A DNA stretch of 64,000 bases, taken from the NCBI GenBank assembly GCA_050015455.1, contig JBEKBJ010000002.1, positions 1,091 to 65,090 on the forward strand. The letters run 5' to 3'. Under the pieces are notes generated by a model. It saw only the letters and a program-made list of their open reading frames with translations, ran no database searches and was not told the origin of the DNA. This document shows, in pieces, positions 1-64,000 of the stretch (positions are counted from its first letter, which is position 1; every line of letters starts with the position of its first letter). The translations under genes and the position numbers were made by a program. Origin of the DNA: Candidatus Binatia bacterium (GTDB taxonomy: Bacteria; Desulfobacterota; Binatia; HRBIN30).

Positions 1-150
1 TCGGCTTGGCGCTGCCGATGTCGAGGTGGCGATACACCTGACGCGAGTCGGCGTTGACGATCTCCGCGTCTAAACGCTCCGCGACTTGTAGCGCCAGCTC
101 GGTCTTTCCAACTCCCGTCGGGCCGACCAGAGCGATGATTGCTGCGGATC

Positions 151-154
<4 letters not shown>
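1..154 (-). CDS. miaA: tRNA dimethylallyltransferase MiaA, N-terminal part (gene runs off the window edge)
   Basis: Reverse-strand translation from GTG at 152-154 gives [51 protein letters not shown]. This has the P-loop and the SRQVYR/DIGTAKP motifs typical of MiaA. The start overlaps the mutL stop (GTGA), the conserved mutL-miaA arrangement. Confidence 0.8.
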
Positions 155-2058
<1,904 letters not shown>

Positions 2059-2177
2059 GAGTCAAGTCTCATTCGAGGCTGTCCAAAGCGAACCATGTCT
2101 TGGGCGAAGTCGAAAGAAGGGAGCGGCTCGGCGGATCGATGTCCCGAGACCTTGCCTCGCGAGAGCGTCCATGCGCG

Positions 2178-3581
2178 TCAAAGCACGTAGTCACTGCGCC
2201 TGCGCGCCCACCACGCTTCCATTTCAGCGCGCTTCTCCTCAAAGCCTTTGCGCCCGACGAGACCGCAGGTGAAGCGCTTGCTCTCCTCCACCCCTGGCTG
2301 ATCGAGCGGGTTAATCCGATACAGCCCGCCGGCGAAAACGACCGCGACTTCGAAGAGGTAGAATAACTGCCCGAGCGTAAAGAGGTTGATCTGCGGCAGG
2401 GTGATGGTGATCACCGGCCGTTGTTGTTTCAGCAGGGCCAGCTCGGTGGCTTGCTGTTCGAGGTTCAACAACTGCCCCAGACCGACACCGCCGAGATAGC
2501 CGATACTCTCGAGGTCGGCGTACGCCGACGGCACCGGCAGCTCCCGCCCGTGGTCTTCGACGCGCAGCATAATGACGATCTTGTCGGCGGGCCCTTCGGC
2601 GTACAACTGCAGCTGCGAGTGCTGATCGGTGGCGCCCACGGCGACAACCGGCGTCTGCCCGGTGTGCGCCGGCGTGCCGTCCACCGTGCGTGCCTTTCCT
2701 AAACTCTCGGCCCACAGCTGCGCGAACCAAGCGCCAAACGACTGCAAGCGGTCGCTGTACGGCATCATCACCACGATGTTCTGCCCGTGCTGCGTGTCGG
2801 CAAGGTACAGCAGCGTCGCCAACAGGTGGGCCGGATGATGCCAGATACCGGCGTCGCCGCAACGGCTGTCCATCCACGCCGCCCCGGCGACAAGCTCGTC
2901 TACCTTTAGTCCGGCGAAGGCAACAGCAAACAAACCGACCGAGGTCAAAACCGAAAATCGGCCGCCGACGCCGGCCGGCACCGCGAGATCGCGGAAGCCT
3001 TCGTCGTGGACCACCTGCCGCAACGTGCCGCTTTCGGCGTCGGTGCTGACGACGACACGCTTGGCGTAGTCCACCGCGCCCAATTGGCGCAGGAGCAGGT
3101 CGCGCACAATGAGGAACTGCGCCATGGTTTCCGCCGTCTCACCCGATTTGCTGATGACGTTGAAGGTGGTCCGTGCGAGATCGAGGTTATCGAGCAGCTG
3201 CCCGAAGCTCCACGGGTCGACGTTGTCGGCCACCGCGACGCGCGTGGTCGCGTCCCCGAGCGCCGCGATCAAGGTCTTGGCACCGAGCGCCGACCCGCCG
3301 ATCCCGAGGACCACGAGCGTGTCACTCTCGGCGCGCACGTCCGTCGCCAACGCCCTGATGCGCCTGAGTGCGTCCTTCTGGTACGGCAGCTCGTAGAAGG
3401 GCAGCGCGCCCGCAGCGCGCCGCTCTTTCAGTGATGCGGCGATCTCTGCGGCGCGGGTGGCCAGCATCTCGACCTCCTGGCGTGCCACGCCTGCCCCACC
3501 GACGGTATCGGCGATCATGCCGTTGACATCGAGCCGCACGCTCATCGCCTCACGGGCCGCACGGCGACGGTAGTCGGGCAT
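2178..3581 (-). CDS. pgi: glucose-6-phosphate isomerase
   Basis: 467 aa. SIS-domain motifs VLGIGGSALGAK and ISKSGETAET, and the C-terminal PGI signature. ATG at 3581; an alternative internal start at MSVRLD is possible. Confidence 0.9.
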   Translation of the reverse strand: MPDYRRRAAREAMSVRLDVNGMIADTVGGAGVARQEVEMLATRAAEIAASLKERRAAGALPFYELPYQKDALRRIRALATDVRAESDTLVVLGIGGSALGAKTLIAALGDATTRVAVADNVDPWSFGQLLDNLDLARTTFNVISKSGETAETMAQFLIVRDLLLRQLGAVDYAKRVVVSTDAESGTLRQVVHDEGFRDLAVPAGVGGRFSVLTSVGLFAVAFAGLKVDELVAGAAWMDSRCGDAGIWHHPAHLLATLLYLADTQHGQNIVVMMPYSDRLQSFGAWFAQLWAESLGKARTVDGTPAHTGQTPVVAVGATDQHSQLQLYAEGPADKIVIMLRVEDHGRELPVPSAYADLESIGYLGGVGLGQLLNLEQQATELALLKQQRPVITITLPQINLFTLGQLFYLFEVAVVFAGGLYRINPLDQPGVEESKRFTCGLVGRKGFEEKRAEMEAWWARRRSDYVL

Positions 3582-3671
3582 GATGACGTTCCTAACATCG
3601 GCTGCTCCCCTTTACAAGAAAGTCACAGCCCAAAGGCCGCAGCCCGTGGCCCGTCGGCGATGCGCGGCGTG

Positions 3672-6239
3672 TCAGGGCAAAGGGTGACGCGACACCGACA
3701 AGACCGTGCGCCCACCGTCCAGCGCGCCGGCTTTGATCTCGGTTTCGCCGAAGCCGGTCAGTACCAGCCGCCGCGCCCGCAATTGACCGTGAAGAACCCG
3801 CAACTCGACGCGGATCTTGCCACGCGCCGGCACCTGCCGGCACGTGCCCCACGCGTACCCGTTCGACCAGAACCACATCACCGCCTTGCGTGCGGGGGCG
3901 AACGCGATCGTGGCGGCGACGGCGGAGTAGTGAAACCCCGTAACCGCCAGGAACGCCGCCCAACTCGCCATGGCGCGACCGTAATGGTGCCCGCACTCGG
4001 CTTCGTCGAACGGGTTGCGTTTGCGGCCATCATAGCGGTCGCGGATGGCGGCGATGCAACGGAGTCCGTCGCGGATCAGTCCCTCGTACAGCATTCCGGC
4101 AGCCGCGGTGTACTCGAAACCGGTCATCACTTCGTTGTAGTAGGGGAAAGGCCGTTGCGGTCGTCGCCCGCGTGGGTACGTCGCCATCAGCAGGCCCGAT
4201 TCGTCACCGAGCGCGAAGCTGCGGAGATGATTGAAGTGGCCGTGAAAGCTGCGCCGGAAGTTGTGGCGCATGATGGCGCGCAAGGTTTGCTTCACATGGC
4301 GCGGGTCGTGGAGATACCCGAGACCACAGACGTGCGCCATGTACTGACCCACGAGCTGATCCACGAGGCAGCCTGCGCCGAGCTGCAGCTCATCGAGCCC
4401 GGCGCCCATGCCGACGCGCAAACCCGGGGCGATCACGTTAGCGTCTTGCGGCACGCGAATTTCATGTTCGAAGTACTCGCCGTTGAAGAGATGCGTGTCC
4501 ATCCACGCCCGGCCCCGCTCGAAGAGGTCGCGGCAGGTCGCGGCGAAGTCCGGCTCGCCCACGGCGCGCGCCATTTCTTCCGCCGCGCGCAGCGCGCCAA
4601 GATACCAGCCCTGCATCTGCGGGTTGGGGCCGAAGTACTCGACGTCCATGGTGTTGTGTTGGCACCCCTCCATGACGCCATCGCGGTCGGCATCCCAACC
4701 GCCGGGGATCCAGCAAAACTCCAGCGCCTTGCGCGCCTGCGGCCAGAGCTCGCGTAGCATCGCCTCGTCGCCGGAAAGCTGCCAGTCGCGATATAGTTTC
4801 ATCAGACAGCCCATCTGTCCGTCAGCGGCGGCGAACGGAAACCCCTGCGCCTGTAACAGCGGCAGGTTGACGCGGAAACTCATCAGCCCGTTGTCATGCG
4901 TGGCATGGGCGAACTCCACCTCGCGCATTGAACGGGCGAGGTCGCCGAAAAGAAACGCGGTGGCATGCTCGTAGTTCCAGACGTGCGTGCACGAGCCGGC
5001 ACAGGAGCCGGAGTGATCGTGCGAGCCTTCCCACGCAAAAAACCGCCCGTCCGCGGTGCGGAAGCAGGTTTGTGTGCGTAGCGTGCTGAGATTGAAGAGA
5101 GCGGCCTCCTTCACGGCGAGCGGGAGGTCGCTCTGGCAGAAGGCGGAGACGAACGTGGTCGTGTCCCTCTCCAACCGGTCAAGTCGCGCAGCGGTCTTCT
5201 CGGCCACGTCCCAAGCGTCGGCGTAGCGGGTGCTGTAGTAGTTGCCGACAATGTTGGCGGGGTCCTGGTCCACGGTAGTGAGAGGGGACCAGCCTTGCCG
5301 GTTGGGGAAACGCCACGTCAGCAAGAAGGTGACGGCTTTCGTCTGGCGTCGACCGAGCCGGAGTTTCACAGCGAGTGATGCAACAGGAGCGTCATCGCTG
5401 GGATTCTGAGGACGATTCTCCAACTCGCCGCCAGCGGAAAAATCGTCCCAGAAATCCAAGATGCAGTCGCCCCATGAAAGTGTAGCCCACGCCATCCGGT
5501 AGGTGATACCGGTCGAGGCCGTGGTGACCAGCGCGATGGTGCCCCAACGTTCCGATTGGGGATCGACACCGCGGGAATCCATGAAGATGCCACGCAGCTT
5601 GGCGGTTTGGCGATAGGTGTTGCGGTTGTCTTTCGTTCCGGTCGGGAGGTCGACGTCGCCCCACACGCGCGTGGTGGTCGAACCGTCGGATCCGATGAAG
5701 TTGGGAATGCTGCCGCACACACTAACGGTGACGCGGCGGCGGGTCTTGTTGGTGAGGATGTAACGGAGCACCGCAACGGGGATGCCGCTGTCGTCAGCGT
5801 TGCCGGGAATGAGCGGGTTGAAGGCCTGGAGACGGACATCGACCGCTACGGCCGGATCAGAGAGAAAGACCTGACCGAATGGGTACGCAGTAGCGAAGGA
5901 CGCGCGCCGGAACCGGGGCAGGCCGTGGTTGCCGGTGCGGCAGCCGCGCGGCCCCTCGTACTCGGTGGTCTCGAGGGGACCTTCCAGCGCGCGTGTGACG
6001 GCGGGTGCACCGTAGGGCTGAGTATAGAGCGTGAAGACAGGTGGCACGACGTTCATGACGTACGCGGCGTACCCAGGCAGGAATCCCTTGGCGGGCCGGT
6101 TCATGATTTCCCAGTCGCGCAGGTCGCCACGCCCACCAAGCGAGACGGTTCCAGTACCGATGCCGCCGAGGGGCAGGGCGACGTGGCCGAGATGGTCCTG
6201 ATCGTAGGTGCGAAGGATAGGCCAAGGATTTCGCTTCAT
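3672..6239 (-). CDS. glycoside hydrolase family 116 (GBA2-type beta-glucosidase / glucosylceramidase-like)
   Basis: 855 aa. The N-terminal LPLGGIGTGTVSLGGRG motif is characteristic of the GBA2/GH116 N-terminal domain. A large (alpha/alpha)6-type C-terminal region follows. No signal peptide. Confidence 0.7.
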   Translation of the reverse strand: MKRNPWPILRTYDQDHLGHVALPLGGIGTGTVSLGGRGDLRDWEIMNRPAKGFLPGYAAYVMNVVPPVFTLYTQPYGAPAVTRALEGPLETTEYEGPRGCRTGNHGLPRFRRASFATAYPFGQVFLSDPAVAVDVRLQAFNPLIPGNADDSGIPVAVLRYILTNKTRRRVTVSVCGSIPNFIGSDGSTTTRVWGDVDLPTGTKDNRNTYRQTAKLRGIFMDSRGVDPQSERWGTIALVTTASTGITYRMAWATLSWGDCILDFWDDFSAGGELENRPQNPSDDAPVASLAVKLRLGRRQTKAVTFLLTWRFPNRQGWSPLTTVDQDPANIVGNYYSTRYADAWDVAEKTAARLDRLERDTTTFVSAFCQSDLPLAVKEAALFNLSTLRTQTCFRTADGRFFAWEGSHDHSGSCAGSCTHVWNYEHATAFLFGDLARSMREVEFAHATHDNGLMSFRVNLPLLQAQGFPFAAADGQMGCLMKLYRDWQLSGDEAMLRELWPQARKALEFCWIPGGWDADRDGVMEGCQHNTMDVEYFGPNPQMQGWYLGALRAAEEMARAVGEPDFAATCRDLFERGRAWMDTHLFNGEYFEHEIRVPQDANVIAPGLRVGMGAGLDELQLGAGCLVDQLVGQYMAHVCGLGYLHDPRHVKQTLRAIMRHNFRRSFHGHFNHLRSFALGDESGLLMATYPRGRRPQRPFPYYNEVMTGFEYTAAAGMLYEGLIRDGLRCIAAIRDRYDGRKRNPFDEAECGHHYGRAMASWAAFLAVTGFHYSAVAATIAFAPARKAVMWFWSNGYAWGTCRQVPARGKIRVELRVLHGQLRARRLVLTGFGETEIKAGALDGGRTVLSVSRHPLP

Positions 6240-6333
6240 TGCCTTGCTCTAGTAGTTACTAGGCCGTTCTCACTTCCAGTCCAACGCTCGCACGGCCGTT
6301 GGCATGTGGAGAGTAGCTTGTCCCGGCGTACCG

Positions 6334-7446
6334 TCAACGTCTTCGATAGCTGAAAGGGTGCAGCGGTACCGTTGGCGTCGCCGCGGTGATCAACTCGGTG
6401 ACCAGTTGCGCCGTGATGGGCGCCAGCAGAATCCCATTTCGATGATGCCCCGTGGCCAGCAGTACGTTGGCCAAGCCAGGCAGGGGCGCGATGATCGGAC
6501 GGCGGATCGTCGGACAGGGTCGCAGCCCCGCCCATGTCCGCACCGGTGCCGCACCATCCAGTCGCGGCACCATGAGCGCAGCGTTGGCGAGCAGGGTCGC
6601 GACGCCTTCGGCCGTGACCTGCTTATCGAAGCCGACGAACGCCACCGTGCTGCCGACAAGCACCTTTCCAGCGCGCGGCACGAGGTAGCCCATCTCTGCC
6701 GAGACGGTGTGGTGCAGCTCCCAATTTTCGCACTGGAGTGCCAGCATTTCGCCACGTGCAGGACGCAGTGGCACCTTGACACCGAGGCTGGTGAGCAGCT
6801 CGCCCGACCACGCACCGGCGGCGACCACGACGACCCCGGCCTCGACGACGCCCGAGTCTAGGTGGAGCTTTACAGCATCGCCTACCGGCGATATCGCCTG
6901 CGCCGCGGCGCGCAGTCGGAACTCCACGCCCCGACGCTGCGCCGCGGCGACCAGCGCCGCGACCAAGCGTTCGCTATCGACGCTACGATCATCCGCAAAG
7001 AACGCACCACCGCAGATATTCGCACTCACGCTCGGTTCCAGCGCCCGCACTTCTGAAGGCGTGAGCCACTCGCACCGTAGTCCCTGCTGCACGCGGTGCT
7101 CTATTAGTTGGTGCAACCCTTCTGCTTCCGCCGTCGTGAAGGCAAGCGCGATCAGCCCCTCGCGCCGATATCCCAGGTCGATGCCGGTCTCTTCCTCCAA
7201 CGCCGCGACCAGCGCCGGGAACATCGCGGCGCTGCGGCGGCGCAAATCGAGCAGCGCCCCTTGCCGCGCCCGGCCGCTCGACACCGCAAGCACACCGGCA
7301 GCTGCATTCGACGCTTCGCAGCCCGGCGTGCCGCGTTCCACCACCACGACGCGCAGCTTGGTTGAACGCGCCAGATAATAAGCGATGGCGGCGCCAATGA
7401 CGCCGGCCCCTACAATCGCGACGTCGGCGTGGCGCGTTACGGTCAT
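6334..7446 (-). CDS. FAD-dependent oxidoreductase (glycine oxidase ThiO / DAO family)
   Basis: Rossmann dinucleotide motif VAIVGAGVIGAAIAYYL near the N-terminus, length ~370 aa, DAO-family architecture. The ORF-track start at 7464 is TTG; the first ATG (MTVTRH) is at 7446. Confidence 0.7.
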   Translation of the reverse strand: MTVTRHADVAIVGAGVIGAAIAYYLARSTKLRVVVVERGTPGCEASNAAAGVLAVSSGRARQGALLDLRRRSAAMFPALVAALEEETGIDLGYRREGLIALAFTTAEAEGLHQLIEHRVQQGLRCEWLTPSEVRALEPSVSANICGGAFFADDRSVDSERLVAALVAAAQRRGVEFRLRAAAQAISPVGDAVKLHLDSGVVEAGVVVVAAGAWSGELLTSLGVKVPLRPARGEMLALQCENWELHHTVSAEMGYLVPRAGKVLVGSTVAFVGFDKQVTAEGVATLLANAALMVPRLDGAAPVRTWAGLRPCPTIRRPIIAPLPGLANVLLATGHHRNGILLAPITAQLVTELITAATPTVPLHPFSYRRR

Positions 7447-7530
7447 GGCGTCAGTATTACGCAAGCTGTGCGTGAAGGGTAGCAGAGAGTGGGTTGTGAA
7501 CCCAGCATGCGCCTGGTATTTTCATTATCA

Positions 7531-8331
7531 ATGCTTCGTGCAGATTTTCACCACCACATCAACACCGATCCGTGCGACGGCAGTTTCGTTCGCCATTCCG
7601 CCGGGGCGCTGATCGATCGCGCCGCCGCCATCGGTCTCGACGTCCTAGCGATCACTTGCCACGACTCGGTTCCGTACGATCAGGGAGCGACACGCTACGC
7701 CGCGGAACGCGATATCCTGCTCCTGCGCGGCATGGAGGCCACGGTTGACGGCCATCATGTGCTGCTACTGAATTTTCGCGAGTTCCCTCGTGGCGTCTGC
7801 ACCATGGCCGACGTCACGGCGTGCAAGTCGTCGGATGCCATGGTGATCGCTCCGCACCCGTTTTATCCTGCCGCAGCGGCAGGAGGTGACTTGCTAGTGC
7901 AAGATGGCGCTGTGTTTGACGCGATTGAGTTCTCCGGCCTGTACACGCCGCTAACCCAGGGCTTCAATCGCCGAGCGCTGGAACACGCACGCAAGGCCAA
8001 CCTGCCGGTGGTCGGGAATTCCGACACACACTTCCTGTGGCAGCTGGGGCGCACGTACACGCTCATCGACGCCGCGCCGGAGCCCGCCGCCGTGCTTGAG
8101 GCTGTTCGCCACGGGCGGGTGCAACTGGTGACGCAGCCGCTGAGCTGGGTGCACCTCATGCGGTTCATTTTGGAGTCGCATTCGACGGTGCATACCCTAC
8201 GGGACAGTCTGCTCTACATGTTCCAGGTGCTACAGCGCACCCGGGTGCGGCGCCAGCCGGCGCCCTATGCTGCGGTGCCGGTGACGGCGCCGGTCCCGCG
8301 TACCCCGGAGGTCCGCGCCGAGCGCCGTTGA
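7531..8331 (+). CDS. PHP-domain metal-dependent phosphoesterase
   Basis: MLRADFHHHINTD (metal-binding HxH at the N-terminus), plus DVLAITCHD and SDTHF motifs typical of PHP/histidinol-phosphatase-like phosphoesterases. ATG at 7531 chosen over the upstream GTG at 7489. Confidence 0.65.
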   Translation: MLRADFHHHINTDPCDGSFVRHSAGALIDRAAAIGLDVLAITCHDSVPYDQGATRYAAERDILLLRGMEATVDGHHVLLLNFREFPRGVCTMADVTACKSSDAMVIAPHPFYPAAAAGGDLLVQDGAVFDAIEFSGLYTPLTQGFNRRALEHARKANLPVVGNSDTHFLWQLGRTYTLIDAAPEPAAVLEAVRHGRVQLVTQPLSWVHLMRFILESHSTVHTLRDSLLYMFQVLQRTRVRRQPAPYAAVPVTAPVPRTPEVRAERR

Positions 8332-8383
8332 GGACGACGCGGGCCAACCTCGATCCCAACCGCGAGCGTGAGGAAGCGGCCAG

Positions 8384-8578
8384 CTACCGCGGCCGGCGCA
8401 TTTTGCGATAGTAGTCGCCGCGCTGCTTGCACAGCTGTTTGAGGCGTTCGTCGGCTTCGCGCGTGAGCCGCGACTTACGGTTCAAGAGGTGGTAAACACC
8501 CAGCAAGGCCGTCGCCAGTGCCAGCCCGGCGAAGGGATGATCCCCGAGGTACCGCACGACAACTTGGAACTGATCCAT
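8384..8578 (-). CDS. hypothetical small membrane protein (64 aa)
   Basis: One predicted TM helix (FAGLALATALLGVYHLL) followed by a basic tail. No family recognised. Could be spurious. Confidence 0.3.
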   Translation of the reverse strand: MDQFQVVVRYLGDHPFAGLALATALLGVYHLLNRKSRLTREADERLKQLCKQRGDYYRKMRRPR

Positions 8579-8694
8579 AGCGTTCCGCCGCTTCCATAGA
8601 GTAAGGCCGACAAGGGAGATCTACAAGGGCAAATTTTCTTCGTCGCGCGGTGCCGCTGCTGGGCGGGGTGCCATGCCGTTATTACTACATCGAT

Positions 8695-9582
8695 TCACAA
8701 CCCGAGCCCGACCAGCAACTCGGTCGGTGGCCGAAAGCTTCTCAACGGCCACTGCAAGGCTTCGTCGATCTCGGCAAGCATTGCCGGCTTGTCGTGCGGT
8801 ATACGGCCACGTACGTCGAGGAAGTTGGAGACGTGGTCCGAGAGCAGCGTCGTCGGTCCTTCGAGGTGTTCGACCAGCAGCCGGGTTTCCTGCAACGCCT
8901 GATGTGCAGATAACAAGGTCAAATCGCCCGCCCTCCAGCGGTCGTGCCAAGGCGTGTCCGGCTGTGGCACGAACGTGCGCAGGCGAACGAAGGTCGGTGG
9001 CGCCGCATTGAGAACGCGAGCGCTACCGAGCGCGTGCTCGCGCCAGCGTTCTGCACCTGCAACACCGACCATGAGGTAGACCGAGAGCTCGATGCCAGCG
9101 CTCATCACGTGCCGGTAGGCCTCAATCGCCTGCTCCGGCGTGACTCCCTTGTTGATCGCCTGCAAGGTGGCCGCATCACCGGATTCCAGACCCGAGTGGA
9201 TGCGGCTGATGCCGGCGGCGGCCACGCGTCGCCATTCCTCCCCCGTCTTCTTGACCAGAAACTTTGCCGATCCGTACACCGTGATCCGGCGCAGGCGCGG
9301 AAAGCGCGCGCGGGCCGCTTCGCCGATCGTCGCCAGCTTTTCAGTGGGCAACACCGCAGAGTTGCCGTCGGCGAGGAATATAGTTTGCACACGATCAGGG
9401 CCGTACACCGCCAAGGCGATGTCGAGGTCTTCGATGATCTCCTCTATGGGCCGCACCCGGAACTTGCGGCCCTTGTACATGGAGCAAAAGGCGCACTTGT
9501 TGTGCGGACATGCCAGCGTCGCCTGGATGATCAGCGACCCGGCTTCACTCGGGGGACGATACACAACGCCCTCATAGCGCAT
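8695..9582 (-). CDS. radical SAM domain protein (unusual CX4CX2C cluster motif)
   Basis: ACPHNKCAFCSMY cluster motif near the N-terminus, with glycine-rich SAM-binding-like segments downstream. Start taken at the ATG (MRYEGVV) preceded by a GAGAGG Shine-Dalgarno; the ORF-track start at 9717 is probably an over-extension. Confidence 0.65.
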   Translation of the reverse strand: MRYEGVVYRPPSEAGSLIIQATLACPHNKCAFCSMYKGRKFRVRPIEEIIEDLDIALAVYGPDRVQTIFLADGNSAVLPTEKLATIGEAARARFPRLRRITVYGSAKFLVKKTGEEWRRVAAAGISRIHSGLESGDAATLQAINKGVTPEQAIEAYRHVMSAGIELSVYLMVGVAGAERWREHALGSARVLNAAPPTFVRLRTFVPQPDTPWHDRWRAGDLTLLSAHQALQETRLLVEHLEGPTTLLSDHVSNFLDVRGRIPHDKPAMLAEIDEALQWPLRSFRPPTELLVGLGL

Positions 9583-9723
9583 ATTCAGCCTCTCGTAGTG
9601 CGTCACACGGCCGAAACGTGTGTGGTCTCGACCCACTTGGATACATACACCGGCAGGCCGCAGATGTGTAGCGTCCCCGCCGAATCCGCTCTCGGACTTC
9701 TGCAGCGGACGCAACACCAGTTG

Positions 9724-10344
9724 TTACAAATGCCCGACACAGTCCAGCGCTTCCGCGTACCAGGCTTCGTGATCGCGCGCCAGAATATGGATCGAGCCGA
9801 GCGCAACACACAGCTGGCGACGGTGCACTTCGTCCACCCCGAGCAGCTCCGAGACAATGGAGCGGATCACGCCTTTGTGCAGCACGAACAGCAGCTCGCC
9901 CGTAGGCGCCTGCGCCAGGACTCGGTGCAGCGTGCGCGCCACCCGTTCATGGAAGTCACGGCTGGACTCGCCTCCGGGATACACGAATTCGCCATGGCGC
10001 ACTTGCCACTGCGCGTACAACGCCGGCTGCCGCTCCCGGATCTGTTCGGCGGTGAGCCCCTCCCACTCACCAAAATCGATCTCGTCGAACCCGGCCAGTG
10101 GCGTCACCGGCTGCGCACCGCCGGTAACGATCCGCGCCGCCTCGGCGCTGCGCGACAATGTGCTGCTGTAAGTGGCGACAAAGCTTTGCGAGATCAAGGC
10201 GCCGCGCACCCGTTGCATCTGGGCGCGCCCGAGTTGGCTCAGCGGCACGTCGGTGCGGCCGTAGTAACGGATGCTCGATTCGCCCTCGGTCTCACCGTGG
10301 CGCACGAGCGTCAGGCGCGTCGGCTCGCCGGCGCGTCGGCTCAC
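9724..10344 (-). CDS. histidine phosphatase family protein (phosphoglycerate mutase-like / CobC-like)
   Basis: LVRHGETE catalytic RHG motif, second His in FVLHKGVIR, ~200 aa. The GTG start overlaps the stop of the upstream HD gene by 4 nt. Confidence 0.8.
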   Translation of the reverse strand: MSRRAGEPTRLTLVRHGETEGESSIRYYGRTDVPLSQLGRAQMQRVRGALISQSFVATYSSTLSRSAEAARIVTGGAQPVTPLAGFDEIDFGEWEGLTAEQIRERQPALYAQWQVRHGEFVYPGGESSRDFHERVARTLHRVLAQAPTGELLFVLHKGVIRSIVSELLGVDEVHRRQLCVALGSIHILARDHEAWYAEALDCVGHL

Positions 10345-11630
10345 CTGCGTGCCCCCACCTGGTGCTCGCTCGGATAGCCGAAGATCTCACGGGCCGCCGC
10401 TGCTGTACGTCCCGCCACCGCCTCCGGTACGAACACGTACAGGCGCCAGAGGCCGGCGTAGCGCGCTTCCAACGCTTGGATTTCGGAACTTGGCTGGCCG
10501 TCGACGACGTTGAGCGAATGGATCCCCTTCGGCGTCCGCACCAGAACCGCAGCCTCCTTCATCACCGTCATAGCGGGACAGTAGAGGATGACTTCCGAGG
10601 GCTCGCACCCGGTCTCGCGCGCCAATATCTCTTCGGCCTCGCGCCGATTGTGCGCCGATTCGTGGAAGCGTTCGACCAGCCCTCGCCGCTCCTCCGCTGG
10701 CACCGTCAGCGGCGAGATCACGTAGCCGCGCTTGAGCAGCGCGCGCCGCTCCAGGCGGTCCGCCAGGCCGGCGATGCGCGGGTCGGGAAGCGCCGCTGTG
10801 GGAATCTTATGCAGTCGTTGCAGCAGCGTCCAGTCGTTGAGCCGCAAGAGCTCGTCTTCATCCAAGGCGCCGTGTTCCCGCGCCAGTTCGACCGCTTTGG
10901 AGATCATCGCACCGGATGTGACTTTGGCGTGGTGGTAGTAGACACGTTCGGTGAGGAAGTAGCGCAGGCGCAGAAGCTGCACAGTTTCGGAACGGGCGTC
11001 CGGCCGCTCCATACCGTGCTTCGTCATGTCGACTACCAGTTGACCGTCTTCGACGCAGAAGTAACGAAAAATGCGGTCATCGTAGCTTGCCGCTAGGCCG
11101 GCAAAGTACGCATCGCGCCGCAGGTAGTCGAGCAGGTCCGCGTCGACGGTGCCGGCGACCACCTCGCGTGCCCAGGGCGGCACGGCCGCCGCACTCGCGG
11201 GCGCCCCGAGCAGCGCCGCCAGCGGCTCTCTGAGTCCAAGCGCCTCCAGGAGCGCCCCCAATCGGCCGGCAAACAACTTCACCAACCGCGTGCCCTTGTC
11301 GTGCCGCGGAAACAGACGGCGCTCGTCCTCCAGCGTGTGCCCGAAGGGCACGTGAGTGACGTCATGCAGCAACGCCGCCACCCCGATCAGTTGCTCCAGC
11401 TGCTGGTCCACTGCCGTGCCCGCGTCCCGTACGGCGGCGATGATCCGCTTGCTGAGCGCATTCACACCGAGCGAGTGATCAAAACGCGTATGCAGGCACC
11501 CCGGATACACCAGGCTGGCGGTGCCGAGTTGTTTGATGCCGCGCAGCCGCTGCAGCTCCGGTGAATCGAGCACCTCCTCCTCGACCGGGTCGAGGGAGAT
11601 GTCACCGTGGATGGCATCGCGAATGAGCAT
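10341..11630 (-). CDS. HD-domain phosphohydrolase (dGTPase-like)
   Basis: RFDHSLGV HD motif, LLHDVTHVPFGH, ~430 aa, typical of dGTP triphosphohydrolase-like HD proteins. ATG at 11630; the ORF-track GTG is at 11639. Confidence 0.8.
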   Translation of the reverse strand: MLIRDAIHGDISLDPVEEEVLDSPELQRLRGIKQLGTASLVYPGCLHTRFDHSLGVNALSKRIIAAVRDAGTAVDQQLEQLIGVAALLHDVTHVPFGHTLEDERRLFPRHDKGTRLVKLFAGRLGALLEALGLREPLAALLGAPASAAAVPPWAREVVAGTVDADLLDYLRRDAYFAGLAASYDDRIFRYFCVEDGQLVVDMTKHGMERPDARSETVQLLRLRYFLTERVYYHHAKVTSGAMISKAVELAREHGALDEDELLRLNDWTLLQRLHKIPTAALPDPRIAGLADRLERRALLKRGYVISPLTVPAEERRGLVERFHESAHNRREAEEILARETGCEPSEVILYCPAMTVMKEAAVLVRTPKGIHSLNVVDGQPSSEIQALEARYAGLWRLYVFVPEAVAGRTAAAAREIFGYPSEHQVGARR

Positions 11631-11760
11631 AGCACCCACGATACCCTTGCCGGCGGCGCTCGTCGAACCGCGGCGGCCGTGTTCCTATGACCTCATTCGA
11701 CAGGTTTCCTCTTCCTTCGACTCATTGCTGGCCGCTCTCCCCTCAGGTAAGGTCCGGCCG

Positions 11761-12633
11761 ATGCTCGACCTACTGAATCGGATCGCTGGGATGCTCGTGC
11801 TGCGGCCGTACGTGTTCGTGTTCTTCGCAGTGTATCTGGTCGCGGCGGTGAGCAAGATGGGGTGGAAGAAGACGCTGGTGTTCACGCTGCTCGCTTATAG
11901 CGTAGCCTTTGCCGCGGAGTTTTCATCTACACGGACGGGATTCCCGTTCGGCCTTTACCACTACGTGGACACCACTCGCGATCGCGAGCTGTGGATTTCC
12001 AACATTCCGTTGTGGGATTCTCTCTCGTTCACTTTCCTGTGTTACTTGGGCTTCAGCTTGGCGGTGCTGACGTACTCGCCGTTACTAATCCGCCGGGGCG
12101 ATATGCAAGTTGTGGACGCCTGTGAGATCCGCGAGTCCCGCCGCGTCCTGGTCACCGCGACGATGTTGGTGACGCTGATTGACGTGGTGATTGATCCACT
12201 CACGGTACGCGGCGATCACTGGTTTCTGGGCAAGATCTACTATTACCCAATTGCCGGCATCTACTTCGGCGTGCCCATCAGCAATTTCATCGGCTGGGCT
12301 ATGGTTAGCGCGATCACCATTTCTCTGTTCCAGTGGTTCGAGCGCCGCCAGTGGCTCAGCTCCGACCGGGTGCGGCCCGCCGGCGTGCGCCATCTGCCGT
12401 TCGCTGGTCTCATCGAGCCGCTTCTGTACCTGAGCGTGCTGCTGTTCAATGTCATCCTCACCTTCGTCATCGGCGAGAGTCTATTGGGCATCATCGCCGT
12501 CATGATCTATCTGCCGGTCGGTGTGTTGTTCACCGCGAACTTCATCGATCCGCGCCGACGGGCCGATGCAACGCAGCTGGCCACGCACCGCTACGACTTC
12601 CCGCACTCGCCGATCACTGCACTATGGGGTTGA
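11761..12633 (+). CDS. polytopic integral membrane protein (family uncertain; carotenoid-biosynthesis-associated membrane protein-like)
   Basis: About 290 aa with 7-8 predicted TM helices. Start re-picked at the first ATG after the convergent HD gene ends (the ORF-track start at 11521 overlaps that gene). Confidence 0.45.
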   Translation: MLDLLNRIAGMLVLRPYVFVFFAVYLVAAVSKMGWKKTLVFTLLAYSVAFAAEFSSTRTGFPFGLYHYVDTTRDRELWISNIPLWDSLSFTFLCYLGFSLAVLTYSPLLIRRGDMQVVDACEIRESRRVLVTATMLVTLIDVVIDPLTVRGDHWFLGKIYYYPIAGIYFGVPISNFIGWAMVSAITISLFQWFERRQWLSSDRVRPAGVRHLPFAGLIEPLLYLSVLLFNVILTFVIGESLLGIIAVMIYLPVGVLFTANFIDPRRRADATQLATHRYDFPHSPITALWG

Positions 12634-12655
12634 GTGAGCGGCCGCATCCTCACGC

Positions 12656-14161
12656 CTACGGGAGAACACCGGTGTGGCACTCACTGCAGTTCATCTCTTG
12701 CCACGCGCCGCCGATGTCCTCGGGATGCTCGAACGTCAGCCCCCCTGGCTCGGTGGAATACGCGAGCTGCTCGCGCTTCCCTTGCGCCAGAATGATGTGG
12801 CACGCTCCGCACTCCTTGGTGATGATCTTCCCGCCGGCGTTCTTATGCGATCCGTCGTGGCAACGGTAGCAGCCGGAGAACACGAGGTGGCCGACATTAT
12901 CCGGGTAGATGTCCCAGCGCGCCTTCATCCTGGGGAAGAAGTTCTCCCCGTAGATTTCCTGCACTGCGGCGACGGCATGCGCGATCGCGTCGCCTCGAGT
13001 CCGCAGCACCTCGGGGTATTTATCACGGTAGAACTCCGTCACGCCGGCGTCGATGGCGCCCAGCGCCGCCTCGGTGGACTCGTACGTTGCTGCCAGCAAC
13101 TCCACGGCGGTGCGCTTGATGAACGGCAGCGTCGCATCGATCCTACCCGTATCCATCGCGAGATTCACCGCGTAGCTCGGTGACTGGAGAATGTGGGTGG
13201 GGCGGTCATGGCAGTCCATGCAGTCCATTGTCCGGATCTGCGCGCGCGAGACCTCTTCCTCGGAGAGGGGGGCGTCGGTGGAAACGTATTCGGCAACCTC
13301 GCCGGTCTTCAAGTTGGTCATGCGCACCCAGGGTATGTGCTGCCGCTGTTTGTCGGTGGCGATGTACTCCAGGCGATTGGCGATGTTCATGTGCCAGTGA
13401 ATCCCTTCGGTTTGCCCGGTCGTCGGGCTGCCACCGCCGGTCTTGATGAGCAGATTGATTTCCCAGCGCGTGTTCTGCTCGTCGGGGAGAAAATGCACGA
13501 GCTGCTTTTGTTGGCCTCCGAAGAATTGCTTGGGCCAGTGGCATTGCTCGCAAGTCTGCTGCGCCGGGCGCAGGCTGTGGATCGGCGCCGGAATCGGGCG
13601 TGGATACTTGTTGAGCGTGACCGCATACACTTGATACATGCCCGACAGCTTAGATTTGACGTACCAATCGGCTCCGGCACCCACGTGGCAGTCGACGCAG
13701 CGGACCCTCGCGTGGGGCGAGTGTTGGTAGGTGGTGTACTCCGGCTTCATCACTTGGTGACACAGCGCTCCACAGAAGGTCACGGATTCGGTGGATTCGT
13801 AGACTCCGTAGCTGCCAAAGACGGTCAGGAAGAGTAGGAAAACCGAGCCGATGATGAAGACCACCGTCGCGTTGCGGTACCCCGGATCGTTCAGATCGAT
13901 GACTGGAAATCGCAGGATGGACGCGGTGCCCGTTCGCGTAAAGTGCCGGCGTTCGATGAGCATACCCACTGGAATGAGCAGCAGACCGAATAGCAAGACA
14001 GCAGGCACAAGGACGAAGATGAGTAAGCCAGCATAGGGGGCCTGAGCAGCGCCCGTCGTCGTGTGGAGAATCACCAGGAAGCCGAACACCAGCAGCGCCA
14101 ACGTAGAGATCGTAGCGCCCACGTAGCTGACGCGGTTATGAACAAGCTTGGGGAAGATCAT
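12656..14161 (-). CDS. membrane-anchored multihaem c-type cytochrome (7 haem motifs; ImcH/NapC-NirT-like)
   Basis: Two N-terminal TM helices, then six CXXCH motifs (CVDCH, CEQCH, CMDCH, CYRCH, CGACH, CSECH) plus one CX3CH (CGALCH). The ATG overlaps the stop of the upstream PEP-utilising gene (ATGA at 14158-14161). Confidence 0.85.
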   Translation of the reverse strand: MIFPKLVHNRVSYVGATISTLALLVFGFLVILHTTTGAAQAPYAGLLIFVLVPAVLLFGLLLIPVGMLIERRHFTRTGTASILRFPVIDLNDPGYRNATVVFIIGSVFLLFLTVFGSYGVYESTESVTFCGALCHQVMKPEYTTYQHSPHARVRCVDCHVGAGADWYVKSKLSGMYQVYAVTLNKYPRPIPAPIHSLRPAQQTCEQCHWPKQFFGGQQKQLVHFLPDEQNTRWEINLLIKTGGGSPTTGQTEGIHWHMNIANRLEYIATDKQRQHIPWVRMTNLKTGEVAEYVSTDAPLSEEEVSRAQIRTMDCMDCHDRPTHILQSPSYAVNLAMDTGRIDATLPFIKRTAVELLAATYESTEAALGAIDAGVTEFYRDKYPEVLRTRGDAIAHAVAAVQEIYGENFFPRMKARWDIYPDNVGHLVFSGCYRCHDGSHKNAGGKIITKECGACHIILAQGKREQLAYSTEPGGLTFEHPEDIGGAWQEMNCSECHTGVLP

Positions 14162-16743
14162 GGGTCCAGAGAGTTTTCTGCGCGTCTAACCAGTCCAGCC
14201 AGCTCGGCGCGGAGCTTCCCCGCGAAGTAGGCGACCATGCCGGCGTCAGCCATAGCCATGTCCAGTTGGCGGGTGTGTATCATCAGGTAGCCCAGGGCCC
14301 GTACGCTGTCGAGGGCCTCGGCGTCGCTCAAGTGGTCCCGGCGCGCTCGCGCGGCGTCGGCACGGATGGTCACAGTGAAGCCAATTCCCTCCAGCGGTTC
14401 GGACATGAGATGGAGGCGGGCCTGTTTGCGAGCCATGTCGGCCCCGCCGCCCTGGAACGTGAACAACACGAAGTTCTCCTCTGGATCCGGACCCGCGAGG
14501 ACCTCCACCGTAGCGAAATGAGCCCCCAGCCGCGACTGTAGGTTCATGAAGTCGCACCCCACCAAGAAGTAGTTGCCCTCCTCCCAGCCGGCGCCGCTCT
14601 CCAGCTCCGGCCGCATAGTCGACTGCACGATGACCGAAGCCAGCCCGGAGCCGGTGACCGGCGGCCCGTCCCAGGACACGGCCAGCATACCCTGCCACAG
14701 AGCCAGCCAGGGTCGACTGGCGATCTGCTCCAAGCGCACGTACTTGCCGCTCACCTCTTCCGTGAAGCCGCCGCCGACATCGATGAGCCGCCACTGCATA
14801 GGGGCGTCGCAATAGAGCTGCCTAGCGCCAGCCACAGGGAATGCTTGCCCGTCCAGACTGAAGATCTCGTGCACCGCCTGCTCATGACAGAAGCGGGTCA
14901 GGTCGTGCAGCGTGCGGCAGTTTTCGACCCTGAACTGCGAGGAGGCTGGGTCCAAGAGGTTCAGAGGCACGGTCAACGCAATGAGTTGCTCAAGGGTACG
15001 CCGGAGGGGAGTTTGCGGAGGAGACACTGCCGGCCGCGCTCTCAGCAGCCCCTCTACACGGCCTGGGTAGACGGCCCGCCGATCCGCATCCACGGTGACC
15101 AGCTCTCCCGGCTGGAGGCGCTCCAAATCCGGTCCCAAGCCCAGAAGCGCCGGCACCCCGAACTCCCGCGCCACGGTGGCTAAGTGGCCGGCCACCCCGC
15201 CCTGGCCTGCCACCAAGGCCGTGGCCCACCTAAGGAGAGGAGCCCAACGTGGCAGGGGCCGCTCTACAACCAACACCTGCCCGGCTTGGAAGATCAGGGC
15301 ATCGTGTCCGGTGTGCACCCATTGCACCACTCCGGCGGCCGCCCCCGGCGCGGCGGTGAGCCCGCCGCTGATGATGGGATCGGGCAGCCCATCAACCAAC
15401 GGCTGAGCTACTGCTGAGGCCTGGCGGTGCAAAGGGCGACATTGCAAGTACACCAGTCGCCCTGCTTCACTTAAAGCCCACTCCAAGTCCTGAGGCCCAC
15501 CGAAGGCCGCCTCGACCTTTTTGGCTTGGCTCGCCAATTTCAGGGCCAAGTCATTGCTGAGCGGGCTCGTGTCCCTTAGCTCCGACGGCAGCGCGGCCGA
15601 CAGCACGCCGCTGGATGGGTCGCATTGGTAGAAACGGTCCTGGCGGCCCGTCCGGCGCTCCAGGGCTCCCCCTTCGGCGTCTACGAGAATCTCCTCGGCC
15701 TCCACGGAGCCGTCCACTACACCCTTGGGCAAGCCCCAGCAAGCACTGATGCGTACCCTGCCGTCGGCCGGGTCCAGAGGCGAGGCGCTATAAACCACCC
15801 CTCCGGCCTGGGCCGGGAGCATCACCAGGCAGCCCACAGCCATGGCGAGGTCTTGGTCTCTAAGACCATAGTGGTGGTAGTAGCTGAGAGCCTGCGGGCC
15901 GTAAGCGCTGGCGATTACTTCGCGGTAGGCCTCGCCCAAGGCGGCGGGCGCAACGTTCAGCTCGGTGCGGAATTGGCCGGCAAAGGAAGCAGCGCCCACG
16001 TCCTCGCCCAAGGCGCTAGAGCGCACCGCAAGCCTCAACTCAGGACCGTGGCGCTGGGCGAGCCGCTCGCAGGCGGCGGCCATCTCGCGATCCAGGTCAG
16101 CGGGTAGCTCGCCCTGGGCGAACAGCCGTTGCAACGCCGAGCAGGCGGAAAACAGCTCATCCACTTTGGTCACACCCTTGATCTGCAACAGCCGATTGAT
16201 CTCAGCGCGCAGGCCGTTGTGCTCCACGAAGCTGTTATAAGCCGCAGTGGTTATCACAAACCCGTCGGGCACCTTCAGCCCCAGCCGGTTGCCCAGTTGT
16301 GCCAGTGTGGCCATCTTGGGGCCGGCCAGCTCATCAGACCCAACGCACAGTGCACCCAGCTCAACCACGAGGGGGCCTTGGGGCAAGGGCCGCTCTCCGG
16401 CGACCAGTTGGTCCAGCTCCTGTTTCAGGGCGTTGAAGCGCTCCATAAGCGCGGGGTAGCGTTTGGGGGCAAGCCTCTCCAGTTCTTGGATCATGGCCAA
16501 CACGCTCACCGCCATTTCGGTGGCCGCCGAGCGCAGGCGGGCCATGGCGACAAGTTCAGGACTCTGTTGAGCCCCTTGAAGTTCGGCCATGATGGTCAGT
16601 GCCCGGCTGTTGGCCTTGAGCAGGTTGCGGTAGCTCAGGAACCGCCTTGCCAGGCGGGCGCGCAACTCGGCCAGCGCCGCTTGATCCTGGGCGCCGAGAC
16701 GGCCGCTGAACAGAGACTTGAGCAGATTGCCCAAGCCGAGCAT
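14158..16743 (-). CDS. PEP-utilising enzyme family phosphotransferase (PpsA/RPH-like), paralogue 1
   Basis: 861 aa. PPDK_N-type ATP-grasp region (LVVELGALCVGSDELAGPKMATLAQLGN...VPDGFVITTAAY). A central mobile phosphohistidine domain (GGVAGHLATVAREFGVPALLG). A C-terminal ~300 aa that is not a canonical PEP-utilisers TIM barrel. Confidence 0.8.
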   Translation of the reverse strand: MLGLGNLLKSLFSGRLGAQDQAALAELRARLARRFLSYRNLLKANSRALTIMAELQGAQQSPELVAMARLRSAATEMAVSVLAMIQELERLAPKRYPALMERFNALKQELDQLVAGERPLPQGPLVVELGALCVGSDELAGPKMATLAQLGNRLGLKVPDGFVITTAAYNSFVEHNGLRAEINRLLQIKGVTKVDELFSACSALQRLFAQGELPADLDREMAAACERLAQRHGPELRLAVRSSALGEDVGAASFAGQFRTELNVAPAALGEAYREVIASAYGPQALSYYHHYGLRDQDLAMAVGCLVMLPAQAGGVVYSASPLDPADGRVRISACWGLPKGVVDGSVEAEEILVDAEGGALERRTGRQDRFYQCDPSSGVLSAALPSELRDTSPLSNDLALKLASQAKKVEAAFGGPQDLEWALSEAGRLVYLQCRPLHRQASAVAQPLVDGLPDPIISGGLTAAPGAAAGVVQWVHTGHDALIFQAGQVLVVERPLPRWAPLLRWATALVAGQGGVAGHLATVAREFGVPALLGLGPDLERLQPGELVTVDADRRAVYPGRVEGLLRARPAVSPPQTPLRRTLEQLIALTVPLNLLDPASSQFRVENCRTLHDLTRFCHEQAVHEIFSLDGQAFPVAGARQLYCDAPMQWRLIDVGGGFTEEVSGKYVRLEQIASRPWLALWQGMLAVSWDGPPVTGSGLASVIVQSTMRPELESGAGWEEGNYFLVGCDFMNLQSRLGAHFATVEVLAGPDPEENFVLFTFQGGGADMARKQARLHLMSEPLEGIGFTVTIRADAARARRDHLSDAEALDSVRALGYLMIHTRQLDMAMADAGMVAYFAGKLRAELAGLVRRAENSLDP

Positions 16744-16770
16744 CCGGTTGCCTCCAGCCAGAGACCGGGC

Positions 16771-17163
16771 CTAAGAGAAAGCCCGGCGCATCAGCTGTCC
16801 GCGCTCTCGGGCATCCCGGATACGTTCGATCAAGTCGTCCAGCTTGACCGGCTTGATCAGGTAGTCAAAAGCCCCCAGCTCCACACCCTCCACCCCGGAC
16901 CCCACCGAGGCGTGGCCGGTGAGGAGGATCACCTCCACTTTGGGGTCGCGGTCCTTGATAGCCTTGAGGGTCGCAATGCCGTCCATGTCGGGCATCTTCA
17001 CGTCGAGCACCACCACCTCAGGCGGGTCCTCAGCCACGAGTTTGAGGGCCTCCATGCCGGTGTCAACTCCCCGCGCGTCCAACCCCCGGCGTTGAAGTCG
17101 GCGCACCAGCGATTCCAGAAAGTCGCGCTCGTCGTCCACGACCAGCACCTTGCACTGGCTCAT
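16771..17163 (-). CDS. single-domain response regulator (CheY-like receiver)
   Basis: 130 aa. VLVVDDE, phospho-acceptor D in VLDVKMPDMDG, and conserved K in YLIKP. Confidence 0.9.
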   Translation of the reverse strand: MSQCKVLVVDDERDFLESLVRRLQRRGLDARGVDTGMEALKLVAEDPPEVVVLDVKMPDMDGIATLKAIKDRDPKVEVILLTGHASVGSGVEGVELGAFDYLIKPVKLDDLIERIRDARERGQLMRRAFS

Positions 17164-17185
17164 TGCTATTCTCCTTCCGGCCGTG

Positions 17186-18913
17186 TCAGCCCGTCCCTGA
17201 CCCCGCGATGGGCAGGCTGGCGATGAACGTGGCCCCCTGACGGGGCGGGCTCTCGAACGCCAGGCTACCGCCCATTTTCTCCATGATGGAGTGGCTTATG
17301 GAAAGCCCGAGCCCGGTGCCTTGCCCCGGCGCCTTGGTGGTGAAAAAGGGATCGAAAACCCGTTCGCCCACCTCGGGCGGCACGCCCGGCCCACTGTCGG
17401 TTACCCTCACTTGCACGAAGGTGCCGTCACGCGTGGTGGCGATCACCAACCTACCGTTCTGGCCTGCGGCGTCAATGGCGTTGTTCAGCAGGTTCAGCAG
17501 TACCTGCTGCAGTTGGGCGCGGTCGGCCGGGATGAGCGGGAGGCCCGAATCCAGTTTGAGTTCCACAGCCAGGTTGTGGAAGCGCGCTTCCTTCTCGACA
17601 AAGGAGAAGGATTCTTTGACCACCTGGTTGACGTCTAGCTTCTCCAGGGTTGGCTCCGTACTGCGAGCGAACTTGAGCATGCGGTGGGTCACACCTCGAG
17701 CCCGTTCCACTTGGCCGAGTATCTTGGTGAGATTGTCTCGGCAGATATTGCCTTCCGGCAGCTGCGCCAGCACCTCAGGCTGCAAGATGTCTCCCAGCTC
17801 GCCGGCCAGCTCACCGATGGCGGCCAGGGGGTTGTTTATCTCATGCGCTACGCCAGCGGCCATGCGGCCCAAGGATACCAACCGAGCCGAGTGGGCCACT
17901 TGGGCGTCCAGTGCGGCGCGCTCACGGTCGTTGGCCTGGAGCTGCTTGATGAACAGCCGCACCAACAACAACACCAAAGCCAGGATGAGCAGGTTGGCGG
18001 CCCACACGATGGCCATGTCCACCCGTCTCGCCTGGCTCAAGGGTCCCGGCATCTCTCGGGGGTCCTGATCCACCACCAACAGCCAAGGCATGCTCGACAG
18101 CCATGTAAACGCCGTAAACAGCGTGCGCCCGCCCGGAACCTGCCGCTCCACGACCGTGTTTCCCGGTGGCACCGCCTCAATATTGAAGTCGGTGGGCGTA
18201 AGGATTCCCCCAGCGAAGCGGCTTGGGGTCTGCAATTGTCCGCGTGAGTTTACGATGTAGGCGTCGCCACTGAGGCCCACCTGGGCGCTGCGGACAAGGC
18301 GGTTGAACACCTCAGAGTCTATGGTGGCCCGCAGGATCCATGTCTCGCCTTCATCCTCCTGTTTCACCGCGATCACGAAGTGGGGCACCTTGCGTACGCC
18401 GAGAAAGACATCGCTGACATGCACCCCCCGGAGCATGACCTGCTGGAACCACTCCGCGTCGCGGTAGTTCTGGTTCTGCAGGGGATAGGGTCCCACATAG
18501 GACCTGTGGTTGCCCGAGGCATCGATGACCCCTAAGTCCAAAAAGGTCGAGGTGCGGCGGTTGAGCACTTGGAGGGCCTTTGTCAGCTCGCGCTGGTCGC
18601 TAAGTCGGGCCAGTTGGCCGGAATGGGCCAATACCTCCAGCACGGCAGTACGCTCGGCTAGGAAGAGCTCGATGGCCTCGGCGCGGTTGACCGCCCGTAC
18701 CAGCATCTCCTCCTTGAGCTTCTCCTGGTTGGCACTGACGAAGTAGTAGTAGATCCCGACCCCCAACAGGTTGAGGGGCAGAAGGGCCACCACGAGGCCG
18801 ACCAGGGTCATGCGCCGAGCAAGCTGGGAGTAATGCTTGATCACGAACCGGACTCCACGTTGCCAGATGTGGTGAGATTGTAGTCGCCCCTGCTGAAAGC
18901 CTCGGCCAGCCAT
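17186..18913 (-). CDS. sensor histidine kinase with periplasmic Cache-like domain
   Basis: N-terminal TM helix, a ~250-aa periplasmic region, and a second TM helix. HisKA H-box (VAHEINNPLAAI) and HATPase_c N/G-boxes (LLNNAIDA, DSGPGV, GTGLGL). The ATG at 18913 overlaps the 3' end of the upstream paralogue; an alternative ATG is at 18811. Confidence 0.85.
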   Translation of the reverse strand: MAGRGFQQGRLQSHHIWQRGVRFVIKHYSQLARRMTLVGLVVALLPLNLLGVGIYYYFVSANQEKLKEEMLVRAVNRAEAIELFLAERTAVLEVLAHSGQLARLSDQRELTKALQVLNRRTSTFLDLGVIDASGNHRSYVGPYPLQNQNYRDAEWFQQVMLRGVHVSDVFLGVRKVPHFVIAVKQEDEGETWILRATIDSEVFNRLVRSAQVGLSGDAYIVNSRGQLQTPSRFAGGILTPTDFNIEAVPPGNTVVERQVPGGRTLFTAFTWLSSMPWLLVVDQDPREMPGPLSQARRVDMAIVWAANLLILALVLLLVRLFIKQLQANDRERAALDAQVAHSARLVSLGRMAAGVAHEINNPLAAIGELAGELGDILQPEVLAQLPEGNICRDNLTKILGQVERARGVTHRMLKFARSTEPTLEKLDVNQVVKESFSFVEKEARFHNLAVELKLDSGLPLIPADRAQLQQVLLNLLNNAIDAAGQNGRLVIATTRDGTFVQVRVTDSGPGVPPEVGERVFDPFFTTKAPGQGTGLGLSISHSIMEKMGGSLAFESPPRQGATFIASLPIAGSGTG

Positions 18914-21426
18914 TCCACCATGTGCGGCCCCTCCATCAGCATGTCCAACTGGCGGGTGAAGAGCACGAACCGCCCGACTTCTTCAAGAACGCGCGCGATC
19001 TCGTCTAGCCCGCGCTTCTTCAGGAAGGCGTTGACCGCGTCACCAGTGCGCTCGGCGTTGAAGCCTAGGCCGTCGAGGATGCGCTGCACCAGCACCGCCC
19101 TGAGCGAGCGGCGATCCTCCGTGGCCGCGCCCCCATGGAATCGGAAGCTCACATAGTTGTCATTCAACCGTTGACCGCAATAGCAGTCCAAGGCCGTAAA
19201 GTGGTAACCCACCCGGCAGTTGAAGTTGAGGTACTCGGCGCCCAGAATAGCGTATGCTCGGCCACCCATGCTGCGCTGACCGGCCTCCTGAGGCGGAGCC
19301 AAGAGTGAGCCGCTGAAGACCGAGGCCAGACCTTTGAGGGTCACCGGTCGGGGAGACTTCCAGTCGATGCGCTGGTCGGTGAGCCCCTTCAGGAAGGCCG
19401 CGCCCGGTTTGGATTCCACGGCATCGAGTCCGGGCCTTTCCCCCGCGTCGGCACTCAGCCCGCCGCCCAAGTCGATGATCCACAAATCAAAGGGCAGCCC
19501 AACCTCCAGACGGCGGGCTTCTCCCCCTGCCCTCTGTCCCACCTCGTCGCCCAAGCGGAACATCTCCCTGAAAGACATCTCATGCATGAACCGGATCAAG
19601 TCGTGGAAGCTTTTGCAGTTCTCGGGCCGGAACTCCGGGGCCTTAGGGTCGGTGAGATTCAACCGGGTGATGAGCTGAACCGCCCTGAGCGCCAGGGGAA
19701 GCGCCTGCACCCTGCTGGCGGCGGCCTCAGTGGTGATCTTCTGGTCCAGCAATGCACCTACCCTGCCGGCGTAGACCTTGCGGTTGCCTGCGTCCAGGGT
19801 GATCTCCAAACCTGGAGTGAGGATTTCCAACGCCCCAGGCACGCCCAATAGCGCCGGCACCCCGTACTCCCGAGCGAGGGCGGCCAAGTGCCCAGCGACA
19901 CCACCCACCTCGGTTATCAGCGCCGCGGCCGCAGGCAGCAGCGCCGCCAGGGCCGGGGAAGACTCCCTAGCCACCAGTACCGCGCCGCTGGGAAAGCCAG
20001 CCATGTCGTCCATCCCGCGCACCAGATGCACCGGCCCACAGGCGGTGCCCGGCCGGCCGGTCTGCCCGCCACTTAAGATCACGGGCGCGGTCACACTGAC
20101 CTGAGTGGGGCTGGCCGGGCCCTGCACCACACGCAAGGGCCTAGCTTGCAATATCCACAGGTGTCCCTGGCTGTCCCGAGCCCACTCCACATCCAAGGTC
20201 TGGCCCAGGACGTTCTCGATGCGGGAGCCCATGGCAGCCAGCTCCTGGATAGCGTCGGCCGGCAGCACTTGTCCGCCGGCCTGCTCCAAATCAAGCTTCC
20301 GGCGTTGTACCCCTTCCGGCCCCACCACCAACATGTAATCTCTTCGGCCCGAGTGACGCACGGTGTGGCCGGCGTGGGGGCTCCGATCCACCGCGTAAAC
20401 GTCCGCGTCCAGCGATCCGTCAACCAGCCCCAGTCCGAGGCCTGGGACCGCGCTGATCACGGCCTGTCCGCTGCCTCCAGCCAGGGGATCGACGGTGTAG
20501 AGCACTCCACTGGCTGCCGGTTCGATCATGACCTGCACCAGCACGGCCATCTCAGCGTCCAAATCCGAAAGCCCCTGCCTTTGTCGGTAGGCCAGCGCCT
20601 GGGGAGAATACAAGGAGGCCACTACCGCCAGATACGCCTCGGACGCGTCGTCTGGGCGCACCCCCAAGCGGCTCGTGTAGAGCCCCGCGAAGGACGTGTT
20701 GGTGTCCTCGCCTAGAGCGCTGGAGCGCAGCGAGAGCGCAGCTCCGCCTTGGGCGGAGCTCAGCGCGCGGCACCGTTCCAGCAGTTCAAGTTCCAGATCC
20801 GCCGGAAGCTTGAGCGTGGCGAACTCGGCCTGGAAGCGGCGTGACCGCTCTTCCACGGCAGCCACATCGCCTCCCTCCGTCAGCATGGCCACCTGCCGTA
20901 GCCGTGCCCCCAGTCCAGTTTCGGCCATCACGCGACGGAAGGCCCCCGTGGTTATGACCAGCCCCTCCGGCACCGGCAGCCCTTGCTTGCGCAGGATAGC
21001 AAGGTTGCCGGCTTTGGCTCCGGTCAGATGATCCAGTCCAGGCTCCAAGGCATCCAGGGGAAGGAAGGTCGAGGCGACCGCGTCTTGGGCCTCGGTGGCC
21101 AGCAGCGCGTCTATCTGGTGGCGCACCTCGTTGAAGGGTGCCAACAGGGATATATAACGGTCGCCGGATATCAGGTTCAGATGGCGGATCATCAGAAAGA
21201 CCTTTGCACTGGCGGCGATGTAGCGGGAACGCAGAAAGTCCACCCCCAATACACCAGTCCGCTCCAGCGCACTCTGGATCTCAGCGATGATCTCCAACAC
21301 CTCGTTGTTGGCCCTGAGAAGGTACTGGAACTCCTTGAAGCGAAGCTTGAGCTGCACGAAGTCCGGACCAGACCGCCGCGAGGATCCGCGCAGGGTGCGC
21401 CAAGCCCTTGTAAAGCGGTTGGTCAC
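18841..21426 (-). CDS. PEP-utilising enzyme family phosphotransferase (PpsA/RPH-like), paralogue 2
   Basis: 861 aa, same architecture as 14158-16743. PPDK_N region (GAKAGNLAILRKQGLPVPEGLVITTGAF) and mobile His domain (GGVAGHLAALAREYGVPALLG). The ORF-track start is GTG. Confidence 0.8.
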   Translation of the reverse strand: MTNRFTRAWRTLRGSSRRSGPDFVQLKLRFKEFQYLLRANNEVLEIIAEIQSALERTGVLGVDFLRSRYIAASAKVFLMIRHLNLISGDRYISLLAPFNEVRHQIDALLATEAQDAVASTFLPLDALEPGLDHLTGAKAGNLAILRKQGLPVPEGLVITTGAFRRVMAETGLGARLRQVAMLTEGGDVAAVEERSRRFQAEFATLKLPADLELELLERCRALSSAQGGAALSLRSSALGEDTNTSFAGLYTSRLGVRPDDASEAYLAVVASLYSPQALAYRQRQGLSDLDAEMAVLVQVMIEPAASGVLYTVDPLAGGSGQAVISAVPGLGLGLVDGSLDADVYAVDRSPHAGHTVRHSGRRDYMLVVGPEGVQRRKLDLEQAGGQVLPADAIQELAAMGSRIENVLGQTLDVEWARDSQGHLWILQARPLRVVQGPASPTQVSVTAPVILSGGQTGRPGTACGPVHLVRGMDDMAGFPSGAVLVARESSPALAALLPAAAALITEVGGVAGHLAALAREYGVPALLGVPGALEILTPGLEITLDAGNRKVYAGRVGALLDQKITTEAAASRVQALPLALRAVQLITRLNLTDPKAPEFRPENCKSFHDLIRFMHEMSFREMFRLGDEVGQRAGGEARRLEVGLPFDLWIIDLGGGLSADAGERPGLDAVESKPGAAFLKGLTDQRIDWKSPRPVTLKGLASVFSGSLLAPPQEAGQRSMGGRAYAILGAEYLNFNCRVGYHFTALDCYCGQRLNDNYVSFRFHGGAATEDRRSLRAVLVQRILDGLGFNAERTGDAVNAFLKKRGLDEIARVLEEVGRFVLFTRQLDMLMEGPHMVEWLAEAFSRGDYNLTTSGNVESGS

Positions 21427-21446
21427 GACCGTGACCTTCTCCGCCC

Positions 21447-21731
21447 TTAGCCTCTACGGCACGGGCTCTGGTCGGAGACGCTGTCGAGGGCGCCGAAGAG
21501 CCCCACTGGCCGACAAAGCCGCTCCCCTGGAGCAGGGGGACGCTCGGGAGCCCAACGCCTGAGTGACCAGCGAGCAGCCAACACCGTCACCAGGGCACAG
21601 GGCACGAACACCTGGCTGAAGCGCCAGGCGATCGCGGCAGGGTCGAAATGGCTCCACCAGATAGCCAACGTCAGCTCTGTCAGGAGCAGTATGTCCATGA
21701 CCGCCAGAATCGCCAGTCTCCGAAAGTTCAT
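21447..21731 (-). CDS. hypothetical small membrane protein
   Basis: 94-aa ORF with two hydrophobic segments and no recognisable family. Weak. Confidence 0.25.
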   Translation of the reverse strand: MNFRRLAILAVMDILLLTELTLAIWWSHFDPAAIAWRFSQVFVPCALVTVLAARWSLRRWAPERPPAPGERLCRPVGLFGALDSVSDQSPCRRG

Positions 21732-21791
21732 TTCTTTGTACCCTCTAAAGCTGAGTGGGCAGGTCTCCGTGGGGGCCGGCCCGCTCCCGTG

Positions 21792-22109
21792 TTACTGTTT
21801 GCGGAGGTCCTGCTTGCTGACATTCATTACCTTCAGCGCCGAGAAGGAGTTGCCCTCGACCTTGTAAGCTACACGGATGACGTCCCCGGGGGCAGGAGTT
21901 AGCCCCACCTTGGCGTTGGCCAGATTGAACACCGCCGTCTGTCCAGGGATGGGGTTCAATTGGGGTTGAGTGTTTTTCAGCTCCAGGACCTTATCGGCAA
22001 CACTGAATCTCAAGCACTCCCCTTGGTAGACGTGGCTCTCACCCACGTCGCTGCAACTCAGCGCAGACATGACCATTACCACCAGTACGGGGATGAACAG
22101 CTTCTTCAT
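21792..22109 (-). CDS. hypothetical lipoprotein
   Basis: N-terminal signal peptide with a lipobox-like MSALSC. 105 aa, no recognised domain. Confidence 0.45.
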   Translation of the reverse strand: MKKLFIPVLVVMVMSALSCSDVGESHVYQGECLRFSVADKVLELKNTQPQLNPIPGQTAVFNLANAKVGLTPAPGDVIRVAYKVEGNSFSALKVMNVSKQDLRKQ

Positions 22110-22126
22110 CTTAACGCCTCCACTTG

Positions 22127-23164
22127 TCAGGCCACATTGGCCAGGCTATTGGCCCGCTTCTCACGAAGCTCCTGGGCCGCACCTCTGAACATGATGTTCA
22201 TTATGTAGATGCAGATGGCGGTAATGGCTCCCAAAATAATCACTGTAGCTGAAGCGGTGAAGCCATACTGCTTCAAGATGATGGAGATCATGCAGGCCAC
22301 CACTGCACAGCCGAACAGCAGGCGGATGCCGTAGCCCTTGGTATACTTGGTGGCCACGGTACCGATCTGAGCTCCAATGGCCGCGCCGCAGAGCATCACA
22401 AAGACCGCCACGATCTCGATCCGACCCTTCAAACTGTAGGTGAAGGCGCCGTAGAGGCCGCTGAACATCACCTCGAACAGATCGGTGCCCACCGCCACGT
22501 GGGTGGGCACGCCAACGAAGTAGACCAGCGACGGCATGCGCAGTAGACCGCCGCCGATGCCGAGGAAGCCGGCGAGCACGCCCGTGAGGAAACTCACCAG
22601 CACCGGCAGCCACATGGAACAATAGAGGCCGGCCACCTTGAAGTGAACCATCGGCGGAATCCTGATCTTGTGCAGGGTCGGGGCCCAGTTCACACCGCCG
22701 GTAGCGCCGGTGTGGCTGGGGACGTCGCTCTTCTTCTTGCTGCGCACCGCCTTGCTATAGTCATAAAAGACCATCAACGAGATCAGGGCCAGGAACACCA
22801 CGTAAGTCCAGCGTACTACTGGCCCCACCTGGCCGATGCGCTCCAAGGCCATGACGAGCCGCGCGCCCAGCTCGATGCCAAACACGGTACCGATGATCAT
22901 GATGAAGCCCAGCTTGTAGTCCACGTTGCCGAACTTGGAGTGGCGCATGGTGGAGATCATCGATTTGCCCGCCACGTGGGCTATGTCCGTACCGATGGCG
23001 AACGCCATGGGAAAGCCCAGGATGTTGAGACCCGGCGTCACCATCCAGGCGCCCCCCATGCCGAAGAAGCCGCCGATGACACCTACCGAGTAGCCGATCA
23101 GCAGCAGACCCGGCCAGAAGACGTCCACGCCCGCGATGGGCATATGCATGTACATCCATTCCAT
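22127..23164 (-). CDS. TauE/SafE family sulfite/anion exporter
   Basis: 345 aa, two internally repeated 4-TM halves. Gly-rich motifs (GGFFGMGGAWM, GFLGIGGGLL) typical of PF01925. Confidence 0.8.
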   Translation of the reverse strand: MEWMYMHMPIAGVDVFWPGLLLIGYSVGVIGGFFGMGGAWMVTPGLNILGFPMAFAIGTDIAHVAGKSMISTMRHSKFGNVDYKLGFIMIIGTVFGIELGARLVMALERIGQVGPVVRWTYVVFLALISLMVFYDYSKAVRSKKKSDVPSHTGATGGVNWAPTLHKIRIPPMVHFKVAGLYCSMWLPVLVSFLTGVLAGFLGIGGGLLRMPSLVYFVGVPTHVAVGTDLFEVMFSGLYGAFTYSLKGRIEIVAVFVMLCGAAIGAQIGTVATKYTKGYGIRLLFGCAVVACMISIILKQYGFTASATVIILGAITAICIYIMNIMFRGAAQELREKRANSLANVA

Positions 23165-23197
23165 AGTCTTGTGCTCCTTGCCCCCTGAAGCGCGGGA

Positions 23198-23491
23198 TCA
23201 ATGCTCCACGTGGCCGCCGCCCTCGCTCAAGTTCAGGCCGACGCGGCTCATGATCGCGTCCATCGTCAAACCCAAGAACCCTCCTAGCAGCGCGGTTAGC
23301 ACCACCGCCCAGATGGCGAACATCCAGACGTTCTCGTTGTAGAGGTTCGCCAGGTACAGGCTGAATCCCTTGAGTACCCGGGTGTCCGCCACCACCACCA
23401 GATCAGTGGCCTCCTCCGCTGCACTGGCCAAGCTGGGGAGCAAGGCCCCCAGCGCTCCCACTACGGCTACGATCTTTAGACGCCCTGTCAT
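23198..23491 (-). CDS. hypothetical small membrane protein (signal peptide + 1 TM)
   Basis: 97 aa. N-terminal signal-like segment and a C-terminal TM. Co-oriented immediately upstream of the TauE gene. Confidence 0.4.
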   Translation of the reverse strand: MTGRLKIVAVVGALGALLPSLASAAEEATDLVVVADTRVLKGFSLYLANLYNENVWMFAIWAVVLTALLGGFLGLTMDAIMSRVGLNLSEGGGHVEH

Positions 23492-23765
23492 TGCATGCCT
23501 CCCTTTCGCGCTTGAAGCTACCTATCCCATTCTCCTTCGCGCCCGCTCGGCTCGCCTGCCCTGCGGCCGAGGCTGAACAGTAACGCTGGGGGCGAGTTAA
23601 GCCTAATGCAAGAAAATAGTCCACCGTCGGCATACCCCGCAACACCATCAATCAGCTGCGCTCCGAGATCGACGCGAGGGTCAAACTGTTTACGCTGCAG
23701 CAGGAATTCGGGGCCGTCAGTGACAAAAGAGGCTGTCGGGGATGTTGGTGGAAATGCGACAGGAT

Positions 23766-24010
23766 CAGCCGCTGCACCCGTTCAGCGCGTTGTTCACGGC
23801 CGTGAGGATCTCATCGATGGTGATCTGGCCATCGTGATTCGCATCGCCGGCCTCGCAGTTGAGAAGTGGTGGGTTGCCGACGGCGATGTTCACCGTCGTG
23901 AGGGTCTCGTTGATGGTTACGCCGCTGTCGGCGCTACAGTTGCCGGTGCAGCAAGGCGTCGGCGAGATGTCGGGGGGCCCGACGTTTCCGTCGGTGTGTC
24001 GACAGTCAGC
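23766..24010 (-). pseudogene. start-less 3' remnant of a dockerin-repeat protein gene
   Basis: Reverse-strand translation reads ...TGNCSADSGVTINETLTTVNIAVGNPPLLNCEAGDANHDGQITIDEILTAVNNALNGCSG*, i.e. two dockerin-like repeats ending at a stop. No start codon and no ORF-track entry. Matches the C-termini of the ORFs at 43282-43734 and 61292-63322. Confidence 0.45.
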
Positions 24011-24113
24011 GTGGTGGCAGCCGAAGTCGTCAGGTATCCGTCAGCTCGAAGGTCAACCTCTTTCCGTCCAACACGGCAACGAAATGGTTCATCCGATCGT
24101 AAACGGGCACGAG

Positions 24114-24389
24114 TTAGCCGATCAGCTCGGGAGAAGGGAGCTCGTAGACGGTGGGTTCCTTGTCGACCTTTCCGATGTAGAACGGAACGTCGCCGAGCTT
24201 CTCGAACATCCGTCGCGCCAATTGCTCATCATCGGCGTCGTGTCCAACGATGCGGCCGCGGTACGACGCCACGAACTGACCCGGGTAGCGGCGCATGAGC
24301 TGCGGGAGCTTCCGGCGAAACGGGTGCTCTTCCGCGGCCAGCGGTTCGTCTGCGAGCTCCAGCCGTCTGCGCGCCTTTGATGTGGCCAT
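24114..24389 (-). CDS. hypothetical protein (DUF5678-like small protein)
   Basis: 91 aa (LMRRYPGQFVASYRGRIVGHDADDEQLARRMFEKLGDVPFYIGKVDKEP), resembling the DUF5678 small-protein pattern. Sits between two dockerin remnants. Confidence 0.45.
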   Translation of the reverse strand: MATSKARRRLELADEPLAAEEHPFRRKLPQLMRRYPGQFVASYRGRIVGHDADDEQLARRMFEKLGDVPFYIGKVDKEPTVYELPSPELIG

Positions 24390-24487
24390 GTCTGCACCTC
24401 GTTGGCGCTAGTGTACGGCGTGTCCGCGCTCGTGGTCAAACCGGGCACCCTGATCCCCGATCCCCCGACCCCTGACACCCGGCACCC

Positions 24488-24600
24488 GTGACACCTGACC
24501 CCCGCCTCAGCCGCATCCATTGAGCGCGTTGTTCACGGCGGTAAGGATTTCACCGATGGTGATCAGGCCGTCGTGATTGGCGTCTCCGTCAATCGGTGAT
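24488..24600 (-). pseudogene. second short 3' remnant with one dockerin-like repeat
   Basis: Reverse-strand translation DGDANHDGLITIGEILTAVNNALNGCG*, near-identical at the DNA level to the end of the 23766 remnant. Confidence 0.35.
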
Positions 24601-24691
24601 TTCCGCGGAAATTCGTGTTCCACAAGGGTTTCACGATAGAAACGAGCCCCCAGGTGGACACAACTTGACAGCTCAGTAAACTGCTAACGGA

Positions 24692-24970
24692 TCACTTTCC
24701 GTTCGGCCGTCCGGCGATTCCGCGCACCGTTTCCGGCGCCCACGGCTTGCCGGTGCGGGTCGGGTGTCGTTCGGCGTTCAGCCGGTTGGCAATCGCCGCG
24801 AAGCTCAGCCGAAGGCAGAGACGCGCCAAGGTGCTGCGCCCGTCCCAAGTGGTCCGGTGCGTCGCAACCGGTGGCACCAGTGCCCAGGGAAGGCCAAGTT
24901 GACACTTTCTATTGAGACAGTTCCGTTGCTCAAACCCGCGCCGATCGCGACGCCGCACAAGGTGAATCAC
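24692..24970 (-). pseudogene. fragment of a large serine recombinase (recombinase domain)
   Basis: ...FAAIANRLNAERHPTRTGKPWAPETVRGI... matches the serine-recombinase 'Recombinase' domain pattern (LN.EGIPT..GK.W...TV..IL). No intact catalytic domain. Implies a decayed mobile element. Confidence 0.4.
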
Positions 24971-25094
24971 AGCGACGCTGGCACGGGTTACGCAGGATCA
25001 CGCCAAAATGGCACCTCTTTAGGTGGATCGTTTGGCAGGCGAACGAGTCCGAGGTTGCGTGGGGTCGCATTTGCAAAGTGAAACTGTCCCCAGC

Positions 25095-25988
25095 TCACTG
25101 GGAGGTGCGATTTGTCGGTGGGCGGCGACGCCTGCGTGTCTTTGCCGCTACACCAGGGCCACCGGTAAGCATCTGGCCAGCGGCGGTGCCCCAGCGGATG
25201 AGGGTGTCAGTGATCCCAGGTACCAACGCGCCGAGCACCTCTACTGCAGCGGCTCCCGGCGGGACGGAGATCTCGCGCAGGCGAAAACGCGTCGCCAGCA
25301 GCACGGCAGCGGCGACCCATTCCGGCGGCATATTCAGCAGCGATGGCCAACTGGCGGCAATCGGATCGGCCTTGGCACGTTCGGCCATCGGGGTGTCGAC
25401 GACTCCCGGCATGACGAGCCCGATGTGGATCGCGGCGGGGTCCACTTCCGTGCGCAGCGCTTCCGTCAAACCCACCAGCGCGAACTTGCTGGCGCAGTAG
25501 CCGCCGAGGGGCGACAGGCCGCGCCGTCCCGCCAGCGACACGACGTTGATGATCGTGCCTGCACCCTGCCGGCACATCAGTGGGAGTACCGCCTGCATCA
25601 TGAACAACGCGCCGAAGACGTTCACGTCGAACATGGCGTCGAGATCCGCTGCCCTGAGCTTGTCGACCGTGCCCGGAATCAAGACCCCAGCGTTGTTCAC
25701 GAGAACGTCGATCCGTCCCCAGGTGCGGTCGATCTTGCCGATGGCGGCACGGACGGCGCGCCGATCACTGACGTCGGTCCGAACGACCAAGGCGCGCCCC
25801 CCGGCCGCCTCCACCTCACGGGCAACCGTATCTAGAAGTGCTCGCCGGCGCGCCGCAAGCGCGACCGAAGCCCCTTGTCGTGCAAAGCTCAACGCGGTCT
25901 CCCGGCCGATTCCGCTTGAGGCGCCAGTGACCAGCACCACGTGCTCCGCGAGTGACCCCAGCCACGGCAGCACCCGCTCAAGAACCAT
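25095..25988 (-). CDS. SDR family short-chain dehydrogenase/reductase
   Basis: VLVTGASSGIG cofactor motif, NNAG, and catalytic YxxxK (GGYCASK). ATG (MVLERV) at 25988; the ORF-track start at 26024 is TTG. Confidence 0.85.
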   Translation of the reverse strand: MVLERVLPWLGSLAEHVVLVTGASSGIGRETALSFARQGASVALAARRRALLDTVAREVEAAGGRALVVRTDVSDRRAVRAAIGKIDRTWGRIDVLVNNAGVLIPGTVDKLRAADLDAMFDVNVFGALFMMQAVLPLMCRQGAGTIINVVSLAGRRGLSPLGGYCASKFALVGLTEALRTEVDPAAIHIGLVMPGVVDTPMAERAKADPIAASWPSLLNMPPEWVAAAVLLATRFRLREISVPPGAAAVEVLGALVPGITDTLIRWGTAAGQMLTGGPGVAAKTRRRRRPPTNRTSQ

Positions 25989-26439
25989 TAGCTCGCTCCA
26001 CAATGCGTCATCATCCACCTGCAATCATACCTGCACCGGCCTAATTGAAAGATAGCGTTGGGCGAATGGAGAGATCTAGCAGGAAAAACCCCATGCCATG
26101 CTTGGCCATGACCGCACGCTACCTTGAGCGCGACACCGGCCCGCTGCTCGCCACCGCGCGGCTTGCGGCGCAGCTTGTGAATCGGCGCCACACTGCGGTG
26201 TCACCCGGTCGGTCCCGTATGGCTTCCGCCTTTCACGGCGCCCTGCGGCCCGACGCTTGTGCACCCCGCCCTCGACTCCCCGACCCGTCGCGCCCGCCGC
26301 AGCACCAAGCGCACCGCTGCGCATGGCGTCCGGGCTGGACTTCGCGGCGCACGCAAGGGGGAAACCAGGACCGCCCCCCGGCACCCGGGAGACCTCGGAT
26401 TTCGGCGAAAGTATGCTGCTAGGGAAACAAGACCCGCGC

Positions 26440-26481
26440 TGGACGAGTCCACGGCACCGCTGTGCCTAGCGCGACTGCCTC
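26440..26481. repeat. 42-nt dispersed direct repeat, copy A
   Basis: tggacgagtccacGgcaccgctgtgcCtagcGcgactgcctc. Second copy at 42978-43019 with 3 mismatches. Confidence 0.8.
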
Positions 26482-26574
26482 TCAGCCAACCCGTCGCACC
26501 GGGCAGTGCTGCGAGTGTGAATATGCGGCGCGTCCGATGGAGCGGCAGCGAGGTCGAGGCTCGCACGCCTGAGC

Positions 26575-26670
26575 GTGCGCGCGTACCGCGCGGCGGTGGT
26601 CCGCTTCGTGGCGTGGCTCGCGCGTACCGAGCAGTCCCTCGACACACTTCAGCCGGCGGATCTTCGCCCC
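26575..26670 (+). pseudogene. N-terminal fragment of a tyrosine recombinase/integrase (SAM-like domain only)
   Basis: MRAYRAAVVRFVAWLARTEQSLDTLQPADL resembles the XerD/phage-integrase N-terminal core-binding helix. The ORF then degenerates. Lies next to the 42-nt direct repeat. Confidence 0.4.
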
Positions 26671-26759
26671 GTTCCAAAAAACTTCTACAGGGGGAGGGCT
26701 CACGCCCCCCCCCCCAGAAGAAATCAAAGGATCAAAGTCTCAAAGGGTCCAATGATCGA

Positions 26760-28073
26760 TCATGAGCCGCCACGAACGGCACGCACGTAGAAGTTGTTGC
26801 TCTTAAAGTTGTAGCTCACGTGGCCGTCGTAGAAGCTCACGGTCCACGCGTAGCTTGGACTGGGCTGGTAGGTAGTGGACGACCAGTAGCCGTAGTAGTA
26901 GCCGTAGTACCAGTAGTAGTAACCGCCTGTACAACTGCAGGCTGCGCTCGTAATATCCGTACAGCCGGCTCCACAGCTCGCCCCATTGAACGCCGGGGCG
27001 ACGGAGGGATTGCTCGTCGCGCTGTCAACGAGGCTTTGCAACTCCCGGAGGTTCGGGATGCGCCAATCGTTGTGCCTAGCGAAGCTCGCCGTGTTGAGCT
27101 GCGCGACCCATTTGAAGATCGTCAGCCCATCGGGAGAAGCCGTCTGGCAGTCCGCCGCCTGACACGGTCCATTGGCCTCACAATCCGCATCCGTCCCGCA
27201 GGCTACTCCGCCCGGCCCACAGGTCCCCGACCACGGGTAACAATTGTCCGCGTCCTCCAGGTTGGCTGCGTTCACAGTCCCGTCGAGCACGTCCTTTTTC
27301 TCCCACGTGAGCCCGGTGTTGTTGTCGGTAATCGTGCCGTCGCCGTTGTCGGTGTACGCCAGAGCCACGCCTTCCTGCAGAGCTCCGTCTTGCCCCGTCC
27401 CAGAGCAGGCAATGACGTATCCATTGCCGTCCCAGCAGATCGTTTGCCCTGTTTGTAACAGCTGCGCAGGGGGCAGGGCGCCGCCCTGCCCCTGGCACGT
27501 CGCGAGATTCGCTTCGCAGGTAGCGAGCGGAATGCTTGCACAGTTCGTTTCACAGGCGCTCAGGCTCGTGTCGCACGTGCTCAGGTTCGTGTCACACGTG
27601 CTCAGACTCGTCTCGCAGGTGTTGTAGTAATCTTCATAGCTCGTGAGGTTGCTGTTGCAGTCGTTCAGATAGTCTTGCAGCGTCGATGGATCGCAGTCTG
27701 CTGCCGGTGTTCCACCAGCGAGATTGCCGCTCAGGCAGCTGGTGAAATCCGTTATCGTGCTTTGCACTGTTGACTCATCGCCGGTAGTCGGGCACGCACT
27801 TTTCGCGTTCGCCGCCGCCGTTTCCAGATTGCCCCACTGCTTGCTCAGCGTCGTCTGGCACTTGGTAATCGCCGTGTCGTACGTCGTGGCGTCGTTATTC
27901 AGTACGAACGCCTTGTTAGCCGTCTGCCGGCAGGCCGTGTACTTGCCTGCCGCATTATTCTTACCGGCCTCACACTTCTGCGGTGGCGTCGTTTTGCCAA
28001 ACGCCGTCCCGGTGCACAGCAACGCGGCGCACACCGCTGTCATCGTCACAATGGTCCTCGCTATCCGTGTCAT
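26760..28073 (-). CDS. secreted DUF1566 (Lcl C-terminal domain) protein with Cys-rich N-terminal modules
   Basis: ATG at 28073 with a GGAGGG Shine-Dalgarno. Signal peptide MTRIARTIVTMTAVCAALLCTGTAFG. C-terminal DUF1566 signature (HNDWRIPNLRELQSL ... YWSSTTY ... AWTVSFYDGHVSY...FYVRAVRGG). The N-terminus carries a 13-spaced Cys pair (CEAGKNNAAGKYTAC) like the giants' C-terminal module, plus a TCxTxLSxC mini-repeat. Confidence 0.75.
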   Translation of the reverse strand: MTRIARTIVTMTAVCAALLCTGTAFGKTTPPQKCEAGKNNAAGKYTACRQTANKAFVLNNDATTYDTAITKCQTTLSKQWGNLETAAANAKSACPTTGDESTVQSTITDFTSCLSGNLAGGTPAADCDPSTLQDYLNDCNSNLTSYEDYYNTCETSLSTCDTNLSTCDTSLSACETNCASIPLATCEANLATCQGQGGALPPAQLLQTGQTICWDGNGYVIACSGTGQDGALQEGVALAYTDNGDGTITDNNTGLTWEKKDVLDGTVNAANLEDADNCYPWSGTCGPGGVACGTDADCEANGPCQAADCQTASPDGLTIFKWVAQLNTASFARHNDWRIPNLRELQSLVDSATSNPSVAPAFNGASCGAGCTDITSAACSCTGGYYYWYYGYYYGYWSSTTYQPSPSYAWTVSFYDGHVSYNFKSNNFYVRAVRGGS

Positions 28074-28256
28074 GAAGTAACCCTCCGAGACTGTGGAAGC
28101 TGGTTGGGCTTCAGCGACCTGCCACAAGGCACTGTGAACGGGGTCCCTCGCACATTTGCGTAATACTGTACGCTAAGAACCCGCCCCACCGTTCTCCATA
28201 GCGTGCATTTCCACATCCCCCGTAAGCATCACTCGTACGCGCTTCGCCGCGGCAGC

Positions 28257-31200
28257 TCACGGCGCGGGAAGAGGGGTAGTTCCGGCGCAGTAAATTTGGC
28301 CGTCGCTGGTCTGATCGATGAAGCTGATCATCGCATCGGCCAGCGCGCCCTGGGCCGTCGCATCGAGACAGGACGGACAGATCAACGCCTTCTGCTTGTT
28401 CACCGTTGCCGTCTTGGCGAGCACCGCCGCTTGCGCCTTGTCGTACGCGGCGCGACAGGAGGTCGGCGTGCCGCTTCCCTCTTCGCACGCTTGGACATTG
28501 AATGACTTGCTCTTGAGTGCCGCGTCAGCATCCTTTTTCTGGCAGCTGGTGATGCATCCCGCCAGTGTTCGCAGATTTCTGGAGACCGTGTCTTCACACG
28601 CACCGGTGTTCTTGTCCGGCGGTACGTATCCCGGGTTGCCACTCGGGAAACCGGCGGTGCCCGCGCAGTAGATTTGGCCGTCGAGCTGCTCCACGACGCT
28701 CATCGCCGACTCCGCCAAGGCGGTCTGCGCCGTGGCACCCAAACAGCTCGGGCAGATCGGCTGCTTTACCCCCTTCACCCTCACTGTCCTCGCAAGCACC
28801 GCCGCTTCCGCCTTGTTGTACGCGGCGAGGCAGGAGATCGGCGTGCCGGTTCCCTGCTCGCACGCCATTTCGTCAAAGGATTTGTTTTGCAGCGCGTAGT
28901 CAGCCTCCTTCGTTTGGCAATTGGCCGTGCAGACTACGAGTTTCTTTATGTTCTTCGCGACCGTATCTTCGCAGCTATCCGCGCTGGAATTGGGAGGCAC
29001 CATAGCCTCCGGCGTGTACGTTGGGGTCGGCGTGTTGGTCGGCGTCGCGGTCGCTGTCGGGGTGACTGTCGGGGTGTTGGTGATGGTCGGCGTTTGAGTC
29101 GGCGTGTTGGTAATCGTCGGCGTCTGCGTTGGCGTGTTGGTAATCGTCGGCGTTTGCGTCGGTGTATTGGTAATCGTCGGCGTCTGCGTTGGCGTATTGG
29201 TGATGGTCGGCGTTTGCGTCGGTGTATTGGTAATCGTCGCCGTCCGGGTCGGGGTGTTCGTGATCGTCGGGGTTAGGGTCGGGGTGTTGGTGATGGTCGG
29301 CGTTTGGGTCGGGGTATTGGTGATGGTCGGCGTTTGAGTCGGCGTGTTGGTAATCGTCGGCGTCCGAGTCGGGGTGCTGGTAATGGTCGGCGTCTGCGTC
29401 GGCGTGCCCGTTGGGGTGTTGCTGGCCGTCGGCGTCGGGGTGTTCGTCCGCGCGTTGGTCGGGGTGGCGGTTGCGGGGCTTGCGGGTGCGGGTGTGGGCG
29501 TGGCCGCCGCCGAGTTCGCCTCGAAGGCGCCGATGGAGCAGTTGGTGGCACCTGTACCGGGCCGGACGAAGCCGCGTTGGTCGAGGTTGTCCACGGGCGC
29601 GGTACCGGTGGTCGTCGAACAGACGCTCTCGTTGCCGGCATTGATCGCGGGGCTCGCCCCCGTGCATCCCGCGCTGGGGGCACCTGTGCCTGTACAGAGG
29701 GCGACCGTCTGCGTTGGGCCGCCGTTGCTCTGGCGCCCGGTGGGGTCGAGAACAGGGTTCGTGTTACAGAACGAGCTGCCGCTGGTAGTGGTGCAGCCGG
29801 TGCCCGTGAAACCACACGTCGTGCCGTCGTCGATGTTGTGGCCGCCATCAGTCACGGGACCGGCGCAATTGCCGCCCGAGCTGCTGGCGACTATCGTGTT
29901 GATGGCCGTCACGGTGCCGCCGTCGTTCTGGATAGCGCCGCCGCCCGTGCCCGCGCTATTGCCGGCGAAGGTGCTGTTGGTGACGGTCAGCGTCCCGCTG
30001 TTGGAGATGCCGCCGCCGCTGTCGGTCGCACTATTGCCGGAGAAGGTACTGTTGGTGAGCGTCAACGTGCTGCCGCTGTTATTGTTGATGCCGCCGCCGT
30101 AAGCGCTCGCGCTATTGCCGGCGAAGGTGCTGTTGGTAACCGTCAGCGTGGCGCCGTAGTTATTGTAGATACCGCCGCTGTAGCTCGAGCTATTGCCGGA
30201 GAAGGTGCTGTTGGTGACCGTCAGCGTGGCGTTGTTAAAGATGCTGCCACCGTAGTCTGCCGCGCTATTGCCGGAGAAGGTGCTGGTGGTGACCGTCAGC
30301 GTGCCGTTGTTGGTGATGCCGCCGCCGAAGGCGCCGGAGATATTGCCGGAGAAGGTGCTGTTAATGAGCGTCAGCGTGCCGTTGTTGGTGATGCCACCCG
30401 CGGCGCCCGCGTCATAGCCCTTGGCGATGGTCAGGTTCTGAACCGTGAAGTTGACGCCAGAGTTTACGGAGAAGACGCCCACCTTATTCCCGCCGCTGAT
30501 GGTGATCAGACTCCCACCGTCAATGGTCGTGTCGGTGCCAATAGTTTTGGTGCCGGTGACGGTGATCGTGGCGGCGCCGCCGCAGTTGAAGGTCACGTTA
30601 TGGCCGAAACTCCCGCCGCCGGGGAGGCAGGCAGTCAGCGCCGCCTCAGTGCAGCTCGTCCCCGTGCCGGTGCCCACCACGCACGCCGGGGCCGCTGTGG
30701 GTGTTGGCGGCGCGGTCGGCGTTATGGTGGGTGGCGTCGCCCCCATTGCCGCCAGCAGATTCCCTGCATCGGGGCTACCAAGACCGGTCACCATGTCGTA
30801 ACCGACGCCAGCGCTGTACGCGCCGTTCGAACCGCTGGTGATGTCATGGAAGGCGGAGCTGCCACACAACCCGTACAGCAGCGCACCCGGATTCCCGAGG
30901 CCACTGCCACCAACTCCCTCGTTCAAATCAGCGAACAAGCCGGCCCATTGTGGCGCCGCGTCGGAAGTGCCGCCGACGATGTACCACCCGAAGTCGAACG
31001 CAAGGTAGTTGCCGGGGGACGGATTGGCTGCCAAGGCCACATCGGGCACCAAGCGCTGGGTTCCGCTTGGCACGGCGCATCCGGTTTGAAACGCGGGGCG
31101 TGAAAACACCTGACTGATGCCCCCGCCCGAGCCGCTCCAACCGCTCTCAGAGCCGTATCCGCCACAGCCCGGGCTCGAGGAGGTCATGCCGCCGCTGCAG

Positions 31201-32348
31201 CTCGGCGTGGTCCCGCCAACTCCCATCACGTGCGGAGAATTGGCCGGATGATCCAAACAATTGCTCCCGTTGTCACCAGACGCAGCGAACCAGGTCTGCC
31301 CAATCGCGTTGGCGTTGGCGAAGATGCCGTCATTCGTTTGCTGCGTGGCCGCGGACGTGCCCGCTTCACAGCTTCCCCAGCTCGTGGTGACCACGTGGCC
31401 GGGGTTGTCGGTCACGATGCGGTTGTACAGCGTGGTGAAATCCGACAACGCGCTCGAGGCCGCCATGTAGTTGAGAATGACGGCGCCCGGTGCGGTGCCG
31501 TGCGCGTACTCAACGTCCAAGGAAACCTCGTCGGAGGGGTTGTTGAACGTACAACCGCTGGACCCAATCGCGCCAGTGCACACCTGGCCACTGCCACTCG
31601 GCAGCGCGGGCAGCCCCCATTGCGAGTCGAATGTGGCGACATCGGTGTCCAACCACGCGTAGGCTCCCGCGATCACCAGCGTCTGGCCCGCCCCCGCGTA
31701 GGTGCCGCCGTTGTCGTAGAATACCGCCAGGTCGTTCGGACTCAGGGCGCAGCAGTACGATCCGAACGCGGCACCGGGGGCGAGCGCGGGTTGTGTGCTC
31801 CGGCGGACGTTCGTGTGCATGCTGACGAGATCATCCAGACCGAGGATGCCCACGACGTCGCCGGCGATCTCGGCTGGCCACGTGGGTTCGTTGATGGCCG
31901 CGTAGTGTGTCTCCCCCCCGAAGATCACTCGGTAGGACTCCACGCCAAAGGCGTGTTCGAGCGCCGCAACACCGCCGACCGCTCCAACCAGCAGCCGATT
32001 GGAGAAGCGGTCGGTTACGGTAAAACCGTTGCCTGCGAGGTAGTCCACCACACCCTGCTCTGCATCGGCCGCCGGCGCATAACGGGCGTTGAATTCGTCT
32101 TGGGTCAGGAACTGACCGTATTGCGGGGAGTCAGGATTCTGCACCTCGGCGAGAAACCGTTCCAGGTCATCGCGATTTCTGAGCTCGAGGCCAACGACGA
32201 TGCTATGGCGAGTGGCGGGATGTTCGCGTTCCAGGATTGTCGCCTCGCCGAGGCGGGGGGACGTTGAATGTGCACGAGCGTACACGGGCGCTTGCAACCC
32301 CAGCGCTAGCAGTACGCCCGTCACCACGCTCGCAGCATTGATCCTCAT
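28257..32348 (-). CDS. giant secreted multidomain protein: signal peptide - propeptide/S53 sedolisin peptidase - CSLREA/Pmp-type beta-helix - Thr/Pro tandem-repeat linker - 2x novel 8-Cys C-terminal module
   Basis: 1363 aa. Signal peptide [25 protein letters not shown]53 motifs [10 protein letters not shown] (oxyanion Asp) and [14 protein letters not shown] (catalytic Ser). CTEAAL... followed by NSTFSGNSA beta-helix repeats. [10 protein letters not shown] repeats encoded by 30-nt tandem repeats. Tandem C-terminal modules [19 protein letters not shown]...ICPSCL...DGQIYCAGT. Confidence 0.85.
29060..29400. repeat. perfect/near-perfect 30-nt tandem repeat array (~10 units) encoding the [10 protein letters not shown] linker
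   Basis: Units such as ggcgtgttggtaatcgtcggcgtctgcgtt repeat head-to-tail inside the CDS. Confidence 0.8.
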
Positions 32349-32614
32349 GCTCTCTCCTCGGCTGATCGCACTACTTCAGCTCCAAGCTTAAAATCTCGGT
32401 TCATGCGGATAGCCTGCATAAAGCACCAAGTTGACGTAAGCCCCGAGTATCAGACATGGCCAGACCCCCCGCAGCCGCGCGAAAATCTCAGACAGCTACC
32501 CGTATACGGCGCGGACTGGCGCGGACAAACCGTCTGTCAATCGTCGCGACTTTGCGAGACACGACACTAGTGTTCTCATATTGCTCCCCTTTCCCGTAGA
32601 CGCGGGTAGTTGAC

Positions 32615-35600
32615 CTACGGCAGTGGGACGGTCCCCGCGCAGTAAATTTGGCCGTCGCTGGTCTGACCGATGAAGCTGATCATCGCGTTGGCCAGCGCGC
32701 CCTCGGCCGTGGCATCGAGACAGGACGGACAGATCGCCACCTTCTGCCCGTTCACCGTTGCCGTCTTGGCGAGCACCGCCGCTTCCGCCTTGTCGTACGC
32801 GGCGCGACAGGAGATCCGCGTGCCGGTTCCCTCGCACGCTCGGACATCAAATGTCTCTTTCTTGAGCGCCGCGTCAGCCTCCTTTTTTTGGCAGCTGGTG
32901 ATGCATCGCGCCAGTGTTCGAACATTTCTGGAGACCGTGTCTTCACACGCACCGGTGTTCTTGTCCGGCGGTACGAAGCCCGGGTTACCACTCGCGAAAC
33001 CGATCGTGCCCGCGCAGTAGATTTGGCCATCGAGTTGGTGCACGACGCTCGTCGCCGAGTCCGCCAAGCCGTTCTGCGCCGTGAGGCCCAGACAGGCCGG
33101 GCAGATCGGCACCCTCTTCTTGTTCACCGTTGTCGTCCGCAAGAGCACCGCCCATTGTGCCTCGTCGTACGCGGCGCGACACATTCCCTCGCACGCCATT
33201 TCGTCAAAGGATTGGTTTTTCAGCGCGTAGCCGGCCTCCTTCGTTTGGCAATTGGCCGTGCAGACTACGAGTTTTTTTATGTTCTGCGCTACCGTATCCT
33301 CGCACGTATCCGTACTGGAATTCGGGGGCACCATGGCCTCCGGCGTCGCCGTGGGTGTGGGCGTTGCCATCGGCGTCCCTGTTGGGGTGTTGGTCGGCGT
33401 CGCAGTTGGTGTTGCCGCTGGGGTGCTCGTCGGCTCGGCGCATACCCCGCCGGCACACGTTCCACTGCGGCATTGGGAGCCGGCGGTGCAGCTCGTTCCA
33501 TCGTTGCAGTCATTGGTCTGCCCGCAGCACGAGTTGCTGTCGCAGGCGCCGCCGGTGCATTGCGACGCGCTCGTGCAGCCCGACCCATCACCGCAGTTGG
33601 CGATGCAGGCTGCGGCGTTCGCCTCGAAGGCGCCGATGGAGCAGTTGATCGCGCCCGCACCGGGCCGGACGAAGCCGCGTTGGTCGAGATTGTCGACGGG
33701 CGCGGTGCCGGTGGTCGTCGAACATACGCTTTCGTTCCCATTGTTGATCGCTAGGCTTACTCCGGTGCACGAGGCAGGAGAACCCACGCCGGTACACAAA
33801 GCGATGGTTTGGGTCGGCCCACCGTTATCTGCCAAACCCGCCGGATCGAGCATCGGGTCGAACGCACCGATGGTTGTGCCACACGTCGTGCCGGGGAATT
33901 GCAGGTTGTGGCCGCCGTCAGTGATGCCGCCGCCACCGATGCCACTGTCGGCGCAGCCGCCCGCCAGGATGGTGTTGATGACGGTTGGCGGCGTGGTTCC
34001 CAGGTCGGTGGCGATGCCGCCGCCGCTATTGCCGGAGAAGGTGCTGTTGGTGATCAAGGTCGAGCCCTGGCTGAAGATGCCGCCGCCGGAGCCCGCGCCA
34101 TTGCCGGAGAAGGTGCTGTTGGTGACCGTCACCGTGCGCTGGTTGTAGATGGCGCCGCCGACGTAGACCGCGCTATTGCCGGAGAAGGTACTGTTGGTGA
34201 CCGTCAGCGTGCCCACGTTGAGGATGCCGCCGCCGCCGTTGCCGGTGCTAAGCGAGCTATTGCCTGAGAAAGTGCTGTTGGTGACCGTCACCGTGCCACC
34301 TCCGATGAGGATGCCGCCGCCGGAGCCCGCTGATCCGTTGGCGATCGTCAGGTTCTGGACCGTGAAGTTGGCGGCAGGCACGGAGAAGACGCCCACGCTG
34401 TTCCCGCCGCTGATCGTGATCAGACTCCCGCCGTCAATGGTGGTGTCGGTGCGAATGGTCTTGGTGTAGGTGACAGTAATCGTGGCAGCACCCCCGCAGT
34501 CGAAGGTCACGGTGCCGCCGCCGAGGAGGCAGGTGTCCAGCGCGAACTCGGTGCAGCTCACCCCCGTGCCGGTGCCCACGACGCACGCCAGGGCGCGCGT
34601 CGGTGTTGGCGTTGCGGTTTCGGTCGGGGTGTTGGTCGGCGTCCGGGTCGGTGTATTGGTCGGTGTGGCCGTCGGGGTGTTGGTTGCGGTTGGTGTCTGA
34701 GTCGGGGTCTTGGTCGACGCCTGGGTCGGTGTATTGGTCGGTGTGGGCGTCGGGGTGTTGGTCGCGGTTGGTGTCTGAGTCGGGGTGCTGGTCGACGTCT
34801 GAGTCGGCGTGCTGGTTGGCGTCACCGTCGGGGTGGTCGTCAGGGTCGCGGTGGGAGTCGCGGTTGCGGTTGGCGTCGCGGTTTCGGTCGGCGTCGGGAT
34901 CGGGGTGGCCGGGCTGAGCTCGGCCACGAAGGCGTTCGATCCGCCGTTGGCGGCAGCATTGTTGGTGCTCTGGAAGGCATTCAGGGTGGGGAAGTTGTTC
35001 GACCACGCAAAGCCCGTGACGTAGGCGTTGCCGGAGGAATCGACCGCGATGCCGTTGCCATAGTCCCAGAAGCTTCCGCCCAAGTAGGTCGAATAGAGCA
35101 GCGATGCCGCTCCCGACGCCGATGGGTTGAGCTTGGCCACGAAGGCTTCGATTTCGCCGTTGTAGCTCAAGCCGTTCAGGGTGGGGAAGTCGGGCGAGGC
35201 GGTAGATCCCGTGACGTAGGCGTTGCCGGAGGAATCGACCGCGATGCCGTGGCCAGAGTCGCCGTTATTGCCGCTGCCGCCGAGGTAGGTTGAATAGAGC
35301 AGCGACGCCGCTCCCGACGCTGACGGGTTGAGCTTCGCCACGAAGGCGGTACCAGCGTTACTATCGCCGGCGTCGGGGACGTTGTTGGTGCTTTGGAAGG
35401 CGTTCAGGGTGGGGAAGTTGGCCGAGGCCGTATTTCCTGTGACATAGGCGTTGCCGGAGGAATCGACGGCGATGCCGTAGCCATAGTCGCCACGAAAGGC
35501 CGGGCCAAAGCCTTGGAAGCCTTGGCCAATGTTGCCGCTGCCGCCGAGGTAGGTCGAATAGAGCAGTGACGCCGCTCCTGACGCTGCCGGGTTGAGCTTG

Positions 35601-37687
35601 GCCACGAAGGCGGTATACGCGTTATCGGGGCTGGCGTTGGCGGCGGCATTGTTGGTGCTCTGGTAGGCGCCCGCAGTGACGGGGAACGCAACGCACGTGC
35701 CGGTCCCGTTCCCGGTGCAGCAATAAGCAGGTGTGTCGGAGCCGGTACAACTGGAGTTGCCGATCGAGGTCGTCCATCCCGTGACGTAGGCGTTGCCGGA
35801 GGAATCGACCGCGATGCCGGTGCCAGAGTCGTAGACGCTGCCGCCGAGGTAGGTCGAATAGAGTAAGTCCGCCGCGCCTGTTCCCGCCGGGTTGAGCTTG
35901 GTCACGAAGGCGTTCTCGGTGGCATTAAGCGTGCTCTGGAAGGCGTTCAGGGTGGGGAAGTCGGCCGAGCCCGTATATCCTGTGACGTAGGCGTTGCCGG
36001 AGGAATCAACCGCGATGCCGTTGCCAGAGTCGTACACGCTGCCGCCGAGGTAGGTCGAATAGAGCAGTGATGCCGCTCCTGACGCCGACGGGTTGAGCTT
36101 GGCCACGAAGGCGTTAACAAGGCCGGCGTTGGTGCTCTGGAAGGCGCCCGCAGTGACAGGAAACGCCATGCACGTGCCGGTTCCCGCCCCAGCGCAGCAA
36201 GTCTGAGGTACGCCCGAGCCGGTACAACTGGAGTTGCCGATCGAGCTCGTAACTCCCGTGACGTAGGCGTTGCCGGAGGAATCGACCGCGATGCCGTAGC
36301 CAGAATCGCCGCCGCTCCCGCCGAGGTAAGTCGAATAGAGCAGCGATGCCGCTCCCGACGCCGACGGGTTCAGCTTGGCCACGAAGGCGTTACCAAGGCC
36401 GGCGTTGGTGCTCTGGAAGGCGTTCAGGGTGGGGAAGTTGGTCGACTCCGTATATCCTGTGACGTAGGCGTTGCCGGAGGAATCGACCGCAATGCCGGTG
36501 CCATAGTCGCCGTCGCAGTTATATTCACCACAGAAGACGCCGCTGCCGCCCAAGTAGGTCGAATAGAGCAGCACCGGATCGATCACAATCGGCTTGCTCC
36601 GGTCGTAACTCGCCAGCTTAAAGCCCGCCTCGTCCGCGCCCCGGATCACCCATCCGCCCGCGATCGTTTGCTCCTTGCCGCCTGTAGTCTCCTGATAAAT
36701 CTCCGGCGCGTGCTCGATGAGTTGGTTCTTGCCCGCGCTCACGACCAGATCGCCCCGCTTATTCAGCGCGAGCTTGCGGACGCCCTTGAAGCTGAGCCGG
36801 ATCGCTTTCGGATCGGCGCCCGGCGCAAGCCGGAAATCGTACTCAAGCCGGGCCTGCTCGCTGCCGTGGTAGATGAGATCGATTCCGGGATAGACCTCCT
36901 TGAGCTCGACCTTGGCGTAGTTGGGAACATCGGTGTGCCACTGCTTGGGGTCGTTGCCGATGAAATAGTTGGACTTGCCCACCATCCGCTCGAGGCCGCC
37001 GATTTGCGACGCGCGCGCCGCCCCCTTGAGCGCGATCCGCACCACCGCCGCCTCCGCCTCAGCAGCTTTTTTCCTGTCATTCCTGCGTGTGGCTGCCGCG
37101 CGAGAGCCTGTCCCTTCGACAAGCTCAGGGCGGGCTCTGAGGCCGCCGAAGGAAATCCCCGATGCGGGCCCCCTCGACTTCGGAGACTTCACTCGCGATG
37201 ACTGAAAAGAATCAGGGCGACCGGGGAAAAAAGAGTGTGCGCCTTCCGGCGCGGGCGACCGCATCGCAATCACCGCCTCGCCGGGCGTGATGAACAGCGT
37301 GTAACCCTGCCCGTGCGATAGGAACTTGACCCGCGGATCGCTCTGGCCGAGGTTCGGCTCGAAGCGCATCGGCAGCTTTACGAGCGATAGGTGCGGCGGA
37401 CGATTCGGCGCGGAGGGCGCGTGCGACCGTCTGCGTCGGCCCGCCGTTGTCCTGGAGCCCGGTGGGGTCGAGAACGGCTCTTCTCCCAGCTGCTGACCGC
37501 CTGGCTGCTGTGCACCGGGCGGCGCACGGTGACCGACACGCTGCGCTGTCAGTGTGCGGGACGGACAGGTTTCACTGCCAGTGCCCACGACACACGCCAG
37601 GGCGCGCGCGGGCAGAGTGAGACATGGCAGGAGCAGAGCCAGCCCTAAGCCGCTGCATCGCAGTTGACCGCCGAAACGTGTGCTCAT
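32615..37687 (-). CDS. giant secreted multidomain protein: signal peptide - SBBP beta-propeller repeats - Thr/Pro linker - CSLREA/Pmp-type beta-helix - Cys-rich knot - linker - 2x novel 8-Cys C-terminal module
   Basis: About 1690 aa from the ATG at 37687 (signal peptide [31 protein letters not shown]). About nine SBBP-type repeats ([34 protein letters not shown]). A beta-helix region starting SCTEFAL. A CX-rich segment [30 protein letters not shown].... The C-terminal ~700 nt is ~90% identical to the 3' end of 28257-32348. Confidence 0.85.
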
Positions 37688-38185
37688 CGGGCACCTCTTT
37701 TCCACCGATATCTCCCAGACAGGCCGCTGCCCGGCGTGTGTGGTTGGCAAATCGAGGCTCGCACGCTTGCCCCCGACGAGACCGTCGTATCCCGCGTGCA
37801 GGCCACCGGACGTCATCCGAGGCCGATCATGTTGACATACGGTCGCGGTGATTACACCCTACACCCTGTGGCGTCAACCAAAATCGTCACAGTGGCCGTA
37901 CAAATCACGCAAGAGATGACCAATGTCAGTGTGGACTCCGTAAACTTACGGAGTTTTGACCTCACAGACGGTCACCATCCTTCCCCCGTCCTTCCTCCCG
38001 AATCGCAATCACCGTCATCGGCGCAGCGGATCGGTGTCGCCAGAGCCGTCATCTCCGACTTTGAGGACGACGACTTCGAGGGCGACGCGCTCGGGCTCCT
38101 CCAATGGATCGCTGGCGCACTCGACAAGACCGTCGAGATCTGCGTAATGCCGCGGAAGACCAAGCGGCACGCCGCGTGAGCAGTC

Positions 38186-38253
38186 CACCGATCGTCTCTG
38201 CGGACCCGCGCAGTCGGAATCTACGGCTTTGTCAGCACTCGGCGATCAAACCG
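38186..38253. repeat. 68-nt dispersed direct repeat, copy A (overlaps the GH108 stop codon)
   Basis: caccgatcgtctctgcggacccgcgcagtcggaatctacggctttgtcagcactcggcgatcaaaccg. Second copy at 43914-43980. Confidence 0.75.
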
Positions 38254-38773
38254 CCACCGTATCCGTCCCAATGCCGGCCCGCACCGTCTGCACTCGGTTG
38301 AGCCAGCCCTTCAGGAACCGCGACTGGTCAGGCCGGGCCTCTACAATCTCTCGGTAGAACTGCGCCCGTTCGTTACAGAGCGCTTGGGCGAGTTGCGCCG
38401 GGTCGCGGGCGGCGACTGCTGCGAGAGTACGAGGTCCGATAATGCCGTCCACTGCCACCCTGACCGCCGCCTGGAGAAGACGCGCCGCGCGCGCCACGCC
38501 CACATTCACGCAGGAATCGAAGTGGACGGCATCGAGCGGCTCACGCAGGTCAGCACATTTTCCTGGGATCCAGTACTGGTCGTAGTAGATGCGCCGGACC
38601 TCATCGTCCGTGATGTTGGCCACCGATTGCGGCAGGGCATCGATCGACGCCCGAAAACGGTCGTACGTGGCTTGCGTGATCCCCTGGTTGGTGGCGCCGC
38701 CCCGGTCGGCCGGATCGTCGACGAATCCCCCCTCCAGATCGAGCGTAAGCGCCAAAGCCTTGTCGAAGCTCAT
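38246..38773 (-). CDS. GH108 N-acetylmuramidase with C-terminal peptidoglycan-binding (PG_binding_3) domain
   Basis: LTLDLEGGFVDDPADRGGATNQGITQATYD is the GH108 catalytic signature. 175 aa, the typical two-domain lysozyme. No signal peptide. Confidence 0.85.
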   Translation of the reverse strand: MSFDKALALTLDLEGGFVDDPADRGGATNQGITQATYDRFRASIDALPQSVANITDDEVRRIYYDQYWIPGKCADLREPLDAVHFDSCVNVGVARAARLLQAAVRVAVDGIIGPRTLAAVAARDPAQLAQALCNERAQFYREIVEARPDQSRFLKGWLNRVQTVRAGIGTDTVAV

Positions 38774-39141
38774 CGCTACCTGCGCCTGGGCTTATCGTGG
38801 TCTGCTCATGGAGCGCATGAAACACGGTACTGAGTATGTGGCGACACCCCAGCCACATGTTGGCAGGCTGTAGCATGGGAAGCTGGGGATCGGCAACAAG
38901 GGTTTCACTTTACCGTCTGCATCCGCGCCAACGCTGCCAAAGACACGAGGCACCGACTTTGCCCAACGATTCGGAAGGTCGGCCATGGGAGCCCGGCGTG
39001 AGGGCACGGCTCCACTATGCGCGCCTTTTGGGGCGGCCGGGCTGTGAGCCCGCCTTTCTCGGCAAAGCCCCCTGGATCGCAGGTTAACAACGCCCCGCCG
39101 TGGATTTTCGCTCGCAGAAGGGCTTGGCCAACCCTCCGCAA

Positions 39142-39380
39142 CGGCGGAGGCGGGGGTGAACGGCGTGGTCAGACCCGTCGCAACGAATGTATGCCTAAGA
39201 TTTCGCTGTCCGCGTCATTACTATGGCTGAGGCGGGGGGAAACAGCTTGGTCGGACGCGTTGCAACCAATGCGTGCCTAAGATTTACGCTGTGCGAAGCG
39301 TCCCGACGGCGGAGGCGGAGGTGAACGGCGCGGTCAGGCCCGTCGCAACGGATGCGTGCCTAAAATTCAGGCGTTCCAGG
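39142..39380. repeat. three tandem copies of a degenerate ~82-bp repeat in a 1.3-kb intergenic region
   Basis: Units begin cggcggaggcgg(g/a)ggtgaacggcg(t/c)ggtcag(a/g)cccgtcgcaacg(a/g)atg(t/c)(a/g)tgcctaa(g/a)att... at about 39142, 39226 and 39306, ~80% identical. Confidence 0.7.
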
Positions 39381-40090
39381 GCTCCACACTGAAAAAACTC
39401 GATCGGATACGGGCGCCGTACTACACCCTAGGTGTTGTGTACCATAGCCTGAGGTTGCCTTCTTCCGGCTACCCCAGGCCGCAAGCGCGGCGCGTGTTCG
39501 CCCTGGGTAGCCGCCGAAAAGACGCGGCAAGGGTCCGCGACCCAACCCAGGGCTATGTTGCGCAACGCCTTCGGCGTAGGGCTGTGTCTGTCGAAGCATT
39601 GTGATTGTTCAGCACACTGTGAAGCGGTCAGCAAGCAGTTCTCCGCTTTGATTGTTCAATCTTGTGAACTCTCCATGATGTCAACTTCACCAGCTTTTCG
39701 GGGGCCTTGCCCCACAAGAGCGGGCTGGGAGTAGCCCGGCGAAAGGCGCGGTGTTCTGAAGTCGGCGTGCCCTCACGTTGCGGCTCGATGGTTAATGTAG
39801 GCCACGTTTTGTGGGCAATTTCGCTGTGTTCAGCCTTCCGCACTCGTGGTGAAATGGTGGCGAACCATTTGTGAGTGGAAATCCGGCAGGTGACCGCTCC
39901 ACCGGTGTTGCCGCACATAGCAAGGGCAGGCTTCTATGGTGTATCCAGTGCCCAGCCGGTACTCACGTGGCACTAGTACGAAATAAACTTACAATGATGT
40001 ACAGTCGGCCAAAGATCGACGCGCCGTATGGCGCACAATGGTTTGGCAAGTGGTTTGCACAGCGACGCCCTCTCAGAAAGGAGAGGCGGT

Positions 40091-40813
40091 ATGTCTACAA
40101 TTGCGGTAGGCAAGGGTACAACCCGGCAACTCAATGCCGGCGTGGCAATTCTGGCCGCAGCGCGGACGGTGGACACAAGGCTGATCAAGGATCGGCTGGC
40201 GGCGTTCGATCGGGCGCAGCACGGCTACGTGCAGGCGCAGGCGAAGGTGCAGCAGGCCGAAGCGGAGGTGGAGAAGGCGCACGCGCAGTTCCTGACCGAG
40301 CAGCAGAGCGTGGTGGACACGCTGGCGCGGGCGCTGGTGGCCGACGGGCAGCCGCTGCGGGATCCGTTTGCGGCCTTTGGAAATCTGCACACGGGGGCGC
40401 TCATGCGTTTGGCGCCGGCGGATGCGGCCAAGGCGTTGCCGGAGCTGGTGGCGGCGATACGCCGCAGCAAGGCCTTGGGCAAAGGGACGCTGCAGGCCGT
40501 GCAGAGCGCGGAGAAGGTGACGCGCGGCATGGAGCCGGCGTTGGCGCGTTTGGAGACGCTGCGCACGGCGGCGCGCGACGCCCGCGCCACCCGTGACGCG
40601 GTGGCGCAGGCGTGGGAGCTGGCACTCGGCGCCCTCAAGCGCGGGGCACGCGCCGCGGCCGACGATGGCGCACCGAACTTGTACGCCACCCTGTTCGAGC
40701 GGCCAGCGCGCGCGTCCACGAAGGCTTCAAAACCAACCCCACAACCGTCACCGGAACCTCCCTCCCCACCGGTGACAGCTCCGGCGCCGGCGCCCGAACC
40801 GGCGACGTCGTAA
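40091..40813 (+). CDS. hypothetical coiled-coil protein with Pro-rich C-terminus
   Basis: ATG at 40091 preceded by a strong AAAGGAGAG Shine-Dalgarno. 240 aa. Ala/Arg/Gln-rich helical segments and a C-terminal PTPQPSPEPPSPPVTAPAPAPEP tail. No family recognised. Confidence 0.5.
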   Translation: MSTIAVGKGTTRQLNAGVAILAAARTVDTRLIKDRLAAFDRAQHGYVQAQAKVQQAEAEVEKAHAQFLTEQQSVVDTLARALVADGQPLRDPFAAFGNLHTGALMRLAPADAAKALPELVAAIRRSKALGKGTLQAVQSAEKVTRGMEPALARLETLRTAARDARATRDAVAQAWELALGALKRGARAAADDGAPNLYATLFERPARASTKASKPTPQPSPEPPSPPVTAPAPAPEPATS

Positions 40814-41021
40814 ACCAACGGCGGCACGGCTCGAGCCCCTGGGCCGTGCCGCCGGCAGCCCATTCGCACCGTAATCGGCTAATGAAATTGGCGGTGCTCT
40901 CCGCCTGTGTCAGGTTGGCGGCCAGGTTCTCGCGGCTGGCCTCGCCACGCAACGTGTAGAGCACCCCGAGGCTGTAGGCGAAGCCCAGCAGGATGAGCAG
41001 CAGGAATGACCCGAAGGCCAT
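40635..41021 (-). CDS. hypothetical small membrane protein (3' extent uncertain)
   Basis: ATG 60 nt downstream of the PQ-repeat gene stop. One TM helix (MAFGSFLLLILLGFAYSLGVLY). The C-terminal half is R/P-rich and overlaps the 3' end of the 40091 gene on the opposite strand, so one of the two is probably over-called. Confidence 0.3.
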   Translation of the reverse strand: MAFGSFLLLILLGFAYSLGVLYTLRGEASRENLAANLTQAESTANFISRLRCEWAAGGTAQGLEPCRRWFTTSPVRAPAPELSPVGREVPVTVVGLVLKPSWTRALAARTGWRTSSVRHRRPRRVPRA

Positions 41022-41083
41022 GAACAGGCTGCGCCGAGGAGTCAACTCCTTCCTGCCGTATCGCCGGCTCACGTCAACGGGGT

Positions 41084-42841
41084 TCACATACTCTGCTGAA
41101 CCTCCGCCTCCGCCCTGTCAGCATCCTGCTGTTGCTGGTCGAGTTGAACCGTGGCGTCTGTGTCCGGCTGTGCCTGGCCTTCTTCTACCGGCCTTGGATC
41201 CGCAGGCGGACCGCTCACCATTCCATTCTTGCCTTGATTGTCCGCGAGCGTCTGAAGCCCCGCGTCAATCTTCTGCCGGAAGTCGTTGTGCATGTCCTGC
41301 AGATCCTGCAGGGGCAAGGCGAGTTGCGTTCCGGGCTGGCAGTCATTGGTCTGGCTGCTCGTGACCAGTACCTGGACGTTTTGATTCGCATCGGGTGTAT
41401 TCGCGATCCGCGTCAGAACGTCGCCGGAGGAGAGGGAACATGTCGTACCGTCAGCGGTTGGCTGGCTGAGTGTGTTCGAGACGATGAACGTCCGCACTTT
41501 GGGGTCGAGCGCTTCCGGTACCTGATCGTTGCTCGGTGCCGCTGCCGGCTGTGGGGGGTTGGCAGCGGCTTGTTCCGCTGCAAGCTGCACTTTCACCTCG
41601 TCGGCAATCGCCTGCTTCGTTTCCGGCGTAAGTGCGGCGCCATTGGCGTTCGTGTCCTTCGACACGTAGACCGCAGGAGCGGCCGCTTCCGCCTGGGCGT
41701 TGGCCGGTGCCTGAGCTTCGTAGCCGGCCCGCAGAGTTTCGGCGAGCAGGAAGTCCGTCAGCCAGAGCGCCGGGTACGGATACACGGGGTACGGCCTGAA
41801 GTAATATCCATAGTAGCCGTACCAAGGATCTGCGGCCCAACCCCATCGCCACGAGACCGGCACTGCCCACGGATTGTAGGCCCAGCCATAAAATGCGGGT
41901 GCGTAGTAGTAGGGCGGCACATAACCGTAGTAGGCGAGACCGCGGTAGTGATAGCCGCGATAGACAACCGCATAGGGGTGACCGCCGTACACGTACGTCC
42001 GCCTCATGTAGGGCCGTCCGCCATGCTCGAACGGACGTTCCACGAAGCCGCGGTGTGCTCCCACGACGACCACTCGGCCGCCGCCGCTGAGATGGGTCTC
42101 AACGATCCGGCCACCACGTGGGCCATGATTGATCACCATACCGCCGGAATGAATCGATCTCACACCGCCGTCGGCACCGAACCTCGCTTCTGCACCGCCG
42201 CGCGTCCTGAGGCTCGTCAGCTGGCCCTTGTTTCCCGTGTGGAATTCGCTGCCATTCGGGGCTTTGTAGATGGTACCACCCCTGTTGTCGCGCTTCGCTA
42301 TCGCGCCGTGCGGCGGAGTGAAAGGCTTGACCTGCCGTTGTTGGGGTGCGGCATGCTGTGGTTGCGGCGCGGCATGTTGTTGTGGCGCGGCTTGCCGTCG
42401 TTCGGGTGCGGCCTGGCGTTGTTGCGGTGCGGCCTGCCCTTTTTGCGGCGCGGCCTGCCGTTGTTGCGGCGCGGCATGCTGTGGTTGCGGTGCGGCGTGC
42501 TGCGGTTGCGGCGCGGCATGCTGTGGTTGCGGCGCCGCCTGCCGTCGTTCGGGCGCGGCCTGCCGTTGTTGCGGCGCGGCATGCTGTGGTTGCGGCGCGG
42601 CGTGCTGTGGTTGCGGCGCGGCGTGCTGTGGTTGCGGCGCCGCCTGCCGTCGTTCGGGCGCGGCCTGCCGTCGTTCGGGCGCGGCCTGCCCTTTTTGCGG
42701 CGCGGCGTGCTGCGGTTGCGGCTTCTTCTCCTTCTCCTTCTCATTGTTCTGAGCCCAGGCCGATCCTGAAACGACCAGCAAGGCCAGCACAAATGCAAGC
42801 CAATTCCTGGCGGTCTTATGCCCTGTTTGGTGGTATCTCAT
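41084..42841 (-). CDS. secreted low-complexity protein with ~20 PQ-rich heptad repeats and a Gly/Tyr/Trp-rich region
   Basis: ATG at 42841 (MRYHQTGHKTARNWLAFVLALLVVSGSAWA signal peptide). Repeats PQPQHAA / PERRQAA / PQQRQAA encoded by 21-nt tandem repeats. A G/R-rich stretch. An aromatic patch (YYGYVPPYYYAPAFYGWAYNPW). An acidic Q/A-rich tail. Confidence 0.6.
   Translation of the reverse strand: MRYHQTGHKTARNWLAFVLALLVVSGSAWAQNNEKEKEKKPQPQHAAPQKGQAAPERRQAAPERRQAAPQPQHAAPQPQHAAPQPQHAAPQQRQAAPERRQAAPQPQHAAPQPQHAAPQPQHAAPQQRQAAPQKGQAAPQQRQAAPERRQAAPQQHAAPQPQHAAPQQRQVKPFTPPHGAIAKRDNRGGTIYKAPNGSEFHTGNKGQLTSLRTRGGAEARFGADGGVRSIHSGGMVINHGPRGGRIVETHLSGGGRVVVVGAHRGFVERPFEHGGRPYMRRTYVYGGHPYAVVYRGYHYRGLAYYGYVPPYYYAPAFYGWAYNPWAVPVSWRWGWAADPWYGYYGYYFRPYPVYPYPALWLTDFLLAETLRAGYEAQAPANAQAEAAAPAVYVSKDTNANGAALTPETKQAIADEVKVQLAAEQAAANPPQPAAAPSNDQVPEALDPKVRTFIVSNTLSQPTADGTTCSLSSGDVLTRIANTPDANQNVQVLVTSSQTNDCQPGTQLALPLQDLQDMHNDFRQKIDAGLQTLADNQGKNGMVSGPPADPRPVEEGQAQPDTDATVQLDQQQQDADRAEAEVQQSM
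42330..42730. repeat. 21-nt tandem repeat array (~20 units) inside the CDS
   Basis: Units such as gttgcggcgcggcatgctgtg / gttgcggcgcggcctgccgtc repeat head-to-tail. Confidence 0.8.
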
Positions 42842-42977
42842 TTGATCCTCGCTTTCTGCCTGGTGCGCAACAATTGGTTGGAAAACGCTGAAGCATTGGA
42901 GCCCGGACGTGCTGTTGGTGCCCAAGTCCTTTCCTCAGGCAGTCCATCCATGGCTCTTGTCTCATAGCGTAACGCGA

Positions 42978-43019
42978 TGGACGAGTCCACAGCACCGCTG
43001 TGCTTAGCACGACTGCCTC
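42978..43019. repeat. 42-nt dispersed direct repeat, copy B
   Basis: tggacgagtccacAgcaccgctgtgcTtagcAcgactgcctc; see copy A at 26440. Confidence 0.8.
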
Positions 43020-43281
43020 GGCAAACACGCCAGCGACATCACCGTGTGATTCCCCGATGTGCCGTCGATCATCTTCAATGTCAGCCGATCACGCTTTGCG
43101 ACCAGCAACACATAGCCTATCGCCCTCGTGAGGGATGCCAGGCGTGCCAGGCCAATTGCGCTTTGACCCGGGTCCCGCACCGGTTCGGTGTAGCAGCCGC
43201 AGAACGAAATGCGAGCGTATGGCAAAGGACGTTGCGCAGTGAAGGCGGTCGGGACCTTCGGAGGGACCCGCACTTTGGGGG

Positions 43282-43734
43282 CTAGTGGCTGCACCCGTTC
43301 AGGGCGTCGTTCACGGCCGCAAGGATTTCGTCGACGGTGATGTACCCATCGTGGTTGGCATCTCCGGCATTGATCGCCGGGCTGGCCGTACTGCTCGTGC
43401 AGGACGCGTTGGGTATATCAATGCCGCCGCATAGCGCGATGGTTTGAGTAGGCCCGCCGTTGTTCTGGAGCCCGGTAGGGTCGAGAACAGGGTTCGTGTT
43501 ACAGAACGAGGTGCCGGTCGTGGTGGCGCAGCCGGTGCCCGTGAAGCCGCACGTCGTGCCGTCGTCGATGTTGTGGCCGCCATCAGTAACGCTGCTGCTG
43601 AACATGTCGTTCGCCCAATTGCCGCCCGAGGTGCTATTGGCGACGATCGTGTTGGTAAGCGTCAGCGGGCCGCCGTCGGTGTAGACGGCGCCGGCGTCGC
43701 CCGCGCTATTGCCGGAGAAGGTGCTGTTGGTCAC
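43282..43734 (-). pseudogene. 5'-truncated paralogue of the beta-helix/dockerin surface-protein family
   Basis: 150-aa ORF starting inside a beta-helix repeat ([20 protein letters not shown]...). It has the conserved [18 protein letters not shown]...[24 protein letters not shown]...PAINAGDANHDGYITVDEILAAVNDALNGC end. Similarity to the beta-helix repeats stops at about 43736, with no upstream signal peptide or enzymatic head. Confidence 0.55.
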
Positions 43735-43913
43735 CGTTAGCGCGGCTCGCGACGCAGCCTGTGAATCAGCGCCACCACGTCCGGTGAGTTGCTGGTGCGC
43801 TCTTGAACGAGGTCGCGACTCGGACGCGCCGTGAGGTAGCTCACAATCGTTGTTTCCACGTACACGCTCGACGCCATCACGCCACGCTACCGCAGACCGA
43901 CATCGGGGTTTAG

Positions 43914-43980
43914 CACCGATCGTCTCTACGGACCCGCGCAGTCGGAACTTACGGCTTGTCGGTGCTCGGCGATCAAACCG
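43914..43980. repeat. 68-nt dispersed direct repeat, copy B
   Basis: caccgatcgtctctacggacccgcgcagtcggaacttacggcttgtcggtgctcggcgatcaaaccg, ~90% identical to copy A. Confidence 0.75.
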
Positions 43981-44464
43981 TTATCGTCTCCGTGCCGATA
44001 CTGGCCTGTCACCAGGGTCCCGCCTCGACTGAACCACAACCTCCCGACGCTACAGCCCGCCTCCGGCCCAGGTCCCCATGGGCAAGCCGCGCAAGATGTC
44101 AAAGGTTATGCTGGGTACGCAATCTACGCTCTGTCGGCTGTGGCGCTTCGTGTGCCTCTCTTGCGTCGGATGGACGTCGCAGGTATGAAGTGGACGAGAA
44201 AACGGGGTGAAACGACTCTCTGCCTCCCTTTGAGTAGCCCAACCGTTCCTGCGGTTGGCTGCGGCTTAGCACCACCCACGGCCGGCGCTCCCCCCAAGCG
44301 CCGGCCGGTGCTGAGCCGATCGTCCGTGGCTTCCGCAAGACTTAGAGGACAGGAAGTGGAGCTTGAGGTCACGTCAGCTGGGATGGTGCAGCAGTTTCAG
44401 CACTGCTGGTTCCGGGTGGAAGCTTAGCGTAACCCAAGAAGAACTGATCATCTGAGGAAAGGAT

Positions 44465-44890
44465 ATGGCGAACGAAGCTGTACCACCGGCAGTGATTTTG
44501 GTCCGAGCCATGGTTGGCGGCGTCTTCCTCTCGGAGGGGATCCAGAAGTTCCTCTTCCCCACGGCTCTGGGAGCAGGCCGCTTTGCGACCATCGGGATTC
44601 CGGCCCCGCAGATCATGGCTCCGTTCGTTGGCGTTGTCGAGATCGTTTGTGGTCTCCTCCTCATCCTCGGCTTGGTGACGCGGCTGGCGGCGCTGCCGCT
44701 CTTCATCGACATCCTCGTCGCCATCGCGACGACCAAGGTTCCGATGCTCTTGAAGAGTGGCTTCTGGGCCGCCGCCCACGAGGCCCGGACCGATTACTGC
44801 ATGCTCCTCGGGTTGATCTTCTTGCTCACTGTTGGTGGCGGCCCTTGGTCGCTCGACGCACGATCGAGCGTGAACCGCGGGCCTCACTGA
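44465..44890 (+). CDS. DoxX family membrane protein
   Basis: 141 aa, 4 TM. Typical DoxX pattern (VILVRAMVGGVFLSEGIQKFLFP...). Confidence 0.85.
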   Translation: MANEAVPPAVILVRAMVGGVFLSEGIQKFLFPTALGAGRFATIGIPAPQIMAPFVGVVEIVCGLLLILGLVTRLAALPLFIDILVAIATTKVPMLLKSGFWAAAHEARTDYCMLLGLIFLLTVGGGPWSLDARSSVNRGPH

Positions 44891-44924
44891 GCCGCCGCCC
44901 GTCGAGTGAAAGGCGGACGGCGGC

Positions 44925-45770
44925 GTGCTGATCGCCAACGGTTTTGACGGGGCGCGGGATGTGAGACGGCTGCTCCTCGGCCACCGTGGGTTCGGCAATG
45001 CACGGCCCTGCGGATCGGCAGGGCCGCTCATCGTGCTGCTGTGTTTTCTCGCGGCGCCCGCGGCTGCTGGCCCTCCTTACGTCACCGACGATCCCGAGCC
45101 CGTGCCCCACCAGCACTGGGAGGTCTACCTCGCCTCCCTGCTGTCCCGCGACGCCGGGGTCTGGTCGGGCACGGCACCGCACGTCGAGGTGAACTACGGC
45201 GCAGCGCGGAACCTTCAGCTCCACACTATCCTACCCATGTCTTTCGTCCGCTCGACCGAGGGAACCACGACGTATGGGTACGGCGACACAGAACTTGGCG
45301 CGAAGTTTCGCTTTATCCAGGAAACCTCCACGCGCCCGCAGGTGGGCACCTTTCCCCTGCTGGAGATTCCAACCGGCGACCACCACAGAGGACTCGGAAG
45401 CGGGCACGTGCAGCTCTTCCTCCCGGTGTGGCTCCAGAAGAGCTATGGTGACTGGCTTACGTACGGAGGTGGTGGGTACTGGATCAACCCTGGCGCTGGC
45501 AACCACGACTGGGGCTTCTTCGGGTGGCAGGTGCAACGCCAACTCGTTTCCAATCTTAACCTTGGGGCAGAGGTGTTTCACACCACCGTCCAAGCACAGG
45601 GCGGAGAAGCGGAGACTCGGATCAACCTCGGGTTAGTCCTCGATCTCAGCGACCTGCAGCACGTACTGTTCTCGGCAGGTCGGGGACTTGAGGGTCCCAA
45701 CCAGTTTCAGAGCTACCTCGCGTACCAACTCACCTTCGGCCCAGCGACCCAACGTCGGACTGGACATTGA
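44925..45770 (+). CDS. outer-membrane beta-barrel protein (MetA-pathway/PF13557-like transporter family)
   Basis: Signal-like segment LIVLLCFLAAPAAAG, the PYVTDDPEP motif after the signal, alternating amphipathic beta strands, and a C-terminal aromatic residue. The ORF-track start is GTG. Confidence 0.5.
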   Translation: MLIANGFDGARDVRRLLLGHRGFGNARPCGSAGPLIVLLCFLAAPAAAGPPYVTDDPEPVPHQHWEVYLASLLSRDAGVWSGTAPHVEVNYGAARNLQLHTILPMSFVRSTEGTTTYGYGDTELGAKFRFIQETSTRPQVGTFPLLEIPTGDHHRGLGSGHVQLFLPVWLQKSYGDWLTYGGGGYWINPGAGNHDWGFFGWQVQRQLVSNLNLGAEVFHTTVQAQGGEAETRINLGLVLDLSDLQHVLFSAGRGLEGPNQFQSYLAYQLTFGPATQRRTGH

Positions 45771-46163
45771 TGGTTCAACACAAAGGCAGAAGAACCCCGG
45801 CGCAGTGGCGAACGGATGGCCCGCCAGCGCGCTTCGCCCTTGCGAACCCCGGCGTGCCCGAGTGGGTTCCCACGGTTAGCGACTAGGCCCCCTTCCGTGC
45901 AAACATCCTGGTGCCCGTCGAGCTGCAATGTGCGTGGTTGCCCGACTGCGGCTTCGAAGACATCGACTGCTACTTCAAGGCGGTCGAGCTGGCGATCTTC
46001 GGAGGCCTGCGGCCGTCCGGCGCCACGACACAGGGGAGCTGAGACTTCCGGCCGGGTGGCAAGGCGTTACTTCGGAATCAACACGTCGGTGCATCCCACG
46101 TTTCGCTTAGTTCGACGGGGTGTCGGTTACCGATCGATCGTTCGACCTAAGCTGTTAGCGACC

Positions 46164-49100
46164 TCATTGAGCTTGCGCGGATGCAGGGGCGGACGCAGTT
46201 TCGTTGCTGTCGGGATGAACCGCCGGGTGCTCGGCTACCACACGGTCGATCACGCTGAACAACGTGCTGCTGTGGATCGGCTTGGCGATATACGCATCCA
46301 TGCCAGCAGCCAGGCACCGCTCCGCGTCGCCTTTCATCGCGTCCGCCGTCATCGCGACGATCGGCAGGTGTGCCCCATTTGTCTGCTCGCGCTCGCGGAT
46401 GGCCGCGGTGGCCTCGAAGCCGTCCATCTCCGGCATCTGCACATCCATAAGCACGACGTCAAACTCATATTGGGTGACTACGTCCACCGCCTGGCGACCG
46501 TTGGTAGCCAGCAGCACCGTATGGCCAGCTTTTTCCAGCAAGCGCACGGCGAACTTTTGGTTGATTGAGTTGTCTTCGACCACCAAGATGCGCAGCGGGC
46601 GTGCCGCCTTGCCGATCAGCTGTTCGTCAACCGACGCTGCTTGCTCGGCCTCCACCGCTGGGGCGCCCAGCACTCGCAAGATAGTGTTGAGCAGCTCCGA
46701 CTGCTTTATCGGTTTGGCCAGATACGCCGCCACACCAAGCTGGCGGCAGCGCGCCGCATCTCCCGGCAAGTCGGCTGAAGAGAGCATCATAATCGTTGCC
46801 CCGGATAGCTCCGGAGTTCGCTTGATCCGCGCCGCCAGCTCGAATCCATCCATGAGCGGCATCTGCGCGTCGAGCAGCACCAACGGGTACGGTTGCCCTA
46901 GCCCGGCCGCGCGCATTAGTTCGGTGAGCGCGGCGATGCCGTCGTCCGCCGTAGTGGCTCGCATGCGCCAATTGGTGAGCGTCTCGTAAAGGATGCGACG
47001 GTTGGTGGCGTTGTCGTCCACGACCAACGCCCGCAGCCCGAGCAGCGCGAGTGGCGCCACCGGAACCTTGCGCCTGACCGGCCGGCTCGAAAGTCCAAAG
47101 CGCGCAGTGAAGTGGAAGGTACTGCCGCGGCCGACCTGGCTGTCGGCCCAGATCCGTCCGCCCATCAGCTCCACCAGTTGCGTAGAGATGGCGAGACCCA
47201 GCCCCGTGCCCCCGTAACGCCGGGTGGTGGAGCTGTCGGCCTGCTCGAAGGGCTTGAAAATGGTTTTTAGCTTGTCAGCCGGTACGCCGATGCCGGTGTC
47301 CTTGATACTGAAGTGGAGCTGCACCGCGCCATCGGATTGCGCCTCGGTGTCAGCACTTATGATTACCTCGCCCCGTGCGGTGAACTTGATGGCGTTGCTC
47401 ACAAGATTGACCAGTACTTGCCGCAACCGGCCGGCATCGCCCACCAAGGCGTCCGGCACGTTCGGCGGAATGGCGTACGCCAGCTCCAGCCCTTTCTCGG
47501 CCGCGCGCACCGCCAGCGCTTTCGTGGCGTCCCCGACGCAGTCGCGTAGGGAGAAGTCACTCACATCGAGCTCGACCTTGCCCGCCTCCACCTTAGCGAA
47601 GTCGAGGATGTCGTTGATGACCCTCAGCAGCGAGTCAGCCGAGGACTTGACCATGGTGAGGTATTCCCGCTGCTCATCAGTGAGCGGGGTGTTGAGGGTG
47701 AGATCGGTCATGCCGACGATACCGTTCATCGGCGTGCGGATCTCGTGGCTCACGTTGGCGAGGAACTCGTTCTTGGCGCGGTTGGCGGCTTCCGCGGCAA
47801 CCATGGCTTGCTGCAGCTCCCGCTCGATGCGTTTGCGCTCGGTGATGTCGCGGCAGATCCCTTGCATCGCCACGGGGGCGCCGTCGCGGTAGAGGACGCG
47901 GGGGTTCACTTCAAGCGTGACCTCCCGACCTTTCTTTGTGGTGAGGTGAAGCTCGTAAGGTGACGCGCTGTCTCCCGCGATGCGGCGTTGCGTCTCCCAC
48001 GCAGCGCGCTCCTGGTCGCTTGCCGTGATAAGTTTCATGACGTCCATACCCTGCCATTCTTCGCGCGTGTACCCAGTAAGTTGCTCACCCGCTCGGTTCA
48101 CAGACTTAAGGAATCCGTCGAGGTCGTGCTCGAAGATGATGTCGTTGGCGTTCTCGAACAGCTCGCGATAGCGCTCCTCGCTGGCGCGCAGTGCCTCTTC
48201 GGCCTGCTTGCGCCGCGTGATGTCCTGAACGTGAACCAGAAAGCCCAGCGGGGCTCCGGCCGCATCATGCAGGATCGACACTATGGACAGGCCCCACACG
48301 ACATGCCCGCGCTTATGGATGTACCGCTTTTCCAACTGATACGAGGAAATCTCACCGGCAAGCAGTTGCCGCGTATAGTCCCACTGCGAGGGGAGATCGT
48401 CCGGATGGCTGATGTCGGCAAAGGTCGTGGCGAGCAGCTCGTCTTCCGAGTAGCCAAGCATCTCGCACAGCGAACGATTGACTTTCAAGTAACGACCTAA
48501 TGGCTTGGTCAAGCACATGCCGATCGGAGCATTGTCAAATGCGCCGCGGAAGCGCTCTTCGCTTTGGCGCAACGCCTCTTCGGCCCGCCGGCGCTCGGTG
48601 ACGTCGCGGACAACGCCGCGAAACCCACGCGGTTGCCCGGCGTCGTCCCGGATCAGGGAGGCGGACGCCTCGACAAGTCGCTTGGTCCCGTCCTTGCGAA
48701 TCATTTCCCAGTCGAAAAGCCTTTGTGGCTCGCCGGTTCGATACACGCGACTGAACACCTCGTACAACGGCGCGGCCTTCTCTGGGGCTGTGTATTGGCG
48801 GTAGTTCATCCCCAGTAACTCGTCGGCGGGGTACCCCGTTGCCCGGCACACCGAGTCATTGAAGAAGGTGAAATTGCCGGCCAGATCCACTTCGTAGTAG
48901 CCGTCCTGGATGCTCGTGAGGATGGTGCGGTATTTCTCCTCGCTCTCGCGCAGCGCGCCCTCCCTCTGCTTCCGCTCCCGGATGTCGTGTGCGATGAGGA
49001 CGGTGCCCACCCGGCTGCGATCGCGGTCCTGTAGAGGGGAGAGCGAGATTCTCACGGTGACCGGTTCGCCGCCCTTGGTGTGGAATACCATCTCTTCGTT

Positions 49101-50003
49101 GCGAGCCGTGCCCGGCGAGAGCAGCTGGCGAAGGTGTCGGGCGCCGCCCGCATCCGCGCCCGCCAAACACTCGATCCGCTCCCCGAGCAGCTCCTGCTCG
49201 GTGTAACCCAAGGTTACGCACAGCGCCTGATTGACGACGCGGATCCTGCCGTCCGCGTCACAGACCGCGAGCGGATCGGCCATGGTGCCGAGGATCTCGT
49301 TGGCGGCGAAGGCCGGAACAATGTCAACCAAGCGATAGCGCTGGATGGCGCGGGCCATCAAGGCGAGACAGACGAAAACCGGCAAGTACCCCAAGGGATA
49401 GAGCGGCACGCCGTAGCAAGGCAAATAGTCCAGCCCGCCCACATAGGCGATGCTGAACGCGATGAGCAGAGCGCGCAGCCTGTGCTTATGCGTGCCGGGC
49501 TCTGCTTTGCGGTACTCGATCCAGTAATCGCGCAGGTTGGCAAGCGCGAGCCCAAAGAAGAATACCAAGAAAGGGACGCCCAGCCAGCCATAGCGCGGAT
49601 AGTATCCCCACCAGTAGCGGTAGACGCCGGCGACCAGCACATCGCTGCCGAGGGCGGCCGCCGAGAAAAATGCGGACAGCAGCAAGCCGGCCCAAATGAG
49701 CCTCTTACGCCGGGCATAGATGCCCATCGTGACCACCGAAAACAGGTAGATGGTCGACGGAATGAAAGGACTGCCGAAAAGATTAAACCTTGCCCACCAT
49801 ATCGCGTACCCTTCGTTGGTGGCGCAATACATCGCCGCGAGCCCAGAGAGCCATACGCTGACCGCGAGCTGGATAAAGAGAAACGCCACGCTTACGCGCG
49901 AAGCGCGTTCACGGATGATGGCCGCTACGCCGACCAGGAGCAGTCCCAGAACGGTAACCGCCAGCGGGGCAGCGTGGATGTTGAAGCTATAATGCGGTGG
50001 CAT
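46164..50003 (-). CDS. hybrid sensor histidine kinase (7TM N-terminal domain, multiple PAS domains, HisKA, HATPase_c, two receiver domains)
   Basis: About 1280 aa from the ATG at 50003 (the ORF-track start at 50072 is GTG). About 7 N-terminal TM helices, at least 4 PAS/PAC segments, H-box SHEIRTPMNGI, HATPase G-boxes, and two CheY-like receivers (VVDDN.., VVEDN..). Confidence 0.85.
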   Translation of the reverse strand: MPPHYSFNIHAAPLAVTVLGLLLVGVAAIIRERASRVSVAFLFIQLAVSVWLSGLAAMYCATNEGYAIWWARFNLFGSPFIPSTIYLFSVVTMGIYARRKRLIWAGLLLSAFFSAAALGSDVLVAGVYRYWWGYYPRYGWLGVPFLVFFFGLALANLRDYWIEYRKAEPGTHKHRLRALLIAFSIAYVGGLDYLPCYGVPLYPLGYLPVFVCLALMARAIQRYRLVDIVPAFAANEILGTMADPLAVCDADGRIRVVNQALCVTLGYTEQELLGERIECLAGADAGGARHLRQLLSPGTARNEEMVFHTKGGEPVTVRISLSPLQDRDRSRVGTVLIAHDIRERKQREGALRESEEKYRTILTSIQDGYYEVDLAGNFTFFNDSVCRATGYPADELLGMNYRQYTAPEKAAPLYEVFSRVYRTGEPQRLFDWEMIRKDGTKRLVEASASLIRDDAGQPRGFRGVVRDVTERRRAEEALRQSEERFRGAFDNAPIGMCLTKPLGRYLKVNRSLCEMLGYSEDELLATTFADISHPDDLPSQWDYTRQLLAGEISSYQLEKRYIHKRGHVVWGLSIVSILHDAAGAPLGFLVHVQDITRRKQAEEALRASEERYRELFENANDIIFEHDLDGFLKSVNRAGEQLTGYTREEWQGMDVMKLITASDQERAAWETQRRIAGDSASPYELHLTTKKGREVTLEVNPRVLYRDGAPVAMQGICRDITERKRIERELQQAMVAAEAANRAKNEFLANVSHEIRTPMNGIVGMTDLTLNTPLTDEQREYLTMVKSSADSLLRVINDILDFAKVEAGKVELDVSDFSLRDCVGDATKALAVRAAEKGLELAYAIPPNVPDALVGDAGRLRQVLVNLVSNAIKFTARGEVIISADTEAQSDGAVQLHFSIKDTGIGVPADKLKTIFKPFEQADSSTTRRYGGTGLGLAISTQLVELMGGRIWADSQVGRGSTFHFTARFGLSSRPVRRKVPVAPLALLGLRALVVDDNATNRRILYETLTNWRMRATTADDGIAALTELMRAAGLGQPYPLVLLDAQMPLMDGFELAARIKRTPELSGATIMMLSSADLPGDAARCRQLGVAAYLAKPIKQSELLNTILRVLGAPAVEAEQAASVDEQLIGKAARPLRILVVEDNSINQKFAVRLLEKAGHTVLLATNGRQAVDVVTQYEFDVVLMDVQMPEMDGFEATAAIREREQTNGAHLPIVAMTADAMKGDAERCLAAGMDAYIAKPIHSSTLFSVIDRVVAEHPAVHPDSNETASAPASAQAQ

Positions 50004-50220
50004 GCTGCTCGGGCCTTTCGCTAAGTGAACCGGCGCCGGATCGCGTAGGAGATGCTGGCGAAGATGAGACACGGAGATCCATCAGCACGCAAGGGAGGTG
50101 CGGCACCAGGATGAGCAACGGGCTCGCGGCCGCTCGTTGGAGGGGCGGCTCGTTTTTATGCCGCCGGAGTTGTCGCCAGGTGCGTTGGATTGTCGGGGAG
50201 GGCATTCAACCTCGGCGACG

Positions 50221-50634
50221 CTAGGCAAACGCTTGTAACGTGCTCGTGAGGTTCTCGATCTCCGTTTCCAGGTCCGCCAGCGCCTGATCAACTTCCGCCC
50301 AATCACCCGTGCGGCCCATGAGCTGCAGCCGTTGCGCCGCAGCCACCGCCAGGTCGGCCGCGAAGTTGGCTACTGATCCCTTGAGAGAGTGGGCTGCCCG
50401 TGCCAGAGTGGTGCCGTCGCGCCGGCCGACGGCGTCACGTACGTCCGACAGCCGGGCTGGGCAGTCTCTCAGAAACAGCCCGACGACCTCGCGAAGCAGC
50501 TCGGTATCGCCGCCGAAGAGATCCAGGAGCAGACTAGCAGAACATTCCGCCTCCGGCTCTTGCGGTGCCAGATCTGTTGCACGTCTCCCGGCCGTGAATT
50601 CCGAGCCGGTTTCGAATGCGCTACTTCTCTCCAT
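50221..50634 (-). CDS. Hpt (histidine phosphotransfer) domain protein
   Basis: 137 aa. AHSLKGSVANF contains the conserved phospho-His. Confidence 0.8.
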   Translation of the reverse strand: MERSSAFETGSEFTAGRRATDLAPQEPEAECSASLLLDLFGGDTELLREVVGLFLRDCPARLSDVRDAVGRRDGTTLARAAHSLKGSVANFAADLAVAAAQRLQLMGRTGDWAEVDQALADLETEIENLTSTLQAFA

Positions 50635-50904
50635 TGCACAGCCTCTGCGATCTCAGGCTGTGCACATCGCGTGCCGCGGAGGCCCTTATGCGGGGCGCAT
50701 GCAGAGCCTCACCCACGGCGTGGGCCCAGTTCCGCTCGGTGGCGAATCGCATGACGGGTGATCATTGCGTGACGTCAGCCGCAGGTCGTGTCCTTTGCGG
50801 GCGCTCTTCTGGCGGCGTCCCGAATGGCGGCGTCCCGAAGCCTGTCCTGAGCGCAGTCGAAGGGGGCTCGTCCGCGGAAAATCGACACACTCTCCAACGG
50901 GCTG

Positions 50905-51288
50905 CTAGTCCCCGCGACGATTCGCGGGGAGGTACTTCCTGATCTCTTGAACGAGGTACGTCGCCGTAAATGGCTTCGAGATGTAACCGGTGCATCCCAC
51001 CCGCGACGCGCTCAGTCCCCCCCCGTCCCAGAGGTGGGCGGTCACCGCAATCACTGGGATGTCGCGGGTTGCAGGGTCCTGCCTCACCGCGGCGATGACA
51101 TCGTAGCCGGTCACTTGCGGCATTTCCAGATCGGTCAGCACGAGGTCGGGCTTGTGGGCCTTGACCTTGCGGATAGCGTCTTCACCTCCGTACCCGACCA
51201 TGACCTGGTAGCCCGCGTTGTTGAGCGCGTAGGTGATGAGCCTCATCGTGGCCGGGTCGTCTTCGACAACCAGAACGCTCGGCTTCAT
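50905..51288 (-). CDS. single-domain response regulator (receiver)
   Basis: VLVVEDD, phospho-acceptor D in VLTDLEMP, conserved K in YISKP. Confidence 0.9.
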   Translation of the reverse strand: MKPSVLVVEDDPATMRLITYALNNAGYQVMVGYGGEDAIRKVKAHKPDLVLTDLEMPQVTGYDVIAAVRQDPATRDIPVIAVTAHLWDGGGLSASRVGCTGYISKPFTATYLVQEIRKYLPANRRGD

Positions 51289-51538
51289 TCGTTTTGCACC
51301 CTATTGTTAGTATACCACATCATGCGCAGGTGATCATCTTTTCCCTTGAGCCGGCTGCGACGGGTTCTGGGCGACGCTTGTCACGGCTCTCGCCGGTGTT
51401 CTGTCACCGAGCGAAGCTGCGTGCGCACGACGGACACAACGAGAACTGGCAAAGGGCTCTGCTTCATGGGATAATGGTTGGCCTGGAAATGGGAGCGTCG
51501 TGAGCATCGGTCACTCTTGTGCGGGTGAGTGAAACACC

Positions 51539-52615
51539 ATGGCGGAAGTGTCCGAACCGCAGATCGATGGACCGAGCGTCGTCCTGGCTGAAGACAGCGA
51601 CGATCAGGCGTTGGTGATCACGCGGACGTTAGAGAAAGAGGGCTTCCGCGTGCGGCGAGAAGCATCGGCGCAAGGGCTTCTGAACAGCCTCAAGCGAGGT
51701 GCCGACGAGGTTGTCCTGCTCGATCTTGGCCTCCCCGACATGCACGGGCTGGAGGTGTTGCAGAAGATCGTTCGTTACAGCGGCGACATTCCGGTCATCG
51801 CCTTGACCGCTCTTGATGACATCAAGATTGTGGTGGGCGCGATTCGCATGGGGGCCTGGGACTACGTGGCCAAACGAGCCGACCGATCTCATCTCAAGGA
51901 GTTGCCGGATGTGATTCGGCGCAGCCAAGACCGGCGACGACTGCTGCAACACCAGAGTCTCGCCCTTCGCCGTCTGAATGACAATGTCCGCGAGCGGATA
52001 AGGGCGATTGAGAAGTGCGCCGATGAGTTGGCGGCAAGACACGTGACGGGGGGAGGGCAGCCTGTTGTCGGCGAAATTCGCGACAGCACATCCGGCATTC
52101 TGGCGTTGGTATCGGACTTCGTTGTGGCGCGAGCGACGGAAACGGGTGCCCTCTCGCTAAATCACCAGCGTCTATCGGTTGGCGCCGTGGTCGGGCGCGT
52201 GACGTCGCAGCAGAAGGCCACGATAACGGCCAAGAACATCACTCTCGACGTGCACACGGCCGATGGCCTCCCGGAAATCAATGCCGATCAGGGTCTCATG
52301 GAGCACGCTGTAACGAACCTGCTCCTCAATGCGACCAGTTCGACGCCAGCTGGGGGCACCGTGACCGTGTCACTCGAAGGCGATGCTGACAGGCTGGTCC
52401 TCAGCGTCGCGGATACCGGTAAAGGCATTACGGAATCCGAGCTTCAGTCGATCTTCGAGAAGTCCTGGCGGCTCCGGGCTGCCTCGCGGACAAGCGACCT
52501 CAGACTCTTCGTGACCAAGGCCATCGTCGAAGCGCACGGCGGAGAGATCTGCGTCGAAGGCGCGCCGGGCAGCGGTTCTACCTTCAAAGTCCGCCTGCCG
52601 TTGGGCACCAGCTAA
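51539..52615 (+). CDS. receiver-histidine kinase fusion (REC-HisKA-like-HATPase_c)
   Basis: N-terminal receiver (VVLAEDSDD, VLLDLGLPDMHG) and C-terminal HATPase_c (LLLNATSST, DTGKGI). Confidence 0.85.
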   Translation: MAEVSEPQIDGPSVVLAEDSDDQALVITRTLEKEGFRVRREASAQGLLNSLKRGADEVVLLDLGLPDMHGLEVLQKIVRYSGDIPVIALTALDDIKIVVGAIRMGAWDYVAKRADRSHLKELPDVIRRSQDRRRLLQHQSLALRRLNDNVRERIRAIEKCADELAARHVTGGGQPVVGEIRDSTSGILALVSDFVVARATETGALSLNHQRLSVGAVVGRVTSQQKATITAKNITLDVHTADGLPEINADQGLMEHAVTNLLLNATSSTPAGGTVTVSLEGDADRLVLSVADTGKGITESELQSIFEKSWRLRAASRTSDLRLFVTKAIVEAHGGEICVEGAPGSGSTFKVRLPLGTS

Positions 52616-52712
52616 AGACGCGTAGTGCGGCGCGCTGCGCGCGTGTCCCCCGGTGCGTTGACAAATTGCATGTCTGTGCATATAAGCATCAGAGTCGAGG
52701 TGGGAGCAGATC

Positions 52713-53060
52713 ATGGCGATCCCGAACCGCACAACCCGTGAGAAGGCCGCGCGCGAACTGACGGATCTCCTCGATTCCAAGCTGTTCAAGGCGCTGTGCG
52801 AGCTGGCGCGGGTCGAGATCGTGAGGTTCCTGACCGTGGAAGGGCGGTCGGATGTGAGCACGATCGCCAAGCATTTCCCGCAGCATGCCTCGGTGGTGTC
52901 GCGGCACCTCGCCGTCTTGCACGACGCCGGCGTCTTGCGGCGGCGTAAGGATGGCCGGCACGTCTATTTCGAGGTGGACGCCGCCTCGATGGTCGGCCGC
53001 ATGGACAAGATCCTCGGTCGGTTTCGCAGGATCGTCCCGCTCTGCTGTCCGCGGAAGTGA
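52713..53060 (+). CDS. arsR: ArsR/SmtB family metalloregulator
   Basis: 115 aa. Winged HTH (ALCELARVEIVRFL...VSTIAKHFPQHASVVSRHLAVLHDAGVL) and a C-terminal vicinal CC typical of As(III)-sensing ArsR. Confidence 0.85.
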   Translation: MAIPNRTTREKAARELTDLLDSKLFKALCELARVEIVRFLTVEGRSDVSTIAKHFPQHASVVSRHLAVLHDAGVLRRRKDGRHVYFEVDAASMVGRMDKILGRFRRIVPLCCPRK

Positions 53061-53122
53061 TCTCTTGTGCGGCAACAATTGCATATCTGTGCACGGATAC
53101 AATAAGGGAAAGGACGAACTTT

Positions 53123-53983
53123 ATGGAAGACGTGGATCGACGTGAGGATCCGGAGGCGACGCGCACCACGGTGCGCGAGCGATATGGCCGCGTCGCGGAA
53201 GGGTCGACGGGCTGCTGCGGTGCGCCCGACGGGCACGCGGAGCAGAGCCGGCGCCTCGGTTATACCGATGCCGAGATGGCGGCGGTGCCGCAGGGCGCCG
53301 ACCTCGGCCTTGGCTGCGGCAACCCGACGGCGCTGGCGTCGCTGCAGCCTGGGCAGACCGTGCTCGACCTTGGCTCGGGCGCCGGGTTCGATGCGTTCCT
53401 GGCGGCGCGAACGGTAGGCGCCGATGGGCACGTGATCGGCGTCGACATGACCCCGGCCATGATTGCCAAGGCGCAAGAGAACGCCCGCACGGCAGGTATC
53501 AGCAACACCGAGTTCCGGCTCGGGACGGTCGAGGAATTGCCGGTCGAGAGTGCGAGCATCGACGTCGTGATCTCCAACTGCGTGATCAACCTGTCGCCCG
53601 ACAAGCCGCGCGTGTTCCGCGAAGCCTTTCGCGTCCTCAAGCCCGGCGGCCGCTTGTTGGTCTCCGACATCGTGCTGCGCGCGCCGCTGCCGGAGCGCGT
53701 GCGGGCTAGCGTGGAGGCCTACGTCGGGTGCATTGCCGGCGCGGCCCTCATCGACGACTACCTGCAGGCGATCGGCGCTGCCGGCTTCACCGCCGTGCAG
53801 GTGATGAAGGAAACGGACGCCTCGGCACTGCTGTCCGCGGACTGTGCCTGCGTGTCCGACCCGCTCGTCGCCGACATCATTGCCGCGATCGGGGACGCCG
53901 AGGAGCTGCGCCATCTCGTCACCAGCGTCGTCAGCATTACCGTGAGCGCGCGCAAGCGTGACAGGCGTGGGTTGGCGGTCTGA
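53123..53983 (+). CDS. arsM: arsenite S-adenosylmethionine methyltransferase
   Basis: ATG MEDVD. The N-terminal CCG cysteine pair, the SAM motif VLDLGSGAGFD, NCVINL, and downstream Cys residues match the ArsM/AS3MT family. Directly downstream of arsR. Confidence 0.85.
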   Translation: MEDVDRREDPEATRTTVRERYGRVAEGSTGCCGAPDGHAEQSRRLGYTDAEMAAVPQGADLGLGCGNPTALASLQPGQTVLDLGSGAGFDAFLAARTVGADGHVIGVDMTPAMIAKAQENARTAGISNTEFRLGTVEELPVESASIDVVISNCVINLSPDKPRVFREAFRVLKPGGRLLVSDIVLRAPLPERVRASVEAYVGCIAGAALIDDYLQAIGAAGFTAVQVMKETDASALLSADCACVSDPLVADIIAAIGDAEELRHLVTSVVSITVSARKRDRRGLAV

Positions 53984-54008
53984 GTGTCGAAAGGGGGAGG
54001 CCATTGGC

Positions 54009-54686
54009 ATGCAGCAACCGGAAAGGCGAACGATCAAGTTCTCGGCGGAGGTGAAAGACATCGAGGTGCTCCTCGAGTATTCGCGACAGGTGGGCGCCGA
54101 AAGAGCTCTAGCGGTCAAGGTCGCGGACCTGACTTTCATGGAATCGAGGCGGCGCAAATGCGAAGTGCCCGCTTGCGCTTCGTACCTCACGAACCTGCAC
54201 TGTCCTCCGAAAGCCCCGGCCGCCAAAAGGATGGAATCGTGCCTTCCGGGCTCGTACGAGTACGGCATCCTCGCCGTCATGTACAGTCCGGAACAGGATG
54301 TGGTGTTTCCGAATCAAGTGCGTGGCGGCGGCAAGTGGTCGATCAAGACCAGCAAGCTGGTCGAACGCATCGAATCCCGTGCGCAGGCCCTGGGGTACTA
54401 CAAGGCGATGGGCTTCACCTGCGGCCCGTGCGCCTTGTGCGGCATGTGGACGGAACCGTGGGTCATGAAAGTGCTGGTGCAAGAGGACGCCCGCAAGTGC
54501 GCCGTGCTCGACGGCAAGATCTGCCTGTTGCATCGTCGTTCGCGACCGTCGCCCGAAGCCTGTGGCATCAATCTCATCGACTTCATTCGCGACGTAGGGC
54601 TCGCACCGAAGCACCTGGTCTTCCCGGAAGTGTCACCCGAGGCCGTCCCACGATGCCCGTGGTACGCTTTTGTCCTCGTTGCCTGA
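54009..54686 (+). CDS. Cys-rich putative metal-binding protein (DUF2284-like), paralogue 1
   Basis: ATG with a GGGGGAGG Shine-Dalgarno. Conserved Cys pattern KCEVPACASYLTNLHCPP ... GFTCGPCALCGMW. 225 aa. Confidence 0.5.
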   Translation: MQQPERRTIKFSAEVKDIEVLLEYSRQVGAERALAVKVADLTFMESRRRKCEVPACASYLTNLHCPPKAPAAKRMESCLPGSYEYGILAVMYSPEQDVVFPNQVRGGGKWSIKTSKLVERIESRAQALGYYKAMGFTCGPCALCGMWTEPWVMKVLVQEDARKCAVLDGKICLLHRRSRPSPEACGINLIDFIRDVGLAPKHLVFPEVSPEAVPRCPWYAFVLVA

Positions 54687-54725
54687 TCCGAACGTCAACC
54701 ACGGCACGAAAGGAGAATGCAGAGA

Positions 54726-55460
54726 ATGACAGAGCGGAGCCAGAGCCGCGTCACGCTGACCCCACGGCAGTTCGGAGCGGAAAGAACGGATCGGCCCGCG
54801 GTGAGTATCAAAGCCAAGGCCGACAGGGCAGATCTCGATAAGCTTGCGACGTTTGCAAAGGGTGTCGGCGCCATCGACGCGTTGGCCGCACCCACGAATG
54901 TGCTTGCCGTCAGCGAGGTTATGCGTCTGAAGTGCCAGATCCCAGCATGCTGGGGGTTCAACGCGAGTCCGTTTTGCCCACCGCGCAGCGCGACCGCGGA
55001 GGAGATGAAGGCCATTGTCGGGGAGTGTAACTGGACGCTGTTGCTAGCCATTCCTCGTCCGGCGGCGGCGACCGGCTCGGCAGCTGAGCTGTTTGAACAC
55101 TCGAACAGAGTGAAGGAGGTCGTGGGAAGAACGGAGGTCGAGGCGCAGTATGACGGCTTGCTCGATACCATGGGATTTGTCGGTGGCCCCTGCACGCTCT
55201 GCGGCATGTTTAGTGAGGAGTGGATCCAGGAAATGAAGAAAGGAGCGGACGTTCCGTACTGCCCATTAGTCCAACGGACGGCGCCCCTCTGTCTCCATGC
55301 TTATCACGGCAGGCCGGCCGCCCAAGCTGTGGGTTTCGACATGTACCTGACGGCGAAACGTGTCGGCTGGGAGAAGCACCTCTATCCGCCGGAACCGGTG
55401 GCCGATGGCCGCATGGACTGGCCGTGTTTGCCCGGCGTCTACCCCTTGCTCATCAAGTAG
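54726..55460 (+). CDS. Cys-rich putative metal-binding protein (DUF2284-like), paralogue 2
   Basis: Same Cys pattern (KCQIPACWGFNASPFCPP ... GFVGGPCTLCGMF). Start at the second ATG, which has a well-spaced AAAGGAG Shine-Dalgarno. Confidence 0.5.
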   Translation: MTERSQSRVTLTPRQFGAERTDRPAVSIKAKADRADLDKLATFAKGVGAIDALAAPTNVLAVSEVMRLKCQIPACWGFNASPFCPPRSATAEEMKAIVGECNWTLLLAIPRPAAATGSAAELFEHSNRVKEVVGRTEVEAQYDGLLDTMGFVGGPCTLCGMFSEEWIQEMKKGADVPYCPLVQRTAPLCLHAYHGRPAAQAVGFDMYLTAKRVGWEKHLYPPEPVADGRMDWPCLPGVYPLLIK

Positions 55461-55536
55461 CGACTCGATGCAGGCCGGTGGATTCTCAGTACGCACTCAG
55501 TCGGCGTAGCTTTCTGCGCATCAGCGGCCCTGCCAC

Positions 55537-55610
55537 CCTCACGGATTCTCATCCGAGCCATGGTTGGCGGCGTCTTCCTCTCGGGAGGGAATCCAGAAGT
55601 TTCTCTTCCC
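55537..55610 (+). pseudogene. degraded duplicate of the doxX 5' end
   Basis: About 70 nt ~93% identical to 44496-44570 (tccgagccatggttggcggcgtcttcctctcgg...tccagaagtt.ctcttcccc), with a 1-nt indel and no downstream ORF. Confidence 0.5.
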
Positions 55611-55830
55611 CGCTGCCCTGGGAGTAGGGTGACAAGAGGGTGACAAGAGGTTGACGTTGGCCGAAGGTTTGAGTACGTTCGGAATCACTGCGGCGGTGGG
55701 GTCCGCCCCTAACCATCCAGGCTGAGCGCGAAGCCAGCTCGGGTCAATGACCCCTACTCGGTGAAACGCGGGTGGGGGTTTTTCGTAAAGCCTCTACCCG
55801 GAAGGGTGTGAGGTTTTTTTGTTGGCGACG

Positions 55831-57612
55831 ATGGAACCAACCGCGGCGGAACCGGAGATCGCCACCTACGGTGCGCTCAAGCAGGCGTTTCAGGCAGCGG
55901 TTTCTCAGCTGACCGGGCTGCTGTCTCATGGCACCTGGAGCCCACTGGCGCAGCGACTCGCTCCAATCGCGGATAAGCTGGCCCGCAACCGCTTCCATCT
56001 CGCTGTCCTCGGGCAGTTCAAGCGCGGCAAGACGACCTTCATCAACGCCCTGCTCGGTGCCGACATCCTGCCCACCGGCATCGTACCGCTCACCTCGATC
56101 GTCACGCTGATCGAGTACGGCAGCGAGCCGGGAGCGACGGTGCATTTCCGTAACCACCGCACGCAAGTCATCGCACTCGACGAGGTGGCCGCTTACGTCA
56201 CTGAGCGCGACAATCCGCAGAACAAGAAGAACGTCGCCCGTGTCGAAGCGACCTATCCGGCTGCGATCCTGCGCGACGGCGTCATCCTCATCGACACCCC
56301 GGGCATCGGCTCCACCTACGAGCACAACACCGACGTCGCGTATCAGTTCCTGCCGCAAGTGGACGCCGCCATCTTCGTGGCCTCGGTCGATCCGCCGCTC
56401 AGCCAGGCGGAGAAGGATTTCTTGATCGCCATTCGTGAATACGCGGCCAAGCTGTTCTTCGTCCTCAACAAGATCGACTACGTCAGCGAGACGGAGCGAC
56501 GCGAGTTGCTGGATTTCCTGCACACCGTGCTGGCAACCGAGCTGGGCATCGTCGAGCCGAAGATTTTTCCGCTCTCGGCGAAGCGCGCGCTGGCCGCGGC
56601 GCTGCATGGGGGAGAGGATGGTGGCCTGCCAGCGTTTCGCGCCACGCTCGACCACTTTCTGCTGCACGAGAAAGGGAGCGTGGCACTCACCGCCGCAACG
56701 GGGTCGGCCCTGCGGCTGGCAGGGGAAGCGCGCTTCCTGCTCGAGGTTGAACAGCGGGCGTTGGCGACACCGCTCGAAGAGCTGGAGGAGAAGCTCGCCG
56801 AGTTCGACCGCTTGCGGACACGGGCCGAGCAAGACCACCGCGACTTCCAGCACCTGCTGAAAGCGGAAGCGCAACAGTTGATGAGTATACTCGATGAAGA
56901 ACTGCCGGCGCTCAAAACGGAACAGGTTCCCGTGCTCGAAGCGGCGCTGCGCGCCTTTGCCGACAGCCATGCAGAGCTCAAAGGACGCCATCTCGGGTAC
57001 GCCTTGCAGGACGAGCTGAAGCGGGTGTTGATCGATCATTTCGAGGGCTGGCGGCGTGCCAAGGAGCAGCGGCTCGATGCGGATTTCCGCGCTCTGTCCG
57101 GCCGCTTCGTGGAAGCGGCGAACCAGATCATTGCGCGCGTGGTGGAATTGTCGGCGGCGCTGTTCAATTTGCCGCCGGTGCCGCTGGCGAGCGTCGAGGG
57201 GCTCAGCACGGAGAGCCAGCTGTACTACATGGTGGGCGAGGACCCGGTGCTGCTCAGCATCGAGCCGATCTACTTTTCGACCTTGCTGCCCGGGCGCTTC
57301 ACGCGCCGCTTCGTCGTCGGCGACGCGCTCAAGCACGTGCCGATCGAGGCGGAGCGGAACTGTGGCCGGTTACGCTACGACTTCCTGACGCGCATCGAAC
57401 AGAGCGTGAACCGCTTCGCGCAACAATTGGCGGAGCGTATCCACCTCACCGTGGGCAGCATCCGCCGCGCCATCGAGGCCGGAACCGTCGAACGCGCACA
57501 CAGCGGAGAGCAGGCGGCGGCAAGGCAAGCGGCAATCGACGGGCAGTTGGCGACGCTGGTCGCCGTGGACGCACGCCTGGATGCGATCCGCACGCAGGCG
57601 GCAACCTTGTGA
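55831..57612 (+). CDS. bacterial dynamin-like GTPase
   Basis: P-loop GQFKRGKTTFINALLG, switch-region T, DTPG, and NKID motifs, followed by a long helical stalk. The ORF-track start at 55819 is TTG; first ATG at 55831. Confidence 0.8.
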   Translation: MEPTAAEPEIATYGALKQAFQAAVSQLTGLLSHGTWSPLAQRLAPIADKLARNRFHLAVLGQFKRGKTTFINALLGADILPTGIVPLTSIVTLIEYGSEPGATVHFRNHRTQVIALDEVAAYVTERDNPQNKKNVARVEATYPAAILRDGVILIDTPGIGSTYEHNTDVAYQFLPQVDAAIFVASVDPPLSQAEKDFLIAIREYAAKLFFVLNKIDYVSETERRELLDFLHTVLATELGIVEPKIFPLSAKRALAAALHGGEDGGLPAFRATLDHFLLHEKGSVALTAATGSALRLAGEARFLLEVEQRALATPLEELEEKLAEFDRLRTRAEQDHRDFQHLLKAEAQQLMSILDEELPALKTEQVPVLEAALRAFADSHAELKGRHLGYALQDELKRVLIDHFEGWRRAKEQRLDADFRALSGRFVEAANQIIARVVELSAALFNLPPVPLASVEGLSTESQLYYMVGEDPVLLSIEPIYFSTLLPGRFTRRFVVGDALKHVPIEAERNCGRLRYDFLTRIEQSVNRFAQQLAERIHLTVGSIRRAIEAGTVERAHSGEQAAARQAAIDGQLATLVAVDARLDAIRTQAATL

Positions 57613-58015
57613 GGGAGATGCAAATGAGCAAGCTGGAGAGTTGCCCTCCAGGGCCATCGTGGGGCTTCCGTGGGCGCAGGTTTCGGTCACCGCCGGGCTC
57701 GTCTACGCTGCCGTCCTGAGCTTGGCCGGCGCCGTTTTGATCCCACGGGTGCGTGCCCCGCTCCTGTCGCCGCCCGAGCGTCCGCTCGATTGCCAGCAGC
57801 GCGTTCATAAGTTGCCGCGGCATTAGATCCCTTTCCGCTTCGACCGCGCAATTCAGAAACCAGCCCCTCCCGCGGACGTCCACTGGCCCCGTTTCGTAGA
57901 GCGACGATTGCCGGGTCACGCGGACGCCATGCGCTCCGAGCGCTTCAATGGCCCGCGCGATATTCTGCGCGCGGGCTCCCAGGTTCGATCCCAACGATAG
58001 ATACACAGTCTTCAT
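57446..58015 (-). CDS. folK: 2-amino-4-hydroxy-6-hydroxymethyldihydropteridine pyrophosphokinase (HPPK), C-terminus divergent/possibly truncated
   Basis: The N-terminal 95 aa match HPPK (VYLSLGSNLG, ETGPV, LNCAVEAE, LLAIERTLGR). After that the WGPRTLDLDIL / LPHP motifs are absent, and the ORF runs ~165 nt antisense into the dynamin gene. Confidence 0.5.
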   Translation of the reverse strand: MKTVYLSLGSNLGARAQNIARAIEALGAHGVRVTRQSSLYETGPVDVRGRGWFLNCAVEAERDLMPRQLMNALLAIERTLGRRQERGTHPWDQNGAGQAQDGSVDEPGGDRNLRPRKPHDGPGGQLSSLLICISLTRLPPACGSHPGVRPRRPASPTARRLPLALPPPALRCVRVRRFRPRWRGGCCPR

Positions 58016-58105
58016 CGAGGAGCGAACATTTTAGTATTGCGCGTGCCCGCCAGTTGACAGTCAGCACCCGAGGGGCGAAGGATTCGCGACATCCGGGAGG
58101 CGCCA

Positions 58106-58597
58106 ATGGCAGACCCAAAGAAACTGACGTGGCTGCGCGTAGATCAGCGAGAGTTGATACATGCTCTTCGAACCACGGTCGCAGCGGTGGCTTCCTTGCT
58201 GATTGCCCGCTGGTGCCGGTTGCCGGAGTCATACTGGGCCGCCATTGCAACCATGATCGTCATGCAATCAACGCTTGGCGCGGCATGGACCGTCTCGAAA
58301 GATCGCTTGGCTGGAACTGCGCTAGGCGCCGCTGCGGGAGGGTTGCTGGCAACCTATGCGGCGCAAAACGTAGCCGTGTTTGGCGCCGGGCTGTTGGCGT
58401 TGGGAGTGCTGTGCGCCATCCTGCGCATCGAGCGAAGCGCGTATCGCTATGCGGGAATCACGTTGGTCATTGTCATGCTGGTTGCGCGCGCTCAGCCCGC
58501 CTGGATCATCGCCATTCACCGCTTCATCGAAATCTCGGTTGGAATCGCGGTCGGATTGATTGTCACCGCGCTCTGGCCCGAATACCGCTCTCAGTGA
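58106..58597 (+). CDS. FUSC-like / aromatic-acid-exporter-family small membrane protein
   Basis: 163 aa, 4-5 TM, similar in pattern to the FUSC_2 inner-membrane domain. Confidence 0.45.
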   Translation: MADPKKLTWLRVDQRELIHALRTTVAAVASLLIARWCRLPESYWAAIATMIVMQSTLGAAWTVSKDRLAGTALGAAAGGLLATYAAQNVAVFGAGLLALGVLCAILRIERSAYRYAGITLVIVMLVARAQPAWIIAIHRFIEISVGIAVGLIVTALWPEYRSQ

Positions 58598-58790
58598 GTA
58601 TTGCCCAGCGGTTGAAACCGCGGCTACAAAGCACCAAGCATGTCCTGAGCCTGTCGAAGGGCCCACCGGAGCTTGCCCTGAGCATCTCCTGCGTGGCGCA
58701 CCGTTGGCGTTTCGGCAGGCGTCAAGGGTCCAAGTCCCATCGCGTCCTGACGGTTGCCTTTGTATATACGATAGCATACGCTGCCCACTA

Positions 58791-59072
58791 GTGAGATTTA
58801 CGTGGGACGAGAGCAAGAACACCGCCAACTTCCGCGAGCACGGAGCCTGGTTCGAAGAAGCTCAGACCGTGTGGACAGATCCGCTGGCCGCCGAGTTCTT
58901 TGATCCCGAGCACAGCGCGGAGGAGGAGCGCTTCATTCGCGTCGGGTATTCTCGGAAGGAGCGGCTCCTGCTTGTCGTCTTTTGCGAAAGAGAAGACGGG
59001 AGCACGGTTCGCATCATCTCTGCGAGAAAGGCAACCGCCAAGGAGAGCAAGGCTCATGAAGAAGGAGTATGA
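58791..59072 (+). CDS. brnT: BrnT family type II toxin (DUF497)
   Basis: GTG start. FTWDESKNTANFREHGAWFEEAQTVWTDPLA...HSAEEERFIRVGYS...LLLVVFCER...VRIISARKATAKE is the BrnT signature. Confidence 0.75.
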   Translation: MRFTWDESKNTANFREHGAWFEEAQTVWTDPLAAEFFDPEHSAEEERFIRVGYSRKERLLLVVFCEREDGSTVRIISARKATAKESKAHEEGV

Positions 59073-59307
59073 TCTCAAGAAGCTCACGAAACGACCGGGG
59101 AGAGTCAAGACGCATCCCAGCGCCGCGAAGGTTCCGGTAAGCATTCGTCTCGATGGCGTGGTGCTTGCTGAGCTTCGCAACGAAGCGCACCGGCTAGGAA
59201 TCGCCTATCAAACACTCGTGGGGAGCATTCTGCACCGCTTCGTCCACGGACAGCTGGTCGACCCGAAATCCGTCAACCTGAACGACCTTCTCAAGCGGGC
59301 TTCGTAG
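59056..59307 (+). CDS. brnA: BrnA antitoxin (CopG/RHH-like)
   Basis: ATG overlaps the brnT 3' end by 17 nt. 83 aa (KVPVSIRLDGVVLAELRNEAHRLGIAYQTLVGSILHRFVHG). Confidence 0.7.
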   Translation: MKKEYDLKKLTKRPGRVKTHPSAAKVPVSIRLDGVVLAELRNEAHRLGIAYQTLVGSILHRFVHGQLVDPKSVNLNDLLKRAS

Positions 59308-59448
59308 CGGCACAGCGGCAACAGGGGCGGCGGCACGGCAAGTATTGCCCAGCGGTTTTCAACCGCCGGGCTACCGCTCTTGCCAACCCTGCAATCGCGA
59401 TTGCTCTGTGGTAAGAACATGTCGACGCGAGCATCGAGAGGAGCAGAC

Positions 59449-59679
59449 ATGTCGCACGTGGTCGCTATCGAGTTGGAAATGCCGGACGACCTGGCCCGCT
59501 TTCGCTTGCCGCTCGCTGTGAACCAGCGTCTCCAGGAGCTACTCGACCGCCAGGATCGCGGTGATCGGCTGACGGCTGCGGAGCGCAAGGAAGCCGAAGG
59601 CCTCGTGAATCTGGCGGAGTTGCTGTCGCTCCTGCAGCTGCGCGCCGCACGAGTGAGGAAGCCGGCAAGGAAGTTGTGA
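59449..59679 (+). CDS. hypothetical small protein (antitoxin-like), translationally coupled to the HNH nuclease
   Basis: 76 aa with a strong GAGAGGAG Shine-Dalgarno. The stop overlaps the downstream ATG (ATGA). Confidence 0.4.
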   Translation: MSHVVAIELEMPDDLARFRLPLAVNQRLQELLDRQDRGDRLTAAERKEAEGLVNLAELLSLLQLRAARVRKPARKL

Positions 59680-60098
59680 GCGAGGTTCCCGCCCCACGGC
59701 GCCGCTTGGTGCGGCGCCGTGCCCAGAGTCGGTGCGAGTACTGCAGGCTGTCGCAGGAGGGCCAGGAAGCCACGTTTCATATCGATCACATCGCTCCCAG
59801 GCACACCGGCGGCCCGACGCGGGCCGATAATCTCGCGCTGGCCTGTGTGTCGTGTTCTCTGCGGAAACAGGCCCGGCGGTCGGCTGTTGATCCCGCGACC
59901 AGGCGAATCGTCCCACTGTTTCATCCTCGCCGCCAACGCTGGGCAGACCACTTATGCTGGGAGGGCGTCCGGGTCGCTGGTTTGACGGCCACCGGCCGGG
60001 CTACCGTAGCCGCGTTGCGCATGAACCATCCTTTGATCCTTGCCATTCGACAAGAAGAGGCCTTGCGCGGCCGCCATCCGCTTGCGGGAAGGTGCTGA
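59676..60098 (+). CDS. HNH endonuclease
   Basis: CEYC...HIDHIAP...GG...NLALACVSCS is the HNH (His-Me finger) zinc/catalytic motif. 140 aa. Confidence 0.75.
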   Translation: MSEVPAPRRRLVRRRAQSRCEYCRLSQEGQEATFHIDHIAPRHTGGPTRADNLALACVSCSLRKQARRSAVDPATRRIVPLFHPRRQRWADHLCWEGVRVAGLTATGRATVAALRMNHPLILAIRQEEALRGRHPLAGRC

Positions 60099-60434
60099 GC
60101 ATCGCAAGGCGACTCACCTGTGGATTCCCTGTAAGCGCAGGCTATAGCTTGCGCGGCTAGCAGCTGCACAAGGCGTGGGGTTGGAATACAGATGTAGTAC
60201 TATGGGCACGCCTGGTGATTCCACACGTCAGCATTTGGCAACATCCGACACGACGATTCAGGCAGGGCCGGCATTCGCGGGCACTGCTTGGCGCCATTGC
60301 GGTCGCGCCCGGAGTATCAGAGGAACAGCGCCGTGCAGTGGAACTGGTGCGGCTGGACGAACGCATTCGGGCCATCGGACTTGGCGAACCCACGCAGCTA
60401 GAATCGAGGAGGAGATGAACACCATTGCGCGCGT

Positions 60435-60716
60435 TCACCGTTCCCGAGTGCGTTGCGCGTCGGCGCCAACAGGTTTTTCCGATCGCACCGCACGGCGCGT
60501 TAGCGCCTCTTCAACAGATCTCGGATCTTCACGCCACGCCGACTCTAGCCGGCACCACAGCGCTTCCTGTTTGTGCGTTAGTCCCTCCGGACCGCTGCAC
60601 GTTAGCAACCCGTCGACAATTCTGGCTCGGATTCCGCAGTCAAACACGTCCCGCACGATGGCGTTAATCTCGGATTCTTCCATGGGCACGTAAGCGGGGG
60701 GCGTCGCCATCACTCG
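60435..60716 (-). CDS. hypothetical protein (92 aa)
   Basis: ATG overlaps the stop of the upstream 53-aa ORF (TGATGG). No family recognised. Confidence 0.3.
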   Translation of the reverse strand, partial: RVMATPPAYVPMEESEINAIVRDVFDCGIRARIVDGLLTCSGPEGLTHKQEALWCRLESAWREDPRSVEEALTRRAVRSEKPVGADAQRTRER

Positions 60717-60875
60717 CGTGCCGCTTCGCGTCTATCCCGGTCTTCGAGTAGCGAGCTTAGGGTCTGCAACATCTCATAGACGCACCCCGCAAGTTCTTTC
60801 ACCGCCGGATCTTGCGTCCGTGTAGTCAGCCCGATGACCTTGCGCTCAATTTTCCTAAGATCCGTGTGCATACGC
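60714..60875 (-). CDS. hypothetical small protein (53 aa; below the ORF-track cutoff)
   Basis: Manual translation MHTDLRKIERKVIGLTTRTQDPAVKELAGCVYEMLQTLSSLLEDRDRREAARE*, coupled to the following ORF. Confidence 0.3.
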
Positions 60876-61291
60876 GATCCCTCTTCCAAATCGACCGGAC
60901 GCTATCACGCAACAGTCGGTCCAGGCAAGTGTATGGTTAGCCTTATTAGCCTGATTAGCCTGGCAGAGACGGTTAAGGTTGAACCCGCCGGTGTTTTCAA
61001 TTAGTCGTGGCAAGATCGCCGCAAGGGGAGTTGCGGCGGAAGATCCGCGCTATGTCAGACGCGGCGGATCTGACACGGCTCCGCGCCGGCGCCTCAGAGA
61101 TCCGAGGATTGATTCAAGTGGAAGGGCTACGAGTTTCGACACGAGATCAGCCGCGCTCGCAACGCTCAGCCCGCTTGCCGCCGATGCGGCCAAGCCCACT
61201 AGATCCGAGGATTCAGGGGTCAGCTTGCGAATGCCGGGCCCGCTTGCTGGCCGGAGCTGAGCGGCGGTCGCCTCCAGTTCGCGTACTAGCT

Positions 61292-63322
61292 TCAGCCGCC
61301 GCCTGACCGACGTACGCTTATCAACGGGACACTGGAGTTGTCGCAGAACTGACCCACCGGAGCGCAAGGGGGCTGCCAACATCCATTCAACGCGTTGTCC
61401 ACTGCGGTGAGAATCTCATCCACCGTGATCTGGCCGTCGCCGTTGGCATCACCCGCCTGACACGCGGCCATCGGCGCGTTTCCGAGGGCCATATTCACCA
61501 TAGTCAGAATATCATCGACCGTGACCTGACCGTCGCCGCTACAGTCGCCCACGCACACGAGCGGCAGAAGGGAGACGACGACAAAACCGTCGGAGCCCAC
61601 CGTGTTGGAGAGCTGCACACCCTGCGGGCTGTACGCGGCAGCATTGCCAATTGACAGGCGATACGTACCTGGCAACGCGGAAGGGGCAACGCTGAAGATG
61701 CAGGTGTACAGGGTTCCGTCCGGCATGGGGCTGGTGTTCTGAGCGGACTGAACGAAGAATCGCAAGGTTTTTGTGGATACATCGTCCTGCACAACACTCG
61801 CGACAAGCAACTTGCCGATCGCCGGGTTGACTTGGCAGTCGGAGGGATCGAGGCCGAGGATGCCAGGGTCAAAGCTAATGTCGTTGCCGGTGGCCGCGAC
61901 GCTCGTCCCGGACGACCTGAGCGACACCGCCACCGTGACCGTGTCTCCCGGCAAGCCGTTGGCCGATCCAATATCCATATGCACAATGCGAGGCGTTGGG
62001 GTTAGTGTCGGGGTGGGGGTTCGCGTCGGCGTCTGGGTGGCCGTTGGCGTCACCGTAGCCGTTCGCGTCACAGTTGGCGTCGGCGTGATCGTGCGGGTTG
62101 GCGTGATCGTGCGGGTTGCTGTCGGAGTGTCGACCACGCAAAGTAGTGTGCTCTCGCACGTGGCGCCGTAGAGCACAGTGCAGTCCCCGCACGAACCGTT
62201 GATTGGGGCAGCGCAGCTTGTCGGACACTGACAGCAGTCTGAAGCTCCGGCTGGAGGTCCGGGCGAATTAAACTCATAGGCGCCGATCGAACAACTGGTT
62301 GCGCCAGTACCGGGCCGGATGTACCCGCGCTGGTCGAGGTTGTTCACGGGCGGTGCGGCGCAAATTGTCTCATCACCAGCGTCGATTGCCGGGCTGCCGG
62401 CTTGGAGGGCAATGGTTTGGGTCGGTCCGCCGTTGTTTGCTAAACCCGCTGGGTCAAGCATCGGGTTGGTCGCAGGACCAACACCACACGTCCCATCCGA
62501 GTCCAGGTTATGGCCGCCATCAGTAACGCCGCCGGTGCCGGCGCAATTGCCGCCCGCGGCGCTATTGGCGACGATAGTGTTCGTGACCGTCAGCGGGGTT
62601 TTGCTGTTGTAGATGCCGCCGCCGTAGTCGCCCGCGCTATTGTCGGAGAAGGTGCTGTTGGTGACCGTCACCGTGCCGTCGTTGAGGACGGCGACCTCGC
62701 TGAAGATGCCGCCGCCGAGGGTCGCCGCGCTATTACCGGAGAAGGTGCTGTTGGTGATGGTGACCGTGCCGCTCTCGTTTCCGATGCCGCCGCCGCCGTA
62801 GTTGTAGTTGCCGTGTGTGCTATTGCCGGAGAAGGTGCTGTTGGTGACCGTCAGCGTGCCGTAGTAGTTGTAGATGCCGCCGCCGACTACGGCGCTATTA
62901 CCGGAGAAGGTGCTGTTGGTGATGGTGACCGCGCCCGAGTAGTTGAAGATGCCGCCGCCGCCTTCGCCGCTGGTCCCGTTTGCGATGGTCAGGTTCCGGA
63001 CCGTGAACGTGACGCCAGTGCTCACGGAGAAGACGCCCACGCTGTTCCCGCCGCTGATCGTGATCAGACTCCCACCGTCAATGGTGGTGTCGGCGCTGAT
63101 GTACTTCGTGCTGGTGACGGTAATCGTGGCGGCGCCCCCGCAGTTGAACGTGAGGTCGCCGCCGCCCGCAAGGGCCGCGTCCAACGCGGCTTCGGTGCAG
63201 CTGCCAGGGGTGCCGGTCCCGACGACGGCGTCACCGCGCGCGGGTCGGGGCGACCATGCAACGAACGCCACCACCGCGAACGTCGCGGCAATGCCGGCCC
63301 ATTGTGGCACGTGTGGGGTCAT
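61292..63322 (-). CDS. secreted beta-helix surface protein with Thr/Pro linker, cohesin-like domain and two C-terminal dockerin-like repeats
   Basis: Signal peptide MTPHVPQWAGIAATFAVVAFVAWSPRPARG. CTEAALDAALAGGG...[11 protein letters not shown] start. NSTFSGNSA Pmp-type repeats. TPTxT linker. Cohesin-like segment (IVHMDIGSANGLPGDTVTVAVSLRSSG...TLYTCIFSVAPSALPGTYRLSIGNA). Repeats GDCSGDGQVTVDDILTMVNMALG and GDANGDGQITVDEILTAVDNALNGC. Confidence 0.85.
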   Translation of the reverse strand: MTPHVPQWAGIAATFAVVAFVAWSPRPARGDAVVGTGTPGSCTEAALDAALAGGGDLTFNCGGAATITVTSTKYISADTTIDGGSLITISGGNSVGVFSVSTGVTFTVRNLTIANGTSGEGGGGIFNYSGAVTITNSTFSGNSAVVGGGIYNYYGTLTVTNSTFSGNSTHGNYNYGGGGIGNESGTVTITNSTFSGNSAATLGGGIFSEVAVLNDGTVTVTNSTFSDNSAGDYGGGIYNSKTPLTVTNTIVANSAAGGNCAGTGGVTDGGHNLDSDGTCGVGPATNPMLDPAGLANNGGPTQTIALQAGSPAIDAGDETICAAPPVNNLDQRGYIRPGTGATSCSIGAYEFNSPGPPAGASDCCQCPTSCAAPINGSCGDCTVLYGATCESTLLCVVDTPTATRTITPTRTITPTPTVTRTATVTPTATQTPTRTPTPTLTPTPRIVHMDIGSANGLPGDTVTVAVSLRSSGTSVAATGNDISFDPGILGLDPSDCQVNPAIGKLLVASVVQDDVSTKTLRFFVQSAQNTSPMPDGTLYTCIFSVAPSALPGTYRLSIGNAAAYSPQGVQLSNTVGSDGFVVVSLLPLVCVGDCSGDGQVTVDDILTMVNMALGNAPMAACQAGDANGDGQITVDEILTAVDNALNGCWQPPCAPVGQFCDNSSVPLISVRRSGGG

Positions 63323-63472
63323 GGAAAACGTGTTCAGCCGGCGAAGTTTGCAACGCCTGGTAGGTGTCAGTCAAGGGACAAGGCCCCCCACTCATGCGAA
63401 ACAACGGCGCCGGCGCCGAGGCCCCACCGCTCCTGAGGTGTCCCGCGAAACGCGGGACGACATCACACACAA

Positions 63473-63506
63473 CATTGAACCAACGGCACCGGTGTTGGTA
63501 TAAGTC
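63473..63506 (+). promoter_or_regulatory. candidate sigma70-type promoter
   Basis: TTGAAC, 18-nt spacer, TATAAG, located ~30 nt upstream of the Shine-Dalgarno of the 63533 ORF. Confidence 0.35.
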
Positions 63507-63532
63507 GGTTGACGGCGAAAGGAGCACGAGAG

Positions 63533-63682
63533 ATGGCAACCAAGAGCACAGGGCAAAAGAACCCCCCGCGGCCCCCGCGTCAGCAGAGTGACCGCGGTTA
63601 CATCAAGCAGCAGAGCGGGGGTGGTGACATCAAAATACGTGAGCCTAAAGGCAAAGGAATCGGTAAGCTCAAAGTGGCCTAA
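63533..63682 (+). CDS. hypothetical small basic protein (49 aa)
   Basis: MATKSTGQKNPPRPPRQQSDRGYIKQQSGGGDIKIREPKGKGIGKLKVA*. AAAGGAG Shine-Dalgarno 7 nt upstream, candidate promoter, and an intrinsic terminator downstream. Confidence 0.45.
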   Translation: MATKSTGQKNPPRPPRQQSDRGYIKQQSGGGDIKIREPKGKGIGKLKVA

Positions 63683-63693
63683 CCAAGAAGAAA

Positions 63694-63746
63694 GGCCTCG
63701 ACCGCCGCAAAGCGACCGAGGCCTAGGGCGCACCGCGCCCCTTTTC
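63694..63746 (+). terminator. tandem hairpins; the second is an intrinsic terminator
   Basis: GGCCTCG-n16-CGAGGCC followed by GGGCGcaccGCGCCC and CTTTT. Confidence 0.5.
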
Positions 63747-63954
63747 ACGTACCGTCCCCTGCCTGAAAAACCCGCTGCACCTCGAGGAGACCAACCGCAC
63801 GGCCAAAGCCTCGACCATTGACCACGCGCTCGCCATCGCCCGAGCGCGCGACGAGATCGCACGCCACTTTAAACCAACCGGCTCCGGCGAGCCGCGCGGA
63901 GAAAAGAAAAGCTACCGGTGCGCCGGCGCCCCGTTCTGTCTATAATCAATCAGC

Positions 63955-64000
63955 ATGAAACGACACGACTGTGACTGTCGAGGGGGCGTGGTTGAGCAGA
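63955..64000 (+). CDS. start of an unidentified ORF (MKRHDCDCRGGVVEQ...), truncated by the window edge
   Basis: ATG at 63955 with an open frame to the window end. Only 15 codons visible. Confidence 0.25.
   Translation, partial: MKRHDCDCRGGVVEQ

Follow-up and report, generated by a model that had tools for sequence, protein, structure and literature searches.

An arsR-arsM locus of Candidatus Binatia followed by a conserved pair of DUF2284 genes, a possible redox partner of ArsM-like methyltransferases

Four co-oriented ORFs, namely arsR, arsM and two genes coding for DUF2284 proteins (D1 and D2), occupy positions 52713-55460 of the + strand in a 64,000-nt stretch of a Candidatus Binatia genome, hereafter the window. 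The explanation that we tentatively favour is that D1 and D2 form a heterodimeric redox partner of ArsM-like methyltransferases within an ArsR-controlled operon. The D1-D2 module is not arsenic-specific: in other genomes it goes with TetR-family regulators, different methyltransferases or redox enzymes. It is found in several bacterial phyla, often beside other methyltransferases, and so probably serves as a redox helper, not as a component specific to arsenic. Arsenic methylation in anoxic settings such as paddy soils and sediments matters for the environment and, to our knowledge, the source of reducing power for ArsM has not been established for organisms or conditions in which neither thioredoxin nor glutathione is the donor.

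Gene content and regulation of the locus

The features of the locus are as follows.
52658..52686, + strand: candidate sigma-70 promoter of arsR (TTGACA, 17-nt spacer, TATAAG), read by eye
52665..52680, + strand: ArsR operator candidate 1 (ATTGCATGTCTGTGCA; core TGCA-N6-TGCA), inside the promoter spacer
52713..53060, + strand: arsR, ArsR/SmtB-family repressor, 115 aa (NF033788, PF01022)
53078..53093, + strand: ArsR operator candidate 2 (ATTGCATATCTGTGCA), upstream of arsM
53123..53983, + strand: arsM, As(III) SAM methyltransferase, 286 aa (NF008823, PF13847)
54009..54686, + strand: D1, DUF2284 paralogue 1, 225 aa (PF10050, 76.8 bits, cutoff 25)
54726..55460, + strand: D2, DUF2284 paralogue 2, 244 aa, or 247 aa if started at 54717 (PF10050, 67.7 bits, cutoff 25)

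A first-pass annotation of this DNA had described arsR and arsM followed, at short gaps, by two co-oriented Cys-rich paralogues, and all four ORFs were found where it placed them. The arsM ORF opens at 53057, but translation likely starts from the ATG at 53123, preceded by a AAGGGAAAGGA ribosome-binding site; likewise, the D1 ORF opens at 53958 and its likely start at 54009 lies behind GGGGGAGG. Successive intergenic gaps measure 62, 25 and 30-39 nt, and a scan of the + strand detected no terminator-like sites between the four genes. Based on the 25-39 nt spacing and the absence of terminators between them, arsM, D1 and D2 are probably co-transcribed, with As(III) and/or methylarsenite as their probable common inducers. 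The arsR-arsM-D1-D2 cassette also occurs in loci L025-27 and L037, with 75% DNA identity and unrelated flanks, which argues that the four genes constitute a unit. Synteny breaks at this locus. As the first-pass annotation had stated, arsB, acr3 and arsC are missing: no ars transporter or reductase domain is encoded by the genes called within 10 kb on either side. A six-frame motif scan of the window, a crude and weak test, returned no ArsC, Acr3 or ArsA signatures.

The sequence of the arsM product strongly supports its assignment as a bona fide, standard ArsM. It scores 339.5 bits against the NF008823 arsenite methyltransferase model (cutoff 263), covering positions 3-269 of 272, and 136.7 bits against PF13847; the orthologue from L025 scores 332 bits against NF008823. 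The class-I SAM motif is present (DLGSGAG). Its cysteines, C31/C32 (GCCG), C65 (GLGCGNP), C152 (SNCVINL) and C202 (YVGCIAGA), presumably correspond to the four conserved ones of CmArsM, a match made at the level of motifs. In the latter protein these residues are Cys44, 72, 174 and 224 (PMC6138428). According to an alignment, the L025 orthologue is devoid of the first, Cys44-like cysteine.

The arsR product matches NF033788 (62 bits, cutoff 55) and the winged-helix HTH_5 domain PF01022 (27.4 bits, cutoff 22). Its only cysteines are Cys29 and, three residues before the C-terminus, the vicinal pair Cys111-Cys112 (PLCCPRK). The ArsR-like proteins of the window, L025 and L031 all share this terminal CCP. 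Known three-cysteine As(III) sites are those of Type 1 (R773 Cys32/34/37), Type 2 (AfArsR Cys95/96/102) and Type 3 (CgArsR Cys15/16/55) (PMC11868830). The window ArsR resembles Type 2 minus the third cysteine, as does the MAs(III)-selective SpArsR; Cys29 may or may not complete a three-coordinate site.

An ArsR operator search upstream of 52713, proposed by the first-pass annotation as a check, revealed a conserved and locus-specific candidate, with a second copy before arsM. The 14-nt candidate operator TGCATnnnTGTGCA lies upstream of both arsR and arsM. In its 16-nt form it has only two copies in the window, and at least two matches were obtained in 0 of 100 shuffles. Of 123 loci fetched, only the 7 bearing arsR-arsM contain its core, TGCATNNNTGTGCA; the remaining 116 lack it. 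The second copy is located just 5' of a TACAAT hexamer (53098-53103). ArsR thus probably binds TGCA-N6-TGCA, both in its own promoter and before arsM, judging from these sequence patterns. In the 75%-identical cassette (L025 type), the operator is kept upstream of arsR while the arsM copy is inverted. The arsR promoter stretch is conserved in L025 as well. A sigma-70 scan gave no promoter here because the tool demands a T at the last position of the -10 hexamer, which ends in G.

The DUF2284 proteins and their occurrence as a pair

D1 and D2 are true paralogues, as had been claimed, with 31% identity over 213 aa (E 8e-28). The Cys clusters reported in the first-pass annotation are exact, and its comparison with DUF2284 proteins is borne out by PF10050 scores above the cutoff for both: K-C-x4-C-x8-C-P-P stands at 54156-54209 in D1 and at 54930-54983 in D2, and both proteins contain G-P-C-x-L-C-G-M. 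Seven cysteines, a glutamate and an RP motif are invariant across a sample of 50 DUF2284 sequences and are all present in D1 and D2; in D1 the invariant positions are C51, C56, C65-P-P, E122, C141, C144, C164, C172 and the motif R179-P180. The invariant Cys/Glu set, together with the existence of family members in non-arsenic contexts, is better explained by a site for a structural or redox cofactor than by one for As(III) or another metalloid substrate. The ferredoxin-type pattern CX2CX2CX3CP is absent from D1 and D2, the spacings being CX4CX8CPP, CX2(3)C and CX7C instead. Database proteins identical to D1 (P0001, labelled Candidatus Binatia) and to D2 (P0011) exist.

AlphaFold2 (AF2) models were obtained for D1 (pLDDT 72, pTM 0.75) and D2 (pLDDT 77, pTM 0.80), with pLDDT below 50 in the Cys loops. 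The top structural matches of both independent models belong exclusively to the nitroreductase fold, although these are weak (Foldseek E 1e-3 to 0.2, TM 0.25-0.48); they include PceA/RdhA, NpRdhA and QueG, which are B12/Fe-S enzymes, as well as NfsB and FbiB-C. Searched by sequence, no chain of the whole PDB matched the D1/D2 profile, and D1 and D2 have no Pfam match beyond PF10050. Comparison by hhalign of the DUF2284 profile A7 with an alignment of five nitroreductase sequences (PF00881), a shallow template, gave a probability of 0.2%. No experimental data on any DUF2284 protein and only two incidental mentions of DUF2284, PF10050, IPR019271 or COG5423 were found in the searchable literature.

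An exhaustive search yielded about 1,300 DUF2284 clusters at 50% identity. The reach of our word-indexed homology searches, one of them profile-based, is limited to the D1/D2 subfamily, and the broad family alignment A7 is too divergent for scanning loci. Within this reach, D1 followed by D2 is a conserved unit, present in about 20 lineages that span at least three phyla. These lineages belong to Binatia, Syntrophorhabdaceae and Actinomycetota or are unclassified MAGs. D1 and D2 are thus well supported as an ancient paralogue pair whose order is invariably D1 then D2. TetR-D1-D2 modules (L002, L005, L006, L009, L031, L033-35, L039-40) are the most frequent arrangement, and they share no further conserved gene.

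The first-pass annotation had proposed an arsenic role and suggested looking for co-occurrence with arsM. An arsenic-specific role gains only partial support, as most D1-D2 pairs lack ArsM and instead keep company with TetR, glycyl-radical or molybdopterin proteins. A true ArsM is found beside D1-D2 only in the window lineage and in its 83% relative, i.e., in two of about 20 lineages. Despite close identity of D1, arsRM is absent from L120 (93%), L122 (79%), L028 (72%) and L033 (67%, with TetR upstream). Six D1-D2 architectures are adjacent to a methyltransferase gene (MT) versus 1 of 92 single-copy DUF2284 loci, an enrichment biased by a test HMM built from those same methyltransferases. These comprise two with a true ArsM, MT-TetR-D1-D2 (L006, L039, L040), D1-D2-MT (L009, L123) and, in L031, MT-GRE-ArsR next to TetR-D1-D2 (GRE, glycyl-radical enzyme). 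Genes of the DMSO/selenate-reductase family (DmsAB-like) and C_GCAxxG_C_C genes are linked to D1-D2 in L008 and L036. In Asgard archaea, DUF2284 genes lie beside those for a corrinoid (B12-binding) protein and RACo (L007) or for MtmB and a B12-binding protein (L010); both are distant relatives (28-32% identity) and are the only two corrinoid-linked loci encountered. Distant single-copy DUF2284 genes have heterogeneous neighbours (uvrB in Actinomycetota, nitroreductase, TPP enzyme, thioesterase), none of which has an arsenic link. Corrinoid proteins with RACo, MtmB, glycyl-radical enzymes and DmsAB-like proteins with C_GCAxxG_C_C are, like ArsM, redox- or electron-demanding companions. We also considered D1-D2 as a substitute for a glycyl-radical activase (in L008 and L031 the activase gene was unseen in short flanks) and rejected it, given two loci and no radical-SAM motif.

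The sister genome L120 retains an intact D1-D2 next to deletion scars of arsR and arsM, with a slightly degraded arsR promoter stretch. It does not represent the state preceding an arsRM insertion, as both arsR and arsM have left their final codons behind. Its D1-D2 is under purifying selection (dN/dS of D2, 0.12). Kept intact and selected after the loss of arsR and arsM, D1-D2 must be of value without ArsM.

Candidate functions of the pair

According to the favoured explanation, an ArsR-controlled arsenic-methylation operon would have captured a pre-existing two-gene module. D1 and D2 would pair up in the cytoplasm as a heterodimer whose alpha+beta core is nitroreductase-like, and both subunits would hold a cofactor, most likely Fe-S, by means of the seven invariant cysteines and the glutamate. 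This heterodimer would be a dedicated partner of ArsM-like methyltransferases, delivering electrons to them or reducing disulfide or As(V) intermediates, a task that in the disulfide-cascade cycle of ArsM is commonly ascribed to thioredoxin or glutathione. A disulfide reductant is needed by ArsM in every cycle (PMC6138428). A bolder version, which we regard as unlikely, would make D1-D2 an unrecognised, heterodimeric metallo-redox branch of the nitroreductase fold, alongside RdhA, QueG and CblC. In anaerobes, it would supply ArsM-like metalloid methyltransferases with an electron-delivery or reductase subunit of their own, independent of thioredoxin, or would itself reduce methylated metalloid intermediates. 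If this held, D1-D2 would be an accessory component new to biological arsenic methylation, and DUF2284 would gain its first function.

A less likely competitor is that D1-D2 works autonomously, as a redox or detoxifying enzyme acting on a small molecule of its own (e.g., methylated or oxidised metalloid or chalcogen species, or another thiol-reactive compound), recruited by varied regulators, ArsR here and TetR elsewhere, and co-expressed with ArsM without contacting it. The intact pair of L120, the predominance of TetR-D1-D2 alone, the linkage to DMSO/selenate-reductase-family and C_GCAxxG_C_C genes, and the enzyme-like fold matches (nitroreductase, RdhA, QueG) would all agree with such an enzyme, whereas the ArsM/DUF2284 fusions and the adjacency of four types of ArsM-like methyltransferases suggest a direct partnership, and the data name no candidate substrate. 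Should D1-D2 prove to be a generic redox module, this would be useful for annotation and D1-D2 should be excluded from arsenic genes in metagenome surveys.

It is unlikely that the adjacency is a historical accident, in which arsRM would have landed upstream of a pair unrelated to arsenic or methylation in two related lineages. The rarity of ArsM next to D1-D2 (2 of about 20 lineages), the relatives lacking arsRM although their D1 is 93%, 79%, 72% or 67% identical, the synteny breakpoint and the unrelated contexts of single-copy DUF2284 genes, such as uvrB neighbourhoods, are all expected from an accident. This is countered by the persistence of the four genes together in two genomic contexts at 75% DNA identity, by the tight arsM/D1/D2 gaps devoid of terminators, by the independent ArsM/DUF2284 gene fusions and by the recurrence of other methyltransferases beside D1-D2.

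The first-pass annotation itself had proposed As(III) or methylarsenite binding, chaperoning or redox roles; on the first two, D1 and D2 would be thiol-rich, ArsD-like metallochaperones or sequestrants exchanging the metalloid with ArsM. The many cysteines, some with vicinal-type spacings, and the predicted control by ArsR are in line with this idea, which we nevertheless consider improbable: the invariant Cys/Glu set recurs in non-arsenic contexts (Asgard corrinoid clusters, Actinomycetota uvrB neighbourhoods, TetR modules), a pattern pointing to a cofactor site, the modelled fold would be an enzyme-like alpha+beta core rather than a small chaperone, and L120 keeps D1-D2 without ArsM. Finally, a corrinoid-dependent, RdhA/QueG/CblC-like enzyme handling methyl groups or cleaving carbon-metalloid bonds reductively (e.g., in anaerobic demethylation of methylarsenicals) is suggested by the B12/Fe-S enzymes among the top structural matches and by the Asgard L007 and L010 clusters, yet it is very improbable in view of the weak fold scores, the lack of a cobalamin-binding motif and of linked cobalamin genes within the window, the futile cycle that demethylation alongside ArsM would create, and a corrinoid linkage restricted to two distant loci.

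Together, the window locus, the NCBIfam fusion and the methyltransferase-linked D1-D2 modules offer a testable handle on the DUF2284 family, and its dissection should be eased by L120, a variant that has lost arsRM naturally, and by the clearly delimited candidate operator.

Comparison with known systems

Among the closest known counterparts of the locus is a gene fusion, NCBIfam NF041536, an "arsenite methyltransferase/DUF2284 domain selenoprotein" listed beside an ArsM/AhpD fusion (PMC13188914). Residues 28-254 of the window ArsM align with its positions 6-232 and residues 27-215 of D1 with positions 273-438. The claim that the locus falls outside the ars gene sets already known is only half right, the link between ArsM and DUF2284 having already been catalogued as an uncharacterised fusion. 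ArsM, D1 and D2 score 178.7, 27.8 and 23.4 bits against NF041536, far under its cutoff of 575, which makes D1 and D2 no more than remote relatives of the fused DUF2284 domain. Both systems couple ArsM with DUF2284; the window differs by its separate genes, by two DUF2284 paralogues versus one domain and by the lack of selenocysteine, no in-frame TGA occurring inside the four ORFs. Sibling families of this fusion are NF041537 (ArsM/AhpD) and NF045648 (MbdU). AhpD is a thiol-redox domain, and the fusion partners of ArsM therefore point to redox help.

As in the ArarsRMC operon of Arsenicibacter rosenii (PMC11868830), arsR is directly followed by arsM, and an operator, here a candidate, lies within the arsR promoter. 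By analogy with arsRM-type operons (PMC11868830), As(III) or MAs(III) would be expected to act as inducers. Unlike ArarsRMC, the window locus is without arsC, acr3 or arsB, carries two DUF2284 genes after arsM and has a second candidate operator before arsM. The window ArsR has Cys29 and the C-terminal vicinal pair, as opposed to the Cys41/80/82 site of ArArsR.

The TetR-D1-D2 modules of other genomes are orthologous to the window pair (42-67% identity for D1, 49-64% for D2) and share its gene order and seven cysteines. They have a TetR-family regulator instead of ArsR and lack a true ArsM; some of them have class-I methyltransferases of other kinds, glycyl-radical enzymes or a gene for an ArsR-like (CCP) protein nearby. 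RdhA (PceA 4ur3, NpRdhA 4ras) and QueG (5d0a), the best though weak matches of the AF2 models, are Cys-rich metalloproteins and redox enzymes, as D1 and D2 would also be. In contrast, DUF2284 proteins are shorter (about 200-250 aa versus 370-700 aa), show no sequence similarity to them and may work as heterodimers rather than single chains. The role proposed for D1-D2 would match the one that thioredoxin or glutathione has in the disulfide cascade of ArsM (PMC6138428): at every turnover, the pair would bring ArsM cysteines back to the reduced state or reduce pentavalent intermediates. Unlike thioredoxin, the pair has neither the thioredoxin fold nor a CxxC in a thioredoxin context, and it would act as a metal-cofactor-dependent reductant.

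The arsR-arsM-D1-D2 locus and its candidate operator

Positions 52713-55460 hold four co-oriented ORFs. They confirm the first-pass annotation, which had placed two Cys-rich paralogues in the DUF2284 style (here D1 and D2) directly after arsR and arsM, and the Cys motifs it gave are exact.

Features of the locus
52658-52686: near-consensus promoter upstream of arsR, TTGACA-N17-TATAAG, its 17-nt spacer filled by copy 1 of a 16-mer
52665-52680: 16-mer, copy 1
from 52713: arsR, ArsR/SmtB repressor, 115 aa (NF033788, 62 bits against a cutoff of 55)
53078-53093: 16-mer, copy 2, in the 62-nt gap before arsM, adjoining a TACAAT hexamer
from 53123 (likely ATG start, behind a ribosome-binding site): arsM, arsenite methyltransferase (NF008823, 339.5 bits against 263)
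54009-54686: D1, DUF2284/PF10050 (76.8 bits against a Pfam cutoff of 25)
54726-55460: D2, DUF2284/PF10050 (67.7 bits against 25)

Predicted to be a genuine arsenite methyltransferase, the window ArsM has the SAM motif, and its cysteines fall where expected, in GCCG, GLGCGNP, SNCVINL and YVGCIAGA. The four cysteines conserved in ArsM, with the part each plays, have been described (PMC6138428). D1 and D2 share 31% identity (E 8e-28) and are identical to database proteins P0001 and P0011, both named Candidatus Binatia, the group of the metagenome-assembled genome to which the window belongs. As noted earlier for arsB, acr3 and arsC, the annotation within +-10 kb shows no ars transporter or reductase domain, nor did a crude motif scan over the whole window find one.

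Within the 64 kb of the window the 16-mer, ATTGCAT(G/A)TCTGTGCA, has just two matches, a number reached by 0 of 100 shuffles. When all 123 fetched comparison loci (L-numbers hereafter) were scanned, TGCATNNNTGTGCA was found only in the seven loci bearing arsR-arsM, with two copies each, and the independent cassette of L025 keeps the core upstream of arsR and an inverted version upstream of arsM. The operator search proposed for the region upstream of 52713 thus yielded good comparative evidence for a candidate ArsR site with TGCA-N6-TGCA dyad symmetry, which would control both arsR and the arsM-D1-D2 block. The short gaps between arsM and D1 (25 nt) and between D1 and D2 (30-39 nt), with no terminator-like structure between, suggest that these three genes are co-transcribed. 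The window ArsR contains only three cysteines, Cys29 and a vicinal Cys111-Cys112 pair three residues from the C-terminus; the L025 orthologue shares the CC-P element, as does a distant ArsR-like protein encoded next to a different D1-D2 module. The arrangement in the window ArsR resembles the C-terminal site of AfArsR without the third cysteine, an arrangement like that reported for the methylarsenite-selective SpArsR (PMC11868830).

The D1-D2 pair with and without arsenic genes

The four genes recur in L025-27 and L037 at 75% DNA identity to window positions 52737-55460 (D1 83% identical). Their flanks there, enoyl-CoA hydratase and HpcH/HpaI aldolase genes, are unrelated to the two-component genes and dynamin-like GTPase of the window, and the cassette therefore exists as a unit in two contexts. 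The L025 ArsM orthologue (5131-5973) lacks the N-terminal CC (Cys44-equivalent) of the window ArsM; its remaining three conserved cysteines are in place. CmArsM needs its N-terminal Cys pair for the first methylation step only.

L120/L121, whose D1 is 93% identical, is the closest relative. It matches the window in the upstream two-component genes (about 89% at the DNA level) and has neither arsR nor arsM. Its junction aligns with the window as follows.

L120 9881-9933: window 52657-52712, arsR promoter and operator up to the base before the ATG
L120 9934-9961: window 53040-53067, last seven arsR codons
L120 9960-10007: window 53968-54015, last arsM codons with the D1 ribosome-binding site and start

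As these scars show (L120 9881-10007 against window 52657-54015), two clean deletions of 327 bp and 900 bp, the latter with a 2-nt TG microhomology, removed arsR and arsM in the L120 lineage. D1 and D2 now lie behind the former arsR promoter, whose operator carries three substitutions; both are intact, with dN/dS of 0.49 and 0.12 respectively against 0.36-0.61 in neighbouring genes. Also without arsRM are L122 (D1 79% identical; a RimK-like gene upstream and no scars), L028 (72%) and L033/34 (67%; TetR upstream).

The two-component cluster syntenic with L120 (46164-52615) comprises a 1,302-aa multi-PAS hybrid histidine kinase on the minus strand, an Hpt protein, a stand-alone receiver and a 358-aa receiver and HATPase_c protein with no HisKA domain match in Pfam. 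Immediately after D2, about 3.1 kb (55467-58596) are absent from the otherwise syntenic L120 and homology resumes at 58597-58667, so the D1-D2 locus sits at a synteny breakpoint. The stretch missing in L120 also holds an HPPK gene (minus strand) and a FUSC-family ORF, together with the following features.

55628-55649, plus strand: tandem 11-mer GGTGACAAGAG, two copies then a partial third (GTTGAC), in the 358-nt gap after D2
55683-55763, plus strand: fluoride riboswitch aptamer (RF01734) match, full-length and sub-threshold (27.2 bits, gathering score 34; E 3e-4 when 10 kb were searched, 1e-5 with 370 nt)
55795-55818: hairpin and T-run, 3' of the riboswitch-like element
55819-57612: dynamin-family GTPase ORF, an unusual downstream gene for a fluoride riboswitch

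Scans of GTDB genomes and JGI metagenomes, with exact look-ups, revealed 30 loci from about 20 distinct lineages in which a D1-type gene is immediately followed by a D2-type gene, in hosts including Binatia, Syntrophorhabdaceae, Actinomycetota (among them Ca. Solincola) and unclassified MAGs. Without exception, the first gene is nearer D1 (42-47%) than D2 (26-29%), and the second nearer D2 (49-55%) than D1 (29-31%). It follows that the duplication is old and the gene order fixed, which suggests that D1 and D2 form a heteromer; what is conserved is the D1-to-D2 pair itself.

A TetR-family regulator lies directly upstream of the pair in L002, L005, L006, L009, L031, L033/34, L035, L039 and L040, and in L009 and L031 ArsR-like genes with a C-terminal CCP are divergent from it. 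A long AT-rich palindrome, TTAATTAATTGAACGAACATTCAATTAATTAA, just upstream of the L031 TetR gene (4585-4622) is likely its operator. The ArsM-like class-I methyltransferases (MTs) near D1-D2 score below the ArsM cutoff and lack the ArsM cysteines.

Neighbours of D1-D2 in comparison loci
L006, L039, L040: MT-TetR-D1-D2
L009, L123: D1-D2-MT, the MTs 73% identical to each other
L031: Trm112-fused MT
L008 (3483-10875), L031 (241-6771): glycyl-radical enzyme (PFL2/3 subfamily, ~780-800 aa) adjoining D1-D2 on two unrelated contigs
L008, L036: C_GCAxxG_C_C protein, DMSO/selenate-reductase-family A subunit (DmsA-like) and DmsB-like subunit, after D1-D2 in L036 and in the continuation of the L008 locus

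No radical-SAM activase gene is visible in the fetched sequence of L008 and L031. With one common HMM, MTs were found near 13 of the 30 pair loci, in six architectures, against 1 of 92 single-copy DUF2284 loci, a contrast inflated by the HMM having been built from the same MTs it counted. The recurrence of four different MT types near D1-D2 is nonetheless real.

The earlier proposal that D1 and D2 are new arsenic-methylation components stands in part: the four-gene unit in two contexts and the candidate operator speak for it, whereas L120 and other relatives keep the pair without arsRM. The arsenic link is lineage-restricted, and its mechanism is one that we infer. D1-D2 persists where ArsM is missing, and its usual regulator is TetR. 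The main rival explanation is therefore an enzyme working on its own in redox chemistry or detoxification and linked to ArsM by co-regulation alone, which we consider rather doubtful. Fortuitous adjacency to arsRM seems unlikely.

The DUF2284 family and its predicted fold

An exhaustive HMMER search returned 1,283 cluster representatives at E<=1e-3 and only 17 at E<=1e-30, the latter set marking the D1/D2 subfamily. The best 150 of the 1,283 are 84-312 aa long, mostly about 170-290 aa, and seemingly stand-alone. In a 50-sequence sample seven cysteines are invariant (C-x4-C-x8-C-P-P, C-x2/3-C and C-x7-C), as is a glutamate (E122 in D1), and R-P-x2-E-x2-G is nearly so.

Distant single-copy members (23-27% identity) lie directly after uvrB in Actinomycetota and Thermoleophilia (L012-L024, e.g., L024 907-6615; L064 1683-4524), within a conserved, housekeeping-like rpsA-coaE-SLT-uvrB neighbourhood. 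Cysteines that do not change between settings as different as this one and the Asgard and nitroreductase loci below are much likelier to be cofactor ligands than a site for arsenic as substrate. This is the chief argument against the thiol-rich As(III) or methylarsenite binder or chaperone first envisaged from the position and Cys clusters of D1 and D2, now a very improbable role. In two Promethearchaeota (Asgard) MAGs, a single DUF2284 gene precedes a B12-binding corrinoid protein and the corrinoid activase RACo (L007 3729-7322) or has as neighbours MtmB, the monomethylamine methyltransferase, and a B12-binding protein (L010 1344-4032). These contexts hint at a link to corrinoid methyl transfer; a corrinoid-dependent role for D1-D2 itself is hardly to be expected.

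AlphaFold2 models of D1 (pLDDT 72, pTM 0.75) and D2 (pLDDT 77, pTM 0.80) show an alpha+beta core, with the first Cys loop at low confidence in both. Foldseek against the PDB gave no significant match for either model; nearly all entries in the top, non-significant lists of these two independent models are nitroreductase-fold proteins (for D1, PceA, the RDH complex and NpRdhA, followed by QueG and YdjA, E 1e-3 to ~1, TMq <=0.48; for D2, QueG, NpRdhA, NfsB-type nitroreductases and FbiB-C, E >=0.16). No sequence-level support for this kinship was found, and D1 and D2 lack the ferredoxin-type cluster motifs that RdhA and QueG have. A nitroreductase-like core carrying a Cys-ligated metal cofactor is taken here as a lead rather than a result. 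In classical nitroreductases, which are obligate dimers, the cofactor lies where the subunits meet; a D1:D2 heterodimer would fit this. Given this weak resemblance, it is notable that five metagenome contigs (L048, L057, L069, L074, L103; e.g., L074 954-2361) have a single-copy DUF2284 gene directly after a PF00881 nitroreductase gene.

A putative redox partner of ArsM among known systems

Besides ArsM-like MTs, D1-D2 keeps company with electron-demanding enzymes (corrinoid activation, glycyl-radical enzymes, molybdopterin reductases), and the common denominator of these contexts would be a dedicated electron-delivery or reductase module. AhpD is a thiol-redox domain. ArsM fusions to AhpD and to DUF2284 exist (PMC13188914), and ArsM turnover oxidises its own cysteines to disulfides that must be re-reduced each cycle, thioredoxin being the usual proposed reductant (PMC6138428). 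On these grounds we tentatively favour, as possible though short of probable, a model in which As(III) or methylarsenite would derepress ArsR and co-induce ArsM with a D1:D2 metallo-redox heterodimer that would keep ArsM, or its pentavalent intermediates, reduced.

The searchable literature yielded no functional study of a DUF2284 protein, and the ArsM-DUF2284 link is catalogued, in NCBIfam, but unexplained. As far as searched, there appears to be no description of D1 and D2 as a separate tandem heteropair, of how this pair has spread as an independent module, of the operator or of the natural arsRM-deletion variant. The locus is a predicted arsRM operon with an uncharacterised, widely distributed accessory pair, and is a good starting point for experiments on DUF2284 and on the in vivo reductant of ArsM. 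Already known is the NCBIfam family NF041536, 'arsenite methyltransferase/DUF2284 domain selenoprotein', which a 2026 review (PMC13188914), crediting Haft and Tolstoy 2025, lists with its siblings NF041537 (ArsM/AhpD) and NF045648 (MbdU). The window ArsM aligns to the N-terminal half of NF041536 and D1 and D2 to its C-terminal half, all with scores far below its cutoff.

Follow-up and report, generated by a model that had tools for sequence, protein, structure and literature searches.

A cohesin-dockerin cassette on a predicted secreted beta-helix protein of Candidatus Binatia and its putative role in a proposed non-cellulosomal surface-assembly system

Gene organization and domain layout of the 676-aa protein

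The window analysed is a stretch of 64 kb of Candidatus Binatia DNA, and it contains, as the earlier note had described, an intact open reading frame for a 676-aa protein (Table 1). The gene is surrounded by toxin-antitoxin and HNH genes, and none of its neighbour genes was functionally linked to it. The identical protein is present on 10 metagenome contigs of 50–200 kb each. Its modules follow the order putative signal peptide, PMP-type beta-helix, choice-of-anchor Q domain, Cys-rich stretch, T/P linker, cohesin and dockerin, and the orthologues P0272, P0274 and P0277 share this layout.

Table 1. Features of the gene encoding the 676-aa protein and of the other dockerin sites in the 64-kb window.
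Feature	Position (nt)	Residues (aa)	Strand	Basis
Intact gene, predicted secreted beta-helix protein with C-terminal cohesin-dockerin cassette	61292..63322	676 aa	(-)	ORF list
Probable Sec signal peptide	63233..63322	1-30	(-)	Hydrophobic core AGIAATFAVVAFVAW, then PARG/DAVVGTG; read from sequence
Right-handed beta-helix with PMP-type repeats	62543..63145	~60-260	(-)	Pfam Chlam_PMP and TIGR01376
Choice-of-anchor Q domain	62267..62467	286-352	(-)	NCBIfam NF041518
Cys-rich stretch DCCQCPTSCAAPINGSCGDCTVLYGATCESTLLC	62135..62245	360-396	(-)	Sequence only
Thr/Pro-rich linker	61991..62134	397-444	(-)	Sequence
Type-I-like cohesin, clade-invariant C496 and C541	61568..61990	445-585	(-)	Pfam PF00963, clade profile, AF2/Foldseek
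Dockerin, two Ca loops each followed by a helix, clade-invariant C590, C594, C621 and C648	61376..61564	587-649	(-)	Pfam PF00404, AF2/Foldseek
Dockerin Ca loop 1 DCSGDGQVTVDD	61511-61546	593-604	(-)	12-residue loop
Dockerin Ca loop 2 DANGDGQITVDE	61415-61450	625-636	(-)	12-residue loop
27-aa C-terminal tail WQPPCAPVGQFCDNSSVPLISVRRSGGG after the dockerin	61295..61375		(-)	Sequence
5'-truncated beta-helix/choice-of-anchor-Q paralogue fused to half a dockerin (43288-43374), remnant	43282..43734		(-)	BLASTP and dockerin HMM
Headless remnant with complete two-loop dockerin	23771..23953		(-)	Dockerin HMM 3-63, 100.3 bits; open frame 23768-24040
Half-dockerin remnant, second loop and helix only	24513..24590		(-)	Dockerin HMM 37-62, 45.9 bits; open frame 24510-24683

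Judging from its sequence, the N-terminus is a probable Sec signal peptide, and in P0272 and P0274 clear signal peptides precede the same mature N-terminus (VVGTG..SCTE). The beta-helix region scored 22.3 bits with Pfam Chlam_PMP (cut-off 20.6) and 15.8 bits with TIGR01376 POMP_repeat (cut-off 15), and the choice-of-anchor Q domain matched the full NF041518 profile (1-58/58) with 68.1 bits, the cut-off being 25. In these matches the head agrees with the known choice-of-anchor Q/PMP-repeat beta-helix surface proteins. For the Cys-rich stretch a family match was sought and none was found; a T/P-type linker likewise lies between modules in relatives. Despite the PMP repeats, a Pmp autotransporter identity was ruled out because no beta-barrel domain is present: the Pfam scan at E<=10 gave no autotransporter domain in the 676-aa protein, the C-terminus of which is made up of the cohesin and the dockerin. 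No hydrophobic anchor is present in the sequence of the 27-aa C-terminal tail, and in the AF2 model of the two domains, which stops at aa 660, the pLDDT of the final block was 48. The choice-of-anchor families of NCBIfam are named for their alternative C-terminal anchoring devices. A C-terminal dockerin on a choice-of-anchor Q protein fits this naming, since such families carry alternative C-terminal anchors.

Identification of the cohesin and dockerin modules

The segment upstream of the dockerin carries the pattern GDTVTVAVSL...LYTCIFSV...LPGTYRLSI. The Cohesin family was not listed when the whole protein was scanned against Pfam at E<=10, and only the isolated segment matched PF00963, with 28.5 bits (cut-off 24.1), an E-value of 2e-6 and coverage of profile positions 2-137/139; the gathering score of this family was passed by 7 of 16 members of the cohesin clade. 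The clade profile matched about 20 solved cohesins, the best being 6kgc_A (E 1.5e-9). The AF2 model, with a pLDDT of 92.7, showed all-beta secondary structure, and the best 50 PDB matches of this model in Foldseek were 50 cohesins (6kgc_A: E 3.8e-13, TM 0.81, rmsd 2.4 A), on which it superposes as the nine-stranded beta-sandwich of jelly-roll fold. Its cysteines C496 and C541 are invariant in clade alignment A1. Residues 445-585 are thus a genuine cohesin by HMM, clade profile and predicted fold, whose binding to a dockerin is putative. The earlier note had proposed a cohesin-like segment of about 150 aa and had set the HMM and structure comparisons beforehand as the test that could refute it; the segment proved real in both.

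The two dockerin-type Ca repeats that the same note had placed immediately after the cohesin are also present, although their identity was less evident by sequence. With PF00404 (cut-off 22.9) the whole protein scored 22.6 bits and the isolated module 28.2–29.5 bits, and the module also exceeded the cut-off of EF-hand_1 (26.4–28.3 bits against 25.4). Moreover, the dockerin clade profile retrieved EF-hand chains from the PDB and zero dockerins among the 60 matches listed, and EF-hand Pfam models and PDB chains matched the tail by sequence as well as or better than dockerins did. On these data the tail could be a generic Ca-binding stability module stapled by disulfides, and the cohesin-fold domain a beta-sandwich spacer or a ligand-binding module with some other partner, so that the two do not pair; cohesin-like folds without known dockerin partners do exist. 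Since sequence alone fails to separate dockerin from EF-hand, the identity of the tail was taken from its fold. The AF2 model (pLDDT 92.6, pTM 0.79) has helices directly after the loops, at positions 16-26 and 48-60 of its 64 residues, and no helix preceding loop 1. It therefore contains what defines a dockerin, namely a duplicated segment of about 22 residues formed by a 12-residue Ca loop and a helix (F-hand), in two copies within about 60 aa. In Foldseek, ranks 1-26 were all dockerins (TM 0.56–0.67, rmsd 2.3–3.8 A), whereas EF-hand proteins, including those of calmodulin type, appeared from rank 27 with TM 0.2–0.4 and rmsd 8–12 A; the small size of the domain kept the E-values weak, with 0.013 as the best. 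As predicted by modelling, the tail thus has the fold of a dockerin, unlike canonical EF-hand pairs. This fold, together with the co-occurrence of cohesin and dockerin in the same proteins and genomes, argues against unpaired modules, an explanation that we judge unlikely. The four dockerin cysteines are invariant in alignments A4/A5 and probably form disulfides.

Other dockerin sites in the window

A six-frame regular-expression search for the Ca loop found exactly five sites in the 64 kb, all of them on the minus strand and each followed by the helix ILTAVNNALNGC. With a clade-specific dockerin HMM the sites scored 46–120 bits, the next best piece of the window scoring about 3 bits, a separation that is far beyond chance. 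The earlier note had reported dockerin repeats at three further sites and all of them exist, but only the frame 23768-24040, the translation of which contains CCTGNCSADSGVTINETL...DANHDGQITIDEILTAVNNALNGC, has a complete dockerin; in the frames 24510-24683 and 43285-43980 just loop 2 and the helix after it are present (HMM 35-63, 46.5 bits in the latter). By BLASTP, the truncated paralogue aligned with aa 204-335 of the intact protein at 50% identity and then jumped to aa 620-648, and it has no signal peptide, linker, cohesin or loop 1. The remnant at 24513-24590 forms a direct repeat of 79 nt, 84% identical, with 23771-23849, and a DUF5678 gene is flanked by these two dockerin fragments. A fresh target-site-like duplication around this gene was ruled out because the repeats are just 84% identical over the 79 nt and their substitutions are scattered.

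Only one cohesin was counted in the window, and no anchor-type protein was found within it. The sedolisin (1363 aa) and SBBP (1733 aa) proteins gave neither cohesin nor dockerin HMM matches and were therefore discarded as members of the dockerin set. Export of the other dockerin sites is improbable, since these remnants have neither signal peptide nor head. For these reasons, the assembly network of CSLREA/Pmp beta-helix proteins that had been proposed for this region was not supported by the window itself, and neither was the docking of the intact protein to its paralogues there, given that just one cohesin is encoded there and that each of the three further dockerin sites lacks a head or is truncated at its 5' end.

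Cohesins and dockerins in related genomes

A word-indexed homologue search with the cohesin query alone gave 4 matches, and an exhaustive profile search was used instead. It defined a cohesin clade of 4,466 cluster representatives, 1,998 of them at E<=1e-10, in a library without taxon names. When GTDB representatives were scanned with close alignment A3, 7 of the 8 loci with close cohesins belonged to Candidatus Binatia MAGs (best match 57%), and all homologues of the dockerin tail named in NCBI were from Binatia as well. No paper on dockerin or choice-of-anchor proteins in Binatia was found in a literature search.

Among the matches listed, the same dockerin (about 75% identical, with invariant C4/C8/C35/C62) was C-terminal in 115 of 120. 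The Binatia cohesins are divergent (27–72% identity) and the dockerin is nearly uniform. The heads tagged by it include MtrC/MtrF-like and c7/c3 cytochromes, cupredoxin, Sortilin/BNR and FG-GAP propellers, CarboxypepD_reg, Kazal and beta-helices. A true cellulosome or other polysaccharide-degrading complex that organises carbohydrate-active enzymes, with the beta-helix head as a pectate-lyase-like enzyme, was considered, as polysaccharide lyases are found among right-handed beta-helices. The sole hint of it was a weak Pfam DUF5123 match (E 1.3). However, neither the window proteins scanned nor the 25 head families listed for 120 tail-bearing relatives included any CAZyme (GH, PL, CE) or CBM family, and cytochromes, cupredoxins, propellers and similar heads were found, so that this explanation is very improbable. 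Accordingly, the non-CAZyme context given in the earlier note was right, except that it had counted the sedolisin head as a carbohydrate-active enzyme, sedolisin being a peptidase.

Among the best 120 beta-helix relatives, 81 carry the dockerin alone and only 3 have a cohesin ahead of it, in which the 676-aa protein differs from most of these relatives. The cassette was also found on another head, the YVTN propeller of L008, and mini-proteins consisting of cohesin and dockerin exist in both orders. The cassette could be an intramolecular clasp in which the dockerin folds onto the cohesin of the same chain, closing a structural, stabilising or auto-inhibited unit that is no node of a network. 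The junction between both modules is indeed very short (about 7 residues) and conserved as VSL(V/L)PL(V/P)CVGDC in the window protein, P0001-P0004, P0006, P0013, L008, P0272, P0274 and P0277, and the AF2 model of the two domains had a pLDDT of 81 across it, with a pTM of 0.71. Nevertheless, P0011, P0012, P0014, P0015, P0017-P0019 and P0107 have T/P linkers of 40 to >60 residues or a reversed order of modules, the same dockerin stands alone on most relatives and multi-cohesin proteins occur. A closed clasp therefore seems to us improbable.

The best 150 of the 4,466 representatives contain a mean of 2.8 cohesins and a maximum of 8. In relatives, L007 likewise has 5 cohesins, and no protein with several cohesins was found in the window. 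Among the 150 proteins, a C-terminal tail composed of Cys, a transmembrane segment and Arg residues (Cys+TM+Arg) was seen in 47, a lipobox-like N-terminus in 27 and a dockerin in 42. The tail never coincided with a dockerin (0) and the lipobox did so in 1 protein. Anchors and dockerins are thus near mutually exclusive on multi-cohesin proteins, as expected of a hierarchical docking system, which also argues against modules that do not pair. Furthermore, single Binatia MAGs combine anchored cohesins with cohesin-dockerin or dockerin proteins (L005 with L009; L008 with L010), L009 being an example of a tail-anchored cohesin and P0007 of a lipoprotein-type one. The earlier note had also considered that the repeats might be generic EF-hands without a partner domain, and what was found instead is a dockerin-like predicted fold with abundant candidate partner cohesins in related genomes.

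The tail motif, D-D-G-C-x-I..GWLLLLP..LLWLRRR, is consistent across the 47 tails. With TIGR03901 (MYXO-CTERM, cut-off 20 bits), P0149 passed with 23.4 bits, being 1 of 6 tail-bearing proteins tested, and P0226, L011, P0183 and P0174 stayed below the cut-off (19.3, 17.5, 17.0 and 16.6 bits, respectively); the L006 tail matched best JDVT-CTERM, with 17.3 bits (cut-off 27). By these scores the tails appear to resemble MYXO-CTERM weakly. Neither SLH nor LPXTG was detected among the proteins scanned.

Comparison with known systems

The clostridial type I pairs (C. thermocellum CipA/Xyn10B, 1ohz/2ccl; C. acetobutylicum CohA2-Doc0917, 6kgc) have both folds in common with the Binatia cassette, the models superposing on them with the cohesin values given above and with a TM of about 0.65 for the dockerin. 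In both, the loop-helix unit of the dockerin is repeated near-symmetrically at a spacing of about 32 residues, and the dockerin lies C-terminal behind a T/P linker on secreted proteins. In contrast, sequence identity between Binatia and solved modules is only 15–30%, the Binatia modules contain invariant cysteines, four in the dockerin and two in the cohesin, and the candidate anchors are lipobox-like N-termini or Cys+TM+Arg tails and not SLH domains or sortase. CAZyme cargo, characteristic of the clostridial systems, was absent from the Binatia proteins scanned. The host differs too, Candidatus Binatia being a Gram-negative lineage.

Outside the cellulosomes, the fold of the Archaeoglobus fulgidus cohesin 2xdh matches the Binatia model (Foldseek rank 14, E 9.9e-11), both being non-cellulosomal. 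This archaeon reportedly has one protein with a cohesin and a dockerin that interact with each other. PMC9012536 describes few cohesin and dockerin genes in A. fulgidus and no multi-cohesin scaffoldins, whereas the family described here comprises thousands of cluster representatives, many of them multi-cohesin. ANME archaea have numerous proteins with dockerins or cohesins, scaffoldin-like ones that combine a dockerin with up to 5 cohesins, and non-CAZyme cargo, mainly ABC-transporter substrate-binding proteins (PMC9012536). Binatia resemble them as an uncultured lineage with many dockerin and cohesin proteins and non-CAZyme cargo, but are bacteria whose cargo includes beta-helices, propellers, multihaem cytochromes and cupredoxins. 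Finally, in Cloacimonadota (Ca. Stygibacter) a cellulosome-like complex has been inferred from MAGs, in which secreted proteins carry dockerin tags and a large scaffoldin with several cohesins bears a C-terminal sorting domain (PMC8542988). The likeness extends to the Gram-negative candidate lineage, the dockerin-tagged secreted proteins and the multi-cohesin scaffold with a C-terminal sorting signal, a candidate one in Binatia, the differences being the tails and that neither CAZymes nor CBMs were found in the Binatia proteins scanned. The concept of non-cellulosomal cohesin-dockerin systems is already known from Archaeoglobus, ANME and Cloacimonadota.

Proposed function and significance

Taken together, the 676-aa protein is probably cargo and adaptor at the same time, within a cohesin-dockerin system for surface assembly that would be lineage-wide and non-cellulosomal. 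What supports a network is found in other Binatia genomes, in which the dockerin lies on many unrelated heads and the cohesins on anchored multi-cohesin proteins, and it suggests putative binding between them. Following this model, the exported protein would plug its dockerin, in a presumably Ca-dependent manner, into the cohesin of another protein. The partner would ultimately be a multi-cohesin scaffold fixed to the cell envelope through either a lipoprotein-type N-terminus or the Cys+TM+Arg C-terminal sorting tail. Its own cohesin would serve as the socket for a further dockerin-bearing protein, and because of this socket the complexes would be extendable; both the pairing of Binatia cohesins with Binatia dockerins and this extension of the chain are inferred.

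A wider reading, which we put forward tentatively and hold to be possible but doubtful, is that Candidatus Binatia, and possibly its neighbours, have a general-purpose display system. Disulfide-stapled dockerins would tag hundreds of secreted proteins, including MtrC/MtrF-like cytochromes and cupredoxins, scaffolds would be held by lipoprotein anchors or by an uncurated Cys+TM+Arg sorting tail, and tandem cassettes would polymerise head to tail, giving an extracellular redox and adhesion scaffold in a Gram-negative envelope.

The pairing of cohesin and dockerin is the textbook device of cellulosomes and is widely applied in protein engineering. For the gene at 61292..63322 alone the result is more modest, an unusual cargo-plus-adaptor architecture having been correctly recognised. 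If the Binatia modules bind each other, an uncultured lineage would be using this device on a large scale, with thousands of cohesin cluster representatives, for arranging non-carbohydrate proteins, among them multihaem cytochromes, cupredoxins, propellers and adhesin-like beta-helix proteins, in a different type of envelope and with different anchors. It would also give a testable handle on how Binatia construct the cell surface, and perhaps on extracellular electron transfer. Synthetic scaffolds would gain orthogonal cohesin-dockerin pairs of a new family, possibly stabilised by disulfides, and a new C-terminal sorting signal would have a candidate.

Cohesin and dockerin of the intact gene

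The segment of the 676-aa beta-helix protein that had been taken for a cohesin proved to be one. Cohesin was absent from the Pfam matches when the whole protein was scanned, and the isolated segment (aa 445-585) reached 28.5 bits with PF00963 (cut-off 24.1), covering profile positions 2-137 of 139. Queried singly against PDB sequences, it matched the CipA cohesin of C. thermocellum (3kcp_A, E 1.7e-5), and a profile of 16 clade members matched about 20 solved cohesins along their whole length (6kgc_A, E 1.5e-9). The AlphaFold2 model of aa 441-660, built on a 102-row alignment, had a mean pLDDT of 92.7 and a pTM of 0.71. When its cohesin was compared with the PDB by Foldseek, cohesins filled all the top 50 places, among them the non-cellulosomal Archaeoglobus cohesin 2xdh; the best matches were type I cohesins, 6kgc_A being the first (E 3.8e-13, TM 0.81 on target, rmsd 2.4 A). 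C496 and C541, invariant in the cohesin clade alignment, probably form a disulfide.

For the C-terminal repeats, sequence by itself cannot decide between dockerin and EF-hand. Against a cut-off of 22.9 bits, Dockerin_1 gave 22.6 with the full-length protein and 28.2-29.5 with the isolated module, EF-hand_1 likewise exceeded its own cut-off for the same tail, and the 60 PDB matches listed for a clade profile of 31 dockerin members contained EF-hand chains and no dockerin. The 64-aa module was therefore modelled separately (pLDDT 92.6, pTM 0.79). In this model a helix directly follows each loop and there is none before loop 1, an arrangement of duplicated F-hands that is typical of dockerins. 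Foldseek ranks 1-26 were all dockerins (2ccl_B, 6kgf_B, 8x39 and others; TM 0.56-0.67, rmsd 2.3-3.8 A), whereas calmodulin-type proteins, from rank 27 on, fitted poorly (TM 0.2-0.4, rmsd 8-12 A); the small size of the domain kept the dockerin E-values weak (best 0.013), yet the ranking was clear. By predicted fold, both modules thus belong to the cohesin and dockerin families, as the earlier note had proposed, and a generic Ca-binding or spacer role becomes less likely, as dockerins outrank EF-hand proteins.

C590, C594, C621 and C648, which are not known as a feature of clostridial dockerins, are invariant across the dockerin clade and would form two stabilising disulfides. The repeats are nearly symmetrical (DCxGDGQVTVDEILTMVNIALGN versus DANGDGQITVDEILTAVNNALNG), which would fit a dual binding mode such as the one named for type I dockerins in the PDB titles of 2vn5 and 2ccl. 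In P0274, an orthologue with the same architecture, the second Ca loop is degenerate (CPNGIPSGTQVDVALILQAVNNALNGC) and its dockerin therefore has one intact Ca-binding loop only.

Identical copies of the 676-aa protein are encoded on 10 metagenome contigs, each 50-200 kb long. HNH endonuclease and toxin-antitoxin genes (MNT/HepT, HigB, BrnT) crowd the region of the intact gene, and no functionally linked neighbour was found among the surrounding genes in the window and at locus L001. Antisense ORFs of up to 308 aa without family support overlie the gene, including window 62510-63436 (+), and appear to be by-products of its high G+C and repetitive coding sequence.

Features of the intact gene and of other genes in the window
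Feature	Position	Strand	Length	Remarks
Intact ORF	61292..63322	-	676 aa	
Putative signal peptide	aa 1-30 of 676-aa protein			probable, read from sequence
Beta-helix region, PMP-type repeats	676-aa protein			Pfam Chlam_PMP, 22.3 bits (cut-off 20.6)
Choice-of-anchor Q domain	676-aa protein			NF041518, 68.1 bits (cut-off 25)
Cys-rich stretch, then Thr/Pro linker	between choice-of-anchor Q and cohesin			
Cohesin-like segment	aa 445-585			
Two Ca-type loops	aa 593-604, aa 625-636			helix after each
C-terminal tail	after dockerin loops		27 aa	
HNH/toxin-antitoxin surroundings	59676-60098	+		also L001 5391-7078, 14251-14532
Headless remnant	frame 23768-24040	-		complete dockerin
Remnant	frame 24510-24683	-		second loop and helix only
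Pro-kumamolisin/sedolisin, giant secreted	28257-32348	-	1363 aa	long T/P 'extensin-like' run
SBBP propeller, DUF7948, beta-helix, giant secreted	32615-37816	-	1733 aa	
PPDK_N/PEP-utilizer and histidine kinase trio	14158-16743, 17186-18913, 18841-21426	all -		

Other dockerin sites in the window

A six-frame search of the 64-kb window for the 12-residue loop pattern gave exactly five sites, all on the minus strand and all followed by ILTAVNNALNGC. The clade-specific dockerin HMM scored 46-120 bits at these sites and at most about 3 bits everywhere else, and from this gap and the pattern search the sites are real, beyond chance. Dockerin repeats had been announced outside the intact gene, and pattern and HMM located them in the two remnant frames and in ORF 43282-43734. 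The latter aligns to aa 204-335 of the 676-aa protein (50% identity), then jumps to aa 620-648; the signal peptide, the linker, the cohesin and the first loop are all missing from it. The three sites are gene remnants among toxin-antitoxin-like fragments and no functional partners; as they are headless or truncated and the window holds one cohesin only, the suggestion that these paralogues serve as docking partners finds no support here.

A DUF5678-like small gene at 24114-24389 (-; Pfam 22.2 bits, just below the 23.2 cut-off) has dockerin-coding 3' fragments on both sides, 23771-23849 and 24510-24588 (-), which form a 79-nt direct repeat. With 84% identity between them, the copies look like old paralogous ends; a fresh duplication around this gene is unlikely. 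The 47-aa ORF 43737-43880 (-), which by eye resembles the N-terminal part of a PIN/VapC-type toxin, directly adjoins the truncated beta-helix paralogue, in a region that seems pieced together from fragments of genes.

HMM scans found neither cohesin nor dockerin in the sedolisin giant or the SBBP giant, although both share the window with the dockerin remnants. A 501-aa NapC/NirT-type multihaem cytochrome (window 12656-14161, -) is without dockerin as well; elsewhere in Binatia, multihaem cytochromes do bear the same dockerin type. A dCache sensor histidine kinase lies between two paralogues of 861 aa, each of which combines PPDK_N with PEP-utilizer.

Relatives and anchored cohesins

All the NCBI-named homologues of the dockerin tail are Candidatus Binatia. 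A close cohesin was present at eight genome loci; seven of these belong to Binatia MAGs and one to a MAG titled only 'uncultured bacterium'. The best match reached 57% identity, so the GTDB representatives do not include the species of the window. Of the 120 proteins that the tail search listed, 115 terminate in the same dockerin (about 75% identical). Among the 120 closest listed beta-helix relatives, a dockerin without cohesin ends 81, and only three, the orthologues P0272, P0274 and P0277 (57-67% identity), carry the cassette of cohesin directly followed by dockerin; locus L008 has it behind a YVTN propeller. The heads of dockerin-tailed relatives include Sortilin/BNR and FG-GAP propellers, MtrC/MtrF-like, c7 and c3 cytochromes, cupredoxins, CarboxypepD_reg and Kazal domains. 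The 25 head families listed contain no CAZyme family, which agrees with the context without carbohydrate-active enzymes that had been described and makes a true cellulosome less likely.

On the partner side, an exhaustive profile search gave 4,466 cluster representatives with a cohesin of this kind, listed without taxon names; 1,998 of them reach E<=1e-10. The best 150 (P0121-P0270) average 2.8 cohesins each, with a maximum of 8. The C-terminal tail D-D-G-C-x-I-(8-10 aa)-G-W-L-L-L-L-P-x3-L-L-W-L-R-R-R, that is, Cys, spacer, hydrophobic helix and Arg cluster, is present in 47 of them, a lipobox-like N-terminus in 27 and the clade dockerin in 42; tail and dockerin never co-occur, lipobox and dockerin once. 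MYXO-CTERM matched the tails weakly (16.6-23.4 bits against a cut-off of 20, which one of the six proteins tested exceeds), and the Cys-TM-Arg tail may be a separate, uncurated sorting signal. Proteins of these kinds recur at Binatia MAG loci: L006, L009 and L011 encode an FG-GAP head, cohesin and GGGC-TM-RRRR tail, and L010 a lipoprotein-like cohesin. The 'uncultured bacterium' MAG contributes L007, whose protein exceeds 2,300 aa and contains five cohesins. Anchored cohesins occur together with cohesin-dockerin or dockerin proteins inside single Binatia MAGs.

Proposed mechanism and comparison with known systems

The best-supported reading, all of whose binding steps we infer, is that the 676-aa protein is cargo and adaptor at once: once exported, it would plug its dockerin into the cohesin of another protein, ultimately an envelope-anchored scaffold, while its own cohesin would be the socket for a further partner. 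The main rival is an intramolecular clasp between the two modules of the same chain. The conserved junction of 7 residues is in its favour; however, small secreted proteins with only cohesin and dockerin show both module orders and short junctions or long T/P linkers, and such long-linker or reversed homologues argue against a clasp and leave the cargo-adaptor reading preferred.

Cohesins and dockerins outside cellulosomes are known from numerous bacteria and archaea (Peer et al., 2009, cited through PMC9012536 and PMC8542988). In ANME archaea, scaffoldin-like proteins occur with cargo other than CAZymes (PMC9012536), and a cellulosome-like complex was inferred from genomes of Cloacimonadota, a Gram-negative candidate lineage (PMC8542988). 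Our literature search gave no paper joining Binatia with dockerin, nor Binatia with choice-of-anchor. In the cellulosome-style network of the earlier note, the cohesin and dockerin modules were real; a network built from the beta-helix proteins of the window found no support, as the window has a single cohesin and remnant paralogues. Cellulosomes sensu stricto have CAZyme cargo and SLH or sortase anchoring, whereas neither was found on the Binatia side, and for this reason the Binatia system is not one. What is distinctive of it are its cysteine-stapled modules, with their putative disulfides, the tandem cassette, the anchor types, the redox-protein cargo and the size of the family.
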